DNA from: a virus | Taxonomy: Duplodnaviria > Heunggongvirae > Uroviricota > Caudoviricetes | IMG/VR virus record: IMGVR_UViG_3300029720_000461 | Strand: one strand, 5' to 3' | DNA length: 64,000 nucleotides | Shown: piece by piece, positions 1-64,000 of the stretch | How the letters are laid out: each line of letters opens with the position of its first letter | How positions within the stretch are numbered: position 1 is the stretch's first letter | The notes under the pieces: model-generated | The model's database searches: none | What the model was told of the DNA's origin: nothing | Seen by the model: the letters and a program-made list of their open reading frames with translations, nothing else | Program-made: the position numbers and the translations under genes

Positions 1-2456
1 TAAAAATGAAGACGAACAGATAGTTGAACTGGAACATAAAAAAAGAGATTATTATAATTATATTGCAAATGAAATTAAAGATATACAGACACAGGCAGCA
101 AGCCTTAAGAATCCTGAAGATAAATATAAAGTATTAAATACATTATTAAAAATAAAGGATATATGTTCAAGCATTCAGAAAGCATATTCCCAGCTTGATG
201 ATATAGAAGATGAAAGCATATTTTTACTTAATAATCAGGAAAAAGAAAATGAAAAAAATCAGTATTGTGACGGTATGCAGTTTTTTCAATAATTTTTAGC
301 CAAAGGACTATAGGTACTTATTGTATTTATAGTCCTTTTTCTTTTATTTTCTCTATATACTAATAATCTTATTTAAAGTTTATTCAAATATTTTCACAAA
401 AAAGCTTAATTATAAAAGTTGAGATTTTTACTTTTGCTAAACTGCCTACAATGCTTAGATTTACTTTGCATACCTAATTTGAAGAGCATAGGATTCACGA
501 TAAAAGCTATCGTTAGATGCGGACTAAGAATTAGTACGCAGTGGCAATATAAACATATTACAGGTTGCTGCAATTTATTACACCTAAAGCTTGTTTTAAA
601 GCAAGACATTTGGCTTGTAAAAGCAAGACAATTTTATAGTTTGTTTTATATTAAATTTATTTATAGGATGCGTAAGCAGCATCATAAATAAATTTGGATA
701 GCTTTGCTTTAGCAAAGATGAGCAGCTATGAAATAGATGCAGGTATCCATAAAGCAAATTTGTACATCTCTACTTTGCGGAGATGTTGAGTTCTACGAAG
801 TAGAGATGTTTCTCCTATGCTGATTAAAACAGTTCAGAGCGTGAAAGTTTGAGAAATTGAATTAACTATTAACCAAACACTCATAACTCCACATTGAAGC
901 ATCTACCTAAAGGTAGATGCTGAACTGTTTTAACGGTTGCCAGACCGGATTAGATTTAATAATAATTATTTTGATAAGTATTTATATTGAAATAGGTCAA
1001 AGTTATTAAAAATAATCTATAGAATAACTGGAAGGCGGTTAATTGGTACATACTATACTTCATTTTCACGCTATCCGAGAGGCACAGTCGGTATATAAGG
1101 GAAGCATCACACAACTTAACTAATGAATGTGTGCGGCGATATCCAGACCAGACTTAAGACAGTCGTATTAACCATGCTGGATATTTTCGTAAGGAGCTGA
1201 AAGGTGAGCGAATGGCTTCGGTATGCCTACACTTAATCAGGTTATAAAAAACTCAAGACTGGATTAAGCAGGGTTAAATTTACGCACCGGTGGAAACCTG
1301 TTATCCCTATGGTATTAAGATGAGGGAAGGAGAACACGCAGACTGGAATTGTCGGTTTAATATATAACAAGCATTATATATTGGATACGGATTCGTTACA
1401 TCCGAAAGGGTCGATTGAGTAGATGACAGTGGAACTCATAGAAAGCGTGCTGATATGTTATTTTACTTTATATAAAATAAGCATATAAGTATATCATGTT
1501 ATACTTATATAATTATATACTTAAAAAATATATAAAGAAAGATAACCAAAATTTATATAATAAGATATAGTCAGTGAAATACTGGAATAATATCATATAT
1601 ATGACATTACAGTAGATATGATATTATACCTGTTTTGAAGAGAAATCTAAAAAACACTTTGCTTGAAAAGCAGTTGGTTTATCTTTAGAGTAGTATATTT
1701 ATAAATACTCATTTGCGTTTATAAGTACAGTGCTGTGAAGATAAATTTAAGATAAACAGGATATATGTATAGATATAAATTTTAGTATCAGGAAGCACAT
1801 GGTTGACATAAAAGGGAACAGAAACTTCATTGTACGGACGTTTATGTTTATCTGATATTTTATCAGATTTTTATGATAGGACAGCTTCTTTCTATAATTT
1901 ATATAGGAGAAGTGCGTCCACAAGTTAAAACATATTCTTATTACCGGACGTTTCCATTAATCATTTCGCTTTAAGTTTTTTTAAGAATATGAAAAATCAA
2001 AATATGCAATTACAATTTTTATTCATTTTGTCGCACGAAAGGGCGACAATACATAAATGTTTCACACTTATATATATCTTCTTTCAAAAAATTTATTTCA
2101 TCAATTCTTTAAAAATCTCTAAAAAATCCAGTTTTGAAAATTAAAAAATCATTTATTTTTGAAAGCAGTATTATGCTTTTAATATGAATCAGATATCATT
2201 TTTACCATTATATTTTCTGATTTATTATTATTTTACCTAACTATATTGTATACAATATACAATAAAATAGTAATATCATAACATCAATCGGCAGCAATCG
2301 AAAACTTTCGTTTCCTTAAAAGCTAATTTTCTAAAAAGTATATGTTATTCTCTTAGATTCCTACTTTTGTTTCAAAAACCATAAAAAAGCTTTTTTATAA
2401 CTTTTATAGTTTTTTAATTCTTTATAATACATATAAAGACAGGAGGATGGTGTAGT

Positions 2457-4160
2457 ATGAAATTAAGAGTATCAAAGAAATTAAGCTGCAAGGAAGGTTT
2501 TTATACATATCTTTTTAGTGACGGATATAAAGGAGCAAAGACTTATGTATTATCAGGGCTGCTTCCTGAATTTCCTAATAATTTATGGCTTGACATCAGT
2601 TTTAATAAAAACAGGCTTGTAACTGATTTTGATATAGATTATGCTGCACCCGCTACTATAAAGGTATTTAAAAATAAGGATTTAGACGAATATAAGAAAA
2701 ATGTAGAATTTTTTAAAAGCATGAAAAATCTTACATGGGAACAGGTACTTGCCGTAGGTGAAGGCAGGGCAGATTTTTATAACATGTTTGATTTTAAAAA
2801 GGCTGATAAGGTACATAAGGAAAAGGTTAATAACCCGAAGGATACCAAACGTATTAATGCAATCTTGGATAAGTGCATTGAAAAAGAAAGGAAAAAACGT
2901 CTTGCAATGTATTCACTTGAAGAATTGCTTTCCACTTTTATATCAATCGAAGAAGAAGGTGCTTATGACCTTTTAAGATATCCTGATAAGATAAAAAGCC
3001 TTATAAACTGCAATAAACTTACTATGGAAAATCTTAAGCTGCATGATAAAGACATAAAAGCAGCTGAAGAATGGCTTAATGAAGAGATTGATAAACGTAA
3101 TAAATCATATTATCCACTTGTAAGAGAAGATGAAATAACTGAATATCTTGCTTCCCACAGTTTTAATTTATCGGATGAACAGGAAGATGCAGTATACAGT
3201 TTATGTGATAACAGACCGGTTATTATAACAGGTGGTGCAGGCTCAGGTAAAACTACTGTTATTAAAGCAATAGCAGGCTGTTATGCAAAATATTACGGTG
3301 ATGATAAGATTCTGCTATTAGCACCTACCGGAAAAGCAAGCAGACGTATTTATGAACAGACACGATTTGCTAATTGCGGAACAATACACAGTAAATTAAG
3401 AAAAAGTGACGGATTTATATATTATAACGAAAAGAAGAAGTTACCTTACAGGCTTATTATTGTTGATGAAAGTTCAATGATAGATACGCTTTTAATGTCT
3501 GATTTATTAAAGGCTGTGGATACAGATGCCAAGATTATATTTATAGGCGACCATAACCAGTTATATCCGGTAAGCTATGGTGAACCATTTTTTGATTTTT
3601 TACATGTATTACCGGTTTACAGACTTACAATTAATTTCAGACAGGGAGACAATGCCATTTCAGAAAATGCTGACAGGGTTCTTAAAGGTCTGCCTCTTAT
3701 TGAAGGTAAAGGTTTTACTATTAAACATATCAAATATGAGGATATACCAGAGTATATAGATAAAGATATCCAGAATATGTCACCATATAATGAATTAAAT
3801 GATGCCATCAATCAGATTTTAAAGAAAGGCAATAATAAGTTTAATGTAGGTGACAATATAGTTACCCTTACTAATAAAGAAGAATACAGCAATGGCGATA
3901 CTGGAAAAATCATTGCCCTTAATGGTGGCGGAGTAAGCATTCAGATTAACAATCATATTGTTGATATTAAAAAGAAAGATATGTCAGATATAGCATTAGC
4001 ATATAGTATGACAATCCATAAAATGCAGGGTTCTGAATGTTTAAAGGCAAAATTATTCTTACCTGAAGGAGATTCATTTGTAGATAAACGTATGCTCTAT
4101 ACAGCCATAACAAGAGCAAAAGAAGAAATGGAAGTATATTATTATACTTCCGAAAAATAA
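2457..4160 (+). CDS. SF1B RecD/Dda-like ATP-dependent DNA helicase
   Basis: Walker A ITGGAGSGKTT; Walker B LIIVDESSMID; C-terminal UvrD_C_2-like AYSMTIHKMQGSE; AGGAGG RBS 8 nt upstream. Confidence 0.8.
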   Translation: MKLRVSKKLSCKEGFYTYLFSDGYKGAKTYVLSGLLPEFPNNLWLDISFNKNRLVTDFDIDYAAPATIKVFKNKDLDEYKKNVEFFKSMKNLTWEQVLAVGEGRADFYNMFDFKKADKVHKEKVNNPKDTKRINAILDKCIEKERKKRLAMYSLEELLSTFISIEEEGAYDLLRYPDKIKSLINCNKLTMENLKLHDKDIKAAEEWLNEEIDKRNKSYYPLVREDEITEYLASHSFNLSDEQEDAVYSLCDNRPVIITGGAGSGKTTVIKAIAGCYAKYYGDDKILLLAPTGKASRRIYEQTRFANCGTIHSKLRKSDGFIYYNEKKKLPYRLIIVDESSMIDTLLMSDLLKAVDTDAKIIFIGDHNQLYPVSYGEPFFDFLHVLPVYRLTINFRQGDNAISENADRVLKGLPLIEGKGFTIKHIKYEDIPEYIDKDIQNMSPYNELNDAINQILKKGNNKFNVGDNIVTLTNKEEYSNGDTGKIIALNGGGVSIQINNHIVDIKKKDMSDIALAYSMTIHKMQGSECLKAKLFLPEGDSFVDKRMLYTAITRAKEEMEVYYYTSEK

Positions 4161-4176
4161 ACAGAAAGGAAATTTT

Positions 4177-4674
4177 ATGTGGGAATATTTAGATATAATA
4201 AATTATAACCTGTTATATGAATATGCAGATGCGGTAATAAATAACAATAAATATATAGGAACAGGTCTTTCAATACCTAATCCTTATGTTGAAACAGAAA
4301 GCAGACAGGATATATTAAGAAAAAACAGTTATTATCTTCTTAATTTTATATTCAGATATATAGCAGGATGTAAAACGCTTGATGAATGCCTTGATTTTAT
4401 AAAATGTGATGAATATGAAGATTTTAGCAATAAATATTTTACGGAAAAGCTTGCAGGATATATATATATAGGCACAGATGATTACTTTATTAAACCTGAT
4501 GCAGGAAATATCAGCTGCATAATGGAAATCATATATAAAAAAGCAGATTTTATGGAACAGTTGAAAATTTACAGTAGTAAAGGAATTATAACTGCATCAA
4601 AGAGAAATAAACTGGAAAAGCTTATAAAGGTTTGCAATGGTCTTATGGAAAGAGAAACGAAATATGAAAAATAA
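4177..4674 (+). CDS. hypothetical protein
   Basis: 165-aa ORF co-directional with neighbours. Confidence 0.45.
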   Translation: MWEYLDIINYNLLYEYADAVINNNKYIGTGLSIPNPYVETESRQDILRKNSYYLLNFIFRYIAGCKTLDECLDFIKCDEYEDFSNKYFTEKLAGYIYIGTDDYFIKPDAGNISCIMEIIYKKADFMEQLKIYSSKGIITASKRNKLEKLIKVCNGLMERETKYEK

Positions 4675-5716
4675 ATTTTTAACATTAATACTGGTAATGT
4701 TTTCTATGTTTTTTTTAAGCGGAACAGTATACGCAGAAGAGATATATGATGCCGACAAGGACAGCTCATACAGTGAATATGGCAGCTTTAAATATAAAAT
4801 GACAGGCGGAGGAATAAATACTTATGACGGCGATATCTTTTATGGCAGCAGCAAAGATATTGACCAGCTTGAAAATATTATACAGTCTATGGGATATATA
4901 CTTCTTAATACAGATGCTTCAGATGTTGATGAAAGTATAAGAAATGATATAAAAAATTCAGGAAGATTTTCATATTCGGATTATCTTGATAAAGACAAGC
5001 CTTTTTACTGGAATATGCCGCTATATATACCCGGTGACTGGTATACTACTTTTATTAATTGTAATGAAGATGATAAACCTTTTATACTGAATGATTTGTC
5101 ACTGCTTGCTGTCATAATTGACAGGCAGATGATTAAAGACAGGGAGTTAAGCGGTACGGAAGGTGCTATTGATGATGATATACCTGTAGATGCAGCTACA
5201 GCAGAAATTACATTTATAAGCCGTGAAGACTGCAATCTTTACTTCTGGGGCGGTATGCAGCTAAGGCAGTATCACATACATGTAAATGCAAATGAGCCTA
5301 AAACCGTTAAAGTAATACAGGATGTATATGTCCTTAAAGAAATAAATGGAAAAGCGTGTAAGGATAAAAGATTTCTTGTTCTTAATAAAGATAACAGTCT
5401 TGATGATTATGAAGCAGAAATAAATATTGATTTTGATGTGGATAAGACTATTGAAGAAATTGAAAAAGAAGACGGATATATAAAAGAAGAAATCAAAGAA
5501 AAAAATATATTTGTCAGGGCTACTGACAGCCTGATAAAAAAGGCAGAAAAAAATAAAACCCTTTCAAGGCTTATAACATGTTTATTGATACTTGTTATCT
5601 GTATAGTTCTTCTAATCTTAATATATGAACATAGGCTTGATGAAGAAGAAAAGAAACAGGATGAGAGGGATTTGGAAAACACTAAGGACAGTGAAGAAAA
5701 CAGATTCAGGGATTAA
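4664..5716 (+). CDS. secreted/membrane-anchored hypothetical protein
   Basis: Start moved to MKNKFLTLILVMFSMFFLSGTVYA (signal peptide) overlapping the upstream stop; C-terminal TM helix LITCLLILVICIVLLILIY then a charged tail. Confidence 0.55.
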   Translation: MKNKFLTLILVMFSMFFLSGTVYAEEIYDADKDSSYSEYGSFKYKMTGGGINTYDGDIFYGSSKDIDQLENIIQSMGYILLNTDASDVDESIRNDIKNSGRFSYSDYLDKDKPFYWNMPLYIPGDWYTTFINCNEDDKPFILNDLSLLAVIIDRQMIKDRELSGTEGAIDDDIPVDAATAEITFISREDCNLYFWGGMQLRQYHIHVNANEPKTVKVIQDVYVLKEINGKACKDKRFLVLNKDNSLDDYEAEINIDFDVDKTIEEIEKEDGYIKEEIKEKNIFVRATDSLIKKAEKNKTLSRLITCLLILVICIVLLILIYEHRLDEEEKKQDERDLENTKDSEENRFRD

Positions 5717-5832
5717 AGAAATGCAAAATGTAATAAAAAGTATTTTTTATATATTATTTTTATGAATTTTGTGTTATTCTTTAATTGTAAAATAAGATAA
5801 ATAAAATTATATGAAGGAATAAGGTGATAACT

Positions 5833-6270
5833 ATGAAAATATATGAATATATAGATTTTTTACTTGATAAGAATAATGTAAAAAGTCTTGTACAGATGAA
5901 AAAAAGAAATTATCCGGTGAAAAAAGCTTATGAGCTTGTAAAGCCATATGAGCAGAATGTTAAAGACCTTTCAGCTTTTAAGGCAGCATTTGAAACGGGA
6001 TATGAACTTATTAATGATGAGCCGGATTGCGTATTTGAGATAATGGCAGAGCTTTATGAAAAGTATGAAGAAGGCTCAGTTATGTATGGTTACACGGCAG
6101 TAAAAAAAGAAAAATACACAAGGAAAAAGAAAAATAAAGATAAAGAAAAAATATCTGAAACTTTGGTTGAAGTATATATAAATCCTGATGATGACAGCTT
6201 AAAAAATGTATTAAAAAAGCATTTTACTGTTGTTGAAGAAACAGAAGAAAAGCTGATGCTGAAAAAATAA
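5833..6270 (+). CDS. hypothetical protein
   Basis: The listed ORF begins at a GTG; the ATG at 5833 has an AAGGTGA RBS. Confidence 0.5.
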   Translation: MKIYEYIDFLLDKNNVKSLVQMKKRNYPVKKAYELVKPYEQNVKDLSAFKAAFETGYELINDEPDCVFEIMAELYEKYEEGSVMYGYTAVKKEKYTRKKKNKDKEKISETLVEVYINPDDDSLKNVLKKHFTVVEETEEKLMLKK

Positions 6271-6287
6271 TCAGAATATAACTATAA

Positions 6288-6329
6288 AAAGAACTGTATG
6301 CTGTATGTTAGTGTATGGTTCTTTTTTGT
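6288..6329 (+). terminator. putative rho-independent terminator
   Basis: aagaac...gttctttttt hairpin plus a T-run right after the 6270 stop. Confidence 0.35.
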
Positions 6330-6382
6330 TATATAAAATAATACAACATAACACAAAATAACAAAAAAATAATGTAAAATAG

Positions 6383-6411
6383 TTGACATTGAACAAATCT
6401 TATGATATTAT
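6383..6411 (+). promoter_or_regulatory. sigma70-type promoter (TTGACA-17-TATTAT), copy 1
   Basis: ttgaca, 17-bp spacer, tattat; the element gttgacattgaacaaa is near-identically repeated at 9190. Confidence 0.5.
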
Positions 6412-6476
6412 ATATACAGTTAAAGAAGTAAGAAAAAAGCCTTTTTAAAATATATTATTGATTAAGGAGTGTTATA

Positions 6477-6794
6477 ATGGCAGATACGAATGTTGTTAAA
6501 AACTGGGTACTTAAAGTAATGCAGCAAAAAATTACTGAAGGTAAAGGATGTATGCTTAACTGTGCGTTAAATGGCAGGAAGAACCCTGATGGTACATATC
6601 CAAAGAGTATGTACATAAATGTATGGATAGACGGTAAGTGCGAATGTGAACCGGATGATTATACAGGAAAGTACATAGAAGTAGATGGAAGATTTACAAC
6701 AGGTGATTATATATCGAAAAAAACCGGTGAAACAGTGCTTACATTTACAATATTTGCAACTGAAGTCAGAACACATATCTGGACTAATAATTAA
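6477..6794 (+). CDS. hypothetical protein
   Basis: 105-aa ORF with AAGGAG RBS. Confidence 0.5.
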   Translation: MADTNVVKNWVLKVMQQKITEGKGCMLNCALNGRKNPDGTYPKSMYINVWIDGKCECEPDDYTGKYIEVDGRFTTGDYISKKTGETVLTFTIFATEVRTHIWTNN

Positions 6795-6822
6795 GGTTAA
6801 GTTTTTTGAGAGGGAATATTTT

Positions 6823-7242
6823 ATGGGAAAGAACAAACATTTTTCAAACATTGATGTAGCTATATGTAAGGTAAGCGGAAACAAATATTACAGTTTATCA
6901 GACCTTGATGTTGCAGACGGAACAATTGATTTTGATGTAGAAGAACCTGTTGAATCAGATTATGTGATTATACTTAATCCTTGGACTGATAAAATTGTAC
7001 TTCCTATATCAATGGAACAGATAATTGAACTCAGTCTTGTTAATCAGAAATTTTTAACAACAATCGGCGGACTGGATGATGAAGAAGATTTAATATATCT
7101 TATAGCTGCTAAAAAGATATATGCAAACACTAATTTAATGATAATTGAGAATAGTAATGAAGACGGTACTGTTACATATAATTTTTACCGCAACAGATTT
7201 TTTATTAAGAATAATCAGCCGACTGTTTCAATCACAAAATAA
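6823..7242 (+). CDS. hypothetical protein
   Basis: ATG at 6823 (MGKNKHF...) preceded by a GAGAGGGAA RBS; the longer listed ORF has no RBS. Confidence 0.5.
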   Translation: MGKNKHFSNIDVAICKVSGNKYYSLSDLDVADGTIDFDVEEPVESDYVIILNPWTDKIVLPISMEQIIELSLVNQKFLTTIGGLDDEEDLIYLIAAKKIYANTNLMIIENSNEDGTVTYNFYRNRFFIKNNQPTVSITK

Positions 7243-7249
7243 ATAAATT

Positions 7250-7318
7250 ACATCCGTGGTGTAATAGTAACATGACAGTTTCCACTGTAAGCTGAAGGTT
7301 CAAGTCCTTCCGGGTGTG
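7250..7318 (+). tRNA. tRNA-like, probable pseudogene (aberrant anticodon arm)
   Basis: Acceptor acatccg/cgggtgt, D stem gtgt/acat, T arm gaagg-ttcaagt-ccttc; the only good anticodon-arm pairing acagt/actgt leaves a 4-nt loop (ttcc); total 69 nt. Confidence 0.4.
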
Positions 7319-7440
7319 CTTTAAGGATATAACACTTGATATATCTGACAGTACTTAAAGATATTAAAAAGTGTATCGTGAAAGCGAAAGGGAAAATGTG
7401 CAAATAAGACCCTTATACGATTGCAATATATCCTTAATAA

Positions 7441-7511
7441 TCTGACTTAGTTTAATGGCAAAACACTGGCTTTGTAACCCAGTAATGTGAGTTCGATTCT
7501 CTCAGTCAGAA
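7441..7511 (+). tRNA. tRNA-Thr(TGT)
   Basis: Acceptor tctgact/agtcaga; anticodon arm ctggc-tttgtaa-cccag (anticodon TGT); T loop ttcgatt; T stem has one mismatch. Confidence 0.6.
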
Positions 7512-7545
7512 TTATACATATTAAATATTTATAAGGAGCTTTGAT

Positions 7546-7638
7546 ATGCCACCAATTATAGAAAATAAAGACTATGCTGTGATAGGTATAGTTGCAGCAG
7601 TTATTATCAGTATTATTGTTATAATAAAGCTGATTTGA
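7546..7638 (+). CDS. small hydrophobic peptide (30 aa, single TM)
   Basis: MPPIIENKDYAVIGIVAAVIISIIVIIKLI with AAGGAG RBS; below the ORF-track cutoff. Confidence 0.3.
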   Translation: MPPIIENKDYAVIGIVAAVIISIIVIIKLI

Positions 7639-7814
7639 GTAAACTTAAAAAGCATTGTATAGGACATATATTAATGTCTTATATGATGCTTTTTATTATG
7701 CTGTTAAAACACAAATCTTTTTGTTTTAAATTATATAAAAAAGCTTTTTTATATAAATTGTGATTTCTGACATTGATACAATATACAAAAAGATAATTAA
7801 AGGAAGTTAAAAAT

Positions 7815-8225
7815 ATGGAAATAACAATCAGTTGTACTAAGAAGCAGGCATTGCTTATACAGGAAGCAATGGAAGAATATTTTAAAATAAGACTTAACCA
7901 GTTTGACACACTTGCCAATGCACTTGCGTTTGACGGATACGAAAAGTGTGAGCAGGGCTTTGGAAGGCGTGTGGAAGTAAGACAACAGTTAGATAAGGTA
8001 TTTAAGGAAGCCGGAGAACTTCATATGAAAGCAACCGGTGAAGATGCATGTCCTAAAGGCTCTGTAGCTGTGAAATCTGATAACTGCATGGATATGATTA
8101 ATATATATAATGCGTTAAGAATTGCTTTAATTAAAGCTTCTAAGCCTGTAGGAAAGCCGGAAGAAGCTGTAACACTTGAAGACCTTGGCATACCGGTTAT
8201 TTTAGTCAGGAGTGCTGAGTATTGA
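7815..8225 (+). CDS. hypothetical protein
   Basis: 136-aa ORF. Confidence 0.5.
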   Translation: MEITISCTKKQALLIQEAMEEYFKIRLNQFDTLANALAFDGYEKCEQGFGRRVEVRQQLDKVFKEAGELHMKATGEDACPKGSVAVKSDNCMDMINIYNALRIALIKASKPVGKPEEAVTLEDLGIPVILVRSAEY

Positions 8226-8246
8226 GTATCAAGTTAGGAGTTGTTT

Positions 8247-8819
8247 ATGAGCGATATAAATGGTGTAAGTATAAAAAAGCTTACCATAAGCAGGGAAACA
8301 AATGAAGAAAAGAACAAAACTTATTTAACTGTAGCAGCAAGCATATATCTGTCAGGTAAAAAGCTTGGAAACTGGGAATATAAAAGCATATCTACAGGCG
8401 TGGAAAGCAGCAATTTTGATTTCGACTATAAGCTTTTAGAAGAAGCCGCCATGTCACATAAGGTTAAATACAGACCTTTTAAATCGCATGAATTTGAAGA
8501 TTTTGAAGAGAAAGATGTAACGGAGCTTTTAAAACATGTAGCAGACCTTACAATACAGGAAAATAAGTTTAATGAATATATCAAAGCCGGATATAAGGGT
8601 ATGTTAGATTTTACAAATGACAAGTACCATTTTTATGAGCCTTTAATGTATGGAGATGCTAAAGAATTTATGCGGCTTAATCCGGGCAAAGTAGCTCATT
8701 GTAAAAAATATTGTGGAGATAATATGCGTGTAGATACATATACGGATGTAAAACAGTTCAGCCTGCATCTAAAAGAAAAAAGCAGACAGTACAGTTTATT
8801 TGATTATATGATTATTTAA
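8247..8819 (+). CDS. hypothetical protein
   Basis: The listed ORF begins at a TTG; ATG at 8247 (MSDINGV) with AGGAG RBS. Confidence 0.5.
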   Translation: MSDINGVSIKKLTISRETNEEKNKTYLTVAASIYLSGKKLGNWEYKSISTGVESSNFDFDYKLLEEAAMSHKVKYRPFKSHEFEDFEEKDVTELLKHVADLTIQENKFNEYIKAGYKGMLDFTNDKYHFYEPLMYGDAKEFMRLNPGKVAHCKKYCGDNMRVDTYTDVKQFSLHLKEKSRQYSLFDYMII

Positions 8820-8838
8820 AAAAAGGATGTGAAGCAGT

Positions 8839-9159
8839 ATGAGTATATTTAATAAAAAGAAGGATAAAAAAACTGAAACAAATGAACTTGAGAATATACT
8901 TATTGAAATGACTTCACAGCTTAAAAGCTTAAGAGAAGATGTGGGAAAATTACAAAGCTTTGAAAAACGTATAACAGAGCTGGAAGTAAAATATACGGAG
9001 CTTAATCAGGAAATGTTAGACCGGTATGATTCATTAACAGAAAACATTAAAAGAACAGACGGTAGAAGAAGAATACATTCATCAGAACAGGAAAATGACG
9101 GACTGTTTAACAGCTTTGATTATGAGCAGATGAGAGCAAGATTAAGGAATAAGAAATAA
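8839..9159 (+). CDS. hypothetical coiled-coil protein
   Basis: 106-aa ORF, heptad-like charged sequence. Confidence 0.45.
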   Translation: MSIFNKKKDKKTETNELENILIEMTSQLKSLREDVGKLQSFEKRITELEVKYTELNQEMLDRYDSLTENIKRTDGRRRIHSSEQENDGLFNSFDYEQMRARLRNKK

Positions 9160-9190
9160 CATAAAATAATAAATAAATAACATATAAATG

Positions 9191-9219
9191 TTGACATTGA
9201 ACAAAAAGTATGTTATTAT
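9191..9219 (+). promoter_or_regulatory. sigma70-type promoter (TTGACA-17-TATTAT), copy 2, ahead of tRNA island
   Basis: Near-identical to the 6383 element: ttgacattgaacaaa...tattat. Confidence 0.45.
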
Positions 9220-9339
9220 ATAAGAGAAGTAAGAGAGTACATAATTAAAACAATATGGACAAAATGAACCGAAACTCCCTCCACCGGTTCAGCTTCCAAA
9301 TTATTTATGGATAAAGTTAATTGCCAAATTTTATCCATA

Positions 9340-9447
9340 CGGGATAAAACTTAAATTTAATTTTCTTTCAGAAATTAAATCGGTAAGTATAAACACTGGA
9401 CAAATAGTATGCTGTCCTATGTACAGGTTCGATTCCTGATATCCCGT
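9340..9447 (+). other. tRNA-like element of aberrant length
   Basis: Perfect 7-bp acceptor-like pairing cgggata/tatcccg and T arm (a)cagg-ttcgatt-cctg(a), but about 107 nt and no canonical D arm. Confidence 0.2.
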
Positions 9448-9779
9448 TTAGCTGCTTTTGCAGCAAATATTTCTTATTAAGTATTTATAAGATTATTGGA
9501 TATATAAAAAAAGGATATTGGTTGAATATATATTCAGTTGTCTTACTAACCAAATAAAAATCTGGTAAGGCACTCCTTTTTAAGTTTAGCTATAGTAGGT
9601 AAAATTTGATGTAATTCTTATGGCTAGTGTGGTGTGGTTAAAGTACCGTTCGATTCGGTTGTCAAACATCAAGAGTTAAGTTAAACCACATTAATGACTT
9701 AACTGCTATAGCTAAATGTACATTCTGACTTAAGTAATATATCAAGTATATTATTATACTTTTGACCTGCCGCCCATTT

Positions 9780-9852
9780 GGTTCTTTAGCTCAGTTGGTA
9801 GAGCATCCGGCTCATAACCGGAAAGTCTTAGGTTCGAGTCCTAGAAGAACCA
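9780..9852 (+). tRNA. tRNA-Met/fMet/Ile2 (CAT)
   Basis: Acceptor ggttctt/aagaacc; D arm tagctcagttggtagagca; anticodon arm tccgg-ctcataa-ccgga; T arm ttagg-ttcgagt-cctag. Confidence 0.8.
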
Positions 9853-10010
9853 CTGCTATATAGCTTTGGCACGAATAAGTTATATGGCACTGTTGTTTGA
9901 CTTTTTTTGTCATGTTTGAAATACAGATATTAGAAAGAACATTTTGCTGGGTGTATCTGTATTATTCTACTAGCAAATGAAAGTGTTCGGTAGAATCTTC
10001 TTTCTTTTAT

Positions 10011-10084
10011 TGGAATGTGGTCTAATTTGGTAAGGCGCTTGATTTGGGTTCAAGAAATTGTCGGTTCAAATCTGGTCATTCCAA
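10011..10084 (+). tRNA. tRNA-Pro(TGG)
   Basis: Acceptor tggaatg/cattcca (perfect); anticodon arm cttga-tttgggt-tcaag; T stem relies on G-U pairs. Confidence 0.65.
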
Positions 10085-10185
10085 CTAAAGCTTGTCACTT
10101 ATTAAATGCAAATAATACCTTTAAAAGGGAGAATAAAACTATGAGTGATGGATATGGATTGCTATTTTAATTAAGGAGACATGTT

Positions 10186-10518
10186 ATGCAAAAATTATCA
10201 AGAAATTTAGAGCAATTAAAAAATTCAGTAAATAGTTCTAAAAACCGAAATATACGATTTGTTAATGTTAAAGCTGTTAGGCAGTGTAAATATTGTGGAA
10301 GTATAATTGGTGTAGGTGATACTTGTCTTACTGTAAATAAGAAGAAAGAAGGCAGAAGATGGGTTTGTTTATCTTGTGCAAATGCTATTTTAGGATATAA
10401 GGAAACTAAAGTACAAATGAACTGTGTTCCATTTGGAGATGAAGGTGCTTACATGGCTTTATGTGATTTTGCAGCCGAGCAAGAAGCAGAATTATATGAC
10501 AGAGGTATTTTGTATTGA
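10186..10518 (+). CDS. hypothetical zinc-ribbon protein
   Basis: CKYCGS...CLSC Cys pairs; 110 aa. Confidence 0.5.
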   Translation: MQKLSRNLEQLKNSVNSSKNRNIRFVNVKAVRQCKYCGSIIGVGDTCLTVNKKKEGRRWVCLSCANAILGYKETKVQMNCVPFGDEGAYMALCDFAAEQEAELYDRGILY

Positions 10519-10523
10519 AGATT

Positions 10524-10621
10524 TGGTTAGATGACATTAGACCAGCACCAGAAGATTATGTGCAGTGTAAATATCTTCTTTGTTAATCTGTGTGTTGTGG
10601 GTTCGAGTCCCACTTAGCCAG
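10524..10621 (+). other. tRNA-like element / tRNA 3'-end fragment (possible att core or pseudogene)
   Basis: T arm gtggg-ttcgagt-cccac followed by ttagcca, which pairs with tggttag 90 nt upstream; no canonical D or anticodon arm. Confidence 0.2.
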
Positions 10622-10698
10622 CTTGTTGTTCTTTTTAAGAATGATATTATTCATTATCGTATCAGTAATGAGCGTAGTAAAAATAACAAGAAGGAGTA

Positions 10699-11001
10699 AT
10701 GATTATGAGTAATTGTGGTCTTGTTGTAAATAAAAACGATATTAACACATACTTTCAAAGTTTTATTAAACCTAGAATTTTTGACGCTGAATGGCATATA
10801 AGCTTAGCGTCAGATTTTCTTAATATAATTGATAAAGATGAATTTAAGTTAGATGATTTATGTAATCCTAAATACATAAAAGATGTTCTTAATGATAATA
10901 AAGATAATGAATACACTAAAGCTGTCCTCTATAGAAAAAATCCTGAAATGTATATATCGGGAATATTTAGATTGTATGATTTATACTTAAAGAGCAAATA
11001 A
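10699..11001 (+). CDS. hypothetical protein (paralog of 12829..13131)
   Basis: Shared motif D..FHI.LA..FL..ID.DE ... PE.YIS..F with the 12829 ORF. Confidence 0.5.
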   Translation: MIMSNCGLVVNKNDINTYFQSFIKPRIFDAEWHISLASDFLNIIDKDEFKLDDLCNPKYIKDVLNDNKDNEYTKAVLYRKNPEMYISGIFRLYDLYLKSK

Positions 11002-11092
11002 TCAAGGATGACGGTTACGGATTAGTATTTTAATAATAAAGGAGAGTGGTTTGTATGTTTAGTGATTTTAGAAATTCAATAGGAGTATAAAA

Positions 11093-11165
11093 GGATTGTA
11101 AGCTAACTCGGTAGAAGCGTCTGTCTGAAGAACAGAAGGAATTGGTTCGACACCAATACAATCCA
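11093..11165 (+). tRNA. tRNA-Phe(GAA)
   Basis: Acceptor ggattgt/acaatcc; anticodon arm tctgt-ctgaaga-acaga; T arm attgg-ttcgaca-ccaat; overlaps and invalidates the minus ORF 11030..11224. Confidence 0.8.
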
Positions 11166-11284
11166 TTAGCACTGCTGAAGTGGTTGTAAATGTAATTGTC
11201 TGAGTTCTTTACAATCAGGTGCAAAACAAAATCAGATATATCAGACTATTTCTTCAGCAATATATATCTGATTATATTAAATAA

Positions 11285-11813
11285 TGCGGGATAGAGCAGT
11301 TGGAAGCTCGCAAATGTATTATTTAAGTAAAGGAGAGGTATGTTTCATGGATTCTCCAAAAAATATGGGAAACAAAGCAGAGATAGTTGTTATATCAGAA
11401 TTTATTAAAAATGATATACCTGTTTCAATTCCTTTTGGACAAAATGAACCATATGATTTAGTAATTGATACAAAATATGGATTTAAGTCTGTTCAAGTAA
11501 AACATGGAACTTATAGAAATGGTTGCGTTGTTGTAGATATAAGACATCGAATAGGATATTCTAAAATAGAATATAGTACATATGATGGCAAAGCTGATTA
11601 TATCGCAATATGGTGCGAAGAATTAAATACTTGCTATTTATTAGATATTAAAGAATGTAATGGAAAAACCAATCTTAGATTAAGAATTGATAATCCTAAA
11701 AATAATTCTTGCATTTCAACTATAGTTTGGGCTAAAGATTATGAATTTTCTAATAAAGTTCTTTTACTAAAATAATACATTTGAGGTCACAGGTTCAAGT
11801 CCTGTTCCCGCTA
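11285..11813 (+). tRNA. interrupted tRNA gene (5' half 11285-11315, 3' half 11779-11813) split in the anticodon loop by a 463-bp ORF-bearing insertion
   Basis: 5' half has canonical geometry: acceptor tgcggga, U8A9, D arm gagc-agttggaa-gctc, G26, anticodon-stem strand caaat. 3' half: atttg, variable aggtc, T arm acagg-ttcaagt-cctgt, acceptor tcccgct. The two anticodon-stem strands extend into a perfect 12-bp helix caaatgtattat/ataatacatttg. Confidence 0.5.
11347..11775 (+). CDS. PD-(D/E)XK-like nuclease (Hjc/endonuclease-like) encoded inside the tRNA insertion
   Basis: Motifs EPYDLVID ... KSVQVKHG (PD...(D/E)XK spacing); AGGAGAGG RBS 8 nt upstream; fills almost the whole insertion. Confidence 0.45.
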   Translation: MDSPKNMGNKAEIVVISEFIKNDIPVSIPFGQNEPYDLVIDTKYGFKSVQVKHGTYRNGCVVVDIRHRIGYSKIEYSTYDGKADYIAIWCEELNTCYLLDIKECNGKTNLRLRIDNPKNNSCISTIVWAKDYEFSNKVLLLK

Positions 11814-11859
11814 CTGGTTGTTCCCCGACAGCCTATTTAGATTAAATATAAACACTCGT

Positions 11860-11933
11860 TCTGATTTAGTTTAATGGTAAAACACCTGTAGTCAAATACG
11901 GGAGATTAAGGGTTCGATTCCTTTAAGTCAGAA
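11860..11933 (+). tRNA. tRNA (paralog of tRNA-Thr at 7441) with 8-nt anticodon loop; identity uncertain
   Basis: Acceptor tctgatt/agtcaga and D arm near-identical to 7441; the best anticodon arm cctgt-agtcaaat-acggg has an 8-nt loop; one extra nt between T stem and acceptor. Confidence 0.4.
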
Positions 11934-11939
11934 TCGGTG

Positions 11940-12830
11940 ATGTCGGTATTATTATTGAGAAGTTGCTTGCAATAGTCAGTAATAGTATTGGATAAGCCGT
12001 AATAAAAAAATAACAGATACCCTAGTGAAGAAGGGCTGTCACCCTGCTAGGACATTCTTAGAGTAGTCTGTATTAAGAAGGATACCTTTTAATATAGGAT
12101 TTAAGTGACATTATAATTGATAAGTCCACTACTTATTAAGAAGATGGAGCTTGAAGGTTACGGAAAGTACCAATAGTTAGGAATGGTGTATCTATACAGT
12201 TTAATATAATGCCGCAACAGTGTGGGGAGAGCAATAGACGCTTGAGAAGAGAAGAACCTTAAGTCTTAGTCTTGTGGTGGGATTGAGCAGCTTAAGGAAT
12301 ACCAAACAATCTCCTTCGCTATGATGTTGTAGAAATACAACTATAACACACAGCAGCGGACAAGTAGCCCATAGGCGTGAAATGAGAAATTGGATGAATT
12401 AAACCAATATAAAATTCTGAATGATGGGTGAAAGTTGCAGGTAGAAAATCCTGTCATAGCATTGGGGAGAAATCCTGTGGTAAGAAGTTTAGAGGTCGCT
12501 CCTTTAAGCTCAGACTTATCATCTATGTAGCATAATAATAGCGGACTGTATAGGATAAGGCGAAAGCCTATCTGTTTTTATAATATTAGTCCTTTTGATT
12601 TAGGTTCTAGTTCCGTAAGGAGTATGGGTTCGACTCCCATAGAGGGCATTCACCTTAGCTCAATTACAATAAGTCTTAATAAGTAGCTATGATGACGATT
12701 ATACTGAAAATTTAGAATAGTTGTATACCTTTTGGGTGATTGACTATAGCGGTATCCATTTGTAGAGCAACCCCTTGTTGCGGGGTAGTATTCGGTAGAA
12801 GTCCGAGGGTGATTTATAAGGAGAAAATAT
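11940..12830 (+). ncRNA. candidate large structured non-coding RNA (GC-enriched, ORF-free block beside tRNAs)
   Basis: About 890 nt with no ORF of 60 aa or more on the gene strand, visibly higher GC than flanks, many GNRA-like and paired segments, a tRNA-like T arm plus acceptor-like 3' end (atggg-ttcgact-cccat agagggc) at 12615-12647. Confidence 0.25.
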
Positions 12831-13131
12831 GAAACTAACAAAGAAACAAATAATTGAATATATGAATAAATATATTCGAGGGTATTTATATGATGCTGAT
12901 TTTCACATATGTTTAGCAACAGAGTTTTTGAAATTGATTGACTGTGATGAAGTTGATATTGTTGAATATCAGAATATACCGTTAATTTTGCAGGTTATAT
13001 CTGAGCATAGTGAGACAGAAACCGCAAAATCTATTCTATGTCGCAAAACGCCTGAGTTGTATATTTCAGCATTGTTTGCAACATTAGAAAGACGTATCAA
13101 TGAGTATATTAATATGACGAAAACAGTATGA
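12829..13131 (+). CDS. hypothetical protein (paralog of 10699..11001)
   Basis: AAGGAGAA RBS; shared motifs with the 10699 ORF. Confidence 0.5.
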   Translation: MKLTKKQIIEYMNKYIRGYLYDADFHICLATEFLKLIDCDEVDIVEYQNIPLILQVISEHSETETAKSILCRKTPELYISALFATLERRINEYINMTKTV

Positions 13132-13178
13132 GTAAATCCTATAAAAACCCGGATATACATTAGAATTAAGTATTATTT

Positions 13179-13251
13179 GTGTCACTAGCTCAGTTGGTAG
13201 AGCATACGACTTTTAATCGTAGGGTCACGGGTTCAAATCCCGTGTGACACA
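13179..13251 (+). tRNA. tRNA-Lys(TTT)
   Basis: Acceptor gtgtcac/gtgacac; D arm gctcagttggtagagc; anticodon arm tacga-cttttaa-tcgta; T arm acggg-ttcaaat-cccgt. Confidence 0.8.
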
Positions 13252-13494
13252 CTTAATCCGGTACAGGATGCAGATTATAAAAGCAGAATTGTATTGGATA
13301 TCAGTGGAAATCTGAATTATTAAGTGCAATATGTAATGGGACAACGTATTGTATGATAGCTGTGATAATCAGTATTTGCGAACAAAGAACGATGGGAAAA
13401 ACATGTCAGCAGGTGCAGGGTAAGTGTGCATAGCTTATCACAGAGGTTTCGATACCAAAGGGCATGTTTTCGTTCATTCCCGAAAGGAGAAGAT

Positions 13495-14073
13495 ATGTAT
13501 TATTTACTGGATTATGAAAATATTGGTTCGTTAGGGCTTAAAGGGATTGACAGCCTTACAGATAAAGATATTGTGTGTATATTTTATTCAGAAAATGCTC
13601 ATACAATTGATTTGGAAGCAATAGAAATGTTTAAGAGTACAAAGGCGGCAGTCAAATACATAAAAGTAAAGAAAACCGCACCGAATTATGCAGATTTTCA
13701 GATTGTTACCCTTACAGGCTTAATTTTAGGAAAAGACAGTAAAGAAAAGGTTGCAATTATAAGCAATGATAAAGGCTATGTAGCAGTTATTGATTATCTT
13801 AAGGAAGACTGTGTAACAGGAACAAACAGAATAATTGAGCTTGCATCTACAATTGCAGATGTTAAAGGAAGTAACAGAAAAATAGAAAACAATGATTTAA
13901 AACAGAATCATAATTTCTATGATATTAATGATAAGAGAGTGAAAAATGTCATAAAAAGAAGTACAAATAAAGGTATGCTGAAATTAAACCTTATTGAAAG
14001 CTTTGGACGAATAGACGGACTTGAGCTTTTTAACAGACTTGAAAAAGATTTCAGACCTAGAAAAAGAGTGTAA
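13495..14073 (+). CDS. NYN/PIN-like domain protein (putative RNase)
   Basis: ATG at 13495 with AAAGGAGAAG RBS; N-terminal YLLDYENIG and later ISNDKGY resemble the NYN (LabA-like) acidic motifs. Confidence 0.4.
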   Translation: MYYLLDYENIGSLGLKGIDSLTDKDIVCIFYSENAHTIDLEAIEMFKSTKAAVKYIKVKKTAPNYADFQIVTLTGLILGKDSKEKVAIISNDKGYVAVIDYLKEDCVTGTNRIIELASTIADVKGSNRKIENNDLKQNHNFYDINDKRVKNVIKRSTNKGMLKLNLIESFGRIDGLELFNRLEKDFRPRKRV

Positions 14074-14316
14074 ATGAAAGACCTGATATTAAGACTGACA
14101 GATAAAGGAGTGGCATCTATGACCGGAAATAACAACCATATATTTTTAAAAGAGCTTAAAGAAAGAGAAAAGATGTCATATGCAGAATTAAGTGAATTAA
14201 CAGGCATACCAAAGGATACACTTGCTAACTGGATACTTGGCAGGCGTGAACCGCCTGACTATGTTATAAAGCTGCTAAAAGAAAAACTTACAGTATCTAA
14301 AGGAGACACGTTATGA
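14074..14316 (+). CDS. XRE-family helix-turn-helix transcriptional regulator
   Basis: MSYAELSELTGIPKDTLANW HTH; C-terminal PDYVIKLL motif shared with the 53389 regulator. Confidence 0.6.
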   Translation: MKDLILRLTDKGVASMTGNNNHIFLKELKEREKMSYAELSELTGIPKDTLANWILGRREPPDYVIKLLKEKLTVSKGDTL

Positions 14317-14522
14317 GAGATTATGTAAAAACATTTATTAATGCTGATGCAGATAAGAAAAAAGACATGATGAATACAATGACAACAGCTGATGCAATAG
14401 AATTGAATAAGGCAGGATATTTTCTTACACTTGAAGATGGAAAAGTAACAGATGTTACAAAAGAGACAGTAGTGCGTTCAAAGCATGTAAAAAAAGCAGA
14501 TGAAATCGAAAAAGCAATCTGA
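14313..14522 (+). CDS. hypothetical small protein
   Basis: 69-aa ORF overlapping the upstream stop (ATGA). Confidence 0.4.
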   Translation: MRDYVKTFINADADKKKDMMNTMTTADAIELNKAGYFLTLEDGKVTDVTKETVVRSKHVKKADEIEKAI

Positions 14523-14574
14523 TATGAAAGAACATAAATAAATACAATTTAACATATTATAACACATATTTTCG

Positions 14575-14603
14575 TTGACAAAATGTAAAATATAGGTTTA
14601 TAT
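14575..14603 (+). promoter_or_regulatory. putative sigma70-type promoter
   Basis: ttgaca-17 bp-ttatat upstream of the 14685 gene. Confidence 0.35.
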
Positions 14604-14684
14604 TTATTTATAGGGAAGGACATCATGTGAAAGCATCTTGCCTTTCCCTTTTTGTATACTGATAAATAGAAAGGAGTGTTATAT

Positions 14685-15692
14685 ATGCGTAAAAAGAAAA
14701 AATCCAAGCTTATAAAATGTGAAAATAATAAATATATATATGTATATAATGATTGGGAAACTTTAGGAAGCGTAAAAAGGATTTTAAGTTCAAGTGAAAA
14801 AGAAGCAAACGATAAAAAAGAAGCAGATGATATAAAAAAATATGAATACCTTGAAAAATTGAGAAAAGAAGGAACTCTAACAAGTGCCGTAAAATATTAT
14901 ATTCTGGCTTATGTAATAGAAACTTATACATTAAGTGAAATCATTCCTTATAGAAACCGGTGTGAGAAGCGTATATGTGATAATATCGGTTATTTAAAGG
15001 CGGATTTAATTACATCAGCTCAGGTAAATGATTATTTGTCAGGTATCACACATCTGTATAATGATTCAGGTCTTAAAAGCATAGCAGCATGTATTAAAGA
15101 ATCTGTCAGATGCATGACAGGTAGGGAACTGGATATTACTGTTCCTAAAAGCAGGCTGAACAACAGATATATTCTTAGTAATGAAGAAAAGAAAGATTTT
15201 GAAAAATATTGTATCAGCATTAATAATATAGAAGAAAAAACATTGTTATTTTCACTGTATACAGGAATTAAAATTGCAGATATCATAAACCTTGCATGGA
15301 AAGATTATAAATGCAATTCTGTAACGGTTAATAAAAAAATAATTCAACTGGATAAAAAAAGCAGGGATTTAATCAGCCAATTAAAACAGGAAAATCAGGA
15401 GAAAATATTTGTAAGAGATGGTCTTCTTTCTGATTCTTATTATTACACACTTGGAAGACATTTAAGAAATATAATTAATTATACAGGTATACCTGATGCT
15501 GTTAATTTCTTAAGTCTTAGAAATACCAAAATAATAGAGATGTATAATGAAGGTTTACCTTTTGCACAGATAAATAATAGTATAGGTTTTAATTTTGACA
15601 GAGAAAGGCAGGAAATATATAAAGCAAAAAAATATATTGAAAATATTGTAGAAAGCAATAGAATATATGAAGAAAGAAAAAAAGATATTTAA
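14685..15692 (+). CDS. tyrosine-recombinase-like protein with degenerate catalytic residues
   Basis: C-terminal segments resemble integrase box I/II (LYTGIKIADIINLAW; LSLRNTKIIEMYNEGLPFAQINNSIGF) but R->K, H->L, H->F substitutions; ATG at 14685 (listed ORF starts at a GTG). Confidence 0.35.
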   Translation: MRKKKKSKLIKCENNKYIYVYNDWETLGSVKRILSSSEKEANDKKEADDIKKYEYLEKLRKEGTLTSAVKYYILAYVIETYTLSEIIPYRNRCEKRICDNIGYLKADLITSAQVNDYLSGITHLYNDSGLKSIAACIKESVRCMTGRELDITVPKSRLNNRYILSNEEKKDFEKYCISINNIEEKTLLFSLYTGIKIADIINLAWKDYKCNSVTVNKKIIQLDKKSRDLISQLKQENQEKIFVRDGLLSDSYYYTLGRHLRNIINYTGIPDAVNFLSLRNTKIIEMYNEGLPFAQINNSIGFNFDRERQEIYKAKKYIENIVESNRIYEERKKDI

Positions 15693-16032
15693 GAATGACC
15701 AGAAAGAGAAGAAAATGAATAACGGAACAATTACAGTAAATGACATTATTTTGAAATATATGAATGGTGAAGAGTATGAATTAAAAATAGTCAATATATA
15801 TAATGAAAATATGTTTAATTTCTGGGCTGAAATAATGCTTGAAGAGAAATGCGTATTAAAATTATGTACTGTGCATAATGCTGTATTTGCCAGCATATAT
15901 GATGATACTGATGTGTATATTTTAAAAAGCAAAATGAAACTAAAAAAAGAATGGTTTGATAAATATGATTTTGCTGTGCCGGATGTAATAGATATTGTAT
16001 ACAAAAAGCTTTTAAAAATCACTGAAATATAA
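15667..16032 (+). CDS. hypothetical protein
   Basis: 121-aa ORF overlapping the upstream gene's end. Confidence 0.4.
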   Translation: MKKEKKIFKNDQKEKKMNNGTITVNDIILKYMNGEEYELKIVNIYNENMFNFWAEIMLEEKCVLKLCTVHNAVFASIYDDTDVYILKSKMKLKKEWFDKYDFAVPDVIDIVYKKLLKITEI

Positions 16033-16084
16033 ATCATTTTTATTTTTTGTAATTAAGACAAGACATAAACAGTGAGGTAATAAT

Positions 16085-16570
16085 ATGAAAGTATATGACA
16101 GTTATATAACAATCAATATAGACAGTAAAGAAAAAGAAATGCTTAATAAAATTGCCATTAGAAAAGGAAAAAAATTAAGCAGAATGATATATGAAGAATA
16201 TATAAAAAAGCTGTTGGAAGATGAGAATAAAAGTAAAAAAAGGGAAGAATCGTATAACCAGTATCAGGAAGTGATAAAAAGACTGCGTGGATATAATTCA
16301 AAAAAAGAACATAAAGAAATGTATGGCATAGTTGTATTTTCACAGGATAATTTTGATAAACAGTATTCAAAAGAAAGCAGAACTTATGTATTCAGTAATA
16401 ATAATGAAGCATTTTTAAAAAACTCCGACAGTGAGACAATATATGGTTCAAATCTTGACGGAACAGATGTAAATGTAAGAATAGATAAATGCGTAAAAGA
16501 ATGGATTATTGAAGAAGCTTATATGGCAGAAAGTATTAAAAACGGTTATGATGCAAAGAAGTACATATAA
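16085..16570 (+). CDS. hypothetical protein
   Basis: 161-aa ORF. Confidence 0.5.
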   Translation: MKVYDSYITINIDSKEKEMLNKIAIRKGKKLSRMIYEEYIKKLLEDENKSKKREESYNQYQEVIKRLRGYNSKKEHKEMYGIVVFSQDNFDKQYSKESRTYVFSNNNEAFLKNSDSETIYGSNLDGTDVNVRIDKCVKEWIIEEAYMAESIKNGYDAKKYI

Positions 16571-16825
16571 GAATAATTAATATATAAAATTGAAGAATAA
16601 TTATAATTCTTATGAAAGGACAGCAGATTATTTTGCTGTTCTTTTTTATACAAGTATAAATGAATTACACTTATTTAAAGCATTAGAAAAATCTGAAAGA
16701 GCAGATTTTGACAGTGCTTTATTTTTTTGCTTGTTTTTGGAAATAAGCCTTATTAAAGCGTTTATAAAAAGTGATTTTAGTATCATTAAGTAAAGAAAAT
16801 AAATGCTGATAAGAGGGCAATAGAT

Positions 16826-18712
16826 ATGGATAAACAAAAATTTACTTATAAAGTATATGATGCTAAAACAAGAAGCTTCATATATGAAGAGGATTTCACA
16901 AGTGATAATCCTTTTAAAGATATAGCAGAACGGATGAGTAAAGAAGACATATCACATGGGAGTCTTTATATCGTGGCAGAAAATGAAAACGGACAGGAAG
17001 CTGCATATACGATTGTAAAGAAAAGTGGTACAAAATTCGTTAAGTATGAACATTGTGATTTTCCTTTATCATATATAGATTTTGATATTGAGCCAAGATA
17101 TCTTACATGTATTGATGAAGTGTATAACCACTATAAGTATTATGAGATAACCTTTGATAAGGATAATTTAAGGACAAATGTAAGATATGGACGTATAGGT
17201 GCTGATAAGAATGATACATTTGGTGAGCGTGAATATGATTATCCTTTATCTATGTACTGGGTTAAATATTATGAGAAATTGTCAAAAGGCTATGAAGATA
17301 AAAGTGAACTTAAGGATTTTGATAACAGGCAGAAAAAAGGAACTGAATATGAACCTGTTAAGGATAAATACTCAAAATCACTTATTGAGTTCCTTATAAG
17401 AAAGCAGAAAGACTATGTTGAAAGTAATTATTCAACCGGTGCAGCATTTTCAATGGAAGCTGTAAAAAAATCTGAAAAGATACTGGAAGAGTTAAAGGCA
17501 TATGCTGATTCATCATTTTCAAATAAACAGTTTAAAATAAGAGAACTCTTTAAGGAGCTTGTAACAATATTGCCAAGAAGAATTGCAGATGTATCAAACT
17601 ATCTTAATTATATAACAGGTTTAAGTTCTGAAGCTTTAATGGAACATATTGAACAGGAAGAAGACCTGCTTAATAACTTTAAGGACTTATATGTTAAAAA
17701 AGAAAATGAAGCTGAAGAGAAAGCTGATAATAAAGACATACTTGAAGCTAATAATTTAACAGCCACATGTACGGATTATAAAGACATACATATGATAGAA
17801 GATAAGCTTGATAAAGATATGGCGGCAATGAAGACAGTATTAGCTGTTAAAAATAAATATACTAATGACCGTTACATAGCATGTAAAAAAGAAAAAGGCA
17901 TTGAGAACAGGGGATGTCATTTATTATGGCACGGAAGCCGTACAGAAAACTGGTGGAGTATATTTAAGAATGGTTTAACACTTAATAATAACGCAATAGT
18001 AACAGGAAAGATGTTCGGACAGGGATTATACTTTGCTCCTAAAGCTGAAAAGAGTATGAATTATACATCAAGTTTAGGAAGCTATTGGACAGGCGGTAAT
18101 GATAAAACTGGCTTTATGGCGTTATATGCAGTTGCTATGGGTAAACCTTATGAAATTGACCATGCACTTAGTTCATATTTTACTGAAAAGGATTTAAAGC
18201 ATGGCTGTCATTCAGTATGGGGAAAAGCAGGAAGACATTTAAGAAATGATGAATGCATTATTTATGATGAAAGACAGTGTGACATTAAGTTTTTGCTTGA
18301 GGTTGACAGGGAAAGAGAAAAGTATCTTACACCTGAATTTATAAAAGCTGCAAGGAATATAAAACTCAATCAGTTAAAAGCAGATAAAAACGGATTAAGA
18401 GCTTATATGAGCTTAAGAACTCCTGACAGTACTTTTAGCAGACTGAATATGGATAAAAATAATAAAGTCGAATTTATTTATACTTATGATAACACACTTA
18501 CAATCAAGACATATGATAAGGAACTTAAATCAAGTGAAAAGGAACTTAAATTTAATTCATATCAGACTGATTATCTTAAAATGATGTTTAAAGAAAATTT
18601 CACTTCTAATGACAGGGAATTTGATATGTTACTTGAAGAAAAACAGAAGGAAGTACAAAAGCCAAAGACTAAAGTAAAAAAGAAAGAAATTGAAATGTCT
18701 CTGCTTGCATAA
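16826..18712 (+). CDS. WGR-like + PARP-catalytic-domain ADP-ribosyltransferase
   Basis: N-terminal YYEITFDKDNL...VRYGRIGAD (WGR-like); catalytic H-Y-E signature: LLWHGSRTENWWSIFKNGL, GQGLYFAPKAEKSMNYTS, NDECIIYDERQCDIKFLLEV (cf. PARP1 HGS / GIYFA / NEYIVYD). Confidence 0.75.
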   Translation: MDKQKFTYKVYDAKTRSFIYEEDFTSDNPFKDIAERMSKEDISHGSLYIVAENENGQEAAYTIVKKSGTKFVKYEHCDFPLSYIDFDIEPRYLTCIDEVYNHYKYYEITFDKDNLRTNVRYGRIGADKNDTFGEREYDYPLSMYWVKYYEKLSKGYEDKSELKDFDNRQKKGTEYEPVKDKYSKSLIEFLIRKQKDYVESNYSTGAAFSMEAVKKSEKILEELKAYADSSFSNKQFKIRELFKELVTILPRRIADVSNYLNYITGLSSEALMEHIEQEEDLLNNFKDLYVKKENEAEEKADNKDILEANNLTATCTDYKDIHMIEDKLDKDMAAMKTVLAVKNKYTNDRYIACKKEKGIENRGCHLLWHGSRTENWWSIFKNGLTLNNNAIVTGKMFGQGLYFAPKAEKSMNYTSSLGSYWTGGNDKTGFMALYAVAMGKPYEIDHALSSYFTEKDLKHGCHSVWGKAGRHLRNDECIIYDERQCDIKFLLEVDREREKYLTPEFIKAARNIKLNQLKADKNGLRAYMSLRTPDSTFSRLNMDKNNKVEFIYTYDNTLTIKTYDKELKSSEKELKFNSYQTDYLKMMFKENFTSNDREFDMLLEEKQKEVQKPKTKVKKKEIEMSLLA

Positions 18713-18735
18713 AAACATCTTTGCACGGCTTACTA

Positions 18736-18868
18736 ATGTCTTATTACATAAGCCATATCTTATTACATAAGCCATGTAAGACGTTGGTAAAGCTGTGCCA
18801 GTTTTGCTTATTAGAGTAATGCATACTTCGTAGACATTACTCTAATAAGCAAAACTTAGAATCACTAT
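18736..18868 (+). repeat. intergenic repeat block: 18-nt tandem direct repeat x2 and 16-bp inverted repeat around tacttcgtag motif
   Basis: tcttattacataagccat x2; gcttattagagtaatg / cattactctaataagc flanking catacttcgtagaca. Confidence 0.6.
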
Positions 18869-18955
18869 GATAATAAAATTGTTTTTTAAAAAGTAATGAG
18901 TTTATTTTTAATTCAATTCAAAAAATATTAACTATATCATAAAAAGGAGAAAGAT

Positions 18956-19711
18956 ATGAAGTATACAAATAAAGATTTTAAATGGGATTTTAGCAGTATT
19001 GACCCAGAATGTTTATACAGTGAATACAAGAAAGTAAGAATAGGTATTGAAGGAGTATATGCTAATGGAACAGGATATCTGGTTGATAAAACTGCATTTG
19101 AAAGAGAGTTATATCCAGAACTTGCAATAGCCGGATATCTGGTTAATTTTTCAAGAACTTATGGTGTCTGTGATGAATTAAGGCTTGTAAGTAAAGACAG
19201 TTTAAGAAATAATATACGTCTTAATCCTGAAGCATTATTTAATGTGTATATGCATCCAGAAGAATTTACAGGATATATGAAAGATAGTGATGTTGAAGAA
19301 ATCACTGAAATTTTAAAGAAAAACAGCTTTGTTAAAGATGTAGAAGTCACATATAAAAAGCCGGTACTTAATCTTACAAATAATGAATATGAAAAGGTCA
19401 TAAGAGATAATTTCACAAATATCTGTAAATATATAGCACATTTAAAGGAATTAAAATATTCAAATATAGATGCAGCATTTGAATTTGCAAGAAATTATGG
19501 CAATATAACATTGGAAGACCCTAAGACTGTTCTTAGCAGTGATACTGTAGAAATAAGGTATATAACAGACTTTTTGAAAAACTTAAAGAGTTTAAATGTA
19601 ACTATGGAAGATATTTTAAAAAGGTCAGAGGAAAACAGAAATCTGGCAATTTTAGATAGAAATTTACAGAAAGAATATGAAAAGAGAAGAAAAAATGAAA
19701 GGGAGAGATAG
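18956..19711 (+). CDS. hypothetical protein
   Basis: 251-aa ORF, AAGGAGAAAG RBS, ends ...KNERER. Confidence 0.5.
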   Translation: MKYTNKDFKWDFSSIDPECLYSEYKKVRIGIEGVYANGTGYLVDKTAFERELYPELAIAGYLVNFSRTYGVCDELRLVSKDSLRNNIRLNPEALFNVYMHPEEFTGYMKDSDVEEITEILKKNSFVKDVEVTYKKPVLNLTNNEYEKVIRDNFTNICKYIAHLKELKYSNIDAAFEFARNYGNITLEDPKTVLSSDTVEIRYITDFLKNLKSLNVTMEDILKRSEENRNLAILDRNLQKEYEKRRKNERER

Positions 19712-19713
19712 TT

Positions 19714-21057
19714 ATGTTAATTGATACAAAGAGATTTGATGATTTTTTAAGAAAGCATAGCTGCCACATAATAAACGAAGAGAAGACCTTGGAAGATAAG
19801 GTAACTTATCCGGATTTTACCACAAACAGATATGAGAGTGTATTTAAGCAGTTACAGACTGATATTGAAGTTGAAAAAGCTTATGATGCACTTGAGGATG
19901 TATTGTTTGCTGAAGATGAAGACGGAAGGCTTGTACTTAACAGCCCGTATGAATTTATTGCAGGCGGCAGGACATATTCATACGAAGCAGGTACACCGCA
20001 GGAAACAATCTGGGAAGACATGTTTAAGCTTCACAGCAAGGGAGCAGAGTTTACATATAGTACAGAATATGAAGATGTTAATTATGAAACAGCAGAGATA
20101 AATAACAATAAAGAAACTCCTAATATGAATATACTTGATAATCAGGATTTAAAGAAGAAATATGACAGTGGTGAAATAAAAATACCAGATAATATTATGA
20201 CAAAATATATGAATGGAAAAGCTGTATTTGTAATAGATAATGAGGAAGAAAGAGATATATTAGCTTATAATATAGCTAGATTCCCTTATCCCGGAATTAT
20301 TCCTGAATATAATTCAAATAATCCTTACTGGTTTAAAAATAATGATATAGCTTGCAGCAACTTTAAGACAATTCCATTTGAGTTTAAACTTATGCTTTAT
20401 ACAGATTTTTCAGTAATACTTGAACAAAGTAAATATGAGTCAATGTGTTTTGAGAATAAAAAAATAGCTGAATATGGTTATGAATTTAATGATGGCGACC
20501 AAATATGGAGTGATACAGCAGAAATTTATAAGACGGATAACGATAGCCTTTTTATAAAAAAATATGAAGCTGGATATACAAGTGAAGTTAAATATTCTAC
20601 AATAAGTCTCAACAACTTAATAGAAGAAATCCAACAGTATAAGGAAGATGAAGGCAAAAGTAAAAGAGGCGGTTGTTTCATTATAAAAGACCTTCCACAG
20701 GATATTATAAAACCGATACCGGATACAATGCTTGATAAATTTCTTAACAGCGAAGTTGCAATAAAAATATATAACGGAAAACAGCATGATGCGATTATGA
20801 GCCAGCTTAAGGAAACCGGCATTGATTTAAAGCTTGAAGAGTTTGGGGACTATGATAAAGACTATCCTTATTATCATATTGATAAGAATGTGAATAGCAG
20901 TAAAAGAAGTCTTAATGCCTCTATGGATATGCGTCATGTTATTGAAAGTAAAGGTATCAGATGGTGTGTTGATTTTGACAGCTTGGACAGAATCAGAAAA
21001 AACACAGAAGAGAAAGAAAAAACTGTTAAGAAAAATAAAGACCAGTACGAAAGATAA
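19714..21057 (+). CDS. hypothetical protein (QYER-tail family; C-terminal region paralogous to 21921..22614)
   Basis: Translationally coupled to the upstream gene; shared motif YDKDYPYYH/Y.DK; ends KNKDQYER. Confidence 0.5.
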   Translation: MLIDTKRFDDFLRKHSCHIINEEKTLEDKVTYPDFTTNRYESVFKQLQTDIEVEKAYDALEDVLFAEDEDGRLVLNSPYEFIAGGRTYSYEAGTPQETIWEDMFKLHSKGAEFTYSTEYEDVNYETAEINNNKETPNMNILDNQDLKKKYDSGEIKIPDNIMTKYMNGKAVFVIDNEEERDILAYNIARFPYPGIIPEYNSNNPYWFKNNDIACSNFKTIPFEFKLMLYTDFSVILEQSKYESMCFENKKIAEYGYEFNDGDQIWSDTAEIYKTDNDSLFIKKYEAGYTSEVKYSTISLNNLIEEIQQYKEDEGKSKRGGCFIIKDLPQDIIKPIPDTMLDKFLNSEVAIKIYNGKQHDAIMSQLKETGIDLKLEEFGDYDKDYPYYHIDKNVNSSKRSLNASMDMRHVIESKGIRWCVDFDSLDRIRKNTEEKEKTVKKNKDQYER

Positions 21058-21092
21058 TAAAAAATGAAATATTAAAAGGGGGGTAGAGGTTT

Positions 21093-21383
21093 ATGAATCT
21101 AAATAGGAACGAAAGGCAGGACGATACAATGGATTTTGAATGGAAAGTAGAAGACATGGCACTTATGAATGAAAAAGGCAATATATATATTTGCAATGAA
21201 AAAATTTATAAGGCTGAGAATGAATTAACAAGAGAAGAGAAGATTGAATTCCTTGACAGTATGAATGATGGGCTTACAAGCTATATACTTAATCTTGCTG
21301 ATAAACTTAAGGAAGATAAAGCAAATGGAGTTATCAAAAAAGATAAATATGGACAGATGAATACAATATCTTTCGCTGCATGA
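21093..21383 (+). CDS. hypothetical protein (N-terminal-module paralog of 23067..23828)
   Basis: NERQDDTMDFEWKVEDMALMNEKGNIYICNEKIYKAENELTREEKIEFLD close to the 23067 N-terminus. Confidence 0.45.
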   Translation: MNLNRNERQDDTMDFEWKVEDMALMNEKGNIYICNEKIYKAENELTREEKIEFLDSMNDGLTSYILNLADKLKEDKANGVIKKDKYGQMNTISFAA

Positions 21384-21488
21384 ATAAAGAAGAATGACAC
21401 AAGAAATTGTGTTGATAGTACATATGATAGGGGGGAAATTCGTTTTTCTCCATGTAGAAATATAAACAGACTTGATACAAATGTAAGC

Positions 21489-21908
21489 ATGTTTAGAAGC
21501 TCAATATATACAGATTATGTAGACGAAGCATTTCATATAAAGCTTAAAGACTTTGAGAAACAGGAAAGGCAGTATTTTAAGAGCCATGATGAATATGAAA
21601 TATTAAAGACTAAAGTATCTAAATATTCAGATAAATATGGAACTTTCGGACTTAATATCTGGAAAACAAGCAGAGGTTTATATTTCTATAAAAATGATGA
21701 TGCTAACAGTTTAGGAAGACAGATTACACTTGATGAACTTAAATTGTTTTATAGTAAATATGAAGAAATGGATAAGCTTTATGCAAAGATAACTAAAGAG
21801 CTTCCACGCATTGATTATGACCATGAATATATTGCAGAAAAGAGTGAAGAAACCCAGCCAGAAAAGAAGCCACTCCGTAAGAACAGAAATCAGTATGAAA
21901 GAGAATAG
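21489..21908 (+). CDS. hypothetical protein (C-terminal-module paralog of 23067..23828; QYER tail)
   Basis: FHIKLKDFEKQERQYF...NRNQYERE aligns with the 23067 C-terminal half. Confidence 0.45.
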   Translation: MFRSSIYTDYVDEAFHIKLKDFEKQERQYFKSHDEYEILKTKVSKYSDKYGTFGLNIWKTSRGLYFYKNDDANSLGRQITLDELKLFYSKYEEMDKLYAKITKELPRIDYDHEYIAEKSEETQPEKKPLRKNRNQYERE

Positions 21909-21920
21909 AGGTGAAAAGTA

Positions 21921-22614
21921 TATGAGAGAATTTAAAGATTTGACAGATGAAGAAATTAAATATTTTTGTAAGGATGTTTTTGGAGCTTTTAAGTTTGACA
22001 AGATAAAAAGGACTTTTAACGAACATATAGAATGTATTGATGTTAGTTTTTATGCTATAGAAAGTGAACCTAATATATCAGATAGAATTTGTTTACAGAT
22101 AAATGGTCTTAGTTCTAATGACTATAACATTGGAAAAGAAGATACATTATGGCAGCAGTTTCTATATGCAAGAGGAATCTGCTCTTTAGCAATAGATAAT
22201 CCTTATTTAGATATTGATATTAAAAAAGAAAAGAATACAGATAAATTAATACATAATGAAGATGAAAGGACATCTAAAATTATAGATGATTTTTGTAATG
22301 GATTAACTACAATCAGAATAGACTCTCAGAAAGAATTAAATAAATTTATAAAAATGGTAAACACAAAAGTTAATTGTCAGATAGAAGGAACTAATAGATA
22401 TGACAAAGACTATCCATATTATTATGTAGATAAAACCGATACATTAGATGCAGTATGTGATTTTAATTATCTTCTTGCTGGAGATTATCACTGTAATTTA
22501 AAGAATGAGAATATAACAAGATATGTAAAATTTAATACATTAAAAACAAAAGATATAAGTGCTATAAAAAATGAAAATAAGCTGGTGAAGAATAAAACCC
22601 AGTATGAAAGATAA
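21921..22614 (+). CDS. hypothetical protein (QYER-tail family)
   Basis: ATG at 21921 with GAGGTGAAAAG RBS; YDKDYPYYYVDK motif; ends NKTQYER. Confidence 0.5.
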
Positions 22615-22631
22615 CCACATTTACTGGCAGC

Positions 22632-22672
22632 TATGAAGTAACACTCATGGCTGCTTTTTTGTTTAAAGAATC
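22632..22672 (+). terminator. rho-independent terminator
   Basis: gcagctatga...tcatggctgc hairpin followed by TTTTTTG. Confidence 0.55.
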
Positions 22673-23066
22673 AGCTCATAAGGAACTCAGCCGTCTGGCT
22701 TTTATACTGCTTATGTTTACTGACCACTATAAGCTGTTTATCATTCAGAATATTTTTAGTACTTGAAATACTGAAATTAAGATACAGCCCGTGAAGGATA
22801 AAGGAAGAAAGAAAATGAAACGGATACACACCTTATAAGCCTGTTTTTTTAAAAAAAATATCAATGCCATAATAAGACCTTTTTGCAAAAATTTTAAAAC
22901 TATAAACAGATAAAATGATAATAGCTTATGAAGCAGAAAGGGATTACAAATTATGGCAAGTATAGAGGAAAAAGTAGAGAAATGTTATAAAAATAAACTT
23001 GATACACTTAATGTAAGACACTAGATAACAGACATAAAGAACAGGAATGAAAGGCAGGACAATACA

Positions 23067-23828
23067 ATGTTTGAATGGTATGTACAAGTCATGGAGCTGA
23101 TGAATGAGAAAAGCAATATCTATATTGGCAATGAAAAGATTTATAATGCTGAGAATAAATTATCAAGAGAAGAAAAGATTGAATTTCTTGATAAAATGAA
23201 TGATGATAAAATAAGTTATATGTTAAAGCTTGCTGATAAGTTTCAGGAAGACAAAGATAAGCTGTCAAAAGATGAATATGGATTCTATAAAGATGCATCA
23301 TTAAGAGCATGGTTAAAAAAGAATGATTACAGGGAAATTGTTGATACCAGTAAGCCATATATAGGAAGCATTACTCTTGTAGGCTATGATTCTTTTGGTT
23401 GTGGCAGAAGAAACATACAGAATATTAATTTACAGGCTAGAGATGATTGTCGTAAAGATTTTGTAGATGAATTATTTCACAGACAGTTAAAGGAATGTGA
23501 AAAGCAGGAAAAACAGTATTTTGCTGAATATGATGATTATAACATCTTATCAAGAAAAGTATCTAATTATATGTACAAATACAATATATCATTTGGTAAA
23601 GAAATCTGGCAAAGCGGAAACAGATTATTTTTTAAAGACCGTCAGACTGATGATGAAAGAGACCTTACAATGGATGAGCTTAAGGTACTGGAAGCTGCTT
23701 TTGAAAAAATAAAAGGTACTATGGATAAAATAATAAAGTCATTACCTGAAATGGATTATTATAATGAATATAAAGCAGATAAAAGTGATAAACAGATTAA
23801 AAGAAAGCAGCTAGAGCCTGAAAGGTAA
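23067..23828 (+). CDS. hypothetical protein (apparent fusion of the 21093 and 21489 modules)
   Basis: N-terminus matches the 21093 ORF and C-terminus matches the 21489 ORF; ends QLEPER. Confidence 0.5.
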   Translation: MFEWYVQVMELMNEKSNIYIGNEKIYNAENKLSREEKIEFLDKMNDDKISYMLKLADKFQEDKDKLSKDEYGFYKDASLRAWLKKNDYREIVDTSKPYIGSITLVGYDSFGCGRRNIQNINLQARDDCRKDFVDELFHRQLKECEKQEKQYFAEYDDYNILSRKVSNYMYKYNISFGKEIWQSGNRLFFKDRQTDDERDLTMDELKVLEAAFEKIKGTMDKIIKSLPEMDYYNEYKADKSDKQIKRKQLEPER

Positions 23829-23833
23829 CTAAT

Positions 23834-24361
23834 ATGGAAGATAATAAATTTACTGAACAACTATCAGGGCATGATACAACAATAACTGAAGATAAAATGG
23901 CACATTGTAAAGCTGTGGCAGAGCATATGAAGAAGGTTGCCAAGATACAGGGGAAAGATGACCTGACGGCTGATATATATTATGTAGTGGGGCTGCTGCA
24001 TGATATTGGATATCTAAGAGGCAGAAAAGAGCATGAAATAAATGGTGCGGTTATTTTAAAAGCAATGGGAATGAAAGATGAGTATGCACAGGCAATACTT
24101 AATCATGGAACTAATCCATATACTTTAAAGACAAATGAACAGACTGACATATTAATAGCATTGCAGGATGCTGATATGAGTGTAGATAAGTACGGTAGGG
24201 ATGCAGGCTTTAAGAAACGTCTTGAGGATATTAAATTAAGATACGGTGCTGATAGTGAAGCTTATGATACCGCCACCAAAACAGTTCAGTTCCTTAAAGA
24301 AAAATATAATGATGAACAGTCAAAGTCTATGAAAAGATATAGTAATTATGAAAGAATATAA
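23834..24361 (+). CDS. HD-domain phosphohydrolase
   Basis: H...HD motif: HCKAVAEHM ... GLLHDIGY ... NHG; ends YSNYERI. Confidence 0.6.
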   Translation: MEDNKFTEQLSGHDTTITEDKMAHCKAVAEHMKKVAKIQGKDDLTADIYYVVGLLHDIGYLRGRKEHEINGAVILKAMGMKDEYAQAILNHGTNPYTLKTNEQTDILIALQDADMSVDKYGRDAGFKKRLEDIKLRYGADSEAYDTATKTVQFLKEKYNDEQSKSMKRYSNYERI

Positions 24362-24491
24362 TTTTTAAGTGGTGTGATTAATTTCATGCCACTTTTTTAC
24401 TTTACAAATACAATAAAAAAGCTTTATTACAATATTTCCTGATTTTATACCTGTTAAAATTACATTATCAAGCAAATAAGGAGTCCTGATT

Positions 24492-24722
24492 ATGAGAAAT
24501 AATGTAATTGAAATATGGCAGCCAAAATATATGACAGATACATGTTTAATAGCAGCATATAAGGTTAAGGAAGATAATATCATTAAATTTACAAAGGCAA
24601 AGCATTTGGAAGGTATGAAATTTAAAATAAGCGGTAATGATATCCGAAGCTGTGAAATTGTTTCCAATGGTAAGATTGACTGCTATAACGTACCTATGAG
24701 TATGTTGAAGAGAGTGGATTAA
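24492..24722 (+). CDS. hypothetical small protein
   Basis: 76-aa ORF with AAGGAG RBS. Confidence 0.4.
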   Translation: MRNNVIEIWQPKYMTDTCLIAAYKVKEDNIIKFTKAKHLEGMKFKISGNDIRSCEIVSNGKIDCYNVPMSMLKRVD

Positions 24723-25525
24723 TGAGATGCGGAGTATGTGGCACAGTTATACCTTTTACTGATATCCTGTGCCTTAAATTTGGAAAAGTAAAAGACGGGT
24801 GCATCTGCAAATACTGTAAAGAAAAAACAGTAAAGATAATTCCCTTTAATACTTTAAGTTTATATGATGTCAAGCAGCTTATTATTTATAATTTAAGCCT
24901 TAATGAAGAACTAAGCAGAAAACCTTTTAATGCCACATCAGAACTTGGCATGTTAAAACTGGATGAGATTAACAGATATTTAAAAGTGGTTGAAAGCAGA
25001 CATAAAGAAATGGCTGTAAGAATGAAAGATATTACTGATTTAGCACTTGATTTATCAAAGCCAGTGATAAAAGGAAGAAATATATCAGGTGACATAATAT
25101 TTTCAATGAGGCTTAATAATGGTTTAAATATCACTAAAAGGATTAAAACAGGTGTAAGAATAGATTACAGTATCATAGGCAATAAAATCCAATATAATGA
25201 GCCGGGTGAACTTATAGTTATGAAATGTCTTATAAGTCAGGTTTATGAAAATATGTCATCAGAACTAAAGAAAAATATATATGAATATAATGCTTGTAAA
25301 GATATTGAAAATGATTCATTCACCACACAAGGCAGTATAGAACGGATAAAAGCATTAAGCCTTTTTGGACTGGATGATAAATATACCGGTGATGAACTTA
25401 AAAGCAGATACAGATTACTTATGAAAATGTTTCATCCGGACAGTCAGACAATTAATAACAGTATATTAACAGATTATACAGAAAGGATAAATGCAGCTTA
25501 TGAACTGCTGAAAAACAATTTATGA
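24722..25525 (+). CDS. zinc-ribbon + C-terminal J-domain (DnaJ-like) protein
   Basis: CGVCGT...CICKYCKEK; C-terminal LKSRYRLLMKMFHPD (J-domain HPD motif). Confidence 0.55.
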   Translation: MRCGVCGTVIPFTDILCLKFGKVKDGCICKYCKEKTVKIIPFNTLSLYDVKQLIIYNLSLNEELSRKPFNATSELGMLKLDEINRYLKVVESRHKEMAVRMKDITDLALDLSKPVIKGRNISGDIIFSMRLNNGLNITKRIKTGVRIDYSIIGNKIQYNEPGELIVMKCLISQVYENMSSELKKNIYEYNACKDIENDSFTTQGSIERIKALSLFGLDDKYTGDELKSRYRLLMKMFHPDSQTINNSILTDYTERINAAYELLKNNL

Positions 25526-25699
25526 AAAAATATATAACAGGTCTTATTTTAAATATCCTATTAATACTTTTTCCTATAGGTTTATTAACTGCCGGTGTAA
25601 TGACAGGGCAGAATATATTTTATAAATTAGGGATTGTTTCATGCGTGATAGCTTTTATGTTAATGAAACAAATTTATAAAATTGCAAACACACACTCGT

Positions 25700-27140
25700 G
25701 ATTTTAGCCATGACTAAGTGAGCATTTACAAAAAATCAGAATATGCTGAAATATGTATTTAGTGATAAATACATAAAATAAATATGTTTTATTGAATCTC
25801 GATTACATCTTCTATTTTACATTTAAGTTTACAGATGTTTTCAATAGTTTCAAGTGAAATTATTATATTTAAGAAGGAAATGATATTATGGCAGAAAAGG
25901 CTTATAAATATAGAATATATCCAAATAAAAATCAGAAAGAACTTATTGCTAAAACATTTGGATGTTGCAGATTTGTGTATAACTATTATCTTGATAAACG
26001 AATAGAAATGTATGAGAATGATAAGACCACATTTACATATTACATGTGTTCCAAAGATTTGACACAATTGAAGAAAGAATATGAATGGCTTAAAGAACCA
26101 GATAAAGATTCTTTACAAAAGTGTTTAAAAGATTTAGATATGGCATATCAGAAATTTTTTAAGGAACATACTGGTTATCCGAAATTTAAGTCAAAAAAGA
26201 ATAGGTATCAGTCTTATAGAACAAGTTACACAAAAACAACTGCTGGCGGGAATATAATGTTTTTAAATAAACATATAAAACTTCCAAAGTTAGGATTAGT
26301 TAAAATAAGAGATAAACAAGTTCCACAAGGAAGAATATTAAATGCCACAATATCACAAGAACCAAATGGACACTACTACTGTTCTCTATGTTGTACAGAT
26401 GTAGAATTTAAACAGTTGCCAAAAACCAATCAGAATATTGGAATAGATTTAGGGCTAGTGAATTTTGCAATATTATCTGATGGAAAAACAATTGATAACC
26501 TTCATTTTTTTGAAAAATCAGAAAAGAAACTTGCTAAATTACAACGTGAATTATCAAGAAAAGCAATTGGTAGTAATCGTTGGAATAAGGTGAGAATCAA
26601 GGTTGCAAATTTACAGAAACATATTTCTAATCAAAGAAATGATTTCTTACAGAAACTCACAACAGAAATTATAAGAATGTATGATGTAATTGCTATTGAA
26701 GATTTAGATATCAAATCTATGAAAGAAACAGATTCTATCATTCGCAATAAACGAATTGGAGATGTATCTTGGTCTGAATTTCGTAGAATGTTAGAATATA
26801 AGTCTCAATGGTATGGAAAGAAATTATCTGTAATAGACAGATATTATCCTTCTTCACAAATTTGTCATTGTTGTGGTTATAAAGATGGTAGAAAATCAGA
26901 AGATATTCGGTCTTGGGCTTGTCCTAAATGTAATTCAAAATTAGATAGAGACATTAATGCTGCTATAAATATTTTGAATGAAGGATTAAGAGTTATAAAT
27001 GTTTAAATAGTATATAAGAACCGTAGGAACTACGGGGATAGCTCGGTGATACTTAACTCAATAGAGTTATTGACCGAGAATCATGTGACTTTAATCATGT
27101 GAGGTTCAAAAGCATACATTAAATTATGCTGAAGAAAAAA
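25700..27140 (+). mobile_element. IS200/IS605-family element carrying solo tnpB (no tnpA); boundaries approximate
   Basis: tnpB with hairpin-rich flanks; no Y1 transposase ORF adjacent. Confidence 0.4.
25888..27006 (+). CDS. tnpB: TnpB (IS200/IS605-family OrfB, RuvC-like RNA-guided nuclease)
   Basis: OrfB N-terminus YKYRIYPNKNQ; RuvC-I GIDLGL; C-terminal zinc finger CHCCGY...CPKCNSKLDRDINAAINI. Confidence 0.85.
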   Translation: MAEKAYKYRIYPNKNQKELIAKTFGCCRFVYNYYLDKRIEMYENDKTTFTYYMCSKDLTQLKKEYEWLKEPDKDSLQKCLKDLDMAYQKFFKEHTGYPKFKSKKNRYQSYRTSYTKTTAGGNIMFLNKHIKLPKLGLVKIRDKQVPQGRILNATISQEPNGHYYCSLCCTDVEFKQLPKTNQNIGIDLGLVNFAILSDGKTIDNLHFFEKSEKKLAKLQRELSRKAIGSNRWNKVRIKVANLQKHISNQRNDFLQKLTTEIIRMYDVIAIEDLDIKSMKETDSIIRNKRIGDVSWSEFRRMLEYKSQWYGKKLSVIDRYYPSSQICHCCGYKDGRKSEDIRSWACPKCNSKLDRDINAAINILNEGLRVINV

Positions 27141-27149
27141 TATCAGAAG

Positions 27150-27420
27150 AAGATAAGTTTAAACTGCTTGGCATTGACATAAATGTCTCTATTTCATAGA
27201 GCCATGACAGTTTATTTTATGATACTAATATCTTTGTTAAAACAAAGCTATCCAAGTTTGCCTTATGATACTAACATTTCTACTTCGTAGAACTGTACAA
27301 GTTCATTTTATGATATTTGCCTTTGGCAAATCTAATAAAGTGAACTTAAAAATTCGGTAAATCTAATAAAACAAACTTCGCATCCTAATAAAATAAACTT
27401 AAAACCACTATAACTATAGA
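27150..27420 (+). repeat. hairpin and direct-repeat cluster 3' of tnpB (omega-RNA/right-end region, iteron-like repeats)
   Basis: ttttatgatactaa x3; short 5-6-bp-stem/3-nt-loop hairpins (ctctat-ttc-atagag, tctac-ttc-gtaga, ttgcc-ttt-ggcaa); direct repeats ctaataaaRNRAACTT x3. Confidence 0.5.
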
Positions 27421-27497
27421 ATCGTTTCTAAAAGGGTAAAAATTACATTTTATTTAATTTTAAAAAATTATAAAAATAAAAAGGAGAAAAAAGAGAT

Positions 27498-27749
27498 ATG
27501 AGAATTGCAAAGAGAGATGGAATTTCATTAGAAGAAATAAATAATATGTTTAAGTATGGTCAGGAAGTCAAGACAATAAGAGCAGATGTGACTTATAAAG
27601 GTATTATAAAGGAGATTTATCCGCATGTGCTTGTATGTGAATGTACAGTTGTTAATTCAGATATTGATGAAGTCAGAATTGGACTTAAACGTACATTAAC
27701 AATAAATAAAATAAGCTTTATCGGTGAAAAAGCAAATTCATATATTTAA
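27498..27749 (+). CDS. hypothetical protein
   Basis: 83-aa ORF with AAGGAGAAAAAAG RBS. Confidence 0.45.
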   Translation: MRIAKRDGISLEEINNMFKYGQEVKTIRADVTYKGIIKEIYPHVLVCECTVVNSDIDEVRIGLKRTLTINKISFIGEKANSYI

Positions 27750-27764
27750 AGGAAATAAAAAATT

Positions 27765-29600
27765 ATGGACTATATAGAACACGGGCTTGCAGTACTTGCA
27801 ATTATTATGTATTTTTTTAACGGACATAAAAAGCTTGGTACTTATTCAGAAAAATTATTTAATGCATATCTGGTTGTTAATATGCTGTATCTTTTATTGG
27901 ATGCAGCATTACTTTTATGTGCTAAAAAAGCATTTAATACAGATGTTTTATGCAGGATACATACAGCAGCACTTGTTGTACTGATATACTTTATGCTTTT
28001 ATATACACTAGCTGAGACAGGAAACTTAAAACAGAATGGAAAATTGTATATTATAAATGCAGGAGTATTGATTATAACTCTTACGCTTGTATTTGTTCTG
28101 CCTGTAAAAAATGCAAGAGGATTGTCAGTGACAGCAGGACTTTTAGTGTCTCTTTATTATGTGTGCTTTATTTTTATAACAGGTATAATAAGAAACAGTG
28201 TAATGACAAAGAAAAAGATTAAAACAATGATGTTCTGGATATTGCTGTGGTATTGTGCAATAATAACAGAACTTAAGTTTTCTAACACACATGTTACAGG
28301 ATTTGCAGGATTTATGGGAGCATTGGCAGTATTTTTTGAACTGGAAAATCCCCAGACAAGGCTTGACAGATGTGGTCTGTTTAATCTTGCAGCCTTTGAA
28401 GAATATTTTCTTTACCTGAAGGATAACGGTAAAAAATGTAATCTGATATTTTTAAAGATATATGATTTATCACATGACGAAAGCCTGAAAATATCAAAGC
28501 TGATAACGGATTATCTTCTAAGCCTTGAAATTGGTTTATGCTTTAAAAAAACAGAATGCAGTTATATTATAATTGTTCCATCAAACGTATCAGTCAAATC
28601 TGTTTATGAAGATGTAAGAAAACATACAAAAACGTATGTAAAAGAAATAATGAAGGAAAGGGCTGATGAGTTTTATCCTTCTTTTACCATTGTTAAGGAT
28701 GCTGAAATAATCAATGAAGCAGCCAGACTGTTAAAACTGGTAGATGAGCAAAAAGAAGGAAAATTAAAAAAGAATGATACATATTCAGTTATGGATAAAA
28801 ATGATTTTAAATTGCAGGCTGAATATGAAAATCTGAAGAGTAAAATAGAAAAAGCTGTTAATGATGACAGGATTACAATTTTTCTACAGCCTATATACAG
28901 TACAAAAGAAAAAAGAATAATTTCAGCAGAAGTCCTTATGAGGCTTATTAATGAAAATGGAGAAGTTCTGCCACCGTATAAGTTTATAACAGCAGCAGAA
29001 AAATCAGGGCTTATCATACAGCTTGAAAGCATTGTATTTAAAAAAGCATGTGAGTTTATTAAAACACATGATATGGATGCTCTTGGGCTTAAGTATCTTG
29101 AAATTAATCTGTCTGTAAAAAAGGGTGAAAGTAAAAAGCTTGTAAAAGAATATGAAGAAATTGTCAGGGAATACGGCATTGAACATGAAAAAATAAATCT
29201 TGAAATAACTGAATCTGCTTCACTTAATGAAAAACACAGCCTGTTGGATAATATGTCGAAATTTATTGAAAAAGGAATAAAATTTTCATTAGATGATTTT
29301 GGAAGCGGTGAAAGTAACTTGAATTATATAATTGATATGCCGGTATCCATTATAAAATTTGATAAAGATATGACAGATGCATATTTTAAATCGGAAAAAG
29401 CAAAAATAGTTATGGACAGTGCAATTAATATGATACATAAGCTTGGACTAAAAACAGTTGTTGAAGGTGTTGAAACAAAGGAACAGTTTGACGCAATGTT
29501 AAAAATACAGACTGATTATATACAGGGATATTATTTTAGCAAGCCTCTTGATGTTAATGATTTTGTAGAATATGTTTTAACATCTGAAACAAAAAAATAA
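27765..29600 (+). CDS. membrane-anchored EAL-domain c-di-GMP phosphodiesterase
   Basis: About 6 N-terminal TM helices; EAL-domain motifs FLQPIYS, EVLMRL, LEITES, FSLDDFGSGESNLNY, QGYYFSKP. Confidence 0.75.
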   Translation: MDYIEHGLAVLAIIMYFFNGHKKLGTYSEKLFNAYLVVNMLYLLLDAALLLCAKKAFNTDVLCRIHTAALVVLIYFMLLYTLAETGNLKQNGKLYIINAGVLIITLTLVFVLPVKNARGLSVTAGLLVSLYYVCFIFITGIIRNSVMTKKKIKTMMFWILLWYCAIITELKFSNTHVTGFAGFMGALAVFFELENPQTRLDRCGLFNLAAFEEYFLYLKDNGKKCNLIFLKIYDLSHDESLKISKLITDYLLSLEIGLCFKKTECSYIIIVPSNVSVKSVYEDVRKHTKTYVKEIMKERADEFYPSFTIVKDAEIINEAARLLKLVDEQKEGKLKKNDTYSVMDKNDFKLQAEYENLKSKIEKAVNDDRITIFLQPIYSTKEKRIISAEVLMRLINENGEVLPPYKFITAAEKSGLIIQLESIVFKKACEFIKTHDMDALGLKYLEINLSVKKGESKKLVKEYEEIVREYGIEHEKINLEITESASLNEKHSLLDNMSKFIEKGIKFSLDDFGSGESNLNYIIDMPVSIIKFDKDMTDAYFKSEKAKIVMDSAINMIHKLGLKTVVEGVETKEQFDAMLKIQTDYIQGYYFSKPLDVNDFVEYVLTSETKK

Positions 29601-29610
29601 AGCATATTAT

Positions 29611-29639
29611 TTGACATGTGTATTTACATGTGATATATT
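29611..29639 (+). promoter_or_regulatory. putative sigma70-type promoter
   Basis: ttgaca-17 bp-tatatt upstream of the 29693 gene. Confidence 0.4.
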
Positions 29640-29692
29640 AAAAATATATTATAACGCTGTATACAAATAACTTTGTTTAAGAGGAATTAATT

Positions 29693-30304
29693 ATGTTAAT
29701 GATTATAACAGGAAAAAGTGCAAGTGGAAAAGACACCATAAAGAAAGAATTAGTAAAAAAGGATTATGAGCCTGTATTAAGCCTGACTACAAGGCAGCCA
29801 AGAGAAGGTGAAAAGTACGGGTTAGATTATATATACACAGTAAACGAATATTTTGAAAGCTTATTAGAGCAGGATAAATTATATGAAAGCAGAAAAGCAG
29901 GAAATATATATTATGGTACATTAAAATCAGACCTTGATATGGTAAAGCATAATCCTGAAAAAAATTATATAATGATAAAAGACCTTGAAGGTGCTGAAGA
30001 TATAATTGACTATATAGGGCAGAAGAATGTATTTGTCGCATACATAGATGTATCAGATGATATAAGAAAGAAAAGAGCATCTATACGCAATGATTTTTCT
30101 GAAGAGAAATGGAATGAAAGGCTTGAATCGGATAATAAGCAGTTCACACATGAAAATATAGACAAAGTAGTTGATGTAATCTTTTATAACAATAAGGATA
30201 TGGACAATCTGGTAAAGGATATAGATGAAACTATGAGCAGGATAAAAGCTAATATATCAGTACCAAAAGGAAGATTCAGAGACACATTTGATAGAGAACT
30301 ATAA
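29693..30304 (+). CDS. guanylate-kinase-like nucleoside-monophosphate kinase
   Basis: P-loop ITGKSASGKDT; GMP-binding-like LTTRQPREGEKYGLDYIY. Confidence 0.6.
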   Translation: MLMIITGKSASGKDTIKKELVKKDYEPVLSLTTRQPREGEKYGLDYIYTVNEYFESLLEQDKLYESRKAGNIYYGTLKSDLDMVKHNPEKNYIMIKDLEGAEDIIDYIGQKNVFVAYIDVSDDIRKKRASIRNDFSEEKWNERLESDNKQFTHENIDKVVDVIFYNNKDMDNLVKDIDETMSRIKANISVPKGRFRDTFDREL

Positions 30305-30495
30305 AAATTAAATATATAACCTAAAAAAGCCTTTTTGCAATATTTTGTAGAAGGGCTTTTATTATAATGTAAGTACAAAAAATAATAGGAGTAATTATGA
30401 CCGTTTTAAAGCCGGTGTGATTAGGAATCCTAAATTATTAAAAAACAGAATGAAAAATATTGAAAGGTAAATGATTATAGCTAAAGGAGAGAAAT

Positions 30496-30792
30496 ATGTT
30501 AAATAAAGAAGTATTTGAAAAGTATGGAACAGAAAACTGGGTTATAGAAGAAAACTTATGTTATCTTTTACAAAAGTATGCGGAAAAGTTAGGAGTCTCA
30601 AATCCATATAATCCGGTAACATTTGTAAAGGATTTTATGAAAGAAGAGACTTATGTAAATACTGAATATGCTGAAATGAGTGCCATTGATACGGCAAAGA
30701 AGAATATTGTAGCTGATTATATAGAAGGGGAATATAAAGAATCAACAAATAAAAGCTTCAGGAGAGATTCTTATGCAGATAAATGTAGATAA
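30496..30792 (+). CDS. hypothetical protein
   Basis: 98-aa ORF with AAAGGAGAGAAAT RBS. Confidence 0.45.
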   Translation: MLNKEVFEKYGTENWVIEENLCYLLQKYAEKLGVSNPYNPVTFVKDFMKEETYVNTEYAEMSAIDTAKKNIVADYIEGEYKESTNKSFRRDSYADKCR

Positions 30793-31069
30793 AGAAGATA
30801 TAATTAATATGATAAAAGGCGGTGGAACTCATGGCAGTTATTTATGGCTTAACTGGCTCGAAAGTAATGGCTATGTACGCTACTATGACCAATACAGTAA
30901 AATGGACTGGAATGAGGAAAATCTTCGTAAGCTGAGTATAGAAGAATTATATGAATTATATATAGATATGAAAACTAAAGATAAGTGTGATAGACCATTT
31001 CCGGTAAAAGAAACTGATGGAACTGAAGGAATGGCGACAGCTGCACTTCTTCAATTTTTGAATAAATAA
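30773..31069 (+). CDS. hypothetical protein
   Basis: 98-aa ORF overlapping the upstream gene's end. Confidence 0.4.
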   Translation: MQINVDKEDIINMIKGGGTHGSYLWLNWLESNGYVRYYDQYSKMDWNEENLRKLSIEELYELYIDMKTKDKCDRPFPVKETDGTEGMATAALLQFLNK

Positions 31070-31238
31070 TATTATTTTTATTTCTAAATATTATAAAAAG
31101 ACTTTTTTATAATATAAAGAAAGCAAGCATATGATAAACTCCATATGTACTAATAAGTAAACATTAGTACAAACATTAATAAAACAAAAAAGGAAGGATT
31201 TTTAAAGATATCTCTTTAAAAAGCAAGGTAAAAGAAAC

Positions 31239-32798
31239 ATGGGAATTGGAATTACTATTGGAGTTGTAGCAGTTGTATTAATTGCGTTATTATTTGCAAG
31301 TTATATTAAAGCTCCGACAGACAAGGCACTTATTGTATCAGGACTTAGAAAGACACCTAAGTATGTAATTGGAAGGTCATCACTTAAGATACCATTTTTA
31401 CAGAGAGTTGATAAACTTGATTTAAAGATGATTTCCGTTGATGTTAAGACAAAGGAATCAGTACCAACAAATGAGTATATCAATGTTAATATTGATTCTG
31501 CTGTAAAGATTAAGGTTGGTTCATCACCTGAAATGCTTGGAAAGGCTGCAAGTAACTTCCTTAATAAGAACTCAGATTATATCAGAGAATCAGTTGTAGA
31601 TGTGCTTGAAGGTAATGTCCGTGAAATTATAGGACAGATGAAGCTTGAGGATATTGTACAGGACAGAAAGTTATTTGCTGAAAAGGTACAGGAGAATGCT
31701 GCTCCTGATATGGAAAGAATGGGTCTTGAAATTGTAAGCTTTAATGTTCAGAATGTTACTGATGAAGGTAATGTTATTGAAAACCTTGGTATTGACAGGG
31801 TTGTAAGTATCAGTAAGTCAGCACAGATATCAAGAGCAGAATCAGAAAGAGATATTGCAGTTGCAAAAGCTAATGCTGAAAAGCAGGCTAATGATGCAAG
31901 GATTGAAGCTGAGACAGCTATTGCAGAAAGAAATAACGAACTTGAGATTAAGAAGCAGGAATTAAAGAGAGCAGCAGATGTCAAGAAGGCTGAAGCTGAT
32001 GCGGCATATGAAATCCAGCAGCAGGAACAGAGAAAGACAATTGAAATCACTACTGCCAATGCTAATATTGCAAAGCAGGAGAAAGAGATTGAATTAAGAG
32101 AAAAGGAAATCACTGTTAAGGAAAAGACACTTGATGCTGATATCCGTAAGCAGGCTGAAGCTGAAAAGTATGCAGCACAGCAGAAGGCAGATGCAGAACT
32201 TTATCAGAGACAGAAGGAAGCAGAAGCAAAGCAGTTTGAAATTCAGAAGCAGGCTGAAGCCAAGAAATCACAGGCAGAAGCAGACAGATTTGCTAAGGAG
32301 CAGGAAGCTGAAGCAGTTAAGGCACAGGGCTTTGCTGAAGCAGAGAGTATTAAGGCTAAGGGTGTTGCTGATGCTGAAAGTATTAAAGCAAAGGGATTAG
32401 CTGAAGCTGAAGCTATGGAGAAGAAAGCAGATGCCATGTCTAAGTATGGTAAAGCTGCCATGACTGAAATGATTATCAAGGTACTTCCTGAGATGGCAGG
32501 AGCTATTGCAAAGCCATTAGAAGCTATTGATAAGGTAACAATTATTGACAGTGGTAATGGAGAAACCGGAGTAGGTTCATTCAGTGGTAATGTACCATCA
32601 GTACTTGCTAAGACAATTGAATCCGTTAAGGAAACAACCGGTTTTGACCTTACAGAAGTCATGAAGGCTAATACATATGATGCCAAGACTACTAAGAATG
32701 TGAATTTTACAGGACTTCCGGAAGATGCTGACCCGGAGATTAAGGTAACTGTAAAGAATATTCCTGAAAAGGTATCTAAAACAGAAAAGAATAAGTAA
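31239..32798 (+). CDS. flotillin / SPFH (band-7) family membrane protein
   Basis: N-terminal TM then SPFH-like region (KALIVSGLRK...VDVKT) and long EA-rich coiled coil typical of FloT/YuaG. Confidence 0.7.
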   Translation: MGIGITIGVVAVVLIALLFASYIKAPTDKALIVSGLRKTPKYVIGRSSLKIPFLQRVDKLDLKMISVDVKTKESVPTNEYINVNIDSAVKIKVGSSPEMLGKAASNFLNKNSDYIRESVVDVLEGNVREIIGQMKLEDIVQDRKLFAEKVQENAAPDMERMGLEIVSFNVQNVTDEGNVIENLGIDRVVSISKSAQISRAESERDIAVAKANAEKQANDARIEAETAIAERNNELEIKKQELKRAADVKKAEADAAYEIQQQEQRKTIEITTANANIAKQEKEIELREKEITVKEKTLDADIRKQAEAEKYAAQQKADAELYQRQKEAEAKQFEIQKQAEAKKSQAEADRFAKEQEAEAVKAQGFAEAESIKAKGVADAESIKAKGLAEAEAMEKKADAMSKYGKAAMTEMIIKVLPEMAGAIAKPLEAIDKVTIIDSGNGETGVGSFSGNVPSVLAKTIESVKETTGFDLTEVMKANTYDAKTTKNVNFTGLPEDADPEIKVTVKNIPEKVSKTEKNK

Positions 32799-32842
32799 AA
32801 ATAATATTGGTGTTCTGTGTTTTACAGAAACAAAAGGACAGG

Positions 32843-32873
32843 TTGAAAATAATCAGCCTGTCTTTTTTAAGCT
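32843..32873 (+). terminator. rho-independent terminator
   Basis: gacagg...cctgtc hairpin + TTTTTT. Confidence 0.5.
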
Positions 32874-32944
32874 TAATTATATAAATATGTTTTCTTGAAT
32901 TTTGTATAATGAAATAAATCAAATATATAAGGAGAGAAACGGAT

Positions 32945-33694
32945 ATGGTAGAAGTAATAAAAGAAGATTCATTTGCAAAAAGTGATATAAGATTATTAAT
33001 GAATGATAGAAACATAAAGATAACTGAATTATGCAATCCTACAGGCAACAGACTGGCAAGAGAAAAAGAATATAAGAATTATTATAATAAGCATATAAAA
33101 GGCAAAGATGATACAGTATTTCTTACAAGAGCTTATATATTAGAAGAAGAGTTTCCTAGAGATAAATGGTGCTTAGACTATGAAAAGCAGTATGAAAACA
33201 ATAAAGATAAGAATGTAATTAATGATGCAGAAATACTTGCTAGAGAAAGTGATATGCTAAAAAGAGCAGGCTTTGTGGATATTAATGAATTATCAGGCTT
33301 TGAATATAGCAGATTGTTTGTATATCCAAATGCAGCCGGTAAGGAAGTAATTGATAAGGTCTATGGTGATGATGAAAGAAAAAAGCTGTTTGCCATGATT
33401 GAAACGACAACCCAAAATGATATACAAAAGATAATAATGGATTTTGATAATGACATTATAGACATCAAAGAGCCGAGAGATGAGCATGGTGAGCCGGATT
33501 ATTATGGTGAGTTTGAGCTATCCCTTTCTAAAGGCTATAAAAAAACAGGACTTGAGATGCCTGTACTTATGTGGATGAATGATTATTGTGGCTTTGAAAC
33601 ACTTTTAGAAGAGTGTAAAGAATATGAAAACGACAGGAATGAATTATTAAAGAAAAAAACAGTTAAGAAAAATTTTGAAGATAAAGAGATGTAA
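32945..33694 (+). CDS. hypothetical protein
   Basis: 249-aa ORF with AAGGAGAGAAACGG RBS. Confidence 0.5.
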   Translation: MVEVIKEDSFAKSDIRLLMNDRNIKITELCNPTGNRLAREKEYKNYYNKHIKGKDDTVFLTRAYILEEEFPRDKWCLDYEKQYENNKDKNVINDAEILARESDMLKRAGFVDINELSGFEYSRLFVYPNAAGKEVIDKVYGDDERKKLFAMIETTTQNDIQKIIMDFDNDIIDIKEPRDEHGEPDYYGEFELSLSKGYKKTGLEMPVLMWMNDYCGFETLLEECKEYENDRNELLKKKTVKKNFEDKEM

Positions 33695-33969
33695 ATACAC
33701 ATGTGTAAGGATAGGTGTAAAAGCCTATCCTTTTTATTTTTTTTAGGGAAAGATTATGGTAAAGGATGTGATTATATGAGTAATGGAACATATTATTTAA
33801 TGCATAAAGATATTCCAGTTGCAAGATAAGAATAAGTTCAAATCAATAAAAAATAATTGAAGAAATTGTAATTTTTATCAAAATATATTAATTAGTCCTT
33901 TTTACAGCTTTTTATTAAAGTTGAAATGCTAATATAAGTTTAAGAAAAATACAGAAAGGACTAATAAAA

Positions 33970-34701
33970 ATGATTAAGAAAATATTAGCAGCAGCACTGG
34001 CAGCTGTATGTCTTATAGGTACAGGATGTGATTATTATAAACAGATGCCTATTGAAACAGGTGAAACGAAAGCACTTACATTACAGGATAAAATTAAAGG
34101 AACATGGTATTATAAAGAAGAGACAGAGTATAATGAAAATGTTCTTAATCTTGTTAAAATTACAGAAAATGAAGTATATCTTATTATAAGCGGGCAGATT
34201 TATACAAAATATAGTTATAAGCTTCAGGAAGATACCCTGATTATGTTTGCAGATAATCTGTTTGGTGGTACAAGTTCAACTGCAATGAAGGTTGAAGATG
34301 TAAGCAGCACTGTTATGACAGCTAAGACAGATGGCAAAACTGTAACGCTTTTCAAAGCTTCTGGAATGCCTGATGTATTAAACGGTTATTATATAGCATG
34401 TGAAGACAGTGGTTCAGACATGGGTGCATCTATACAGTTTTTATTTAATAATGATGCTAAGACCGGCTCAGTTAATGAACTTGGTAACAGTCTTTTATTT
34501 ACATATGAGGATACCGGCAGCACTTTAAAAATATCATTTGACAAAGGTGTATCAGATGATGCGGCTAAAAATATGGCAGAAATGCTTACAGGTATGCAGT
34601 ATGATGGAAACAGTATTACCCTGAATAAAAAAATAGCAGATAACCAGCTTATTCTTTCCAGTGAAACAGTAAGACTTATCTGTGATTATGTTCCTTATTA
34701 A
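33970..34701 (+). CDS. lipoprotein
   Basis: Signal peptide and lipobox MIKKILAAALAAVCLIGTGC. Confidence 0.6.
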   Translation: MIKKILAAALAAVCLIGTGCDYYKQMPIETGETKALTLQDKIKGTWYYKEETEYNENVLNLVKITENEVYLIISGQIYTKYSYKLQEDTLIMFADNLFGGTSSTAMKVEDVSSTVMTAKTDGKTVTLFKASGMPDVLNGYYIACEDSGSDMGASIQFLFNNDAKTGSVNELGNSLLFTYEDTGSTLKISFDKGVSDDAAKNMAEMLTGMQYDGNSITLNKKIADNQLILSSETVRLICDYVPY

Positions 34702-34707
34702 AATTAT

Positions 34708-34736
34708 AACAGCCTTCGGGCTGTTATTTTTTCATT
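34708..34736 (+). terminator. rho-independent terminator
   Basis: aacagcc-ttcg-ggctgtt + ATTTTTTC. Confidence 0.7.
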
Positions 34737-34966
34737 AAAAAGCTTTATTACAATATTTTAAAAAACGAAAAAAATTATAATAAAGAAAAATGTAGGAAAG
34801 GAATTTTAATTATAATGAAATTATCAGATATATTAAAGCTATATGATTTAAGTATAATGAAAGATACAACTATATATCCGGTTAAGAAACATGTAAAAAC
34901 ACAGGATATAGAAAGATAGTAAAACAACGTCCTTTTGAAACGAAGTGTAGAAAGAAAGGTAATATT

Positions 34967-35947
34967 ATGGATAAAATAAAATTGTCAGATATATTTAAAC
35001 GGAAATTTCTAAATATTATAAAGGATACAAACGGAGATTTCTATATAAAAGGCAAAATGTGTTTTCTTTATGATAATCTAAAAGATTGGACATATGCAGG
35101 TAATAATTTGCGTAGCGTTATAGATGCAATTAATGATACTGTGGTTAAACCAGAAATAGAAGATATACTTTACATAAATATGCCTGATGGAATAATTAAA
35201 ATGATAATTAAAGATAGAGGAATCCCTAAAACGGTAGAAGAAGCTGTGAATTTTCTTGAAACTGCTAAGAAATATGCTGGAAATTTAGCAAATAAATTAA
35301 ATCTGTATGGAAATGTAGAAGATGCATTAAGTCTATTAAGAGCATTTGCTGACCCAGAAAAGTATGTAGAAGATGATATTAAACCAGAGTTTATAACTAA
35401 AGATAAATATGTGAGACACCCTGATTTTAGATTTAATTTTACGGATATAGGACAGGGTGTTGGATATAAGGCAGACACATCAGGATATAACTGGAAAGAT
35501 ATACCTGATGATGCGATTCTTTATATACCGGAATGTTATGCCGGAACTTGGGGATGCAAAGCATCATATGTATATACAAAATCAGATTTAGAAAAATGCA
35601 TAAATGACAGGATAATGGATGATGAACATTTCATAGACACTGAAACAATGTATGATGAATTGTCATGGGAGATGCCGGAAGACTTCTTAGACGGACTTGA
35701 TTTTGATTACAAGAAAATAGCATATTGCATAGGAGATAAGCTGTATTACAACCTTAACGAATTTGATAGCCCGGCACATTCACTTTTAGTTACGGTTACT
35801 GAAGTAAATGAAGATAATATTGTCTGTAAGGACAGTACTGGAATATCATATATGTTTGATGAAGATATGCTTGATTGTCTTACGAATAACCCTATATATC
35901 CGGTTAAGAAAATTAAAATAAAAGATTCTTTTGAAAAAGATATCTAA
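34967..35947 (+). CDS. hypothetical protein
   Basis: 326-aa ORF. Confidence 0.5.
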   Translation: MDKIKLSDIFKRKFLNIIKDTNGDFYIKGKMCFLYDNLKDWTYAGNNLRSVIDAINDTVVKPEIEDILYINMPDGIIKMIIKDRGIPKTVEEAVNFLETAKKYAGNLANKLNLYGNVEDALSLLRAFADPEKYVEDDIKPEFITKDKYVRHPDFRFNFTDIGQGVGYKADTSGYNWKDIPDDAILYIPECYAGTWGCKASYVYTKSDLEKCINDRIMDDEHFIDTETMYDELSWEMPEDFLDGLDFDYKKIAYCIGDKLYYNLNEFDSPAHSLLVTVTEVNEDNIVCKDSTGISYMFDEDMLDCLTNNPIYPVKKIKIKDSFEKDI

Positions 35948-36104
35948 ATGATTAAGGCAGGGAATTTTCTCTGTCTTTTTTATATGTATTTTAAAATTTT
36001 TTAATGGTGCGTTAAAAAGGCTTTTTTAAAATAGTTGGAAACAAGAAAAATAGTAACATATTAACATAAAAGAATATAAAACAAAAAAGGAAGGAATTAA
36101 ATTT

Positions 36105-36527
36105 ATGTTAGAACCAATCACATTACACGAACTTGAAAATTTTTTAGGAGCATTAGCCGGTGTTGCAGAACCTTCTAAGATTATTATTGAAGAAATTCCA
36201 CTTGAAAAAGTAAAGCACTGCAATCACTGTAACAATTGTAAGACAGCTCCAAAGCAACAACCCGAAGCATTGTCACCTGTGAAGAATGTTATTTTTGATG
36301 CACCTTACACAACTGTTATATGGAAAGATGGTACAAGAACTATATCAAAGTGGCATGGTGAAGGCTTTAATAAGTATGCAGGTTTTACCGCATGTATTGC
36401 CAAGAAGTATCTTGGAACATCACTTTTTAAGCAGGAACTTTCAAGGTGGTGCAAAGACACAAAGGAAGATATGAATAAAGATGCATCCGGTTTTTCAGAG
36501 TATTTAAAGGCAATTGATATAAGATGA
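36105..36527 (+). CDS. hypothetical protein
   Basis: 140-aa ORF with AAAGGAAGGAA RBS. Confidence 0.5.
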   Translation: MLEPITLHELENFLGALAGVAEPSKIIIEEIPLEKVKHCNHCNNCKTAPKQQPEALSPVKNVIFDAPYTTVIWKDGTRTISKWHGEGFNKYAGFTACIAKKYLGTSLFKQELSRWCKDTKEDMNKDASGFSEYLKAIDIR

Positions 36528-37252
36528 AAAGAACCAATTATACAGTATTAAAAATAGTAGCAGTACTTACCATGATTGCAGGAGATATGGGATATCTGTT
36601 TATACATTATTTAAGTGATACATGGATAATGATTATGGCTGCGGTGGGAAATTTATCTTTCCCACTGTTTGCCTTTATGCTCACAGAAAGTTTTTTAAGA
36701 TGCAGGAATAAGAACAGATACAAGTATAAATTAATTACACTTATATTATTAGCGGTATTAAGTGAAATACCATTCAACATATTTGTATCAGGCATGTGGA
36801 AATATCCTTTTAAAAACAATGTGTGTTTCACACTTTTTTTAGGATTCCTTATGCTCATATTGCTTGATAAAGACTGGCTGCAAATATGCAGATATTTTAA
36901 AAAGCATAAGAAGCTAAAAAAAATATACAGTTTTTTAATTAAAACAGTAATAACAAGTACATTTATGCTTGTAAATTATTTGTTGTGCAATGATTATTCA
37001 TATACAGGAATACTTCTTATAGCACTTTTTTATTTGTTTAGAAATCATAAGCTGTTAAGGGCGGTACTGCCACTTTTAATACTTATTATATCTGAAGCAA
37101 ATATTCTTTATATACCGGTCATTATTGATATGATTCTAATAGCAATATATGACAGCAAAGATGTAAATATGCCAAAGCCTTTTAAATACGGATTAAGATG
37201 TATATATCCGGTGATGTTAAGCATTATGGCAGTCATAAGTAAAATAATTTAA
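36524..37252 (+). CDS. polytopic membrane protein, TraX-like
   Basis: About 7 TM helices; N-terminus LKIVAVLTMIAGDMGYLF resembles the TraX-family start (LK.IA...M..DH.G). Confidence 0.35.
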   Translation: MKRTNYTVLKIVAVLTMIAGDMGYLFIHYLSDTWIMIMAAVGNLSFPLFAFMLTESFLRCRNKNRYKYKLITLILLAVLSEIPFNIFVSGMWKYPFKNNVCFTLFLGFLMLILLDKDWLQICRYFKKHKKLKKIYSFLIKTVITSTFMLVNYLLCNDYSYTGILLIALFYLFRNHKLLRAVLPLLILIISEANILYIPVIIDMILIAIYDSKDVNMPKPFKYGLRCIYPVMLSIMAVISKII

Positions 37253-37275
37253 TTACAATGGAAGGATTAAATATT

Positions 37276-37455
37276 ATGGAAAAAGAATTTTATTCAATCA
37301 GAGAATTACAGACAATATTCGGATGCGGCAGAAATAAGATATATCAGATTGTGAGAACAGAAGAGTTTCCTAAAATTATGATAGGAAAGAAAATCTATAT
37401 ACCTATTAATGAATTTAATGAATGGAAGAAAAAGCATATAGGAGCAAAAGTATGA
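37276..37455 (+). CDS. excisionase-type (MerR-like HTH_17) DNA-binding protein
   Basis: YSIRELQTIFGCGRNKIYQIVRTEEFPKIMIGKKIYIPINEFNEWKK matches the Xis/AlpA-type HTH pattern; start set at the second ATG with GGAAGGA RBS. Confidence 0.55.
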   Translation: MEKEFYSIRELQTIFGCGRNKIYQIVRTEEFPKIMIGKKIYIPINEFNEWKKKHIGAKV

Positions 37456-37751
37456 TTTTAAAAGAATACTGTGATAGATTAAAAAACATATTGGAAGAAC
37501 ACGAACAGGTATACACAAGGATAGCACCTACTTTTATATGGCTGTATGACATTAATACAAAGCCTGTAGGAGCGATTGAAGTTACACCGTATGGAGCATG
37601 TAAGGGAATCAATTTTATTGACAAGGAAAAGGGCATTATGGCAGGTAAAAAAATGCCTGAAGAAAAAATAAAAGAAATACAGGAAAAAGAAATAATTTCA
37701 GTAAACGGTGGCAGCAGATATGGTTTTTTGGAAATGTATTTAAGGGAATGA
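37452..37751 (+). CDS. hypothetical protein
   Basis: ATGA overlap with the upstream stop. Confidence 0.4.
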   Translation: MILKEYCDRLKNILEEHEQVYTRIAPTFIWLYDINTKPVGAIEVTPYGACKGINFIDKEKGIMAGKKMPEEKIKEIQEKEIISVNGGSRYGFLEMYLRE

Positions 37752-37755
37752 TGAT

Positions 37756-38331
37756 ATGGGAAAAATGATAGCAATAGACGGAAGTACAACTAAAACCGGA
37801 ATAGCTGTTTTTAATTTGAACAGCAAAAAACTTTGTATGCATACTGTAATAGCACCTGATAATATCGTAAAGCCTCTTTCAAAAAAAGACAGAAAAGGAT
37901 TAACGAAAACTCAGCTAAAAATCAGGCAGAGACAGATAAAGAAAGAAAATATCGACTACCGTATATCTGAAATGATTAAAGAGCTGGATAAGGTGTTTAA
38001 TGACTATATGCCGGAAGTAATTGTTATGGAAGATACATATGCAAATAAAGATATGTATGCATATAAAAAATTATGTCATTTACAAGGGCTTGTCCTTAGT
38101 TATTGCATAACAAAAAAAGTAACATTTATATTAAAACCGCCTCAAAGCTGGCGGAAGGATTTAGACTTTGAAATTACTGAAAATGGGATGCAGCATACCA
38201 GAAAAGATTATAAACTTATGTCCGTTAAATACATTAAGGATAAGTATGGTATAGAAGTGACAGATGATGAAGCTGATGCGATATGCATAGGAGACAGTTA
38301 TTTTGCATCAGTGCAAAGAGACCAGCTTTAA
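37756..38331 (+). CDS. RuvC-like Holliday-junction resolvase
   Basis: MIAIDGSTTKTGIAVF (RuvC motif I), EVIVMEDTY, DEADAICIGDSYFA (RuvC C-terminal catalytic Asp). Confidence 0.65.
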   Translation: MGKMIAIDGSTTKTGIAVFNLNSKKLCMHTVIAPDNIVKPLSKKDRKGLTKTQLKIRQRQIKKENIDYRISEMIKELDKVFNDYMPEVIVMEDTYANKDMYAYKKLCHLQGLVLSYCITKKVTFILKPPQSWRKDLDFEITENGMQHTRKDYKLMSVKYIKDKYGIEVTDDEADAICIGDSYFASVQRDQL

Positions 38332-38466
38332 ATAAGTTTAATTCATTTATACTTGTTTATACTTGTATACTTATATACTTATTCATACTTATGTATTCAC
38401 ATATAAGTTTATGCCTTCAAACATTCTGAATGGTAAATATATTTTGATGCTATAAAGGAGCTACAT

Positions 38467-39645
38467 ATGTTTGATAAGAAAAATAAAACATCTGATACAA
38501 AAGAAAATTCAACAGACAAGGAATTTGCAGCATTAAAAGAAAAAGACAAAAACAATCAGCAGGATAAAATGTCTATTGAAGAATTAATTAACAACATAAA
38601 AGATACATTATTTATAGAACTTACAGAAGAGATGAATGATGATTCAATTACTGATATAGAATGGGATGGTGACTGTCTATGGCTTAAACAGATAGGCACA
38701 GGATGTTATTTATCGCCTAAAAAGTTGTCAAAAAATTATGTTGATAACTTGGCAATCCGTTTAAGTAATATCATGGGAAGAAATTTCAATCAGGCAAACC
38801 CTGTACTGGAAGCAGATACAAAAACACTCCGTATATCAATTACACATGAAAGCAGAAGTGGGAAAAAATCAATTACAATCAGAAAGCTGCCGGTTGTAAT
38901 GAGATACGGACATGAAGATTTGGTAAATGCAGGAACTATTCCTGAAAAGCTTCTGAATCTTTTAGAAAACTGTGTAATAGCACACTGCACCGTGCTGATA
39001 GGTGGTACACCACAGGCAGGAAAGACAGAACTGCTTAAATACCTTACCAACTTTATACCGGCAAATGAAAAGGTTATGACAATTGAAGATAATTCAGAGA
39101 TTCATTATAAGGAGCTTCATCCAAATAAAAACTGTACGCCGTTTATCGTTGATAAAAGGTTTGGATACTCAGAGGCTATCAAGATGTCTTTAAGGCATAA
39201 CACCGACTGGGTACTGATTTCAGAATCACGAGGCAAAGAAGTTAAGGAACTGATTAACGTACTCAATACAGGTCTGCATTGTATGACAACCCTTCATCTT
39301 GATGAAGTAAGTGATATACCTGACAGATTATTTAGTATGCTTGAAGACCAGAAGAACAGCAGATTTATTGATAACGTATATAAATACATTGATGTTGGAC
39401 TTGTAATTGCTGTTGATAAAAAGCAGGAAAGAAAAATTATTGATTTTGGCTTTTTTGAGCGTAATGAAACAGGCAATCATTACAGACCTTTTTATAACAT
39501 AGATGACGGAGTAATTCCTGAAAAGGACATGCTTCCTGAAAACATGAAGAAGATATTTAAAAGGGCGGGAATAGATAATCCATATGAAAGACCAAAAGCT
39601 TGTGCAGGAGCAATACCGGTAGAAAAGGAAAGGAGTGCTGAGTAA
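38467..39645 (+). CDS. CpaF/TadA/VirB11-family secretion ATPase
   Basis: Walker A GGTPQAGKTE; TIEDNSEI (Asp box); His-box-like region; family-typical N-terminal domain. Confidence 0.7.
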   Translation: MFDKKNKTSDTKENSTDKEFAALKEKDKNNQQDKMSIEELINNIKDTLFIELTEEMNDDSITDIEWDGDCLWLKQIGTGCYLSPKKLSKNYVDNLAIRLSNIMGRNFNQANPVLEADTKTLRISITHESRSGKKSITIRKLPVVMRYGHEDLVNAGTIPEKLLNLLENCVIAHCTVLIGGTPQAGKTELLKYLTNFIPANEKVMTIEDNSEIHYKELHPNKNCTPFIVDKRFGYSEAIKMSLRHNTDWVLISESRGKEVKELINVLNTGLHCMTTLHLDEVSDIPDRLFSMLEDQKNSRFIDNVYKYIDVGLVIAVDKKQERKIIDFGFFERNETGNHYRPFYNIDDGVIPEKDMLPENMKKIFKRAGIDNPYERPKACAGAIPVEKERSAE

Positions 39646-41201
39646 TGGAAGGAAATATAAAAACAACATATGATAATGATAAAAAGCCTAATCTGTTTGA
39701 AGAAAAACTGGTGCAGATATTACATTATTTTTCATTCAAGCAAATGAAGAAAGATATCTATGATTACGGATACAGCATTTCACCTTTTAAATATTTCCTT
39801 GGATTTGTGGTCGGAATAATTCTTGTTGCAGCATACTGTATATTCAGTAAGCTTGATTTTGTATACATAATATTTGAAATTGTACTTCTGATATGCCTTA
39901 TGCCATTTATAGTAAGAACGAAATTTAAAGGAATGTATCAGGAAAAAAGATTTAATGAAGTTGATATATACCTGCATCAGATGATTTTTTCATTTCAGAA
40001 GCAGCCTAAAATATTATCTTCATTGGAAGATACAGAGAAGGTAAGTACAGGAAAGTTAAAAAATGTAATAAGAAAAGCAATAATCTGTTTAAGACAGACA
40101 GAAGCAGCGGATGCATATGAAGAAGCTCTTGATATCATATACAAGGCATATCCAAATGACCGAATAAAAAACTTAAATAAGTTTATGATACAGATTGAAA
40201 GACAGGGCGGTAATTATGGAACTTCACTTGATATTCTGCTAGGGGATATTGATAACTGGGTAAACAGAACATATAAGGAACAGACAACTGTTAAAACAAT
40301 AAAGACCACGATTGTTATAGGAACAATAATAAGTTTTATCATTTCCAGTGCAAGTATGATATTTTCAATAATAATACATTACAATGATACCATGTCAATT
40401 ATGAGTTTAGGAAATCTTGAAGACATATTATTATATCAGGTAACTACTGCTATATTTATAGCCGCAAGTATGCTGTTTTTAATATATGCCTTTACAAAAT
40501 ATAATTATGACTGGATTACAAAATCGGTTGATGAAAAAAGCGTTCTAAGAAATTACAAAAACGCAACAGACTTTAATCCGACAGTTTTCAGAATAAAAAG
40601 CATTCCTGTATATCTTGTATTTGCGTCTGTGTCATTGTCAATGTTTTTTATTAATGCAGTACCGTACAACAAAGGAATATCTGTATTTTTAGGTATATTT
40701 ACATTTTATCTTATAATCAGTCCGTCATTTACCAAAAAGAGTGCTTATAAGATAACACAGAAAAATATACAGAACTCATTTTCAGAGTGGTTGAGAGATG
40801 TATCAATTAATCTTCAGAGAGAACCGTTATTATCAGCTGTAACAGACAGCTATGAAAACTGTCCTGTCGCAATAAAGCCGGAGCTTGAAATATTTATCAG
40901 ACGAATACAGGAAGAGCCTACGGCAGTTGAACCGTATTATGAGTTCTTGGCTAGATTTCATTTAACTGATGTATCAAGTGCCGTGCGAAATCTTTATTCA
41001 TTGTCAGATATGGATGATGAACGTAAGGAAGAAAACCTTGGACAGCTCACAAAGCGTAATTATGCAATAATTAATGACAATGAGATAAAATCAATGAATG
41101 ACACAACATCTGCAATGCGTTTTTCTGAATACATACCAGTGTTTATTGCATGTGGAAAGCTTGCATTTGATATTATGAATCTTTTGGAATGTATGATGTA
41201 A
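39645..41201 (+). CDS. TadB/TadC-like (T2SS-F family) polytopic membrane protein
   Basis: 518 aa, several TM-helix clusters, directly downstream of and coupled to the CpaF-like ATPase. Confidence 0.45.
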   Translation: MEGNIKTTYDNDKKPNLFEEKLVQILHYFSFKQMKKDIYDYGYSISPFKYFLGFVVGIILVAAYCIFSKLDFVYIIFEIVLLICLMPFIVRTKFKGMYQEKRFNEVDIYLHQMIFSFQKQPKILSSLEDTEKVSTGKLKNVIRKAIICLRQTEAADAYEEALDIIYKAYPNDRIKNLNKFMIQIERQGGNYGTSLDILLGDIDNWVNRTYKEQTTVKTIKTTIVIGTIISFIISSASMIFSIIIHYNDTMSIMSLGNLEDILLYQVTTAIFIAASMLFLIYAFTKYNYDWITKSVDEKSVLRNYKNATDFNPTVFRIKSIPVYLVFASVSLSMFFINAVPYNKGISVFLGIFTFYLIISPSFTKKSAYKITQKNIQNSFSEWLRDVSINLQREPLLSAVTDSYENCPVAIKPELEIFIRRIQEEPTAVEPYYEFLARFHLTDVSSAVRNLYSLSDMDDERKEENLGQLTKRNYAIINDNEIKSMNDTTSAMRFSEYIPVFIACGKLAFDIMNLLECMM

Positions 41202-41217
41202 AGGAGTGAACAGATTT

Positions 41218-41325
41218 ATGGATGAGATTATAGAGCTTTATGGAGATTTTATACTTGGAATTATGGGGCTTGTAACACCGATAACAATATTTTCATTTGC
41301 ATTATTTAAGGTGCTTATGGCATAG
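41218..41325 (+). CDS. mini-pilin-like hydrophobic peptide (35 aa)
   Basis: MDEIIELYGDFILGIMGLVTPITIFSFALFKVLMA; AAAGGAG RBS; Flp-pilin-like size and position. Confidence 0.4.
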   Translation: MDEIIELYGDFILGIMGLVTPITIFSFALFKVLMA

Positions 41326-41339
41326 GGGGAAGAAACAAT

Positions 41340-41477
41340 ATGGGTGAAATAATTGATGTATATGGTGATGCAATAAAAGTATTTTTTGGAGTAGCATTAG
41401 CAGGCGGTTTAATGGCTGCCTGCGGCTACCTTTATGGGCAGACAATTACAAATGTATTTACGGCATTACTAGGCTAA
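41340..41477 (+). CDS. mini-pilin-like hydrophobic peptide (45 aa), paralog of preceding
   Basis: MGEIIDVYGDAIKVFFGVALAGGLMAACGY...; shares the (D/G)EIIxxYGD N-terminus with the 41218 peptide. Confidence 0.4.
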   Translation: MGEIIDVYGDAIKVFFGVALAGGLMAACGYLYGQTITNVFTALLG

Positions 41478-41502
41478 TTAAGCGGAAAAAGGAAGAATAA
41501 TT

Positions 41503-42072
41503 ATGAAAATAGTATTAGAATCAAGCATATATGCCATATTTCTTGCAATCATATGTTTTATAAGCTGTGACCTTATAATGATGAATATGAAGGTATCAAA
41601 GGTAAATGAAGATGTACAGTATGTAGAAAATTATATTGAAGCATATGGAACAGCAGAAACAGAAAATGATAAAAAAATATATGTATGGTATAAAGCAGAT
41701 GAAAACGGAAATACAGTATATGAAACTGTAAAAAGTAACGGAAAAGATGTAACAAGACCGGCAGTATTATATAAAGGCATGGCTGCGGATTCATATGAGG
41801 CACAGTATAAGGCTTATATCAACAGCACTGTAAAAGCAGAATATAGAAACAACATAAATACCAAAGGTATTCCCATGCTTAAGGAAGACGCTCTTGCAGC
41901 TTTGCAGGAAGTATTAAAGAAAAACGGAATGGAGCTTAATATAAAGTATATAGACGAAACAAACTCATATGTGTATATGGAATATACGGTAAGCTACAGG
42001 CTGTCAAGTGGATTCATTAAATATAATAAAGTACATAATTATACAGGGATTGCAAGATTTTCAGCGGTATAG
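41503..42072 (+). CDS. TadE/TadG-like pseudopilin (N-terminal TM)
   Basis: N-terminal hydrophobic helix MKIVLESSIYAIFLAIICFISCDLIMM followed by a soluble domain. Confidence 0.4.
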   Translation: MKIVLESSIYAIFLAIICFISCDLIMMNMKVSKVNEDVQYVENYIEAYGTAETENDKKIYVWYKADENGNTVYETVKSNGKDVTRPAVLYKGMAADSYEAQYKAYINSTVKAEYRNNINTKGIPMLKEDALAALQEVLKKNGMELNIKYIDETNSYVYMEYTVSYRLSSGFIKYNKVHNYTGIARFSAV

Positions 42073-42101
42073 AATTAAGCGACCATTAAAAGGAGAAGAG
42101 T

Positions 42102-42596
42102 ATGAAACTTATTATGACATCAGGTGGGCTTATAGTGAGCATAATGCTGATAATTTTTATACATTTAACAGTAGTAAGTGACAATATTATTGAGCATGAA
42201 ACAAGCAGCTCACTTAATTCAAGTATGGATTATGCGTATGATAAAATGATGGATGATTATGAAGATATAAGCTTTGTAGAGTATTATAAATCACCATGTT
42301 TTGTATGGTTTGACAGTGATGGTTTTATTAAACATATATCTAAGGATAATACATATAATAATGCTACGGGTACATATTATGAAAAAGGTGAAGACGTTCT
42401 TACAGATGATTTAATGAAAAAATTCTGTGAAATACTACAGAGCCGTATAAAGAGTGAAAATTCAGAATTGACAGTACAGCTTGTGTATAGGGATTTTGAT
42501 ACCGGTACAATGCAGATAAGGGTAATTGAAAAATATACAACACCTGCACATGTAACTAAAAGCTGTTTTTTTGAAAAGACATATAGTTTGATATAA
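42102..42596 (+). CDS. TadE/TadG-like pseudopilin (N-terminal TM)
   Basis: N-terminal TM LIVSIMLIIFIHLTVV; size and position. Confidence 0.35.
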   Translation: MKLIMTSGGLIVSIMLIIFIHLTVVSDNIIEHETSSSLNSSMDYAYDKMMDDYEDISFVEYYKSPCFVWFDSDGFIKHISKDNTYNNATGTYYEKGEDVLTDDLMKKFCEILQSRIKSENSELTVQLVYRDFDTGTMQIRVIEKYTTPAHVTKSCFFEKTYSLI

Positions 42597-42607
42597 ATAA
42601 GAAGGCT

Positions 42608-42643
42608 GTCTGATTATTACAGACAGTCTTTTTTAAATTATCA
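42608..42643 (+). terminator. rho-independent terminator
   Basis: ctgtctg-attatta-cagacag + TCTTTTTT; shares ggctgtctgatta with the terminator at 45127. Confidence 0.6.
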
Positions 42644-42775
42644 ACAGAAAATCTGTTTTTAAATTATAAAGAGCTTTATTTTTATAGCTTGTAAAAGCTC
42701 ATAAAAAACTGTATGATTTAAAAGAAGAGATTGAAAACAAGAAATTAAATTAATTATAAAATTTTATTATTTTTG

Positions 42776-42804
42776 TTGACATGTACCGTAATAAGGTATA
42801 TAAT
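42776..42804 (+). promoter_or_regulatory. sigma70-type promoter (TTGACA-17-TATAAT)
   Basis: Perfect consensus hexamers; spacer contains ataaggta, also in the 53329 promoter. Confidence 0.6.
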
Positions 42805-42853
42805 ATAATCAAAGTTAAGGAAGAAACATTCATAAACAAGTGAGGTAATTGAT

Positions 42854-43954
42854 ATGAGAAAGAACATATTTAAAACAACAGTAATAGCAATGGCAGTACT
42901 TACAGTAGCCTTTGGAATGACAGCCTGTGGTAATAAAAAGGCAGGTAACACTGATGCTACACAGGTTAAACAGGAACAGCCAAGTGTAGCTGATAATAAT
43001 AATACAGCTAAGACAAAGACAGGCATTGTAACATTTACAGCAACAGATACAGACGGTAATACTGTAACACTTGAGGGTAAAGCAGTAGTACAGGCAGATG
43101 GAAGTGCTGAAATAGAAGTTACTGACAATGCAGGTAATAAGGTGACATTCACAGGTAAGGGGAATGTTAAAGATGATAAGATTACTGTAACAGATGTGAA
43201 GGTAAAGGATGCAGGAACACTTGTAAAGGCAGATGGTACTGAAATCAAGATTACAACAGATACTAAGACTGAGAAAGCAGAAGAAAGCACTGGTAGTTCA
43301 GAAACTTCAGATGTAAAGGTATCAGAAGATGTAATTAAAGAAGTAGAGACAGCTAAGGAAGAAGAAAGCAAGGCTGATAACAATGTAATTGTAGGAGATA
43401 ATACTTCAGACAATAAGACTGATGTACCTGAACAGTCAGATAATGGTAGTTCAGATAATGGTACAGTAGAACCTACACCTGAACCTACTCCAGAGCCACA
43501 GCCTACTCCTGAACCAACACCTACACCAGTTGAACCTGAACCACAGCCAGAACCTACTCCTGAGCCAACACCTGAGCCAGAAGAACCTGATGTGCAGACT
43601 AAAACACCAGTATATTGTATGATGAATTTCAGAACAAGTGACGGATATGAAGATACAGAAGGTGGAGTTGGTGAATATATTTTTAAGAAATATATTAACG
43701 GTGAAATCACTGAATCAGAAGCAGAAAGCCTTATGCTTAACGGAGCATTAATTAATATTAAGGTAAGATATGATGACGGTTCAGAAGAAATAATTGATGA
43801 AATTAAACCTAAGTCAGTGAAAATGTATATTATAGATGATGATGAGGATGAAGGGGTTGGAAGCTGGCATATACCCGGATACACATATGTAGATTATTCT
43901 CGTTGGAGTACTTTACATGCTGAATATTATATCCTTATCTATTATGATATCTGA
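42854..43954 (+). CDS. lipoprotein with Pro/Thr/Glu-rich linker
   Basis: Lipobox AFGMTAC; (PTPE)n linker; AGGTAATTGAT RBS. Confidence 0.6.
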   Translation: MRKNIFKTTVIAMAVLTVAFGMTACGNKKAGNTDATQVKQEQPSVADNNNTAKTKTGIVTFTATDTDGNTVTLEGKAVVQADGSAEIEVTDNAGNKVTFTGKGNVKDDKITVTDVKVKDAGTLVKADGTEIKITTDTKTEKAEESTGSSETSDVKVSEDVIKEVETAKEEESKADNNVIVGDNTSDNKTDVPEQSDNGSSDNGTVEPTPEPTPEPQPTPEPTPTPVEPEPQPEPTPEPTPEPEEPDVQTKTPVYCMMNFRTSDGYEDTEGGVGEYIFKKYINGEITESEAESLMLNGALINIKVRYDDGSEEIIDEIKPKSVKMYIIDDDEDEGVGSWHIPGYTYVDYSRWSTLHAEYYILIYYDI

Positions 43955-44319
43955 TGAATAAATAGAATAATAATGAAACAATGAGACTGTCATAAATGCA
44001 GATTGCATAAATGGCAGTCTCTTGATAAAAAGATAATAGCAAAGGAGAATAACATTATGAGAAAAGCATATGGGAATATTATTTTAGAAGAAAGAAATTG
44101 GTAACTATACAGAAGTAGCATTTACTTATCTCAGACCATGATAGGCAAAATATATAAAACAATAAGTAAGGGGTTGTGAATCATCATAGCCCTTTATTTT
44201 TATATATGAGGGAATAATATTGTATAAAAAAATAATAAATAACACAAAATAACAGTATCTATTATTTATAACGTATGATAATATAATAGTGAAAAGAAGT
44301 GCTTATGGAGGTGATTGAC

Positions 44320-44478
44320 ATGATTAAAAGAAATGTTTTACCTATTAGAGTAGAATTACCTGTTATATCAGCAGAAAAAAGTGATTCTTTTATAAGGTTA
44401 GCAAATAAAACAAAATTAAGTAAACAATCATTAAAAAAATGTGCAAATACTCTTAATAAGTTTAATCGTGTAAAATGA
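44320..44478 (+). CDS. small putative antitoxin (DUF1778/RHH-like)
   Basis: 52 aa; ...SAEKSDSFIRLANKTKLSKQSLKK...; overlaps the downstream GNAT-like gene by 4 nt. Confidence 0.3.
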   Translation: MIKRNVLPIRVELPVISAEKSDSFIRLANKTKLSKQSLKKCANTLNKFNRVK

Positions 44479-45110
44479 TGAAAAATAGAAAATATATAGA
44501 TGATTTTAATTTTAATATAAGGATTTTTTCTGAAAAAGATAGGATTCTTGCTCAATCGTTTAATACTGGAAAAGAATATCCAGAAAAAGGAATTGGCGAC
44601 TATCTTAAGTCTGATGAAATTTTTAAAGATATGGCAAGTAGTGATGCAATAACATACATTGTAACATGCATCAATAAGATTAATGACACAGAAGAAATAG
44701 TTGCATATTTTTCTATAACGTCTTCATCTTTACCATATTTTTATAGAGATATTGATGATTCAGGAAATTATGTTATAAGCGATATTTTATGTGGAATATC
44801 AGCAATAAAAATTAATATGTTTGGAGTTGATTGTAAATTTCAAAATGTATTTTATAAAGATAGTATTGAAGAAAAGCCTGTATCAGCATGGATTTTTGAA
44901 GCTATTATTGGTATGATTGATGAAATGGCAACAAATACATTGGGAATAAAAGCAATTTACCTTCATACATTGCCTAGTGCTAAAGATTTTTATTGTAAAA
45001 ATTATATGAAGCCCGCAGGAAGTTATTTTTATCCATTAAGTGATAATGATGATGAATTAGAAATTCTCTATACACTAATTAGAGAAGTAAAAGGATTAAA
45101 TGGTAAATAA
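44475..45110 (+). CDS. GNAT-family acetyltransferase-like protein (possible TacT-like toxin)
   Basis: GNAT-like segments VAYFSITSS, GISAIKINMFGVDCKFQN, AIYLHTLPSAKDFYCKNYMKPA. Confidence 0.35.
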   Translation: MMKNRKYIDDFNFNIRIFSEKDRILAQSFNTGKEYPEKGIGDYLKSDEIFKDMASSDAITYIVTCINKINDTEEIVAYFSITSSSLPYFYRDIDDSGNYVISDILCGISAIKINMFGVDCKFQNVFYKDSIEEKPVSAWIFEAIIGMIDEMATNTLGIKAIYLHTLPSAKDFYCKNYMKPAGSYFYPLSDNDDELEILYTLIREVKGLNGK

Positions 45111-45126
45111 TATAAATTTTAGGCTG

Positions 45127-45166
45127 TCTGATTAATTTCAGGCAGTCTTTTTTTATGCTCTGAACA
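45127..45166 (+). terminator. rho-independent terminator
   Basis: aggctgtctgattaatttcaggcagtc + TTTTTTTAT. Confidence 0.5.
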
Positions 45167-45425
45167 ATAAAAAAGCCTTAATGCAACACATAAAGATACT
45201 AAAAAATGTAACATAACTATTATAGGCAGATATTTTTACATAAAATTCATCAAAAATGATTATAGTGTCTGTCATATATAAGATGTAGTAGTTGTAGGAA
45301 GATATTTTTAAAATAGATATGTAAATTTATCCCTTAAAAAATAATATCTTACACTATTATAATACAGGCTTAATATAGCCAAGTCAGCTAAGAGAAAGAC
45401 TTAGCAGGAAGGAGAAAGAGAGATT

Positions 45426-48400
45426 ATGAAATTAAAGAGAACTTTTAAGACACTGTTAATGATAATCGCAACAGTAATGAGTGTTGTATCAGGCATACTT
45501 ATTGATTCAGGAACACTTGCATATGCAGCCACGACTTATACCTTAACGCTTAACTGGGATGATGGTGTTGAATGGGTTGCTACTGATAAAGATGGTATTT
45601 ACAGGTGGGAAAAAGGCGGTTCAAAGACATTTCAGGCAGGTTCTAAGGCTTATACTTATGTCAAGCTTAAAAATGGTGCAACAGTCAAATCATTCTTTTC
45701 AAGGCAGGAAAATAAAGACTGGACTGATTATACATATACGTCAGGAAGCATATGCTATGATACATGGACAATGTACAATAACAGAAACGTGGACATATAT
45801 ACATCTGTATCATCTTCAGCAGATGTGTCTTATGACTGGGATAACCTCGTAACAAGCTCAAAACATTATCATTCAAGCAATGGAAATGAAGCATCTTGGA
45901 GTAATTTAAGGGATGACCTTGGAAGGTCTCCTGCACCGATTTATTCAATTTACTATAAGCTACAGGAAAATAGGTACAGGGAAACCTGCTATGGAGATAA
46001 TCAGGAAGATAAAGACTTCGGCGGTTATGAAATAATGTTAAGGACAGAAGACAGCCATAACAGTTATTGGTATGGACAGTCCTCATATGCAAATGGAGAT
46101 AGATTTGACGACTGGTACAGGGATGAATTTGAAGGAATAAAGCTTTCAAATCTTGCAATTGTACCTGTCCAGATAAAGGGAGATAAGTTTTTACAGATTA
46201 ACATAAGCGTTAAGAACACCAATTCATATGCAAAAGAAATATCACTGGCAACATGCAGTGATATACAGGTTGCAGATGATGATAATGCAGCTACATTCTT
46301 TAATGGTAACGGCTTTACAATGACAAACATGTACTGCGAAACATCAGACAATTATCATGGTGGCACAATTCCTGCGGCAACACTTAATGTATATGCGAAG
46401 GATGTACCGGGATATGTAACTGATGCGGATGCAGTATATATAGGACATTTTGTATACAGAAAAGAGCATGTATGGTTAAACAATGTACTTGGTGATAAGG
46501 CAACGAATTATAACAAGTATAAGCATGGCGGAACATCAGGAGAAGGTGAATTGGATTCAGGTTTTTCAATTGCATGGAAGAACAGAACAATTGCAGCAGG
46601 TCAGACACAGACTTACAGCTACATCATAGGCATAGGAAAGTACAATTCAGATAATAAGATAACATTTAATGCAAATGGTGGAGAATTAAAGACTCCGGGA
46701 ACAAGCATCAATAACCCAAGCGGAAATTACAGTAATAAAGTTACGGTAACATATGGTACAGATACATATTCATCAATGAGTAATGATATACCAGAAAGAG
46801 CAGGTTATACATTTGACGGATGGTGGACAACACCTAATGACAGCAATGCAAGCGTAATGGTATATGATGCATCAGGAAAATGTAATAATGACTGTAATTA
46901 TTGGAAAAATAATCAGTGGCAGGGAACTAATGATTTAACCGTATATGCACACTGGAAAGCAAACACATATACAGTACGTCTTAACACAGGCGATATCCCG
47001 TCATCAGAATTGACAAAACTGACAGAAACAGCATCAACTGAAGGATGGACATGGAATGAGAACGGCAGATATTTTTCAAAGGCATTTGTACAGAATGAAA
47101 ATAATTACCTTCCGGGAGTAAATAAGTTCTTCAGTGCTAATAATTATGAATCAGTAGGCAGTAAAGTAACAGACAAGTATTTTGTACAGGATAAGACAAA
47201 GAATCCTACCAAGGTATTGTATAACTGGTGGACATCAGCATCAGGTGGTACTGATATAGGCAGGGGAAAAAAGATTTATAACAACTTGTATGAGATATCA
47301 AAGGACAACAGTGGAATTGTTAATCTTTATCCGCACTGGATGGGATATACAACAGTGTTTAATTACACAGACAATGCCCCTGCTAATACAGCCGGTCTAA
47401 CGGTAACAATCAACAACAGCATTAATGATGGCATGGATAACTGTCTGTATCAGGTATATGGAAGCTGTTTCTTTTATAAGGGAACAGACGGCGAGTATCA
47501 CGATTATGAAGGTACAAATCCTGACTTAAAGGTAACAGCAAGTATTCCAGACAGTAACGGATATAAATACATCTTTAATGGCTGGCATCATAAAAACTGG
47601 AATTACCTTACAGATGGATTAGGAAAGCTTACATATAAGAATAATTATAATATCGGACAGGGTAAAACTTCATACAGTTTATCACCACATTTTTCAAGAG
47701 TAGGAATTAATTATAACGTAAGACTTAACGCAAATGTACCTGATACAGAAAGTACATTACAGGTACTACATCAGAATGGAATATCATCATACATTTACAA
47801 CAGCACTAGCAGATACTTTTCAAGAGAACTTACATATGATGATTCGCAGGATATGTTATCACCTGACGTATATTCACTTAAGGGATATCATTTGGTAAGC
47901 AGAAGTAACTGGTATACGGAAAAAACAGGTGGTAATACAGTATTAGCACCATGCAATAATACGGAAGCAGAATATCCGGACTGGGCTGAAAACAACTGGA
48001 ATCTTACAACTGAAGATGGAGCAACAGTAGACCTGTATGCAAGATGGCAGGCAAATAATTATAAGATAGCATACAACTTAGATGGTGGTACATATGGTAC
48101 ATCACATCCGACAAGTGCAGACTATGATACAATGGTAACAATAGATAACCCGTCAAAGGCAGGTTATACATTTACAGGATGGACAATTACAGGGTATGAC
48201 AGTACTGCTTCAGGACACAATGCATCTGCATGGACAGAAGAGACTGGTACATCTTATAAGAATTTAACTGCAACAGACGGAGCAACAGTTACATTTACTG
48301 CTACATGGAAAAAGGAAGCTCCTAAGACAGCTAATTTACAGACAACAGGTGATGTGGGAATAAAAGCAACATCACATTCTGATAAGACTGTTGTAAATAT

Positions 48401-51400
48401 TGGAAGCCATGTACAGGTAAGTGCAGTTCTTAATACCGGTTATGTATTTAAGGGATGGTACAATGGAAATGTTAAGGTATCTGATGATTTAAGCTTTGTA
48501 TATACAATGCCTAATAAAGATACGATACTTACAGCTAAGACAGAGATTAAATGGTATACAATGACATTTGACCCAAATGGCGGTATATTAAAGAATCCCG
48601 GTAATAATCTTTATAATGCAGAGTGGAAGAATGGAAACACCGTGTCAGTTGGATGGAATATAAACGACTTCTGTTACATGAATGGTGATATACCAACACG
48701 AAAAGGCTACAGATTTACAGGCTGGTATCTGGGAAGTGAAAGCGTATATAATAAGTACGGAATAGCAATAAAAAATTCAAGCCTTTACAGTTATGATACA
48801 GATTATCATTGGAGATATGATGGAAATGTAACAGTAAAAGCAGGATGGGATGCTATAAATTACAAGATATCATACAAAGTAGTCACTGGTGCAGGAAGCA
48901 TACCTTCACAGACAGTACATTATGGTGATTCATTCACATTGGCAGATGGAAATGCATTTACATATACAGGACATACATTTAGCCACTGGTATGTAAGACG
49001 AAGCTCTGATAAGAAAGTATTCTGTTATGATGGTAACTGGCATACTACAGATGGAAGTGACTTGTATGGTTCAGATGTTTCAAACTGGTATCCGTATAAT
49101 AATAGTGGACTTACATTTGAAATGAATGATTCATGGATAAGAAGTGACATAGATGCAGATGAAGAATTTGTTTTCTGGGGATTCTGGGCAGCAGATGAAT
49201 ATAATATCATTTATAACTTAAATGGTGGTACATTAAATGGTAAGACTAATCCAGATACTTATAATATAGAAACACCTACATTTACACTTAATAATCCAAC
49301 AAGAACAGGATATATATTTGCAGGATGGTGTGAAAGTAAAGATACATCATATGTATATAACAGAAATGCTAATGAAGTTATTAAAAAAGATGAGTCAGAT
49401 TCAACATCCTGCTTTATCCCTGAATGTTATGCGTCTTTAGATTACGCACCAGTATTTGACCCTGCATATTATCTTGCAAAATATCCGGATTTAAAATCGG
49501 CATACGGAGATGATGCAAATAAAGCATTAAGCCATTTTGTAAAGTACGGAATGAAAGAAGGTCGTCAGGGTTCAGCAGAATTTGAAGTGAATGCATATAA
49601 AGCCAAGTATAAAGATTTAAAAGATGCGTTTGGTGATAATTTGCCGAAATATTATATACACTATATACTGGCAGGCAAATCAGAAGGAAGAACGATATCA
49701 CAAGCATCAATTAGTATATATCAGGGAAGCATAGGTAACAGAACTTATACTGCTACATGGACACCTATTAATTATACAATCAACTATGACCTTAATGGTG
49801 GAACAGTTGCGGTAAGTAATCCTACAAGTTACAATATTGAAACACCTACATTTGCTCTTAATAATCCTATCAGATTAGGATATGTGTTTGCCGGATGGAC
49901 AGGCAGCAATGGTACTACACCACAGAAAAATGTAAGTATATATAAAGGCAGTACAGGAAACAAGTTTTATAAAGCTAACTGGACAGCGGCAGATGTAGGA
50001 TATACCGTTAATCATTATGTAATGGATATAAATGGTAATTATCCAAGTACACCTACAAAGACAGAAAGACTGTCAGGATTTACGGATACTTCAGTTACAG
50101 CAAAAAGATTAAGCCTTGGAAACGGATTTACTTATCCTGATGTACAGACTGTAAAAATAAAAGCAGATGGAACTACGGTAGTAAAATATTACTATACAAG
50201 AAACAAATACACATTAGACCTTAACGGACTTATAAATGGAACACTAAGGGGAAATCTTGTAGACGTAGTAAAAAATCCGATAACAGGAGCAGAAGACAGA
50301 CATACAGCCGGTACAGCGGTTGTTACTGTAAATGGAACTGTTGTAGGAAATAAAGTCACTGATTACTGTAATGAAGTTTACTATGGAAGCAGTATAAGCA
50401 TTATCACAACAGCTGAAAGCGGATATAATATTATTGATAACAGTAATGTAAACTTTAAAATGCCGGCTGAAGGCAAAACTGTAACAGTTACAATAAATGC
50501 AAAAGATACCAAGTATCTTGTAAGGCACTGGAAGAAAAATGTTAATACTGACAGTAAGACTTATAATGAAAACAGTTTAAATGACAGCAATTATACAATG
50601 TATGATGCTGAATATTTAAACGGCAAGGCATACAGCTGGGTAAAACCTGTTGTAAGGACACTGGAAGGATTTACATATAAAGGAGTTCTTCCAAGTGAAG
50701 GAACGGCTTATGTGAAGCCTGACGGTACAACAGTAATTGATGTGTATTATGCAAGAAATACATATACAATAAATGGTGGTAACGTAAATGCCAATGTTGA
50801 ATATGGTAACGGAATAAGCAGTGTAAGCGGATTAAAGACATATGAATATGAGCAGAAGGTAACACTTACGGCTAATTTAAAAACAGGATATCACTGGCAT
50901 GGTACAGATAAATGTGCTTCATCAGGTAAGTATCCTACAGGCTGGTATAGCAGAAACAATTCAGGTGTTGACGGCATCTTAACAGACAATACAACATATA
51001 ATTCACAGACAATTAAGTTTAATATGCCTGCAAGAAATGTTTATCTTGGAGTTAAGGCTACAAACAACAGCTATACGGTTGTATATAATAAAAATCAGCC
51101 GGTAGAGCCTAAGTCAATAAGTAACGTAACAGGAAGCACTGAAAGCCAGACATTTATTTATGATGAGAGTCAGAATTTAAGGAATAACGGATTTACTCTT
51201 ACAGGTTATACAAGAAAGTCAGGCTGGATGACAAAGCCAAGTAAGAACGGTAATGGAACAGCAGATTTTTCTTACGGACAGTCTGTAAAGAACCTTACAA
51301 CTGTTAATCTTGGTACGGTTAATCTTTATGCAATATGGGAAGACAATGCACCGGAAGAGATTAATATAAGCAGTACAAATAATTTTGCAGCCGCACAAAC

Positions 51401-53267
51401 AGTTACACTTACAGCTAGGGATTACGGAAGCGGTATAGATTATATAAGCTTTGAAAAAGATGAAAAATATGAAAAGGTTACATGTAACGCTGATGGTTCA
51501 GTAACATTTACAAGAAAAGTAAATGCATCAGGTACTTATATATTTAGTGTTAAAGATAAGAACGGAAAGGTAAGCAAAAAGACCATTACGTTTTATCAGA
51601 CAACATTAAATACAAATAAGAATAACATTGTATCATCAGACGAAAAAAATGTAATTGAATCAGATTTCACATCAGTACCGGAGACCTTGAGTACATACAT
51701 TAGCATTAATGAAGCAGGAAAGAGTATTACACCTGTAACTAAAAGAGATGGTGTTGATTTCCTTGGATGGAGTACAGACAGAAAAGGAAAGACAGGCATC
51801 ATAAGTATTAAGGCTGATGATAATAAGACCTATTACGCCGTATGGAAAGATACAAAAAAGCCTGTAGCAGTGCTTGAAAATGTGACAAGTAATTTATCAG
51901 CATCACAGACCATTACGTTTAAACTGTATGACACAGCAGAAGGAAAAACTAATACAGGCTCGGATATTGCGGGATATTATATTGGAACAAATCCTGATGC
52001 AGAAAGCAATACAAAGAAAAATGTAACGGCTGATAAAAATGGTACATACAGCGGCAGTGAAACAATTACACTTAATGGAGAAACCACATATTATATTTTC
52101 CCTTATGATAAAGCAGGAAATATAGGTGATACCATTAAGCTTAAGAGTACAGGAAATAACAATACACCTGAAATAACACCGGGTATATTGTTCCACCGTG
52201 TTGATTTTAATGCTAATGGAAGTACTGACAGCCCTGCAACAGTGAATATACCATATGCGGTTATACCACATGGAAGTACAATAACAATGCCAACAGCATA
52301 CAGGCTTGGATACCATGATTATACAGGCAGTGATGAACAGACAGCCGATAATGACGGTAAGACATCTTACTGGGGTACAGACAGTAAGGCAGTAACCGGA
52401 TTTAATACGCTTAAAGTTACTAAATCACAGACATGTTTTGCATTATGGAAAGCCAATAAATATACCATTACATTAGTAAGCAATAAGCCAGACACTAAAA
52501 ATGGTTACAGGGTAAATTCAACTTATTCACCGGAAAACGATACAAAGATAACTGTTACATTTGATGAAGTAATACCTTTCAGCAAAGCAAAGAATCCTGA
52601 AATTACAGGATGGACATTTAAAGGTTATGCTTTTAATGAATTGAGTACTTCAGATAATAATAACAGCAAAACTGTAGTAAGCACTAATCAGAAATTCGGA
52701 TTACAGTTTGTAAAAGACTGGTATAAAGATGCCGGAAAGACATTTGAGAATGTAAGTGATATAACGCTTTATGCAGCATGGAGTGAAAACAGATATACAG
52801 TAAATTACAATACGACAGGTGGTACAGCACTTAAACTTAACCGTATAACATACTGGTATGAAGATGAATTTTCACTTCCTGATGCAACAGGAGATTATTA
52901 TAATACATTTATGAAGCTTGAAGACAACAAAAAAGCAGTCACAACATACCGTCCGGCACATCATTTTGTTATGTGGAAATGTGTATCAGATGAAAACAGC
53001 AACGGTGATGTATACAGTTCAGGCGGAAAAGCTGTAAGACTTGTATCAAAGAATAATGGTGAGTGTACTTTAAATGCGGTATGGAAACAGAAACAGATAG
53101 TTACACTTAACATTACAAGTGATACATTTAAAGAAAGCATGACTAATGATTATGCAGCACTTGCAGATGCAATGTGGGCTGAAAAAGGTACTGGATATAT
53201 AAAAGACCAGACAGCCATTAAGGAATACACATTTACAAAAACAAGTGATATAAAAGAAACCAAGTAA
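45426..53267 (+). CDS. giant secreted surface protein (2613 aa) with Listeria-Bacteroides-type repeats
   Basis: Signal peptide; many repeats of the AGYTFxGW(x)T motif (YTFDGWWTTPND, GYTFTGWTITGYD, GYRFTGWYLGSE, GYIFAGWCESKD, GYVFAGWTGSNG, DFLGWSTDRKG, FKGYAFNE); internal tandem 40-aa motif PVFDPAYYLAKYPDLKSAYGD...GRQG / FEVNAYKAKYKDLKDAFGD...EGR. Confidence 0.75.
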   Translation: MKLKRTFKTLLMIIATVMSVVSGILIDSGTLAYAATTYTLTLNWDDGVEWVATDKDGIYRWEKGGSKTFQAGSKAYTYVKLKNGATVKSFFSRQENKDWTDYTYTSGSICYDTWTMYNNRNVDIYTSVSSSADVSYDWDNLVTSSKHYHSSNGNEASWSNLRDDLGRSPAPIYSIYYKLQENRYRETCYGDNQEDKDFGGYEIMLRTEDSHNSYWYGQSSYANGDRFDDWYRDEFEGIKLSNLAIVPVQIKGDKFLQINISVKNTNSYAKEISLATCSDIQVADDDNAATFFNGNGFTMTNMYCETSDNYHGGTIPAATLNVYAKDVPGYVTDADAVYIGHFVYRKEHVWLNNVLGDKATNYNKYKHGGTSGEGELDSGFSIAWKNRTIAAGQTQTYSYIIGIGKYNSDNKITFNANGGELKTPGTSINNPSGNYSNKVTVTYGTDTYSSMSNDIPERAGYTFDGWWTTPNDSNASVMVYDASGKCNNDCNYWKNNQWQGTNDLTVYAHWKANTYTVRLNTGDIPSSELTKLTETASTEGWTWNENGRYFSKAFVQNENNYLPGVNKFFSANNYESVGSKVTDKYFVQDKTKNPTKVLYNWWTSASGGTDIGRGKKIYNNLYEISKDNSGIVNLYPHWMGYTTVFNYTDNAPANTAGLTVTINNSINDGMDNCLYQVYGSCFFYKGTDGEYHDYEGTNPDLKVTASIPDSNGYKYIFNGWHHKNWNYLTDGLGKLTYKNNYNIGQGKTSYSLSPHFSRVGINYNVRLNANVPDTESTLQVLHQNGISSYIYNSTSRYFSRELTYDDSQDMLSPDVYSLKGYHLVSRSNWYTEKTGGNTVLAPCNNTEAEYPDWAENNWNLTTEDGATVDLYARWQANNYKIAYNLDGGTYGTSHPTSADYDTMVTIDNPSKAGYTFTGWTITGYDSTASGHNASAWTEETGTSYKNLTATDGATVTFTATWKKEAPKTANLQTTGDVGIKATSHSDKTVVNIGSHVQVSAVLNTGYVFKGWYNGNVKVSDDLSFVYTMPNKDTILTAKTEIKWYTMTFDPNGGILKNPGNNLYNAEWKNGNTVSVGWNINDFCYMNGDIPTRKGYRFTGWYLGSESVYNKYGIAIKNSSLYSYDTDYHWRYDGNVTVKAGWDAINYKISYKVVTGAGSIPSQTVHYGDSFTLADGNAFTYTGHTFSHWYVRRSSDKKVFCYDGNWHTTDGSDLYGSDVSNWYPYNNSGLTFEMNDSWIRSDIDADEEFVFWGFWAADEYNIIYNLNGGTLNGKTNPDTYNIETPTFTLNNPTRTGYIFAGWCESKDTSYVYNRNANEVIKKDESDSTSCFIPECYASLDYAPVFDPAYYLAKYPDLKSAYGDDANKALSHFVKYGMKEGRQGSAEFEVNAYKAKYKDLKDAFGDNLPKYYIHYILAGKSEGRTISQASISIYQGSIGNRTYTATWTPINYTINYDLNGGTVAVSNPTSYNIETPTFALNNPIRLGYVFAGWTGSNGTTPQKNVSIYKGSTGNKFYKANWTAADVGYTVNHYVMDINGNYPSTPTKTERLSGFTDTSVTAKRLSLGNGFTYPDVQTVKIKADGTTVVKYYYTRNKYTLDLNGLINGTLRGNLVDVVKNPITGAEDRHTAGTAVVTVNGTVVGNKVTDYCNEVYYGSSISIITTAESGYNIIDNSNVNFKMPAEGKTVTVTINAKDTKYLVRHWKKNVNTDSKTYNENSLNDSNYTMYDAEYLNGKAYSWVKPVVRTLEGFTYKGVLPSEGTAYVKPDGTTVIDVYYARNTYTINGGNVNANVEYGNGISSVSGLKTYEYEQKVTLTANLKTGYHWHGTDKCASSGKYPTGWYSRNNSGVDGILTDNTTYNSQTIKFNMPARNVYLGVKATNNSYTVVYNKNQPVEPKSISNVTGSTESQTFIYDESQNLRNNGFTLTGYTRKSGWMTKPSKNGNGTADFSYGQSVKNLTTVNLGTVNLYAIWEDNAPEEINISSTNNFAAAQTVTLTARDYGSGIDYISFEKDEKYEKVTCNADGSVTFTRKVNASGTYIFSVKDKNGKVSKKTITFYQTTLNTNKNNIVSSDEKNVIESDFTSVPETLSTYISINEAGKSITPVTKRDGVDFLGWSTDRKGKTGIISIKADDNKTYYAVWKDTKKPVAVLENVTSNLSASQTITFKLYDTAEGKTNTGSDIAGYYIGTNPDAESNTKKNVTADKNGTYSGSETITLNGETTYYIFPYDKAGNIGDTIKLKSTGNNNTPEITPGILFHRVDFNANGSTDSPATVNIPYAVIPHGSTITMPTAYRLGYHDYTGSDEQTADNDGKTSYWGTDSKAVTGFNTLKVTKSQTCFALWKANKYTITLVSNKPDTKNGYRVNSTYSPENDTKITVTFDEVIPFSKAKNPEITGWTFKGYAFNELSTSDNNNSKTVVSTNQKFGLQFVKDWYKDAGKTFENVSDITLYAAWSENRYTVNYNTTGGTALKLNRITYWYEDEFSLPDATGDYYNTFMKLEDNKKAVTTYRPAHHFVMWKCVSDENSNGDVYSSGGKAVRLVSKNNGECTLNAVWKQKQIVTLNITSDTFKESMTNDYAALADAMWAEKGTGYIKDQTAIKEYTFTKTSDIKETK

Positions 53268-53273
53268 CACATG

Positions 53274-53322
53274 AAAAGGACTACCGTATCAAACTGGTGC
53301 GGTGTCCTTTTTTTATAAACAG
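53274..53322 (+). terminator. rho-independent terminator
   Basis: aaggac...gtcctt hairpin + TTTTTTT right after the giant gene. Confidence 0.5.
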
Positions 53323-53328
53323 CAATGA

Positions 53329-53357
53329 TTGACATATCCTTTAATAAGGTATACAAT
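53329..53357 (+). promoter_or_regulatory. sigma70-type promoter (TTGACA-17-TACAAT)
   Basis: Spacer contains ataaggta, as in the 42776 promoter. Confidence 0.5.
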
Positions 53358-53388
53358 ATATTAAAATAAACGCATGAGGTGAATAATA

Positions 53389-53625
53389 ATGAGTATAGAG
53401 ACAACAAAAATAGTAAAATCAAATATAAACAATTGTATACCTAAAAGCACAGGAGAAAAAATAAAAGAAATAAGGAGCATTACAGGGTTATCACAGGCAA
53501 AATTTTCTAATGAGTATCATATACCATTAAAAACTCTTACACAGTGGGAACAGAACTGTGCAAAATGCCCGGACTATGTAATAGAGCTTTTAGAGTTTAA
53601 AGTAAAGTATGATTATTCAAAATAG
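53389..53625 (+). CDS. XRE-family HTH transcriptional regulator
   Basis: IKEIRSITGLSQAKFSNEYHIPLKTLTQWE HTH; PDYVIELL tail shared with the 14074 regulator. Confidence 0.6.
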   Translation: MSIETTKIVKSNINNCIPKSTGEKIKEIRSITGLSQAKFSNEYHIPLKTLTQWEQNCAKCPDYVIELLEFKVKYDYSK

Positions 53626-53636
53626 GAGATTTTAAT

Positions 53637-53810
53637 ATGGACGAATTAAATGTAAAAGTAGGAGATAAGGTACTGGTGTCAAAGGGTAGTAGGTATTATA
53701 AGAATAATGACTTTATAGCGGAAGTAGAAAAGGTAACGCCTACAGGTAGAATACGATTTACAATCGTGATGCAAGAACCAATCCTAAATATTATGAAGAA
53801 TTATTATTAG
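53637..53810 (+). CDS. hypothetical small protein (57 aa)
   Basis: AATAGGAGA RBS; below the ORF-track cutoff. Confidence 0.3.
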   Translation: MDELNVKVGDKVLVSKGSRYYKNNDFIAEVEKVTPTGRIRFTIVMQEPILNIMKNYY

Positions 53811-54064
53811 GAGCGAAGCAATTAATAAAATATCATAAAGAACTGAAAATAAAAGAAGAAAGAAAAAAGAAATTTTGTTGGATTTAACATCTATTAAGCA
53901 TTGTATAAGGCTTGAAACCTTATATGATGCTTTTTTTATACTTAAAAATATTTCTAAAATCTATAAAAAGTCCTTTTTGCAACTTTTTAGAAGCATGTGA
54001 TTGTTACAATATATATGAATTAAAAATAAAAGTAGTCATAGGCTGCTTAGAATAGGAGAAATGT

Positions 54065-55003
54065 ATGAGAGACAATCTTTTAAAATTTACAGACAGTTTC
54101 AATGATATCAAATCAGAAGTAACAGCAATTGCAGATACAGAAAACTCATATGAAGTAAGAAATGCTACAGGCAGGCTTAACAGGGCAGCTAATTATTCAC
54201 CATATGGGCTTATAAGTATGGGAAGACTGGTTAAGTTTCCACCTGATTTTGTAAAGACATTAACAGACAGTGATGAAACACTATCAGAGCTTGTTATTGA
54301 GAACAGGATTAATAATTACTGTAAGAATGGCAGAAGTTTCACTGTAAGAGAATATAACGGTAAGATTTGCGGTGCGGTTACAGATAAGTATGCGTTTTTT
54401 GATGATAAGGAAGTAATTGATATTGTAGAAAACAGCAGATTATCTGAAATGAAGTATCAGGCACAGGTAAGTCCTGAAAGACTTCATATAAGAGCAATTG
54501 ATGATGAAGAGTTTTATATTCCTAATGATAAATCACCTTTAAGATTTATGTACTATATTGATAACAGCAATGTAGGCAGGAGTTCTTTTAAGATTAACTT
54601 AGGAATTTACAGACAGGTATGTACAAACGGTATGATTGTAAGTCAGAAGGATTTTGTAATCTGTAAGCATGTTCATAAGGGGACAAAGGGATTCAGTACA
54701 GATGTTGACATGACCTTAAAGGCAATGGATGACAGAAAAGAAACCATTAAGATGCTCGTTATTAATTCAGCACTTAAGGACAGTTCAATAAGTAAAATTA
54801 AAGAAGATTACAGACTTGAATATCTTTCAAAGAAGCTTAATCTTCCAAAGAAGGAAACTGGAAAGGTAATAAAGCTTTTTAATGAAACTTATGATGGAAA
54901 GACTAAGTGGGGGCTTACAAATGCCATAACAGAGTATGCGAGAGATTTATCAGATATTGATAAGCGTGAGTATCTTGAACGTCAGGCATTTATAGTGGCT
55001 TAA
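54065..55003 (+). CDS. hypothetical protein
   Basis: 312-aa ORF with AATAGGAGAAAT RBS. Confidence 0.5.
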   Translation: MRDNLLKFTDSFNDIKSEVTAIADTENSYEVRNATGRLNRAANYSPYGLISMGRLVKFPPDFVKTLTDSDETLSELVIENRINNYCKNGRSFTVREYNGKICGAVTDKYAFFDDKEVIDIVENSRLSEMKYQAQVSPERLHIRAIDDEEFYIPNDKSPLRFMYYIDNSNVGRSSFKINLGIYRQVCTNGMIVSQKDFVICKHVHKGTKGFSTDVDMTLKAMDDRKETIKMLVINSALKDSSISKIKEDYRLEYLSKKLNLPKKETGKVIKLFNETYDGKTKWGLTNAITEYARDLSDIDKREYLERQAFIVA

Positions 55004-55042
55004 GATTTGAAAGGCGGGCAATTAGTGAAAAATAAATGTTAT

Positions 55043-55666
55043 ATGCCAGTGGTTGTATTATTACTTGCACTGGCATATCCGACAACTAGACAACCTGATA
55101 AAGTAAATTGTATGGCAGCCGATTTGGATAATTTCACATCAGCAAAAATAAATGAAGAAGAGACCGTTTATGTGGCAGGTAATGAAAATCCTGAAATAAT
55201 CGAACCGGATGAAGATACGGAAAATGAAGAGAATACATCAGATTCCTTAGAGGCAGATGTAAGCAATGAAATATCATCCATAGATATTGATGAAGAAATA
55301 TATAAAGCAGTTGTAAAGTATTCAGCTGAGTATGAAATAGATGAAAAGCTTATATTAGCAGTAATAAGAACTGAGAGTGATTTTAACCAGTATGCTTTAA
55401 GCTATGCAGACTGTAAAGGGTTAATGCAGTTAAATGATGTATTTTTTAAAGAAGAAATGGAAGAATTTGGAATAACGGATGTATATGATATAGACAGTAA
55501 TATTCATCTTGGAACTTATTATTTAAGAGATTGTATAAATAAGAGTAATGGTGATATAAAACTTGCTCTTATGATGTATAACGAAGGTTATTCCGGTGCA
55601 TTACAAAGCTTTAAGAAATCCGGCTACAGCAGCTATGTACAAAAAGTATTAAGCAATATTTTATAA
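55043..55666 (+). CDS. secreted lytic transglycosylase (SLT domain)
   Basis: Signal peptide MPVVVLLLALAYP; SLT motifs AVIRTESDFNQYALSYADCKGLMQL ... YN.GY. Confidence 0.65.
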   Translation: MPVVVLLLALAYPTTRQPDKVNCMAADLDNFTSAKINEEETVYVAGNENPEIIEPDEDTENEENTSDSLEADVSNEISSIDIDEEIYKAVVKYSAEYEIDEKLILAVIRTESDFNQYALSYADCKGLMQLNDVFFKEEMEEFGITDVYDIDSNIHLGTYYLRDCINKSNGDIKLALMMYNEGYSGALQSFKKSGYSSYVQKVLSNIL

Positions 55667-55796
55667 AGGGGAAAACATGTTAAAAGAAAAAATATTAAAG
55701 GATATGCTTCCGGTGGCAGTAAGTGCAATTATTACTTCTGTATTAATGACAGTATATGCTTTATGCGTGAATATTTTATAAAGGATGGAAAGATAA

Positions 55797-55991
55797 ATGA
55801 AAATGGATATAACAAACGGACTTAATAATTGTAAGGTATATGCATATCTTCATGGAAGAAAAAAACTTGTATATACAAACAGTATGGAAAATTGTGAAAA
55901 ATATTGTGAAGAACGAAACTATGAATTTATGGACAATGACGGTAATTTATGGCAGTTACAGATTGATGACAGCGAGCTTTATGAGGAGTAA
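55797..55991 (+). CDS. hypothetical small protein
   Basis: 64-aa ORF. Confidence 0.4.
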   Translation: MKMDITNGLNNCKVYAYLHGRKKLVYTNSMENCEKYCEERNYEFMDNDGNLWQLQIDDSELYEE

Positions 55992-55993
55992 AA

Positions 55994-56497
55994 ATGAAAG
56001 AGACAAGCATATATGATATTTATGAACAGACAGCACAGAAAATTAAATATAAGTCACGTTTAACAGAAACCATATCATCTGTAATGGCATTAATTAATAC
56101 GGTAGCATTTAGCCTGATTCTTTATTTTGGAATACATAGAAAAAGCACTGTAATAATATTATGCATATTAACAGGATTTGCAGCAGTATTTTTTCTGTAT
56201 GATTTGTATTTGACAAAAGCATCAGATAATAAAACAATAAGCAGGCTGTTTTATTCAAAGCCTAAATTAAGAAGTGCCAAGATAGTAAGTTTTACGGATG
56301 ACAAGAAAATAAGAACGGTGATTATTAATGACGGCATTAATGATAATGATTACCCTGTTTATTTAAAAATTACTGATGCAGTTAAGATAAAAGAAATGAA
56401 GCCGGGAGATAAGGTAGAAGTTTTATCATATCAGGAGTATTTTGGAAGCACATCAAAAACCCGAAAGGTACTTGTAATAAACGGTACTGTATTATAG
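55994..56497 (+). CDS. hypothetical membrane protein (2 TM)
   Basis: TM segments VMALINTVAFSLILYFGI and VIILCILTGFAAVFFLY. Confidence 0.45.
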   Translation: MKETSIYDIYEQTAQKIKYKSRLTETISSVMALINTVAFSLILYFGIHRKSTVIILCILTGFAAVFFLYDLYLTKASDNKTISRLFYSKPKLRSAKIVSFTDDKKIRTVIINDGINDNDYPVYLKITDAVKIKEMKPGDKVEVLSYQEYFGSTSKTRKVLVINGTVL

Positions 56498-56505
56498 GAG
56501 AAATT

Positions 56506-56895
56506 ATGAAAAGTAATGTAAAATATTCAGATATACTTGCAATGTCTATGGAAAGCCTTTATGAATGGTACAGTGAAGACTTTATTATGGAAATCCCTGA
56601 TATAAAGGATTTAACTACTCAGGCAGACCTTATAAGCCATATGCTTACGCATTTTGCCAACAGCTTTGTGTATTTTGATTGTATGGCAAGTATGTTTGAA
56701 AGTGTGGTAAGGCAAAATAAATATGTAAAAGCAGAAACAGATACAAAAAAGAATGATGTGAAGCTTCTTATAAATAAAAGAGATGCACTCATACATTTTG
56801 CAGACCAGATGAAATTCTGTTATAACGCACTCAGCAGGCAGTGTACAGTAAAGATTGAAAGTAATAAAGAACTTAATATGTTAAACAAAGCGTGA
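56506..56895 (+). CDS. hypothetical protein
   Basis: 129-aa ORF. Confidence 0.45.
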   Translation: MKSNVKYSDILAMSMESLYEWYSEDFIMEIPDIKDLTTQADLISHMLTHFANSFVYFDCMASMFESVVRQNKYVKAETDTKKNDVKLLINKRDALIHFADQMKFCYNALSRQCTVKIESNKELNMLNKA

Positions 56896-56943
56896 TTAAA
56901 ATATTTTAAAATTATGTAAGAAAAAATAATATAAAAAGTGATA

Positions 56944-56978
56944 AAAAGGACTTTATATAACAAGTCCTTTTTTTATTT
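56944..56978 (+). terminator. rho-independent terminator
   Basis: aaggact...agtcctt hairpin + TTTTTTTAT. Confidence 0.55.
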
Positions 56979-57042
56979 ATTCTAAAATTAAACTGTAACG
57001 ATAAATGAATTTATTAAATAAGTTTAGTTAAGGAATAAAATT

Positions 57043-58821
57043 ATGCCAGATATAAAAACATTAATTCAGAATATAAAAATAAAAAATAATTTATCAAGAA
57101 ATGACTTGGCAAAAATACTTGGAGTTTCATCTGCTACAGTAAAAAGGTGGGAATATGGCACAATGCCATCATTTGATAATATAAAAAAGTTACAGAATAT
57201 GTCAGACAGTTGTAACAGCAGACATATTAAAGCCCCAAAAGCATATGCAGCTGATATTAAAAATGCGTATGGAGTAAAGCCAGCCGACAGTGTAGATTCA
57301 GCTTCCAAGGCAGTATTAAGTGAAAAAATAACAGCAGATACACTTAATGATGAACAGTCAGATATTTTTAAAGAACTTGTAAATGGGAAAAATATATTTC
57401 TTACCGGTAATGCAGGAACAGGCAAAAGTTATCTGGTAAAGGCATTTAGTGATTACTGTGATGAAAAGGAGATTAATCTTGTAAAAACAGCTCCAACCGG
57501 AATTGCTGCAAATGAGATAGGCGGTGCAACACTTCATTCACAGTTTAAACTTGATTTAGGCATACTGATAAATAAGCCCAGATGGAAAAGTATATATGAT
57601 TTTCTACTGGATACAGATGTACTTCTTATTGATGAGATAAGCATGGTACGTCTGGATACATTTGATTATCTTGCACAGATACTTATGCTTGCAGATAAAA
57701 AAAGACATGAAGACGGTAAGAAGGATATACAGCTTGTTTTTGTAGGAGACTTTTATCAGTTAGCACCGGTAATAAATAAAAAAGCAGAAGAGGATAAGAT
57801 TCTTGAGCAGCATTATGGCTGTGATATAGGTGACGGCTACGCTTTCCAGAGTAAATACTGGAAGATATTTAACATTAAATTAAGATGCCTGTTACAGATT
57901 ATGAGGCAGGATGATAAGGATTTCTGTAATGCACTTGATAAATGTAAAACAGGTGATAATACATGTATACGGTATTTTTCAGAAAATACATCAAGAGAAG
58001 AAAATGAAGGTATATGGGTATGTGGAAAGAATGATACAGCACGAAAGAAAAATGAAGACGAACTGGAAAAAATTAACAATGAACTTTTAGTATCTGAAGC
58101 TGAATACAGTGGAGATGTAACAAAGGCTGACGGACTTGTAGAAGATAAGTTTATATACAAGATTGGTGCAAGAGTAGTAATAACTGCTAATGACAGTGCA
58201 GGCGAGTATAATAACGGTTCACTTGGCACGATTACAGGCACTAATGGCATAGGCAGTGGATTATTTACCAGTGTCATTACCGTTAAGCTTGACAATGGAC
58301 ATACAGTAATGATTGAAAAGAAAGAATCAGACAAGTATAAGTATGAAGCTGTTGAAGAAGAAAAAGAGATTGAAGTAAAAAATAAAGATGGAACTGTAAC
58401 AAAGAAAAATGTAACTGAAATAAAGCTAAAAAAGAAAAAGACCGGAAGTGCAATGCAGTTTCCATTAAAGCTTGGATATGCAGTAACGATACATAAGTCG
58501 CAGGGTCAGACGTATGATGCTATGAATTTAAAGCCTGAGATATTTGCAAATGGACAATTATATGTAGCTTTAAGCAGATGTAAAAGTGTAAATGGTATAT
58601 ATGTAGAAGGATATTTAAGTAAACGTATGGTAATGGCTTCTATGGAAGTTGTTAAATATTACAGCAGCCCTGAAAGCTATAATTTCTTTGATAAGGGTGA
58701 AGAAATGACTGAAATTGTTATACCGCTTAAATATAAGGAAAAAATAGAACAGCTTATTAAAGAATGGAACGAAAAAGATAATGCAAACACCGCTATTAAA
58801 CCATTATGGAAGTTTTCATAA
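57043..58821 (+). CDS. HTH-domain + PIF1/RecD-like SF1B helicase
   Basis: N-terminal HTH LSRNDLAKILGVSSATVKRWE; Walker A LTGNAGTGKSY; Walker B LLIDEISMV; C-terminal YAVTIHKSQGQTYD. Confidence 0.75.
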   Translation: MPDIKTLIQNIKIKNNLSRNDLAKILGVSSATVKRWEYGTMPSFDNIKKLQNMSDSCNSRHIKAPKAYAADIKNAYGVKPADSVDSASKAVLSEKITADTLNDEQSDIFKELVNGKNIFLTGNAGTGKSYLVKAFSDYCDEKEINLVKTAPTGIAANEIGGATLHSQFKLDLGILINKPRWKSIYDFLLDTDVLLIDEISMVRLDTFDYLAQILMLADKKRHEDGKKDIQLVFVGDFYQLAPVINKKAEEDKILEQHYGCDIGDGYAFQSKYWKIFNIKLRCLLQIMRQDDKDFCNALDKCKTGDNTCIRYFSENTSREENEGIWVCGKNDTARKKNEDELEKINNELLVSEAEYSGDVTKADGLVEDKFIYKIGARVVITANDSAGEYNNGSLGTITGTNGIGSGLFTSVITVKLDNGHTVMIEKKESDKYKYEAVEEEKEIEVKNKDGTVTKKNVTEIKLKKKKTGSAMQFPLKLGYAVTIHKSQGQTYDAMNLKPEIFANGQLYVALSRCKSVNGIYVEGYLSKRMVMASMEVVKYYSSPESYNFFDKGEEMTEIVIPLKYKEKIEQLIKEWNEKDNANTAIKPLWKFS

Positions 58822-59008
58822 AATTACATATAAAAAATATTTTTTCTTCTTTTTACATAAAAAGGATTTTTTATAATAAATCTGATTTTAAAAAAATATA
58901 AAATGTAATCAGAAAAAAGAAAGGAAGCTTGTATGATAATAAGACAGAAGGAAAAACTCTATAACACAGGCTGGATAATCTAATTTATAAATATAGGAGA
59001 AAAAGATA

Positions 59009-59641
59009 ATGAGAAAAATCAAAAGAATAATTTCAGCTGTAATATTAACAGTAGGTATTTTATCGCTTACCGGATGTGAATTTATGAATAGTAAGGTACA
59101 GAGTATGAAAGGAAGTATATCAGGTAATGAATATATAGCATCCTTTTATTCAAACGATGGAGAGAAGTTTATGACAATGCATGGAGAACGCATTGATTTA
59201 AGTCCTAACACTGTAAGGGAATATGACTATGTTGACGGCGGATATAATAAGGTGCTTTCTTCAGTTGTAACAATAACTATTGACGGTAAGGAAGTTGAAA
59301 ACTGTGGTAGTACAGCAATCTTTGCAGAAGAAGGATTAAAGCCGGATGTAGACTTTACTATGAATAATATAAAGAACATCAACAGTAGTTCAGATGGCAG
59401 TGTAGGGAAAAGTACATTTGTCGCCGGTATTGTAAACAAGTATAAGAATATGTTTGGTAAATCAAGAGTTGTAGTAATCCAGTCACAGCTTGGAGACCCT
59501 ATATGTGCTTATTCAGGCGACAGCGTTTTCTATGAAGTATGTGAAGACCTTCCTAAGACAACCAAGTTATCAGTAGATGGCAAGGCATTGTACATTCATA
59601 GAGCTAATTTTCAGATTATAGATACATCACTGCTTAACTAA
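59009..59641 (+). CDS. lipoprotein
   Basis: Lipobox ILSLTGCE. Confidence 0.55.
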   Translation: MRKIKRIISAVILTVGILSLTGCEFMNSKVQSMKGSISGNEYIASFYSNDGEKFMTMHGERIDLSPNTVREYDYVDGGYNKVLSSVVTITIDGKEVENCGSTAIFAEEGLKPDVDFTMNNIKNINSSSDGSVGKSTFVAGIVNKYKNMFGKSRVVVIQSQLGDPICAYSGDSVFYEVCEDLPKTTKLSVDGKALYIHRANFQIIDTSLLN

Positions 59642-59658
59642 GAAAGGAGAAAATAAGC

Positions 59659-60081
59659 ATGAGTACAGAATTATACACTGTAATTATTCTAATAATGTTT
59701 TTTGGAGCAATGTTTCTAACTATGATTTTTTCAATACATTTTGAAGATGTATTAATATATTTAATGTCCGGTTTGATTTCTAGTGTTATTGCATTTATAG
59801 CAGTTATACCGGTAATGTCTTTTGATGAGTTTTCTCATACATCATCAACATCACAAATTTCAGTACAGGAAATAAATAAAATAAGTCCAAAGGATAACTC
59901 TGACACATTATTTAATGTCACATATACGGATACAGAAAATATTGACAGAAGGATAACTGTTAAAGAAATAGTTTACGATTCAGATACTACATATATTGAA
60001 AAGGCAAGAAAAACATTTCTATTTCTTTATGAAGATAGCTATGTGTTACATGAGCCACAGGAATTTATAAATAATAATTAA
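59659..60081 (+). CDS. small membrane protein, paralog family member 1
   Basis: 2 N-terminal TM helices; C-terminal conserved block ...RITVKEIVYDSDTTYIEKARKTFLFLYEDSYVLHE. Confidence 0.5.
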   Translation: MSTELYTVIILIMFFGAMFLTMIFSIHFEDVLIYLMSGLISSVIAFIAVIPVMSFDEFSHTSSTSQISVQEINKISPKDNSDTLFNVTYTDTENIDRRITVKEIVYDSDTTYIEKARKTFLFLYEDSYVLHEPQEFINNN

Positions 60082-60093
60082 AGGAGATATATT

Positions 60094-60543
60094 ATGGAAA
60101 CAATAATATTTTTATGTGCATTTTTAGCATGTATTTCAGCGGTACTTTTCGTAACCGGAATCATAATGCTAAAGAATGATTGTAGCTTTTATAAAAAAGA
60201 AATGCAGGAAACAGATAAAGATATTTTAAAGAAGGAAATAAAATTTGATTTTATTTTACTAGGTATAGGTCTGGTATCTTTTGTAATATTCCTGTCGGGC
60301 TATTTAATTCCTACAAGACACTATAAAAATATAATTAAGCCAGCTATAAAGGCTGAATATGGAAATGTATATGAGTATAAGTACAGTACCATGCTTAATG
60401 AAGGAAGCTTCTTATACAATAATGAAAAATACAGCATAGAGATTATTAAGGATATTGATAATAATAAATATATCAAGATAACAAAGACTGATGATAATAA
60501 TGATAGTGATGAAAGTTTGAATTTGCCATTAAAGAATAAGTAG
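60094..60543 (+). CDS. hypothetical membrane protein
   Basis: 2 TM helices. Confidence 0.45.
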   Translation: METIIFLCAFLACISAVLFVTGIIMLKNDCSFYKKEMQETDKDILKKEIKFDFILLGIGLVSFVIFLSGYLIPTRHYKNIIKPAIKAEYGNVYEYKYSTMLNEGSFLYNNEKYSIEIIKDIDNNKYIKITKTDDNNDSDESLNLPLKNK

Positions 60544-60554
60544 AAAGGAAAATT

Positions 60555-60911
60555 ATGATGACATTAATTGAGTATGAACAGTTTTTAAAGGATTTTGATA
60601 TTCATTATAAAGAAACTGATTTTGGAATAGATAATACATTTTCAGAATGTCTTTTAAAACAGACTTCAAAAAGCTGTATAAACGAATTTTATAATAAGCG
60701 TCACGATTTGATAAATCGTATAAATGAAAACACGGATAATACTGAAAAAATATATCAGTATAGAATTGCAGCATTATTAATATATCACATAAACGAACAT
60801 CCAAGCACATTATTGAAAATAGCAGAAGAATCAGATTTAGATTATTCCTCAATAATGAAACTTGGTGATGCTTATAGGGATATGGGAATATCATTTGATT
60901 CCTTATATTAA
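60555..60911 (+). CDS. hypothetical protein
   Basis: 118-aa ORF. Confidence 0.45.
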   Translation: MMTLIEYEQFLKDFDIHYKETDFGIDNTFSECLLKQTSKSCINEFYNKRHDLINRINENTDNTEKIYQYRIAALLIYHINEHPSTLLKIAEESDLDYSSIMKLGDAYRDMGISFDSLY

Positions 60912-60977
60912 ATGCTAGAAAAAATTATGATTAAGAATAAACAGAATAAAATAGAAAAAGATTAAGGAGAAAATATT

Positions 60978-61412
60978 ATGAGTGTTGATACACTATATGT
61001 AATGGTAGCTATTATTGATTTAATTATATGTATTACACTGGCTTATATTGGACTCAGTAGAGAAATGAGTACTGTTAAATTTTTTGGCTTATTGACTTTA
61101 GCTACATGTCTTAGCTTATTTATTGTTATAGTGTCTGCTGAAAACATTAAGCGGACTGACAATATTGATACATATAATGTTTCTGTGGCATCAATACAGA
61201 ATATAGAAAGACAAACAAGCGGAGACAGAGTTAAATATACAGATGATTCTGGTAATAAGAATAAAGTTGTAATTAGTGCTACAGCGTATGATTCTGATAA
61301 AACATATATAGAAATGAAAAGATATAAGTGGTGGTTCTTATACGAAGATAAGAATGTTTTACATATGGGATTAAACTATGAAGATATTCAGAAAAATATA
61401 GAAAAAGATTAG
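60978..61412 (+). CDS. small membrane protein, paralog family member 2
   Basis: ...VVISATAYDSDKTYIEMKRYKWWFLYEDKNVLHM. Confidence 0.5.
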   Translation: MSVDTLYVMVAIIDLIICITLAYIGLSREMSTVKFFGLLTLATCLSLFIVIVSAENIKRTDNIDTYNVSVASIQNIERQTSGDRVKYTDDSGNKNKVVISATAYDSDKTYIEMKRYKWWFLYEDKNVLHMGLNYEDIQKNIEKD

Positions 61413-61424
61413 AGGATAAAAAAT

Positions 61425-61820
61425 ATGGATATTTATACTTTTTCTTCAATTTTAGACGTTGTTTTTTTAATAAGTATTGCAATTATGATATTTCTTTCAA
61501 ATGAAAATCATAACAAAGCAGCTTTAATGGTATTTATTGCTGATATTATCATATTGATTTTTTCAGTAATAGCTTCAGGCAGAATTAAAAAAGGAAATAA
61601 CTTTGAAGCCTATACAATTCCGGTAACACATATACAGGAAACAGAAAAAAAAGAATGGAGCGATAAAGTAGTAAGGATTACTGATGATACAGGCAGTGAA
61701 AAAGAAGTTGCAATAAATGAGACAAAGTATGATGCAGATTCAACATATGTAGAAATGAAGAGATTCAAGTGTCTCTTTATCTATAAAGATAAAAATATAC
61801 TGCATATTAAAGCAAATTAA
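61425..61820 (+). CDS. small membrane protein, paralog family member 3
   Basis: ...VAINETKYDADSTYVEMKRFKCLFIYKDKNILHI. Confidence 0.5.
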   Translation: MDIYTFSSILDVVFLISIAIMIFLSNENHNKAALMVFIADIIILIFSVIASGRIKKGNNFEAYTIPVTHIQETEKKEWSDKVVRITDDTGSEKEVAINETKYDADSTYVEMKRFKCLFIYKDKNILHIKAN

Positions 61821-61830
61821 GGGGGGATAC

Positions 61831-62028
61831 ATGGAAGATAAAAAATACAGATACAATGTTTATTTAATGGCTGAAGAATATTCATCCGGATATGTAGAGC
61901 TTACTAAAAAGGAAGCTGAAATTGTCGAATATGCAACTAATACATCTAACTGGAAAGACAAAGAAATTGAGCCTTATAGTGGATTTTTTGGTATAGATAC
62001 AGAACATCCTGAAGAGATAGAAAAATAA
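61831..62028 (+). CDS. hypothetical small protein
   Basis: 65-aa ORF. Confidence 0.4.
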   Translation: MEDKKYRYNVYLMAEEYSSGYVELTKKEAEIVEYATNTSNWKDKEIEPYSGFFGIDTEHPEEIEK

Positions 62029-62046
62029 ATATTTTAGGAGATTATT

Positions 62047-62337
62047 ATGGAAGAGATTATTAATGAAGAGTATGAAATATTCTTAGAAGATATGGATAGA
62101 GGGATAACCTTTAATAGATTTCTTATGGTTGATGATTATGAAGATGAATACTCACATAATGAAATTGCTGAAGCAATGAATACCTTAGCATCCCGTATTA
62201 GACAATGGCTGCATGAAAATAAACCGGGGAAGTACATAGTATCAGTATCGCCTGACTACTGTATATTCGTTATGACTGTTAAGGAAGCACAGATGCGTAA
62301 TGTAAGTACTTATACGTTGCTTAGTATTGTTAAGTAA
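62047..62337 (+). CDS. hypothetical protein
   Basis: 96-aa ORF. Confidence 0.45.
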   Translation: MEEIINEEYEIFLEDMDRGITFNRFLMVDDYEDEYSHNEIAEAMNTLASRIRQWLHENKPGKYIVSVSPDYCIFVMTVKEAQMRNVSTYTLLSIVK

Positions 62338-62349
62338 AGGAGAAAGATT

Positions 62350-62874
62350 ATGAGTATAGAAGTGATAAGTTTTATATTATTAAGAATAATGCCTGTTATT
62401 TTTATAATTTGCTTTGCATCCTATCTGGTAAATGCATTTAGGTATCGTGAGATTGCATTCAGGTATCTGCTTAATGCAGACTGGATTCCTTATGAATGCA
62501 AGGCTGGCATATGTTTAGCCGGAGTAATTTTATTGATGTGTGTGGATTTATTAGAGATAAAGAATTTAGTTGTTCTTATAGTGATATTGGGTCTTACAAT
62601 TATATTACTTATATGGAATATATTTACCAATATTTTTCATAAGCAGGAAGAAAAGAACAGACTGTATAGAGAATTAATATATGTCTGGAATCAGGAAGAT
62701 TTAACAGACTTCCAAAAGCATATGAGCCGTGAAGAACAGATTGCATTCTTAAAATCCATTAAGAAGACTATTCACTTAAATGGAAAGGAAGAAGAGATAT
62801 ACGAAGAAATACATTTAATTGCTGATGATGCACAATTAAAACTTTTTGAACCAATTCTTAGGAAGGAGCAATAA
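62350..62874 (+). CDS. hypothetical membrane protein
   Basis: 3 TM helices. Confidence 0.45.
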   Translation: MSIEVISFILLRIMPVIFIICFASYLVNAFRYREIAFRYLLNADWIPYECKAGICLAGVILLMCVDLLEIKNLVVLIVILGLTIILLIWNIFTNIFHKQEEKNRLYRELIYVWNQEDLTDFQKHMSREEQIAFLKSIKKTIHLNGKEEEIYEEIHLIADDAQLKLFEPILRKEQ

Positions 62875-62878
62875 GGCA

Positions 62879-63154
62879 ATGAATATATTAGTTAAATTAA
62901 TGATATTAATGATGTGTGTTTCGTTTGTTTTATATATTTATTTTTCTATAAAGTCAATTAGATATCATTCTTTTAACAATGAAAACCCTTATTCAGATAA
63001 AGCAGGGATTTTATTTTCATGGCTTATGTTAGTATCAATTATAAGGGCTGCATTTGAAATAAATAATTCCTATATTATTATGATTTTTGTAATTGTAGGT
63101 ACAATAATCAATATATGGGTCACATTTACTAAGTTTTTTAGAAAAAGACAATAA
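62879..63154 (+). CDS. hypothetical membrane protein
   Basis: ATG at 62879 with AGGAAGGAG RBS; 2-3 TM helices. Confidence 0.4.
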   Translation: MNILVKLMILMMCVSFVLYIYFSIKSIRYHSFNNENPYSDKAGILFSWLMLVSIIRAAFEINNSYIIMIFVIVGTIINIWVTFTKFFRKRQ

Positions 63155-63191
63155 AGACTATTTTATATGATAACTAAGTATGGAGAACTTA

Positions 63192-63365
63192 TATGAAACT
63201 TACAGGAAGTAATGCTGTTGGTTTTCTTAAATCAATGCAGCATCCGGATGAAAAACAGCAGGAAATATTATCTAAGATTAAAAGCAATATAGCCTTAAGG
63301 GATATTCCTAATGGGTATGAAGCTGATATAAAGAATTTGGATATGTCTTTTTTAGAAGAAAAATA
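63192..63365 (+). CDS. hypothetical small protein (57 aa)
   Basis: AAGTATGGAGAA RBS. Confidence 0.3.
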
Positions 63366-63499
63366 ATGACATTTAAAGAAGCTAGAAAAGAAGCAAGAAA
63401 AATAGCACAGCGAACCGGATATTGGGGATATATTTTTAAGGATAAATAATCTTCCAATTAATTTTGGATAACATAGTGAATAAAAGTTAAGGAGAAATT

Positions 63500-64000
63500 A
63501 TGAGTATAAATATTGAATATAAAATTAAACCATATTTTACAAAAGATACTCTTATGTCATTTTTGTGCAAAGATATTAATTATATAGATACAGATAAGGC
63601 TAAAAACTATGTAGAAGGATATTTAAGTAAAATTCCAGTTCAGATATTAAAAGCGTTTGATAGTGAAAATTGGAAAATAATAATAACTAACGAAGAACTA
63701 AAAGAGAAGTTTGGATTCACTTATGATATATACGGAGTAACTGATTATGATACCAAAACAATCTATACATATGCGTCCGAAGATGCGATTCAGTATGGAT
63801 TAGGTCATGAAATAGGACACTTTGTAGATATGTATATGGGAGATTTATCTCAAACTTTAGAATGGAACAAATTAGTAAAAACAATTAACCCTCAATATAC
63901 TCCTGCATATTATTTTACTTTAGGAAATAATGAAAATAAAGGACTTGAATATTTTGCAGATAGCTTTTTGCTCTACATAAATGACAAATTGTTATTAACC
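63500..64000 (+). CDS. HExxH zinc-metallopeptidase-like protein (3' truncated by window end)
   Basis: AAGGAGAAAT RBS; HEIGH motif in ...AIQYGLGHEIGHFVDMY... Confidence 0.45.
   Translation, partial: MSINIEYKIKPYFTKDTLMSFLCKDINYIDTDKAKNYVEGYLSKIPVQILKAFDSENWKIIITNEELKEKFGFTYDIYGVTDYDTKTIYTYASEDAIQYGLGHEIGHFVDMYMGDLSQTLEWNKLVKTINPQYTPAYYFTLGNNENKGLEYFADSFLLYINDKLLLT

What the first reader, a model, noticed from the sequence alone, without database searches (positions are those of the whole stretch)
7250..13251. tRNA island mixing canonical and structurally aberrant tRNAs
Five canonical tRNAs (Thr-TGT, Met-CAT, Pro-TGG, Phe-GAA, Lys-TTT) sit among atypical copies. One has a 4-nt anticodon loop (7250-7318). 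A Thr-like paralog has an 8-nt anticodon loop plus an extra nucleotide (11860-11933). Three roughly 100-nt elements carry perfect acceptor-like pairing and T arms but lack normal D and anticodon arms (9340-9447, 9596-9735, 10524-10621). An 8-nt anticodon loop is the hallmark of +1 frameshift suppressor tRNAs. The over-long elements could be intron-bearing tRNAs, decoys, or att-type tRNA 3' fragments.
Basis: seen in the sequence. Interest (0 to 1): 0.6.

Follow-up and report, generated by a model that had tools for sequence, protein, structure and literature searches.

The report
tRNA island scrambled by homing endonuclease
A 6-kb cluster of transfer-RNA genes on a very large human-gut mobile element holds five normal tRNAs, a ROOL RNA and seven odd tRNA-like pieces; three of the odd pieces are demonstrably wrecks or rearrangements of ordinary tRNA genes (one was split by a selfish endonuclease gene that has no self-splicing intron around it), while one odd tRNA with an 8-base anticodon loop is clearly kept by selection.

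Summary
ARAGORN and Rfam confirm five canonical tRNAs, a tRNA with a 4-nt anticodon loop (7250-7319) and a Thr-like tRNA with an 8-nt loop and an 8-bp acceptor stem (11860-11933). The ~100-nt elements with acceptor-like and T-arm pairing are also there.

About 45 related gut contigs show the island is a presence/absence mosaic.
- 12589-12648 is tRNA-Leu(UAG) minus 22 nt.
- 10524-10621 is the 3' half of tRNA-Asn(GUU) fused to a foreign 5' half.
- 11285-11814 is an initiator-like tRNA-Met. Its anticodon stem-loop was replaced by a PD-(D/E)XK homing-endonuclease ORF (I-Ssp6803I family) with inverted-repeat ends and no group I ribozyme. The uninterrupted allele exists in sister contigs. Eight of ten endonuclease lineages examined sit in tRNAs in the same way.

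The 8-nt-loop tRNA is maintained: four of five anticodon-stem pairs covary while the loop AGUCAAAU stays fixed.

Frameshift suppression, att remnants and spliced introns are not supported. Overall this is a new variant of known kinds and moderately interesting.

The parts
7250..7319 (+). E1: tRNA-like with a collapsed anticodon arm (5-bp stem, 4-nt loop UUCC). Starts 7 nt after the stop of ORF 6685-7242.
   Evidence: ARAGORN 'tRNA-???(tc)'; Rfam tRNA 52.3 bits; fold. There are 4 sequence variants in sister contigs and all keep UUCC. A metagenome scan gave 5 more copies, all with the 4-nt loop and none with a 7-nt loop. E1 is absent from the diverged relative L040.
7441..7511 (+). Canonical tRNA-Thr(UGU), with a C31xC39 mismatch.
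9191..9219 (+). Strong sigma-70-like promoter TTGACA-17-TATTAT with an extended -10 TG, upstream of E3. It is conserved in sister contigs and in L040.
   Evidence: 11 of 12 matches; alignment; L040 sequence.
9340..9447 (+). E3: 108-nt tRNA-shaped four-way junction. It has a 7-bp acceptor-like stem, a long bent hairpin in the D position, a second hairpin with a 10-nt loop, and a T arm with loop UUCGAUU. A terminator-like hairpin follows at 9451-9464.
   Evidence: Fold z = -3.65. Six variants were found. Pair A10-U49 changes to G10-C49, and the hairpin loop is not conserved (UCUUUCAG versus CUAA). Terminator-like hairpin. No Rfam family matches.
9585..9716 (+). E4: 132-nt structured element with a 14-bp terminal stem, an internal T-arm-like hairpin and a possible loop-loop pairing between GUGUGGUU and AACCACAU. 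With its 3' spacer it is a ~195-nt presence/absence module sitting exactly at the 5' edge of tRNA-Met.
   Evidence: Fold z = -2.8. Present in roughly half of the sister contigs; only 2 variants, so covariation cannot be tested.
9780..9853 (+). Canonical tRNA-Met(CAU), elongator-type D stem.
10011..10085 (+). Canonical tRNA-Pro(UGG).
10186..10518 (+). ORF110, a protein with two CxxC motifs and no family match. It always travels together with E7.
   Evidence: Co-occurrence with E7 in L032-L039.
10524..10621 (+). E7: chimeric tRNA-Asn remnant. The 3' 41 nt, from the GUU anticodon through the T arm and acceptor, are 93-98% identical to the tRNA-Asn that follows tRNA-Pro by 2 nt in other contigs. 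The 5' ~55 nt are unrelated, yet they still supply the acceptor 5' strand UGGUUAG and pair with the old anticodon region.
   Evidence: alignment A1; fold.
11093..11165 (+). Canonical tRNA-Phe(GAA).
11285..11814 (+). Initiator-like tRNA-Met gene (T1xT72 mismatch, A11:T24) disrupted in the anticodon arm. tRNA positions 1-27 are 11285-11311 and positions 43-73 are 11783-11813.
   Evidence: ARAGORN -i. Compared with the uninterrupted allele in L033 (3632-3705) and L040 (8441-8514).
11312..11782 (+). 471-nt cassette that replaces the 15 nt TAGGCTCATAACCTA (anticodon stem-loop) of the intact allele. Its ends are an inverted repeat.
   Evidence: allele comparison; inverted repeat I2, arms 11311-11334 and 11760-11783, 24 nt, 92% complementary; the fold shows a cloverleaf plus a 14 + 8 bp helix that pairs the Shine-Dalgarno AAAGGAG with the 3' end of the ORF.
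11347..11775 (+). PD-(D/E)XK homing-endonuclease gene of the I-Ssp6803I family (142 aa).
   Evidence: Pfam PF11645, E = 7.8e-26. PDB 2OST chain A, E = 0.002. 69 homologues, all PF11645, with D37, Q50 and K52 invariant.
11860..11933 (+). E10: non-canonical tRNA. It has an 8-bp acceptor stem, a normal D arm (GG present) and T arm, and the 8-nt anticodon loop AGUCAAAU. It lies 62-63 nt upstream of ROOL wherever it occurs.
   Evidence: Twelve variants give 98.9% paired cells; 4 of 5 anticodon-stem pairs change on both sides; 0 of 500 shuffles reach this. L040 copy.
11997..12589 (+). ROOL RNA (RF03087).
   Evidence: 331.6 bits against a gathering score of 99.1.
12589..12648 (+). E12: tRNA-Leu(UAG) lacking 22 internal nt (the D arm and the 5' strand of the anticodon stem). 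The acceptor stem and T arm are intact. It starts at the last base of the ROOL model.
   Evidence: Alignment with the intact tRNA-Leu of L019, 13862-13943. Rfam tRNA 23.1 bits.
13179..13252 (+). Canonical tRNA-Lys(UUU).

Best explanation
The stretch is a fast-changing tRNA/ROOL-RNA island on a very large mobile element found in human-gut metagenomes. Its 'aberrant tRNAs' fall into two classes.

Class 1 is debris from gene turnover.
- A PD-(D/E)XK homing endonuclease of the I-Ssp6803I family has replaced the anticodon stem-loop of an initiator-like tRNA-Met with its own ORF-only cassette. No precise excision could restore the CAU anticodon.
- A tRNA-Leu has lost 22 nt.
- A tRNA-Asn has had its 5' half swapped out when ORF110 arrived.

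Class 2 is odd tRNA-shaped RNA that is fixed in the family.
- The 8-nt-loop tRNA (E10) is held in shape by selection.
- E1 and E3 cannot be judged for lack of variation.

Shown: the polymorphism, the origins of three remnants, the absence of a ribozyme, and the covariation in E10.

Inferred: the endonuclease cuts the palindromic anticodon stem-loop DNA of the intact allele, and repair copies the cassette in. Also inferred: the acceptor and T-arm modules that every remnant keeps still serve as RNase P / RNase Z cutting signals. These would release the neighbouring tRNAs, ROOL and the small mRNAs from a common + strand transcript. On this view the endonuclease mRNA is excised inside a tRNA-like frame, and a long closing helix hides its ribosome-binding site.
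For: Mosaic structure. BLAST and ARAGORN over L001-L020, L032-L040 and L044-L048 show each element present or absent independently, in otherwise >95% identical contigs.

Remnant origins. E12 equals tRNA-Leu minus 22 nt. E7 equals the tRNA-Asn 3' half plus foreign 5' sequence.

Endonuclease cassette.
- The protein matches PF11645 at E = 8e-26.
- The intact allele in L033 and L040 is identical at tRNA positions 1-27 and 43-73, but carries CTAGG-CTCATAA-CCTAG where the window has the 471-nt cassette.
- Alleles with and without the endonuclease, plus a third allele, co-circulate.
- No Intron_gpI match at E <= 10 in the window, nor at E <= 0.5 in six other split loci.
- The insertion is only a 20-35 nt leader plus the ORF.
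- The same arrangement occurs with endonucleases at 82, 78, 74, 74, 62 and 60% identity (L052, L021, L050, L051, L031, L025/L030/L070/L107) and at 29% identity in a non-initiator tRNA (L063).
- The closing helix is conserved with different sequence in the window (14 + 8 bp), L021 (5 + 16 bp) and L063 (5 + 7 bp).

E10.

Processing idea.
- Every remnant keeps a 7-bp acceptor stem and a T arm.
- The ROOL 3' end abuts a tRNA or the remnant by 0-12 nt in the window, L019, L040 and L001.
- E1 starts 7 nt and E7 starts 5 nt after the stop codon of the upstream ORF.

Precedent. The T4 tRNA cluster holds the segB endonuclease gene and the 139-nt species 1 RNA, which folds with a terminal stem, a T arm and two long hairpins.
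Against: No expression or end-mapping data exist, so processing by RNase P/Z and any role for the remnants are inference. Keeping the acceptor and T arms could simply reflect how recent the deletions are.

In L002 ROOL is followed by 216 nt before the next tRNA. L034, L036 and L039 lack E10. Neither flank is therefore obligatory.

E1 and E3 vary too little to show selection: E1 has 4 variants, and E3 has one compensatory pair.

In L031, L051 and L063 the exon sequences are intact, so a precise excision would restore a good tRNA. That leaves room for an unknown splicing route in those lineages.

Cleavage by this endonuclease has not been shown.
Confidence: 0.7

Rival explanations
1. E10 is an aminoacylated, decoding tRNA with an unusual reading mode. 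It could be a +1 frameshift (quadruplet) suppressor. Alternatively it could be a triplet reader with an enlarged loop that reads UUG/UUA (anticodon CAA, or UAA in one variant), or UGA/UAA (UCA or UUA).
For: The 8-nt loop is invariant in 10 of 12 variants, while the stem beneath it covaries. The D loop keeps GG, the T loop is canonical and the discriminator is A73. The one loop change at the candidate anticodon, C34U in L003, keeps a Leu or stop-reading anticodon. Yeast mitochondrial tRNAThr1 shows that an 8-nt loop can decode (PMC3113583).
Against: There is no U at the position that would be U33 in a quadruplet layout (A-G-UCAA-A-U). The predicted 8-bp acceptor stem is the feature that weakens EF-Tu binding about 100-fold in tRNASec (PMC7609411). 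Treating TGA or TAG as sense does not lengthen ORFs in the window. E10 is absent from some sister contigs. No gene needing a frameshift was identified.
Confidence: 0.15
2. E1 and E10 (and perhaps E3) are non-decoding tRNA mimics. They would act as decoys or competitors for host tRNA-directed nucleases or modification enzymes, as part of the element's counter-defence.
For: They keep the overall tRNA shape but have unusable or unusual anticodon loops. The E10 anticodon stem changes fast while its loop is fixed. Phage tRNA clusters are known counter-defence loci, and endonucleases remodel them (PMC13096335). A PIN7-domain protein is encoded right after the island at 13426-14073.
Against: There is no direct evidence. 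No matching nuclease or defence system was identified. E1 is missing from the diverged relative L040.
Confidence: 0.15
3. All the aberrant elements, including E10, are neutral pseudogenes that are simply young.
For: E12, E7 and the split tRNA-Met are demonstrably broken genes. E1, E3 and E4 show almost no variation. Truncated or irregular tRNA-like pieces also occur in unrelated arrays: L021 4466-4526, L040 1901-1966 and L063 7805-7924.
Against: In E10, six substitutions in the 10 stem positions of L040 are all compensatory, with no change in the 8-nt loop. Overall 98.9% of cells are paired and 0 of 500 shuffles reach this. E3 has its own strong promoter and a terminator-like hairpin.
Confidence: 0.1
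4. The insertion-bearing tRNA-Met, and the long elements, are intron-containing tRNA genes whose transcripts are spliced into working tRNAs.
For: The endonuclease family and the site (anticodon loop of tRNA-fMet) match the Synechocystis group I intron that encodes I-Ssp6803I (PMC1995217; PMC13011429 places these introns at position 33/34). In L031, L051 and L063 a precise excision would give an intact tRNA.
Against: No group I match was found. Only 20-35 nt lie outside the ORF, against about 200 nt of ribozyme in the 655-nt Synechocystis intron. No G is available as the last intron base. In the window, tRNA positions 28-42 including CAU are replaced, so no excision can give tRNA-Met. L025 has a degenerate anticodon arm.
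Confidence: 0.05
5. The tRNA 3' fragments are att-site remnants left by integrase-mediated insertion into tRNA genes.
For: A weak integrase-like ORF lies at 14676-15692 (Phage_integrase, E = 6e-4, below the Pfam cut-off).
Against: Each fragment has a specific alternative origin: an internal deletion that keeps both ends, a matching 5' half 470 nt upstream, or a chimera that keeps its own acceptor 5' strand. All lie deep inside contigs of 0.1-0.6 Mb.
Confidence: 0.03

Closest known systems
I-Ssp6803I, the PD-(D/E)XK homing endonuclease encoded in the group I intron of Synechocystis tRNA-fMet (Bonocora & Shub 2001; Zhao et al. 2007; PDB 2OST)
   Same: Same protein family: PF11645 at E = 8e-26 and 2OST at E = 0.002 with the YD...VQVK motif aligned. 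Same kind of host gene (initiator-type tRNA-Met) and same place (anticodon loop; group I introns in tRNA-fMet sit at 33/34, PMC13011429). The target is a pseudo-palindromic stem-loop (PMC3384342); here the intact allele reads CTAGG-CTCATAA-CCTAG. Alleles with and without the endonuclease coexist, as expected for homing.
   Different: There is no group I ribozyme. The cassette is 443-483 nt with a 20-35 nt leader plus the ORF, against a 655-nt intron with a 150-codon ORF (PMC1995217). In the window the anticodon and four stem pairs are replaced by an AT-rich inverted repeat, so the tRNA cannot be restored. The hosts are phages or mobile elements of gut Firmicutes, not cyanobacterial chromosomes. 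Hausner et al. 2014 state that all phage group I introns known then were in protein genes, none in phage tRNA genes (PMC3984707).
Phage T4 tRNA cluster with the segB homing endonuclease and the stable species 1 (rnaC, 139 nt) and species 2 (rnaD, 119 nt) RNAs
   Same: A tRNA array that contains an endonuclease gene and over-long stable RNAs of unknown function. rnaC folds with a terminal stem, a canonical T arm (CCGGG-UUCGAAU-CCCGG) and two long hairpins, the same layout as E3 and E7. SegB cuts within tRNA genes and drives inheritance and amplification of the tRNA region (PMC8421152, PMC13096335).
   Different: SegB is a GIY-YIG enzyme and lies between tRNA genes, not inside one. blastn of the island against the phage collection matched only ordinary phage tRNA genes among the rows listed. 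E7 is demonstrably a recent chimera rather than a conserved gene.
Natural tRNAs with 8-nt anticodon loops: yeast mitochondrial tRNAThr1(UAG), and laboratory +1 frameshift suppressors of the sufD/sufG type (the latter from general knowledge)
   Same: E10 has an enlarged 8-nt loop on a 5-bp stem and a Thr-like body. Its first 26 nt are 92% identical to the island's tRNA-Thr (D8). The loop contains a Leu-type triplet, CAA.
   Different: tRNAThr1 is mitochondrial, derives from tRNA-His and has a dedicated synthetase (PMC3113583). E10 also has an 8-bp acceptor stem, and G where U33 would be in a quadruplet layout. Decoding by E10 is untested.
tRNASec and allo-tRNA-type non-canonical tRNAs (8/5, 8/4, 9/3 acceptor/T domains)
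   Same: E10 is predicted to have an 8-bp acceptor stem plus a 5-bp T stem, and possibly a 6-bp anticodon stem. ARAGORN labels it 'SeC|Leu'. Irregular tRNA polycistrons linked to mobile elements have been reported (PMC7609411).
   Different: E10 has a 5-nt variable region and a normal 4-bp D stem. It therefore lacks the long variable arm and the 6-bp D stem that define tRNASec-like molecules.
ROOL RNA (RF03087) in phage and prophage tRNA islands
   Same: A full-length match at 331.6 bits. The location next to tRNAs is the published norm (PMC5737381, PMC12286853).
   Different: Nothing unusual in the RNA itself. The new points are that a tRNA or tRNA remnant directly abuts its 3' end, and that E10 sits at a constant distance upstream.

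Membership tests
Canonical elongator tRNA (for E1 and E10) | Matches the Rfam tRNA model above its gathering score | tested here: met
   E1 52.3 bits and E10 39.2 bits, against a gathering score of 29.
Canonical elongator tRNA (for E1 and E10) | 7-nt anticodon loop with U33 and a 3-nt anticodon | tested here: not met
   E1 has a 4-nt loop UUCC. E10 has an 8-nt loop AGUCAAAU. ARAGORN can only assign 2-nt 'anticodons'.
Canonical elongator tRNA (for E1 and E10) | 7-bp acceptor stem and 5-bp T stem, with two linker nucleotides (positions 8 and 9) | tested here: inconclusive
   E1 meets it. E10 is drawn with 8 bp and one linker, but the eighth pair, U8-A66, never varies.
+1 frameshift suppressor tRNA | 8-nt anticodon loop | tested here: met
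   E10 only.
+1 frameshift suppressor tRNA | Loop laid out as N32-U33, a 4-nt anticodon, then R37-N38 | tested here: not met
   The loop A-G-U-C-A-A-A-U puts G at position 33. The alternative reading has an extra base 5' of U33 and a 3-nt anticodon CAA (read directly from the sequence).
+1 frameshift suppressor tRNA | Genes that need quadruplet reading, or measured suppression | not testable with these tools
   Only the stop-codon recoding test was possible, and it was negative.
Group I intron with an I-Ssp6803I-type endonuclease in tRNA-fMet | Endonuclease belongs to PF11645 with an intact PD-(D/E)XK-type motif | tested here: met
Group I intron with an I-Ssp6803I-type endonuclease in tRNA-fMet | Inserted in the anticodon loop of an initiator-type tRNA-Met gene | tested here: met
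   1:72 mismatch, A11:T24, and CAU in the intact allele. L031 has the full TCGGG/CCCGA stem with C1xA72.
Group I intron with an I-Ssp6803I-type endonuclease in tRNA-fMet | A self-splicing group I ribozyme surrounds the ORF | tested here: not met
   No Intron_gpI match at E <= 10 or at E <= 0.5 in six other loci. Only 35 nt + 7 nt of the cassette lie outside the ORF.
Group I intron with an I-Ssp6803I-type endonuclease in tRNA-fMet | Joining the exons restores a functional anticodon loop | tested here: not met
   In the window, positions 28-42 including CAU are replaced. The feature would be met on paper in L031, L051 and L063.
Homing endonuclease gene in general (mobile, selfish) | Alleles with and without the gene at the same locus, with homologous flanks | tested here: met
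   L033 and L040 lack it, whereas the window and more than 20 contigs carry it. The identical protein also sits in a second genomic background, L002/L005/L010.
Homing endonuclease gene in general (mobile, selfish) | The enzyme cleaves the empty allele | not testable with these tools
   Needs purified protein and the L033 target.
ROOL RNA (RF03087) | Covariance-model score above the gathering threshold over the full model | tested here: met
   331.6 bits, model positions 1-574.
T4 species 1-like stable tRNA-like RNA (for E3 and E7) | Lies in a tRNA cluster and has a terminal stem, a canonical T arm and long hairpins in place of the D and anticodon arms | tested here: met
   Folds of E3 and E7 and of T4 rnaC.
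T4 species 1-like stable tRNA-like RNA (for E3 and E7) | Sequence homology to rnaC or rnaD, and accumulation as a stable RNA | not tested
   No direct comparison with rnaC or rnaD was made. blastn of the island against the phage collection listed only tRNA-gene matches among the rows shown. Stability cannot be tested with these tools.
att-site tRNA fragment | A 3' tRNA piece that duplicates the end of an intact tRNA at the other border of an integrated segment | tested here: not met
   The fragments are explained by a deletion, a cassette and a chimera.
tRNASec / allo-tRNA-like | Long variable arm and extended D stem together with the long acceptor stem | tested here: not met
   E10 has a 5-nt variable region and a 4-bp D stem.

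The most novel reading that the evidence does not exclude
The PD-(D/E)XK cassettes could be a distinct, ribozyme-free kind of mobile insertion that uses a tRNA gene as an RNA frame. The tRNA body would let RNase P and RNase Z cut the endonuclease mRNA out of the tRNA-array transcript. The conserved inverted-repeat helix that closes the cassette would gate its translation, or act as the mobility signal at the DNA level. Next to it, E10 could be a selected bacterial-element tRNA with an 8-nt loop and an 8/5 acceptor domain that has a real decoding or regulatory job, possibly tied to ROOL.
Probability: 0.2. Interest if true: 0.75.

Novelty: new variant of a known kind. Interest (0 to 1): 0.55.

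Why it matters
Homing endonucleases are thought to survive inside genes only when an intron or intein hides them. Here an I-Ssp6803I-type enzyme occupies its family's classic target, the anticodon loop of initiator tRNA, with no ribozyme. It does so in at least eight sequence lineages from gut phages and mobile elements. That gives a natural test of what happens when the host gene is dispensable. It may also be a case of a ribozyme being lost while the endonuclease is kept.

The work also explains how 'weird tRNAs' arise in mobile-element tRNA arrays, and it warns annotators that such pieces are often remnants.

It separates out one odd tRNA (8-nt loop, 8-bp acceptor stem, always 62-63 nt upstream of ROOL) that is under selection and can now be tested experimentally.

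The direct abutment of tRNAs or tRNA remnants on the ROOL 3' end offers a simple, testable route for ROOL maturation.

Tried and rejected
- **Group I intron.** Rfam scans of the island, of the 600-nt split locus, and of six other split loci gave no Intron_gpI match.
- **Known RNA family for the long elements.** No Rfam match for E3, E4 or E7; YrlA and tmRNA were considered (ARAGORN -m).
- **Stop-codon recoding as a reason for a suppressor tRNA.** Making TGA or TAG sense does not extend ORFs.
- **RNA target for the E10 loop.** The complement ATTTGACT does not occur on the + strand of the window.
- **Intact progenitor of E1.** A metagenome scan found only 4-nt-loop copies. E1 is not close to the tRNA-Gly(UCC) of L002.
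- **Relatives in reference collections.**
  - GenBank phages gave only ordinary tRNA matches.
  - PLSDB plasmids gave none.
  - IMG/VR gave none by the ORF190 protein or the E10 pattern.
  - One IMG/VR scan was wasted on a pattern one base too long for the window type.
- **Broad IMG/VR pattern for split initiator tRNAs.** It returned 100 hits. Most of the 88 loci examined were false (tRNA-fMet followed by another tRNA about 480 nt away); only L070, L107 and, by protein, L063 were real.
- **Nature of the element.** PHROGs, Pfam and NCBIfam gave no function for the small island ORFs and no phage structural genes in the window. Whether the element is a megaphage or a plasmid stays open.
- **GTDB genome scan with the endonuclease profile.** It gave only two loci, both in Lachnospiraceae MAGs.

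Full report
**1. Checking the observation**

ARAGORN finds seven tRNA genes on the + strand between 7250 and 13252. Five are canonical: Thr-tgt, Met-cat, Pro-tgg, Phe-gaa and Lys-ttt. Two are 'tRNA-???'. All seven pass the Rfam tRNA gathering score.

- The element at 7250-7319 (E1) folds into a normal cloverleaf, except that its anticodon arm is a 5-bp stem with the 4-nt loop UUCC.
- The element at 11860-11933 (E10) has an 8-nt loop, AGUCAAAU. It also has an 8-bp acceptor stem with a single linker base.
- The long elements at 9340-9447 (E3) and 10524-10621 (E7) have 7-bp acceptor-like stems and canonical T arms around non-tRNA hairpins.
- The third long element is better placed at 9585-9716 (E4). 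Its T-arm-like hairpin is internal.

The T-loop motif GGTTCRANTCC occurs 8 times in the window. All copies are on the + strand and lie within 7297-13240, against 0.07 expected.

**2.

Three further elements lie inside the same coordinates.

- A full-length ROOL RNA at 11997-12589 (331.6 bits).
- A 60-nt tRNA-like piece (E12) that starts at the last ROOL base, 12589-12648.
- A tRNA split by a 456-nt insertion at 11285-11814. ARAGORN finds it once introns are allowed. Its label 'Ile-aat' is an artefact.

The inserted ORF, 11347-11775, is a PD-(D/E)XK endonuclease of Pfam PF11645 (E = 7.8e-26). This is the family of I-Ssp6803I (PMC3424549). It also matches PDB 2OST directly (E = 0.002).

**3. Source of the window**

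The exact endonuclease protein is recorded in 488 collection blocks. The contigs read were almost all labelled as human-gut metagenomes and reach 0.5-0.6 Mb.

- Nothing similar is in GenBank phages, PLSDB or IMG/VR.
- Window genes include TnpB, EAL, flotillin, T2SS-E/F-like, DUF932, PIF1 and PARP proteins, but no recognisable virion genes.
- Homologous endonucleases occur in Lachnospiraceae MAGs.
- The element is large and mobile-looking. Whether it is a phage or a plasmid is unresolved.
- It uses the standard genetic code.

**4. The island is a mosaic**

Across about 45 sister and cousin contigs that are otherwise >95% identical, each element is present or absent independently.

- E12 is the tRNA-Leu(UAG) of L019 with a clean 22-nt internal deletion. 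The deletion removes the D arm and the 5' strand of the anticodon stem.
- The last 41 nt of E7, from the GUU anticodon onward, are 93-98% identical to the tRNA-Asn that follows tRNA-Pro by 2 nt in other contigs. Its 5' part is unrelated, and it arrives together with ORF110.
- E4 plus its spacer is a ~195-nt indel exactly at the 5' edge of tRNA-Met.
- Irregular or truncated tRNA-like pieces also occur in the diverged relative L040 and in unrelated arrays, L021 and L063.

**5. The split tRNA**

L033 and L040 carry the uninterrupted allele. It is a 74-nt initiator-like tRNA-Met with a T1xT72 mismatch, A11:T24 and the anticodon arm CTAGG-CTCATAA-CCTAG.

The window allele is identical at tRNA positions 1-27 and 43-73. 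The 15 nt TAGGCTCATAACCTA are replaced by a 471-nt cassette, 11312-11782. The cassette ends form a 24-nt inverted repeat that is 92% complementary.

- The CAU anticodon is gone, so no excision can regenerate tRNA-Met.
- The predicted RNA is a cloverleaf whose anticodon stem runs on for 14 + 8 bp. This helix pairs the Shine-Dalgarno AAAGGAG with the last codons of the ORF.
- No group I ribozyme is detectable, and only 35 + 7 nt of the cassette lie outside the ORF.
- By contrast, the Synechocystis tRNA-fMet intron that encodes I-Ssp6803I is 655 nt for a 150-codon ORF (PMC1995217).

The arrangement recurs in other lineages.

- Endonucleases at 82, 78, 74, 74, 62 and 60% identity sit in initiator-like tRNAs in other phages and MAGs.
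- A 29%-identical homologue sits in a perfect non-initiator tRNA in an 80-kb phage contig with a 28-tRNA array.
- Two lineages are free-standing.
- None of the six further loci scanned has a group I match.
- The closing helix is kept with different sequence in L021 (5 + 16 bp after a C32xA38 mismatch) and in L063 (5 + 7 bp).
- In L031, L051 and L063 the exon sequences are still intact. In the window, L021 and L025 they are not.

**6. The 8-nt-loop tRNA (E10)**

Twelve distinct variants were collected. They include the copy in L040, whose neighbouring PIN7 protein is only 80% identical to the window's. The results are as follows.

- 98.9% of cells are paired.
- Four of the five anticodon-stem pairs change on both sides (CCUGU/ACGGG to CUUAC/GUGAG).
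- 0 of 500 shuffles reach this level.
- The loop changes in only two variants, at one base each.

The arm is therefore under selection.

E10 lies 62-63 nt upstream of ROOL wherever it occurs, but it is missing from L034, L036 and L039. Its first 26 nt are 92% identical to the island's tRNA-Thr. Its 8-bp acceptor stem, if real, is the feature that disfavours EF-Tu in tRNASec (PMC7609411).

**7. E1 and E3**

E1 always has the 4-nt loop, but it varies too little to judge and is absent from L040.

E3 sits between a strong promoter, TTGACA-17-TATTAT at 9191-9219, and a terminator-like hairpin at 9451-9464.

- It shows one compensatory pair and a non-conserved hairpin loop.
- At the same position L040 has a different, 46-nt hairpin that carries a T-loop motif.
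- The nearest precedent is T4 species 1 RNA (rnaC, 139 nt) in the T4 tRNA cluster. It folds with a terminal stem, a T arm and two long hairpins, and it lies near the segB endonuclease gene.

**8. Mechanism: what is shown and what is inferred**

Shown:
- the polymorphism;
- the origin of E7, E12 and the split tRNA;
- the lack of a ribozyme;
- selection on E10.

Inferred from the family's known biology (PMC1995217, PMC3384342):
- the endonuclease cuts the palindromic anticodon stem-loop DNA of the empty allele, and repair copies in the cassette;
- the altered flanks of the cassette protect it from self-cleavage.

Inferred from the anatomy:
- every remnant keeps the acceptor and T-arm module, the part of a tRNA that RNase P and RNase Z are generally held to recognise (general knowledge);
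- ROOL's 3' end abuts a tRNA or a remnant by 0-12 nt in the window, L019, L040 and L001, though not in L002;
- E1 and E7 start 7 and 5 nt after upstream stop codons.

These modules therefore plausibly punctuate a common transcript.

**9. Comparison with known systems and novelty**

- ROOL in a tRNA island is already known (PMC5737381, PMC12286853).
- Endonuclease genes in tRNA arrays, and their role in remodelling those arrays, are known (PMC8421152, PMC13096335).
- I found no report of an I-Ssp6803I-type gene sitting inside tRNA genes without an intron, and recurrently so. A 2014 review notes that no phage tRNA gene was then known to carry an intron (PMC3984707).
- I also found no report of the selected 8-nt-loop, 8/5 tRNA next to ROOL.

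Both are variants of known kinds rather than new categories.

Noticed in passing
window 11997-12589: Full-length ROOL RNA (RF03087, 331.6 bits), not mentioned in the finding. A tRNA or tRNA remnant starts 0-12 nt after its 3' end in the window, L019, L040 and L001. ROOL also lies near endonuclease-split tRNAs in two other lineages (L021 76-784, L050 1534-2250).
   Followed up: partly
window 13426-14073 and 14074-14316: A PIN7-domain protein (PF18475, E = 2e-23) followed by a small HTH protein lies directly after the island. The pair is conserved in all sister contigs. It could be an RNase or toxin-like pair next to a tRNA island.
   Followed up: no
window 10699-11001 and 12829-13131: Two paralogous 100-aa ORFs with no family match, each placed between tRNA-type elements. 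98-104-aa ORFs occupy the same slots in sister contigs.
   Followed up: no
L034 3815-3889, L035 3621-3694, L036, L039, L046 4646-4719: A third allele at the split-tRNA locus. It is a different tRNA-Met(CAU) with a 1:72 mismatch, an odd D region (GACAGGAGAGG) and the anticodon stem CAGG/CCTG. It may be an endonuclease-resistant replacement.
   Followed up: partly
L002, L005, L010 (about 9860-11240): The block Phe / split tRNA-Met with endonuclease / E10 / ROOL is 97-100% identical to the window, but sits in a different genomic background (YopX, TnpB, HipA neighbours). This implies recent transfer of the block between elements.
   Followed up: partly
L040 1775-1836, 1901-1966 and 7504-7549: The diverged relative has its own irregular tRNA-like pieces. 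One is a 66-nt tRNA with a 4-bp anticodon stem and the 6-nt loop AUAAAA, next to tRNA-His. Another is a 46-nt hairpin with a GGUUCGAAUCC T-loop motif, at the position E3 occupies in the window.
   Followed up: partly
L063 8651-9208 and 7805-7924: An 80-kb IMG/VR phage contig with a 28-tRNA array. A remote PDDEXK_5 homologue (29% identity) is inserted in a perfect CCA-encoding tRNA. A separate 120-nt over-long tRNA-like gene has an acceptor stem, a T arm and an encoded CCA.
   Followed up: partly
window 25888-27006; also L002, L005, L040: TnpB / IS605 OrfB (Cas12f-like) genes are scattered in this element family. In L040 one occupies the place where E1 and tRNA-Thr sit in the window.
   Followed up: no
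window 16826-18712; L040 2205-2963: A 628-aa PARP-domain protein is conserved downstream of the island. The relative L040 also encodes a PARG-like protein upstream.
   Followed up: no
L042 8458-10119: A contig carrying a 69%-identical PIN7 homologue encodes an RtcB RNA ligase interrupted by an intein. It has no tRNAs within 13 kb.
   Followed up: no
whole window; contigs: All long ORFs are on the + strand, with GC near 30% and steadily positive GC skew. Sister contigs reach 0.5-0.6 Mb yet are absent from IMG/VR, GenBank phages and PLSDB. This points to an undescribed very large gut element.
   Followed up: partly

Follow-up and report, generated by a model that had tools for sequence, protein, structure and literature searches.

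The tRNA gene at positions 11285-11813 of the window (the whole stretch of DNA that was analysed, 64,000 nucleotides) is split in its anticodon loop by a 463-nt insertion, which carries a homing endonuclease gene and whose two ends are complementary to each other in register with the anticodon stem. We see about an even chance that the insertion is a mobile, ribozyme-less cassette of the I-Ssp6803I family lodged in the anticodon loop of a tRNA-Met gene, and that its transcript is a tRNA-shaped, self-silencing RNA and not a spliced, decoding tRNA. What is known here is the enzyme family; what appears to be new is the ribozyme-less, rod-closed layout within tRNA genes.

The two halves of the tRNA gene and the insertion between them, all on the + strand, were delimited by direct reading, by an ARAGORN intron search, and by a parse of the stems. 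The 5′ half (11285-11315) consists of the acceptor strand tgcggga, U8 A9 (ta), a D arm made of gagc, agttggaa, and gctc, G26, and the 5′ strand of the anticodon stem, caaat. The 3′ half (11779-11813) supplies the matching strand atttg, the variable loop aggtc, a T arm made of acagg, ttcaagt, and cctgt, the acceptor strand tcccgct, and the discriminator A. The insertion (11316-11778) takes the place of the anticodon loop and contains a single ORF (11347-11775). In the stem parse, the stems were fully paired (acceptor, 6/6; D, 4/4; anticodon, 5/5; T, 5/5), and position 1:72 was a U1×U72 mismatch. The D loop contains GG and the T loop is ttcaagt. Run in intron-search mode, ARAGORN recovered the interrupted gene as a tRNA with a 456-nt 'intron' at 11285-11814; default ARAGORN and Rfam found no tRNA at the split locus. 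An earlier note had read this region as a tRNA gene whose anticodon loop is broken by a protein-coding insertion, and its coordinates and features agree with ours. When the halves were joined through a loop supplied by hand, CAT included, the best similarity was 78%, to phage tRNA-Met genes. With respect to the traits of initiator tRNAs, the window has the 1:72 mismatch, its anticodon stem (caaat/atttg) is devoid of a G-C run, and CAU is absent. On the reading that we favour, the host gene would be an initiator-type tRNA-Met gene of a very large phage-like element.

The insertion encodes a protein of 142 residues (11347-11775, +). A Shine-Dalgarno sequence, AAGGAG(AGG) (11330-11338, +), was located from the sequence and the fold 8-11 nt upstream of the ATG. 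The ORF matched Pfam PF11645 (PDDEXK_5) with E = 7.8e-26 and 91.2 bits, relative to a cut-off of 26.1, over profile positions 3-137 of 138. Its sole PDB relative by sequence was 2OST (I-Ssp6803I), found at E = 2e-3 in a single-sequence search and at E = 1.9e-8 using a 13-sequence profile. An AlphaFold (AF2) model of the product had a pLDDT of 88, and its top four Foldseek matches in the PDB were chains A-D of 2OST (E = 1.7e-10, TM 0.76), with SPARDA nuclease domains and Hjc resolvases ranked after them. No tRNA-splicing endonuclease (EndA) was found among the structural matches. Residues E12, D37, Q50, and K52 were invariant in an alignment of 18 homologues, and the conserved residues of the ORF align with YDLV...VQVK of 2OST. 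Together, the Pfam, PDB, fold, and invariant-residue evidence clearly points to an enzyme of a known kind, a member of the I-Ssp6803I/PF11645 homing-endonuclease family. The profile comparison, which the earlier note had proposed, and the structure model uncovered the nuclease fold, and the note's description of the protein as PD-(D/E)XK-like was right; its suggestion of a new kind of tRNA-targeting endonuclease was not. I-Ssp6803I, the prototype, reportedly has its home in a group I intron within the tRNA-fMet gene of Synechocystis, and its cleavage site is the anticodon stem-loop of that gene when the intron is missing. The palindromic nature of such a stem-loop suits an enzyme whose target is a pseudo-palindromic 23-bp site (PMC3384342).

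Inverted-repeat searches, folding, duplex prediction, and covariation delimit a rod that continues the anticodon stem into both ends of the insertion. Its 5′ strand (11311-11335, +) comprises the anticodon stem, 9 nt, the mismatched A11325, and agtaaaggag. Its 3′ strand (11759-11783, +) comprises the last four to five codons ((V)LLLK), the TAA stop codon (11773-11775), three junction nucleotides, and atttg. The inverted-repeat arms (11311-11334 and 11760-11783; 24 nt each) are 92% complementary, and their perfect 14-mer occurs only at these two sites in 64 kb, for a chance expectation of 0.3. Folding of the 530-nt RNA yielded 14 bp, an A×A mismatch, and 10 bp in both the MFE and centroid structures (z = −3.15); in both, the anticodon stem runs on in register into the rod and the cloverleaf forms as well. 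The duplex energy of the two ends was −27.5 kcal/mol, as compared to −12.0 ± 3.1 kcal/mol for shuffles (RNAduplex, z = −5.0). The 12-bp inverted repeat that the earlier note saw continuing the anticodon stem is thus real and in register, but too short as described: it is a 24-bp rod with one mismatch. Included in the rod are the Shine-Dalgarno sequence, with AAGGAG (11330-11335) in the distal 10-bp segment, the final four to five codons of the ORF, and its stop. RNase III removes the intervening sequences of bacterial rRNA, for which the closing helix is at least about 20 bp; that of the insertion has 24 positions and one mismatch. The predicted helix looks more like a rod that closes an mRNA and occludes its Shine-Dalgarno sequence than like a splice-site motif.

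Protein searches and context look-ups yielded about 70 related loci, in which the endonuclease family occurs in several arrangements: (a) within tRNA group I introns of about 650 nt (L050-L054); (b) in a canonical bulge-helix-bulge (BHB) intron at 37/38 of tRNA-Val(UAC) (L049, a distant relative within the same wider family); (c) free-standing between tRNA genes (L030, L035, and L069), once directly after an intact tRNA-fMet; and (d), as in the window, as a ribozyme-less cassette of 436-473 nt in a tRNA anticodon loop. Endonuclease-encoding BHB introns have been reported mainly in rRNA genes. All four tRNA stems are recognisable in at least nine distinct loci of arrangement (d) besides the window, and three further cassette loci (L058, L067, and L068) are decayed or incompletely parsed. 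Position 1:72 is mismatched (UU, CA, AA, or CU) in all parsed cassette loci but one, which has a G-U wobble. A CUCAUAA loop or a near variant can be rebuilt in five of the cassette lineages (L002, L021, L058, L067, and L068). As these are scattered over the endonuclease tree, the CAU-containing loop is probably the ancestral state.

In the endonuclease tree, the window forms one clade with L003, L004, L065, L008, and L066, and CAU is absent in all six. Four of the six (the window, L003, L004, and L066) have an uninterrupted, in-register rod of 21-26 positions. The rod is interrupted in the other two, L008 having 12 in-register positions and one mismatch, and L065 about 12 bp behind a small bulge. 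Across ten distinct parsed architectures, the stem mismatches of the representative sequences fall only at 31:39 or 30:40, beside the insertion. Within lineage E, whose ORF reaches the anticodon stem's 3′ strand, the variants L010 and L057 add an acceptor and a T-stem mismatch, respectively. Further, L067 has an indel and L068 an abnormal D arm. L028/L029 no longer have a D arm or a 5′ anticodon strand but keep the 5′ acceptor strand, for which pairing to the 3′ end is 7/7 (frequency in shuffles, 0.004), so the end-to-end pairing outlives tRNA function. Pairing of the cassette's two ends thus seems to matter.

Covariation was evaluated in an alignment of the six clade members containing the tRNA halves and 20 nt of each insertion end, counting both the cloverleaf and the rod. 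Paired cells amounted to 89.7%. In shuffles the figure was 71.5%, with 0 of 500 as high as in the real alignment, and with the partner slid by 1-3 columns it fell to about 44%. Compensatory changes, involving both sides of a pair, were present in 25 of 39 pairs: 14/19 in the extension beyond the anticodon stem, 5/5 in the anticodon stem, 3/6 in the acceptor, and 3/5 in the T stem. Cognate arms pair at −17.1 kcal/mol, and non-cognate arms at a mean of −7.3 kcal/mol. The conserved arm TTATTTAAGTAA is the complement of the LLK codons together with the stop. Between it and the anticodon stem lie 0-4 junction nucleotides, depending on the lineage, which are matched on the opposite strand. Taken together, the pairing statistics, the compensatory changes, and the preference for cognate arms are what one would expect of a helix maintained by selection, and not of inverted repeats that bind a protein. 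Some of the intactness of the tRNA stems, and of the compensatory differences seen from family to family, may be a legacy of different functional target tRNAs and not the outcome of selection after insertion.

The element was also present in five other large contigs (47-533 kb). There, the 530-bp element differs at 0-3 positions and the 463-nt insertion is 99.8-100% identical, in flanks that are 92-96% identical. A near-identical element in diverged flanks fits a homing element that has spread recently. Both tRNA polymorphisms of the window's lineage fall in the D loop. The uninterrupted allele that the earlier note had suggested looking for in related genomes did not turn up for this exact tRNA: scans of IMG/VR for exact matches to both exon sequences and the neighbouring tRNA revealed no empty allele, the five near-identical metagenome loci all carry the insertion (5/5), and the INPHARED phage collection held no close relative of the region. 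Two further loci were aligned with the window by tracing synteny through the upstream ORF. In L071, the tRNA-Phe is followed straight by the downstream tRNA and the ROOL RNA, both the tRNA and the cassette being missing. L072 is devoid of the window's tRNA and has other tRNA-Met genes, including an intact one elsewhere in its cluster with the U1×U72 mismatch of the window and a CTCATAT loop. The absence of the whole tRNA plus cassette from L071 and the missing empty allele weigh against the reading that we favour. The setting of the locus in the window is bacterial or phage-like, with a Shine-Dalgarno sequence and a ROOL RNA, and the gene content of the window would suit either a huge phage or a large plasmid-like element.

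The reading to which we give an even chance would work at two levels. At the level of DNA, the endonuclease would cut uninterrupted tRNA-Met alleles in co-infecting relatives, and repair would copy the cassette in. At the level of RNA, the insertion would not be spliced out and no decoding tRNA would be made. Instead, the transcript, as part of the tRNA cluster, would fold into a tRNA-shaped body whose anticodon stem is extended by the 24-bp rod. Ribosomes would load only on the nascent transcript, before its 3′ end is complete. Once transcribed, the last codons would pair with the Shine-Dalgarno region, the rod would zip to the anticodon stem, the cloverleaf would form, and translation would stop, so that little endonuclease would be made. 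With its tRNA-shaped ends, the RNA could be trimmed from the cluster transcript by RNase P, assumed to be that of the host, and by 3′-end enzymes, the neighbouring tRNAs being left undisturbed. The length of the rod makes it a plausible site for RNase III, likewise an assumed host activity. Phage homing endonucleases, I-TevI/II/III, segB, and mobE among them, are known to be controlled by sequestration of the ribosome-binding site in RNA structure (PMC2988022). Against this reading stand lineages E and F, which keep good tRNA stems and have no rod, and the disruptive polymorphisms of lineage E.

The architecture of the insertion bears on whether it could splice itself. Its non-coding part is only 34 nt, with 31 nt before the ORF and 3 nt after it. 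Comparison with intron models, which the earlier note had proposed, gave no intron or small-ribozyme match in Rfam, either in 10900-12300 (E ≤ 10) or in 19 related loci (E ≤ 0.1). However, L051, used as a control, went unrecognised in Rfam as well despite its evident group I intron; the silence of Rfam alone thus proves little, and we relied on the size argument and on a test of synonymous sites. Alignment of the codons of 20 homologues revealed variable synonymous positions along the whole ORF, with no stretch of suppressed variation, and therefore no conserved ribozyme core of ~200 nt is hidden there. Moreover, the last 12 nt of the insertion (aaaataatac plus stem) contain no G, however the junction is slid, and the terminal G is also missing at the 3′ end of the insertion in L002 and L021. 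These results bear out the earlier note's statement that the insertion is not of group I architecture and has no omega-G. A cryptic or highly reduced group I intron, its catalytic core overlapping the ORF, would agree with the location of the family's prototype in a group I intron, and with L051, a distant relative whose 650-nt intron of tRNA-Arg(UCU) has an agactacacg...gatatagtcc core and yet escaped Rfam. We nevertheless hold it to be very improbable, in view of the 34 non-coding nucleotides, the freely varying synonymous sites, the missing G, and insertion ends that make a continuous duplex and not P1/P10. Nor did the ends provide a BHB motif, which has two 3-nt bulges and a 4-bp helix: the in-register pairing is unbroken for 14 bp from the anticodon stem, so that the ends are one continuous duplex and therefore have no bulges. 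The BHB model was rejected for the window on account of this bulge-free closing helix. The ends of the insertion are nonetheless inverted repeats, and the junctions of L058 have a 4-nt direct repeat, TCAT, as would be expected if the element were transposon-like and its 24-nt arms were terminal inverted repeats bound by the PD-(D/E)XK protein. To this we give hardly any weight: across lineages the arms keep their complementarity and not their sequence, which suggests a nucleic-acid helix and not a protein-binding site, the inner arm has the reverse-complement sequence of the codons that end the ORF itself, other lineages have no consistent target-site duplication, and the protein is structurally close to a homing endonuclease. 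The terminal-inverted-repeat model was rejected because the arms covary instead of conserving their sequence.

The window has lost CAU, and sliding the junction produces loops of GUAAUAC or GUAUUAC in the window (AAU/AUU), CUAAUAA or CUAUUAA in L004 (AAU/AUU), and UAAGUUA or UAAUUUA in L003 (AGU/AUU), neither of the last two having U33. For L008, every junction loop lacks either U33 or a purine at 37; the junction loops of L066 give the anticodons AAA, UAA, UUA, or UUU. Rebuilding an anticodon by junction sliding was rejected, there being no solution consistent across the relatives. No RNA ligase, EndA, RtcB, or other tRNA-splicing or RNA-repair gene was found in the 20 large window ORFs examined; the only candidate nuclease among them was a PIN7-domain protein. 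With no common loop or anticodon, and no splicing or ligase gene among those ORFs, we therefore think it unlikely that the window locus gives rise to a spliced, decoding tRNA. The earlier note's idea of a tRNA processed by an unknown route gained no support from the lost CAU, the lack of a consistent 7-nt loop, and the lack of a splicing enzyme nearby. A true, ribozyme-free tRNA intron would have RNase III or another nuclease cut at or near the rod and an RNA ligase reseal the halves into a working tRNA. The perfect, covarying cloverleaf would be at home in such a gene, and the rod would bring the halves together much as flanking helices do in archaeal split tRNAs. Further, L049 harbours the same endonuclease family in a textbook BHB intron at 37/38 of tRNA-Val(UAC). 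Huge Lak phages are reported to have 'enigmatic' tRNA introns that give no Rfam hits, and to encode T4 RNA ligase 2 and a CCA-adding enzyme (PMC6784885). We still find this improbable, because no 7-nt loop combines U33, a purine at 37, and an anticodon common to the clade; the helix is bulge-free and hence has no BHB motif; the 20 large ORFs contain no EndA, RtcB, or RNA ligase; the protein fold fits DNA endonucleases and not EndA; in lineage E, the ORF overlaps the anticodon stem on its 3′ side; and the tables of the Lak paper (PMC6784885) do not contain the window's tRNA sequences, which leaves no ground for calling the window a Lak phage. It is also unlikely that phages of bacteria have here a tRNA intron of a third kind, distinct from the ribozyme and BHB types, in which a double-strand-specific nuclease would cut the rod and a phage or host ligase would reseal the ends. 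Were that so, splicing would yield a tRNA whose anticodon is unusual (e.g., A34) or a tRNA-shaped RNA with a non-decoding job, and the homing endonuclease would be a passenger. Alternatively, a selfish endonuclease gene may simply have killed a dispensable tRNA gene, the halves now decaying and the rod and cloverleaf being functionless. This would account for the vanished anticodon, for the decay in L010 (acceptor), L057 (T stem), L067 (indel), L068 (D arm), and L028 (D arm and 5′ anticodon strand lost), for the free-standing copies beside intact tRNAs (L030, L035, and L069), and for the absence of the whole unit from the syntenic site in L071. However, a functionless 24-bp rod would not stay in register through indels in six diverged lineages, nor would 14 of 19 extension pairs have compensatory changes. 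In addition, the representative stem mismatches are confined to 31:39 or 30:40, with one more each in L010 and L057, and both polymorphisms of the window's lineage are in the D loop. We therefore regard a dead tRNA gene as rather unlikely, though deserving of some weight.

Several known systems share features with the cassette. I-Ssp6803I (structure, 2OST; review, PMC3384342), with its intron in the Synechocystis tRNA-fMet gene, resembles it in protein family and fold, in the probable kind of host gene (initiator tRNA-Met), and in site (anticodon loop). It differs in that the window's insertion has no ribozyme, being 463 nt in total as compared to about 650 nt of ribozyme plus ORF in relatives (L051), is closed by a 24-bp rod, and has lost the anticodon. 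In mobE, inserted in nrdA of Aeromonas phage Aeh1 (PMC3045599; PMC2988022), an endonuclease ORF with its own ribosome-binding site likewise splits a phage gene with no splicing element, and in both cases the site is sequestered in RNA structure, for the window in the predicted fold. However, the pieces of the nrdA protein reassemble, whereas the window's gene is a tRNA gene whose halves are base-paired and for which restored function is doubtful. SegB of phage T4 (PMC2330249) is, similarly, a phage homing endonuclease that lives among tRNA genes and targets them, and its free-standing position is matched by the window-enzyme relatives L030, L035, and L069, which lie between tRNAs. SegB itself is a GIY-YIG enzyme encoded between tRNA genes and not inside one. 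Archaeal BHB introns and the split tRNAs of Nanoarchaeum share with the window an insertion in the anticodon loop and a flanking helix that joins the halves, but the window's helix is continuous, lacking the 3-nt bulges, and no splicing endonuclease is in evidence. Intervening sequences of bacterial rRNA, including endonuclease-encoding insertions in CPR rRNA, also interrupt a structural RNA gene, have a long closing helix, and are not always ribozymes (PMC11270868). There, however, the fragmented rRNA works, whereas a tRNA without an anticodon loop cannot decode. Finally, the 'enigmatic' tRNA introns of Lak megaphages are short, and the window's element is not among them (PMC6784885). Searches of open-access papers and preprints turned up no account of an endonuclease gene inserted into a tRNA gene without a ribozyme, in line with the earlier note's statement that no such insertion is known from bacteria or phages.

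Homing endonucleases are commonly considered to persist in essential genes only by means of self-splicing introns or inteins. Here, an endonuclease family that targets tRNA genes resides, in many phage-like genomes, inside tRNA genes without any splicing element, and the cassette would have a conserved RNA architecture of its own, a tRNA-shaped body with a 24-bp rod that hides the ribosome-binding site and the stop codon. The cassette family accounts for the failure of standard tRNA finders and Rfam at these loci. Precise excision, if it were true, would make the insertion a new class of tRNA intron. The family also offers a testable case of how endonuclease genes and introns join or part, and of how a selfish gene may co-opt the signals for tRNA processing and keep its own expression down.

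Relatives of the endonuclease encoded within the split tRNA were found in several other tRNA settings. At L049:448-941, in a 1.9-kb contig comprising a tRNA cluster, a tRNA-Val(UAC) gene contains a 419-nt insertion carrying a distant homologue (26% identity to that of the window). The junctions of this insertion form a textbook bulge-helix-bulge, UCGCC/CUUA/CA/helix ... helix/UAAG/AUU/GGCGA, which predicts splicing at 37/38 to give a CUUACAU loop. In a further set of loci (L051:1311-2035; also L050 and L052-L054), a tRNA-Arg(UCU) gene is interrupted by a group I intron of ~650 nt that encodes a PDDEXK_5 endonuclease. The L051 intron has the core agactacacg...gatatagtcc and a terminal G preceding ctaagcag; it was not detected using Rfam 15, even at E ≤ 10.

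The tRNA is more reduced at L028:484-966 and L029:489-971, where the endonuclease gene lies between tRNA remnants. One flank retains only the 5' acceptor strand (tgcgcgg); on the other, the 3' strand of the anticodon stem survives together with the T arm and acceptor strand. The transcript is predicted to fold into an acceptor/T-arm minihelix enclosing the ORF, and in this topology it would resemble tmRNA.

In public data, gene callers begin the window's endonuclease ORF at an in-frame ATG at 11284, within the 5' half of the tRNA. The ORF as called (11284-11775; plus strand, as for all window features described here) yields a 163-aa product belonging to cluster P0001, which has 108 member sequences. 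Thus, the tRNA half is hidden in annotations.

Split tRNAs were found beside ROOL RNAs on two unrelated contigs. In the window, a full-length ROOL RNA (11997-12589; 331.6 bits, E = 1e-75) occurs 183 nt 3' of the split tRNA, and a single tRNA separates the two. In L008, a ROOL RNA (2034-2750; 243 bits) is located ~190 nt 5' of that contig's own split tRNA plus endonuclease.

Two tRNAs of the window are atypical. The tRNA at 11860-11933 scored only 39 bits with Rfam, has an 8-nt anticodon loop (agtcaaat), and has an anticodon that ARAGORN could not name; in its orthologue, L071:3960-4033, tagttaaat replaces agtcaaat. This could be a suppressor or quadruplet-reading tRNA. The second (7250-7319; Rfam tRNA, 52 bits) also lacks an ARAGORN assignment, the program returning a two-base 'anticodon', tc.

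The 119-nt spacer immediately 5' of the split tRNA contains an AT-rich hairpin (aatcagatatat ... atatatctgatt; 11231-11277), and is deleted in the related locus L015. Two paralogous 100-aa ORFs (10699-11001 and 12829-13131) flank the segment containing tRNA-Phe, the split tRNA, a tRNA, and ROOL. In related contigs (L071-L077), the same clusters of tRNAs are marked by homologues of the 10699-11001 ORF. A gene encoding a PIN7-domain protein (13426-14073; E = 1.8e-23) lies within the tRNA/ROOL cluster, 1.6 kb 3' of the split tRNA.

Elsewhere, the window encodes a TnpB-like protein (25888-27006) with OrfB_IS605 and Cas12f1-like TNB and HTH domains. Cargo unusual in a phage-like element comprises a PARP catalytic domain accompanied by a WGR domain (16826-18712), an EAL-domain protein (27765-29600), a T2SS/T4P ATPase and platform pair (38467-41201), and a 2613-aa ORF (45426-53267) with no PHROG match. 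The element to which the window belongs could be a huge phage; alternatively, it may be a large element of plasmid-like character.

Follow-up and report, generated by a model that had tools for sequence, protein, structure and literature searches.

A predicted ROOL RNA among tRNA-like elements on a large gut mobile element

ROOL RNAs were described by Weinberg et al. 2017 (PMC5737381), occur in phages and prophages close to tRNA islands, and form homo-octamers at nanomolar concentrations (PMC12286853; PMC5737381). The structure of the env-120 ROOL from cow rumen was determined by cryo-EM as a homo-octamer (PDB 9MDS; Kretsch et al. 2025, PMC12286853), and a cage with D4 symmetry has been seen in vitro for env-120 (PMC12286853) and, according to a commentary, for two other ROOLs (PMC12515178). 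The same commentary, on the work of Ling et al., names ROOLs from Enterococcus faecalis and Firmicutes bacterium CAG:227, and describes fusions to the 3′ end, one of them a suppressor tRNA precursor, that leave the ROOL octamer undisturbed (PMC12515178). In Lactobacillus salivarius UCC118, a 520-nt lncRNA is a megaplasmid-borne ROOL that is very abundant and stable (Cousin et al. 2017, PMC5643018), and its deletion produced no clear phenotype (PMC5643018). GOLLD likewise assembles without protein into a cage, of 14 copies, whose internal linker is disordered (PMC12286853).

Here we analyze a ROOL within a 64-kb window, by which we mean the whole stretch of DNA studied. A first-pass annotation had flagged positions 11940–12830, beside tRNAs, as a candidate large structured RNA such as ROOL or GOLLD, and the ROOL option is borne out by a full-length Rfam match at 11997–12589. 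The RNA is a fresh example of a class already described. Like the L. salivarius ROOL, it sits on a large element of a gut Firmicute, and genes of a plasmid-like kind lie in the window too (a CpaF/VirB11-type ATPase, a T2SSF-type platform protein, DUF932 and a PIF1/Dda-type helicase); it differs in lying inside a tRNA array and in being known from DNA alone, whereas the L. salivarius copy is known as an expressed RNA. With GOLLD it shares the character of a large ornate RNA beside tRNA islands in phages and prophages, of a class that forms an RNA-only cage, but the two have unrelated sequences and secondary structures, and no GOLLD match occurs in the window. As far as the commentary describes them, the ROOLs of Ling et al. 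also come from gut Firmicutes, and their 3′ tRNA fusion mirrors the natural junctions between ROOL and a tRNA relic here, or a tRNA in a relative; the 3′ element here is a natural deletion derivative of a tRNA-Leu, whereas theirs was engineered.

Identity and extent of the structured RNA

A scan against Rfam, the check proposed with the first-pass annotation, places ROOL (RF03087) on the + strand at 11997–12589, with a score far over the gathering score of 99.1 bits (331.6 bits, E = 1.2e-75). The match covers positions 1–574 of the 574 in the covariance model, untruncated, and was reproduced in a second scan; two near relatives, at the loci L071 and L097, score 331.9 and 328.9 bits. As with other ROOLs, which belong to phages, prophages or plasmids and frequently have tRNA genes next to them in the same orientation, the window holds mobile-element genes, and same-strand tRNA genes lie beside the RNA. 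On this evidence, we assign 11997–12589 to the ROOL family with very high confidence.

The flagged block is indeed GC-enriched, at 37.5% compared with a window mean of 31.2% (37.6% in the ROOL core), and just 2.8% of 891-nt segments equal it in GC-richness (standard deviation 3.1%). It is large, free of plausible ORFs and adjoins tRNAs, properties that could also describe a GOLLD RNA, a tmRNA, a group I or II intron or an RNase P RNA, and the T-arm-like element on its 3′ side might recall the tRNA-like domain of a tmRNA. But none of these families was matched at gathering thresholds across the whole 64-kb window, or at E ≤ 1 over 11150–13600 (Rfam), ARAGORN found no tmRNA, and L071 has an intact tRNA-Leu gene whose 3′ portion is homologous to the T-arm element. 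Judged by these scans, such an RNA in place of ROOL has a negligible probability and counts as already refuted, and with it falls the tmRNA-like or intron-like alternative raised in the first-pass annotation. The block could instead be protein-coding DNA, or the cis-regulatory leader of the downstream gene at 12829–13131; its final 180 nt lie directly 5′ of that ORF, which has a good ribosome-binding site (AAGGAGA, 5′ of the ATG at 12829), and they hold a small GC-rich hairpin (CCCC-UUGUUGC-GGGG). Coding is opposed by the three + strand frames, which contain 24, 27 and 31 stop codons with a longest open run of 51 codons, so that the earlier claim of no plausible ORF on the gene strand stands; the sole listed ORF touching the block is antisense, TTG-started and 89 aa long (12650–12919), on the strand opposite to every gene of the window. 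A leader function is opposed by the tRNA relic that stands between the ROOL core and the ORF, and by L071, where the homologue of 12649–12768 sits 2 kb from ROOL, after tRNA-Leu, and is therefore a separate module. We consider this reading, too, to have next to no chance, and return to the ROOL assignment.

The RNA lies inside the flagged limits without filling them. The block divides into a spacer with its hairpin (11934–11996), ROOL (11997–12589), a tRNA relic (12589–12648) and an intergenic leader (12649–12828), as collected in Table 1.

Table 1. Positions of the ROOL RNA, its structural elements and its neighbors in the window.
Feature	Position	Strand	Description
Candidate sigma-70-type promoter	9191–9219	+	TTGACA, 17 nt, TATTAT, with TG; 11/12 matches, by consensus only
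Non-canonical tRNA-like gene	11860–11933	+	63 nt 5′ of ROOL; 39.2 bits to the Rfam tRNA model
Spacer hairpin	11943–11991	+	16-bp stem and 4-bp apical stem, between tRNA-like gene and ROOL
ROOL RNA (RF03087)	11997–12589	+	593 nt
Closing helix P1	12003–12018 (5′ strand), 12570–12586 (3′ strand)	+	Rfam alignment; AU-rich
B1 loop GUCA	12038–12041	+	predicted to pair with UGAU 12422–12425; equivalent of the env-120 kissing loop B1
B4 loop UGGUG	12275–12279	+	predicted to pair with UACCA 12300–12304; env-120 B4 is GGUA/UACC
B2 GAAA tetraloop	12332–12335	+	equivalent of env-120 G364–A367, A-minor donor; motif GUGGAAACAU vs GUAGAAAUAC
Variable linker	12373–12421	+	long hairpin-loop region of the model; small hairpin UUGG...CCAA inside
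B1 partner UGAU	12422–12425	+	within the invariant UUCUGAAUG...GUGAAAGUU motif
B6 loop UCGCU (L18)	12496–12500	+	G12498-C12499 are the counterpart of the self-complementary G565/C566 of env-120
Terminal GNRA hairpin AGGC-GAAA-GCCU	12558–12569	+	immediately 5′ of the P1 3′ strand; Rfam alignment
tRNA-Leu(UAG) relic	12589–12648	+	starts at the final ROOL base; 23.1 bits, E 0.099 (Rfam tRNA)
Intergenic leader of ORF 12829–13131	12649–12828	+	outside ROOL

Fold, covariation and inter-subunit bridges

Nucleotide similarity searches with the block returned no matches among GenBank phages and PLSDB plasmids, and only a scan of IMG/VR and GTDB genomes for the family's invariant motif led to relatives. 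The window copy belongs to a three-member clade, together with a 244-kb IMG/VR contig and a 106-kb contig of a Clostridia MAG, within which nhmmer scores are 511–524 bits; scores to ROOLs outside the clade are at most 72 bits, and nucleotide identity to them is low.

We evaluated the Rfam structure on 16 ROOL sequences and found that 64.0% of its cells are paired (shuffled, 52.5%), that 350 cells carry double changes (shuffled, 182), and that the covariation score is 0.338 (shuffled, 0.158). None of 500 shuffles reached the observed values, the Rfam structure also outperformed every slid control, and the figures are conservative because the alignment was made by MAFFT and is not based on the covariance model. 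Several helices are 85–100% paired with compensatory changes, and the terminal GNRA hairpin (helix 31) is paired in 100% of cells, with both sides changed in three of its four pairs. The columns invariant over these 16 diverse ROOLs (AAUAG, AGUAGC, UUCUGAAUG, GUGAAAGUU, UCAGAC and CGAA) are all present in the window. Within the clade, 3.5% and 4.8% of paired columns have changed, as against 9.8% and 10.2% of unpaired columns, so that paired positions vary about two to three times less among the three closest relatives, and L097 shows two compensatory GC-to-AT changes. The predicted ROOL fold is supported by both the covariation and the conservation of pairs within the clade. The first-pass annotation had described dense complementary segments and GNRA-like loops, which correspond to helices of the Rfam alignment and to GAAA at 12332–12335 and 12562–12565; it had asked for covariation with homologues, which the 16-sequence alignment contains, and had named a missing Rfam match, missing covariation and a short coding gene as what would speak against it. 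Match and covariation are present, and there is no coding gene.

The window ROOL contains 156 of the model's base pairs, 124 of which are canonical as aligned. In the model alignment, the closing helix P1 is 43% paired across homologues, and here it requires a one-base register shift; read by eye over 11999–12018/12570–12589, the shift yields 15 standard pairs out of 20, including AACAGAU (12012–12018) paired with AUCUGUU (12570–12576). A poorly conserved linker lies in the place expected for a ROOL fold. It is unalignable among distant homologues and differs even in L071 and L097, which are 92–94% identical elsewhere; there, the stem of its small hairpin is swapped for UUUUG/CAAAA and CAGU/ACUG.

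The closest described structure is that of env-120, with which the window ROOL, known from its sequence, shares the motifs CAAUAGACG, UUCUGAAUG..GUGAAAGUU and GCUCAGAC, the terminal GCGAAAGC hairpin, a predicted multi-junction fold closed by P1, a variable linker in the same place, and complementary B1, B4 and B6 elements. In env-120 the linker is disordered and inside the cage, and the window counterpart is 12373–12421. The window ROOL is shorter (593 nt vs 659 nt), has a 30-nt expansion at 12113–12142, and lacks the small hairpin that env-120 has between the B1 strand and the next helix, with the consequence that its B1 strand overlaps the following helix by two bases.

Bridge residues were taken from Supplementary Tables 1–2 of Kretsch 2025 (env-120 cryo-EM) and placed by local sequence motif, using the env-120 sequence from the supplementary PDF, which has 650 nt vs 659. 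The B1 pairing, GUCA/UGAU in the window vs AAUC/GAUU in env-120, is found in 95.3% of cells over the 16 sequences, with covariation among UA, AU and CG. Of 38 unique combinations of B1 loop and partner, 37 are complementary, compared with a mean of 19.5 and a maximum of 28 for shuffled partners. The UGAU partner overlaps two pairs of an Rfam helix (12371–12372 with 12424–12425), and the B1 and helix pairings therefore compete. The window B4 pairs are U-A, G-C, G-C, U-A and G.U, and other ROOLs, read by eye, have GAGA/UCUC, GGAG/CUCC, UAGCA/UGCUA and UGGC/GCCA. A column-by-column count finds just 54% of B4 paired because the MAFFT alignment misaligns the register, and B4 covariation consequently rests on the by-eye reading. 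At L18, which holds the B6 loop, GGUCGCUCC is conserved in 9 of 16 aligned sequences, and the G-C self-pair of B6 is conserved. The B1, B4 and B6 complementarities are thus present in the window ROOL and are compatible with an octamer, and we consider its assembly from eight copies probable.

The ROOL might instead be a decaying copy that has lost the capacity to fold or assemble. Decay does occur in the array nearby, where an endonuclease ORF splits a tRNA-Met gene, a tRNA-Leu gene carries an internal deletion and two tRNA-like genes have abnormal anticodon loops, and, as aligned, 32 of 156 model pairs depart from canonical pairing. Many of those pairs, however, fall in the AU-rich P1, where the one-base shift restores pairing. 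Against such decay also stand a ROOL match that is full length and untruncated, a structure kept in three relatives with the compensatory changes and the slower change of paired columns given above, and family motifs and bridge complementarities that are all intact. A non-functional relic is accordingly very improbable.

Flanking tRNA-like elements and the host element

ARAGORN and Rfam detect tRNAs on either side of ROOL, all on the + strand; the first-pass annotation had placed the block next to tRNAs. The nearest on the 5′ side is the tRNA-like gene, which ARAGORN reports as tRNA-??? and whose anticodon arm folds either as 6 bp with a 6-nt loop (GUCAAA) or as 5 bp with an 8-nt loop. It is kept in L071 and L097, the latter having three compensatory changes in the anticodon stem and an invariant loop. 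The spacer hairpin that follows is predicted to be unusually stable (−22.8 kcal/mol, z = −5.47; none of 200 shuffles equally good) and is also found in L071 and L097. A strong hairpin just 5′ of ROOL is missing at most distant ROOLs, with one other locus, L077, having a similar one; the feature is therefore clade-specific, and we rejected it as a general property of ROOLs.

On the 3′ side, the tRNA-Leu(UAG) relic keeps, by its fold, the acceptor stem GUCCUUU/AGAGGGC, the anticodon loop, the 3′ anticodon strand, the variable arm, the T arm and the discriminator. Measured against L071's intact tRNA-Leu(tag) (6232–6313), to which it is near-identical from GATTTAGG on, it has no D arm and no 5′ anticodon strand. 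It scores under the Rfam tRNA gathering threshold (23.1 vs 29 bits) and is not called by ARAGORN, and its sequence identifies it as a tRNA-derived relic rather than a complete tRNA. The alignment with L071 runs from 12597 to 12768 (L071 6262–6435), and the leader at 12649–12828 is 73–79% identical to the DNA 3′ of tRNA-Leu there. The T arm and acceptor-like sequence that the first-pass annotation had placed at the end of the large RNA are present at 12624–12648 (ATGGG 12624–12628, TTCGACT 12629–12635, CCCAT 12636–12640, AGAGGGC 12641–12647 and A 12648), but they belong to this separate, deleted tRNA-Leu gene.

ROOLs do not as a rule have a tRNA starting directly at their 3′ end. An intact tRNA-Lys begins directly at the ROOL 3′ end in L097, and over 24 non-redundant ROOL loci a tRNA abuts that end only in L097 and L002, in addition to the window's relic; the gap between the terminal hairpin and the following tRNA spans anything from 12 to 1164 nt, and we rejected direct abutment as a family-wide feature. 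Across ROOL loci more broadly, a tRNA is found no more than 1.5 kb away at 51 of 108, and 205 of these 207 nearby tRNAs lie on the ROOL strand. The candidate promoter of Table 1 comes from a scan that shows no excess (50 sites, with 45.9 expected from shuffled sequence), and a scan for terminator-like sites flanking ROOL on the + strand found none.

Searches with PHROGs and Pfam show that the window encodes helicases, including the PIF1/Dda type, an integrase-like protein, a PARP-like protein, the CpaF/VirB11-type ATPase and T2SSF-type platform protein, DUF932, an EAL domain, a flotillin, a transglycosylase, an IS-type transposase and a 2613-aa repeat protein. The same searches found no capsid, portal or terminase genes in the 64 kb. 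Judged from these genes, the ROOL appears to lie on a large mobile element of the gut that is a phage or a plasmid, with phage not callable with confidence.

Predicted release and assembly, and their meaning

We propose that the ROOL is transcribed, on the + strand, along with neighboring tRNA genes and small ORFs in the array, and that its ends would be released by tRNA-processing enzymes. The conserved tRNA-like gene, perhaps with the spacer hairpin, would supply the 5′ processing site, and the 3′ end would come from RNase P cleavage at G12589, which is both the relic's first base and the last aligned base of ROOL. The evidence for this release route leaves it about evenly balanced. The RNA would then fold into the multi-junction ROOL architecture closed by P1, a step visible at the level of conserved pairing, and eight copies may build a hollow cage of RNA only, with D4 symmetry, joined by the kissing loops B1, B4 and B6 and A-minor contacts and with the variable linker inside. 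Speculatively, the cage could serve the mobile element by enclosing or scaffolding cargo linked to translation (tRNAs or ribosomal subunits, for example), though our confidence in any specific cellular role is low.

It is also conceivable, if rather unlikely, that the clade keeps the tRNA-like pieces around ROOL for the sake of ROOL itself, namely the 5′ non-decoding tRNA-like gene with its strong hairpin, and the 3′-fused tRNA or D-arm-less tRNA-Leu relic. They might act as dedicated end-processing handles, with RNase P, RNase Z or RNase III sites defining the ROOL ends, or as an attached 3′ module. If a 3′ tRNA-like module stayed covalently attached, the octamer would show eight tRNA-like arms on its surface, like the engineered 3′ fusions, and such an arm-bearing cage could be a multivalent tRNA mimic or decoy, or a docking device for co-transcribed tRNAs.

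The finding is ordinary in itself because a standard Rfam scan recognizes the ROOL at once. ROOL is nevertheless among the few natural RNAs known to form large protein-free cages, and the window copy enlarges the family by a divergent clade of three members, from a large mobile element of the human gut. Its close relatives expose selection on the fold, through conserved paired positions and compensatory changes, and the B1 contact covaries family-wide. The surroundings, with a non-decoding tRNA-like gene, a spacer hairpin and an abutting tRNA or relic, lead to testable predictions on how ROOL ends form, and bear on whether tRNA-like modules may travel with the cage.

Identity of the RNA in the GC-rich block

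The first-pass annotation had flagged 11940-12830 as a GC-enriched block, empty of plausible plus-strand ORFs, that could encode a large structured RNA. The enrichment is real (37.5% GC, where the window averages 31.2% and just 2.8% of its 891-nt windows are equally GC-rich), and the three plus-strand frames are closed by 24, 27 and 31 stop codons, with no open stretch longer than 51 codons. The sole listed ORF touching the block is antisense and begins with TTG; the convincing genes of the window all lie on the plus strand. We scanned the whole window with Rfam 15 at gathering thresholds and found a single non-tRNA match, to the ROOL family of large non-coding RNAs (RF03087), which covers the model from 1 to 574 of 574 without truncation and scores 331.6 bits (E = 1.2e-75; gathering score 99.1 bits). 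ROOL had been the leading guess, and we conclude that 11997-12589 encodes a genuine ROOL RNA, intact and new to an already known family. The GOLLD, tmRNA, RNase P and intron readings are dropped: none of these models matched, either in the whole window at gathering thresholds or in a more permissive scan of 11150-13600, whose one addition was a sub-threshold tRNA match at 12589-12648, and ARAGORN found no tmRNA.

The block has no nucleotide matches in GenBank phages or PLSDB plasmids. Searching the genomes of IMG/VR and GTDB for TTCTGAATGNNNNGTGAAAGTT, a motif invariant in ROOL, yielded 122 loci, 108 of them matched by nhmmer with the window sequence as query. Only two of the 108 are close relatives, both 92-94% identical to window 11783-12578: L071, on a 244-kb IMG/VR contig (ROOL 331.9 bits), and L097, on a 106-kb human-gut Clostridia MAG contig (328.9 bits). 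The remaining loci are distant (at most 72 nhmmer bits), many being near-identical copies on Streptococcus-type viral contigs of roughly 38 kb. Separately, one 402-kb viral contig (IMGVR_UViG_3300032167_000002) carries two ROOL copies (L035/L049), and at another locus (L050, IMGVR_UViG_3300045988_182662) ROOL is followed, 106 nt downstream, by a tRNA whose CUA anticodon is of the amber-reading type.

Features of the ROOL locus and its element
Feature	Coordinates	Strand	Remark
tRNA-like gene	7250-7319	+	52 bits, Rfam tRNA model
tRNA-Thr	7441-7511	+	
tRNA-Met	9780-9853	+	
tRNA-Pro	10011-10085	+	
100-aa ORF	10699-11001		paralogue of 12829-13131
tRNA-Phe	11093-11165	+	
Split tRNA-Met-like gene	11286-11813		parts 11286-11310 and 11784-11813; insertion 11311-11783
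Stem within insertion	11311-11324 with 11770-11783		perfect, 14 bp
Endonuclease ORF	11347-11775		PF11645, E 7.8e-26
tRNA-like gene	11860-11933	+	39 bits
Spacer hairpin	11943-11991		-22.8 kcal/mol, z -5.5
ROOL	11997-12589	+	
B1 equivalent	12038-12041 with 12422-12425		GUCA/UGAU; env-120 AAUC/GAUU
B4 equivalent	12275-12279 with 12300-12304		UGGUG/UACCA; env-120 GGUA/UACC
B2 A-minor donor	12332-12335		GAAA tetraloop
Linker equivalent	12373-12421		
B6 loop	12496-12500		UCGCU
tRNA-Leu relic	12589-12648		
T arm and acceptor-like sequence	12624-12648		
Leader	12649-12828		of ORF 12829-13131
TTG-start ORF	12650-12919	-	
100-aa ORF	12829-13131		paralogue of 10699-11001
tRNA-Lys	13179-13252	+	
ORF-free stretch	13253-13494		-61.7 kcal/mol, z -3.0
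PIN7-domain gene	13495-14073		
PARP-like protein	16826-18712		628 aa; WGR domain; PF00644, E 1.7e-22
CpaF/VirB11-type ATPase with T2SSF-type platform protein	38467-41201		
Surface-type protein	45426-53267		2613 aa; Listeria-Bacteroides repeats

Conservation of the fold and of the predicted cage contacts

When the Rfam consensus structure is transferred onto the window sequence, 124 of its 156 pairs are canonical as aligned. The closing helix, P1, is AU-rich and holds many of the non-canonical pairs; on inspection, a one-base register shift gives 15 standard pairs out of 20. We aligned 16 non-redundant ROOLs with MAFFT and measured covariation, with 500 column shuffles and slid structures as controls. 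The structure yielded 64.0% paired cells (52.5% in the shuffles), 350 double-change cells (182 shuffled) and a covariation score of 0.338 (0.158 shuffled); no shuffle reached the observed values, and every slid control scored lower. The copy here might instead be a decaying relic, but within the three-member clade paired columns have changed less (3.5% in L071, 4.8% in L097) than unpaired ones (9.8% and 10.2%), and L097 carries two compensatory GC-to-AT changes. The conservation of paired positions and these compensatory changes argue against decay.

The cow rumen ROOL env-120 forms, by cryo-EM, a hollow D4 homo-octameric cage whose subunits are joined by bridges B1-B6 (PMC12286853). We took the bridge residues from Supplementary Table 2 of that paper and, because the recovered env-120 sequence is 9 nt short, mapped them by local motif instead of residue number. 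The four B1 pairs are 95.3% paired in the 16-sequence alignment, with UA/AU/CG covariation, and the full set of loci contains 38 distinct loop/partner combinations, of which 37 are complementary, compared with a mean of 19.5 and a maximum of 28 for shuffled partners. At B4, other ROOLs have GAGA/UCUC, GGAG/CUCC, UAGCA/UGCUA and UGGC/GCCA, a column-wise count being blurred by alignment register. The B6 G-C self-pair is retained, and a B2 donor tetraloop is present. The linker, disordered inside the env-120 cage, has a counterpart here that differs among all three close relatives, with a small hairpin kept in each but built on different stems. Judged from these motifs, the sequence is compatible with cage assembly.

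tRNA-derived flanks and a proposed route to the mature RNA

As the first-pass annotation noted, the block lies beside tRNAs: ROOL sits within an array of same-strand tRNA genes with small ORFs interspersed. The nearest upstream member, a tRNA-like gene 63 nt from ROOL, is paralogous to the tRNA-Thr gene, and its anticodon arm folds as 6 bp with the 6-nt loop GUCAAA or as 5 bp with 8 nt. It is conserved beside ROOL in both close relatives: the loop is invariant, and in L097 three changes in the stem are compensatory. This gene is therefore maintained by selection despite a loop other than the standard 7 nt; it could be a handle for processing, or it could decode in an unusual way. Between it and ROOL, a hairpin with a 16-bp stem and an apical 4-bp stem is kept in the two close relatives, whereas most other ROOLs lack one upstream; it is a possible RNase III site.

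At the other end, the quoted T arm and acceptor-like sequence is present, and the large-RNA reading, which stands for ROOL itself, fails for what follows. The element beginning at ROOL's last aligned base is a separate, deleted tRNA-Leu gene: it is homologous from the anticodon loop onward to the L071 tRNA-Leu(UAG) (6232-6313), its 5' acceptor strand survives as well, and a deletion has removed the D arm and 5' anticodon strand. The block's final 180 nt, homologous to L071 DNA downstream of tRNA-Leu, are the next gene's leader. In L097 the 3' end of ROOL is directly followed by an intact tRNA-Lys; in L071 the next tRNA lies 166 nt past the ROOL match, or 187 nt from the terminal hairpin.

ROOL and the tRNAs are probably co-transcribed. 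At other loci, 205 of 207 tRNAs within 1.5 kb lie on the ROOL strand, and here no terminator-like site adjoins ROOL on the plus strand; the best plus-strand promoter-like sites (9191-9219 and 6383-6411) come from a scan without enrichment over shuffled sequence. Enzymes that process tRNAs would free the ROOL ends. For bacterial RNase P, an acceptor stem stacked on a T stem-loop is a sufficient minimal substrate, and consequently the D-arm-less tRNA-Leu relic could still direct cleavage at 12588/12589. By analogy, the RNA would then fold and assemble into an octameric cage; octamers have been demonstrated for env-120 and two other ROOLs, which tolerate 3' fusions including a tRNA precursor (PMC12286853; PMC12515178). 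The structures' authors suggest tRNAs, ribosomal subunits or other molecules as cargo. In L. salivarius, ROOL is more abundant than 16S rRNA and its deletion has no defined phenotype (PMC5643018).

The array holds further unusual members. The tRNA-like gene at 7250-7319 has too short an anticodon loop (5-bp stem, 4-nt loop by folding; a two-base anticodon by ARAGORN). The tRNA-Met-like gene, intact in L071 and L097, has its 17-nt anticodon stem-loop replaced by a stem enclosing a ribosome-binding site and a PD-(D/E)XK endonuclease ORF of PF11645, the family of I-Ssp6803I, an enzyme whose own gene sits in a tRNA-fMet group I intron. Homologues with 52-60% amino-acid identity lie inside tRNA-Met-like genes of four other viral contigs (L123/L127, L124, L125, L126), each insert flanked by complementary anticodon-stem strands; L123 retains CUCAU, the insert, then AA. 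The inserts are ORF almost throughout and match no group I intron model, and they represent one of two things: an intron without a recognisable ribozyme, or homing events that recur and destroy the tRNA gene each time. The paralogous 100-aa ORFs share motifs that include DA.(W/F)HI.LA..FL..ID and (Y/C)RK.PE.YIS; neither matched Pfam, and 12829-13131, the one scanned against PHROG, had no match. The roughly 38% GC, 242-nt stretch between tRNA-Lys and the PIN7-domain gene is predicted to fold stably; it matches nothing in Rfam, and none of the fetched loci contains a homologue.

Host element and significance

All window genes lie on the plus strand, and we describe the host as a large mobile element of the gut, either a phage or a plasmid. 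Besides the tabulated proteins, it encodes two Dda/PIF1-type helicases, an integrase-like protein, an IS-type transposase, guanylate kinase, an EAL protein, flotillin, DUF932 and a transglycosylase; the surface-type protein follows the ATPase and platform protein. The closest relative is filed as viral by IMG/VR. The ATPase is matched best by proteins of unannotated "Bacteriophage sp." faecal contigs, and conjugative plasmids very commonly carry members of its family. The 64-kb window shows no capsid, portal or terminase gene, and because capsid and terminase are missing there the host may be plasmid-like or conjugative, not a phage. ROOL is known from both phages and plasmids (PMC5737381; PMC5643018).

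The ROOL family is intriguing and unexplained, yet identifying the copy here is routine. The locus offers leads of its own, short of discoveries: the B1 covariation, the tRNA-derived junctions and the conserved non-decoding tRNA-like gene.
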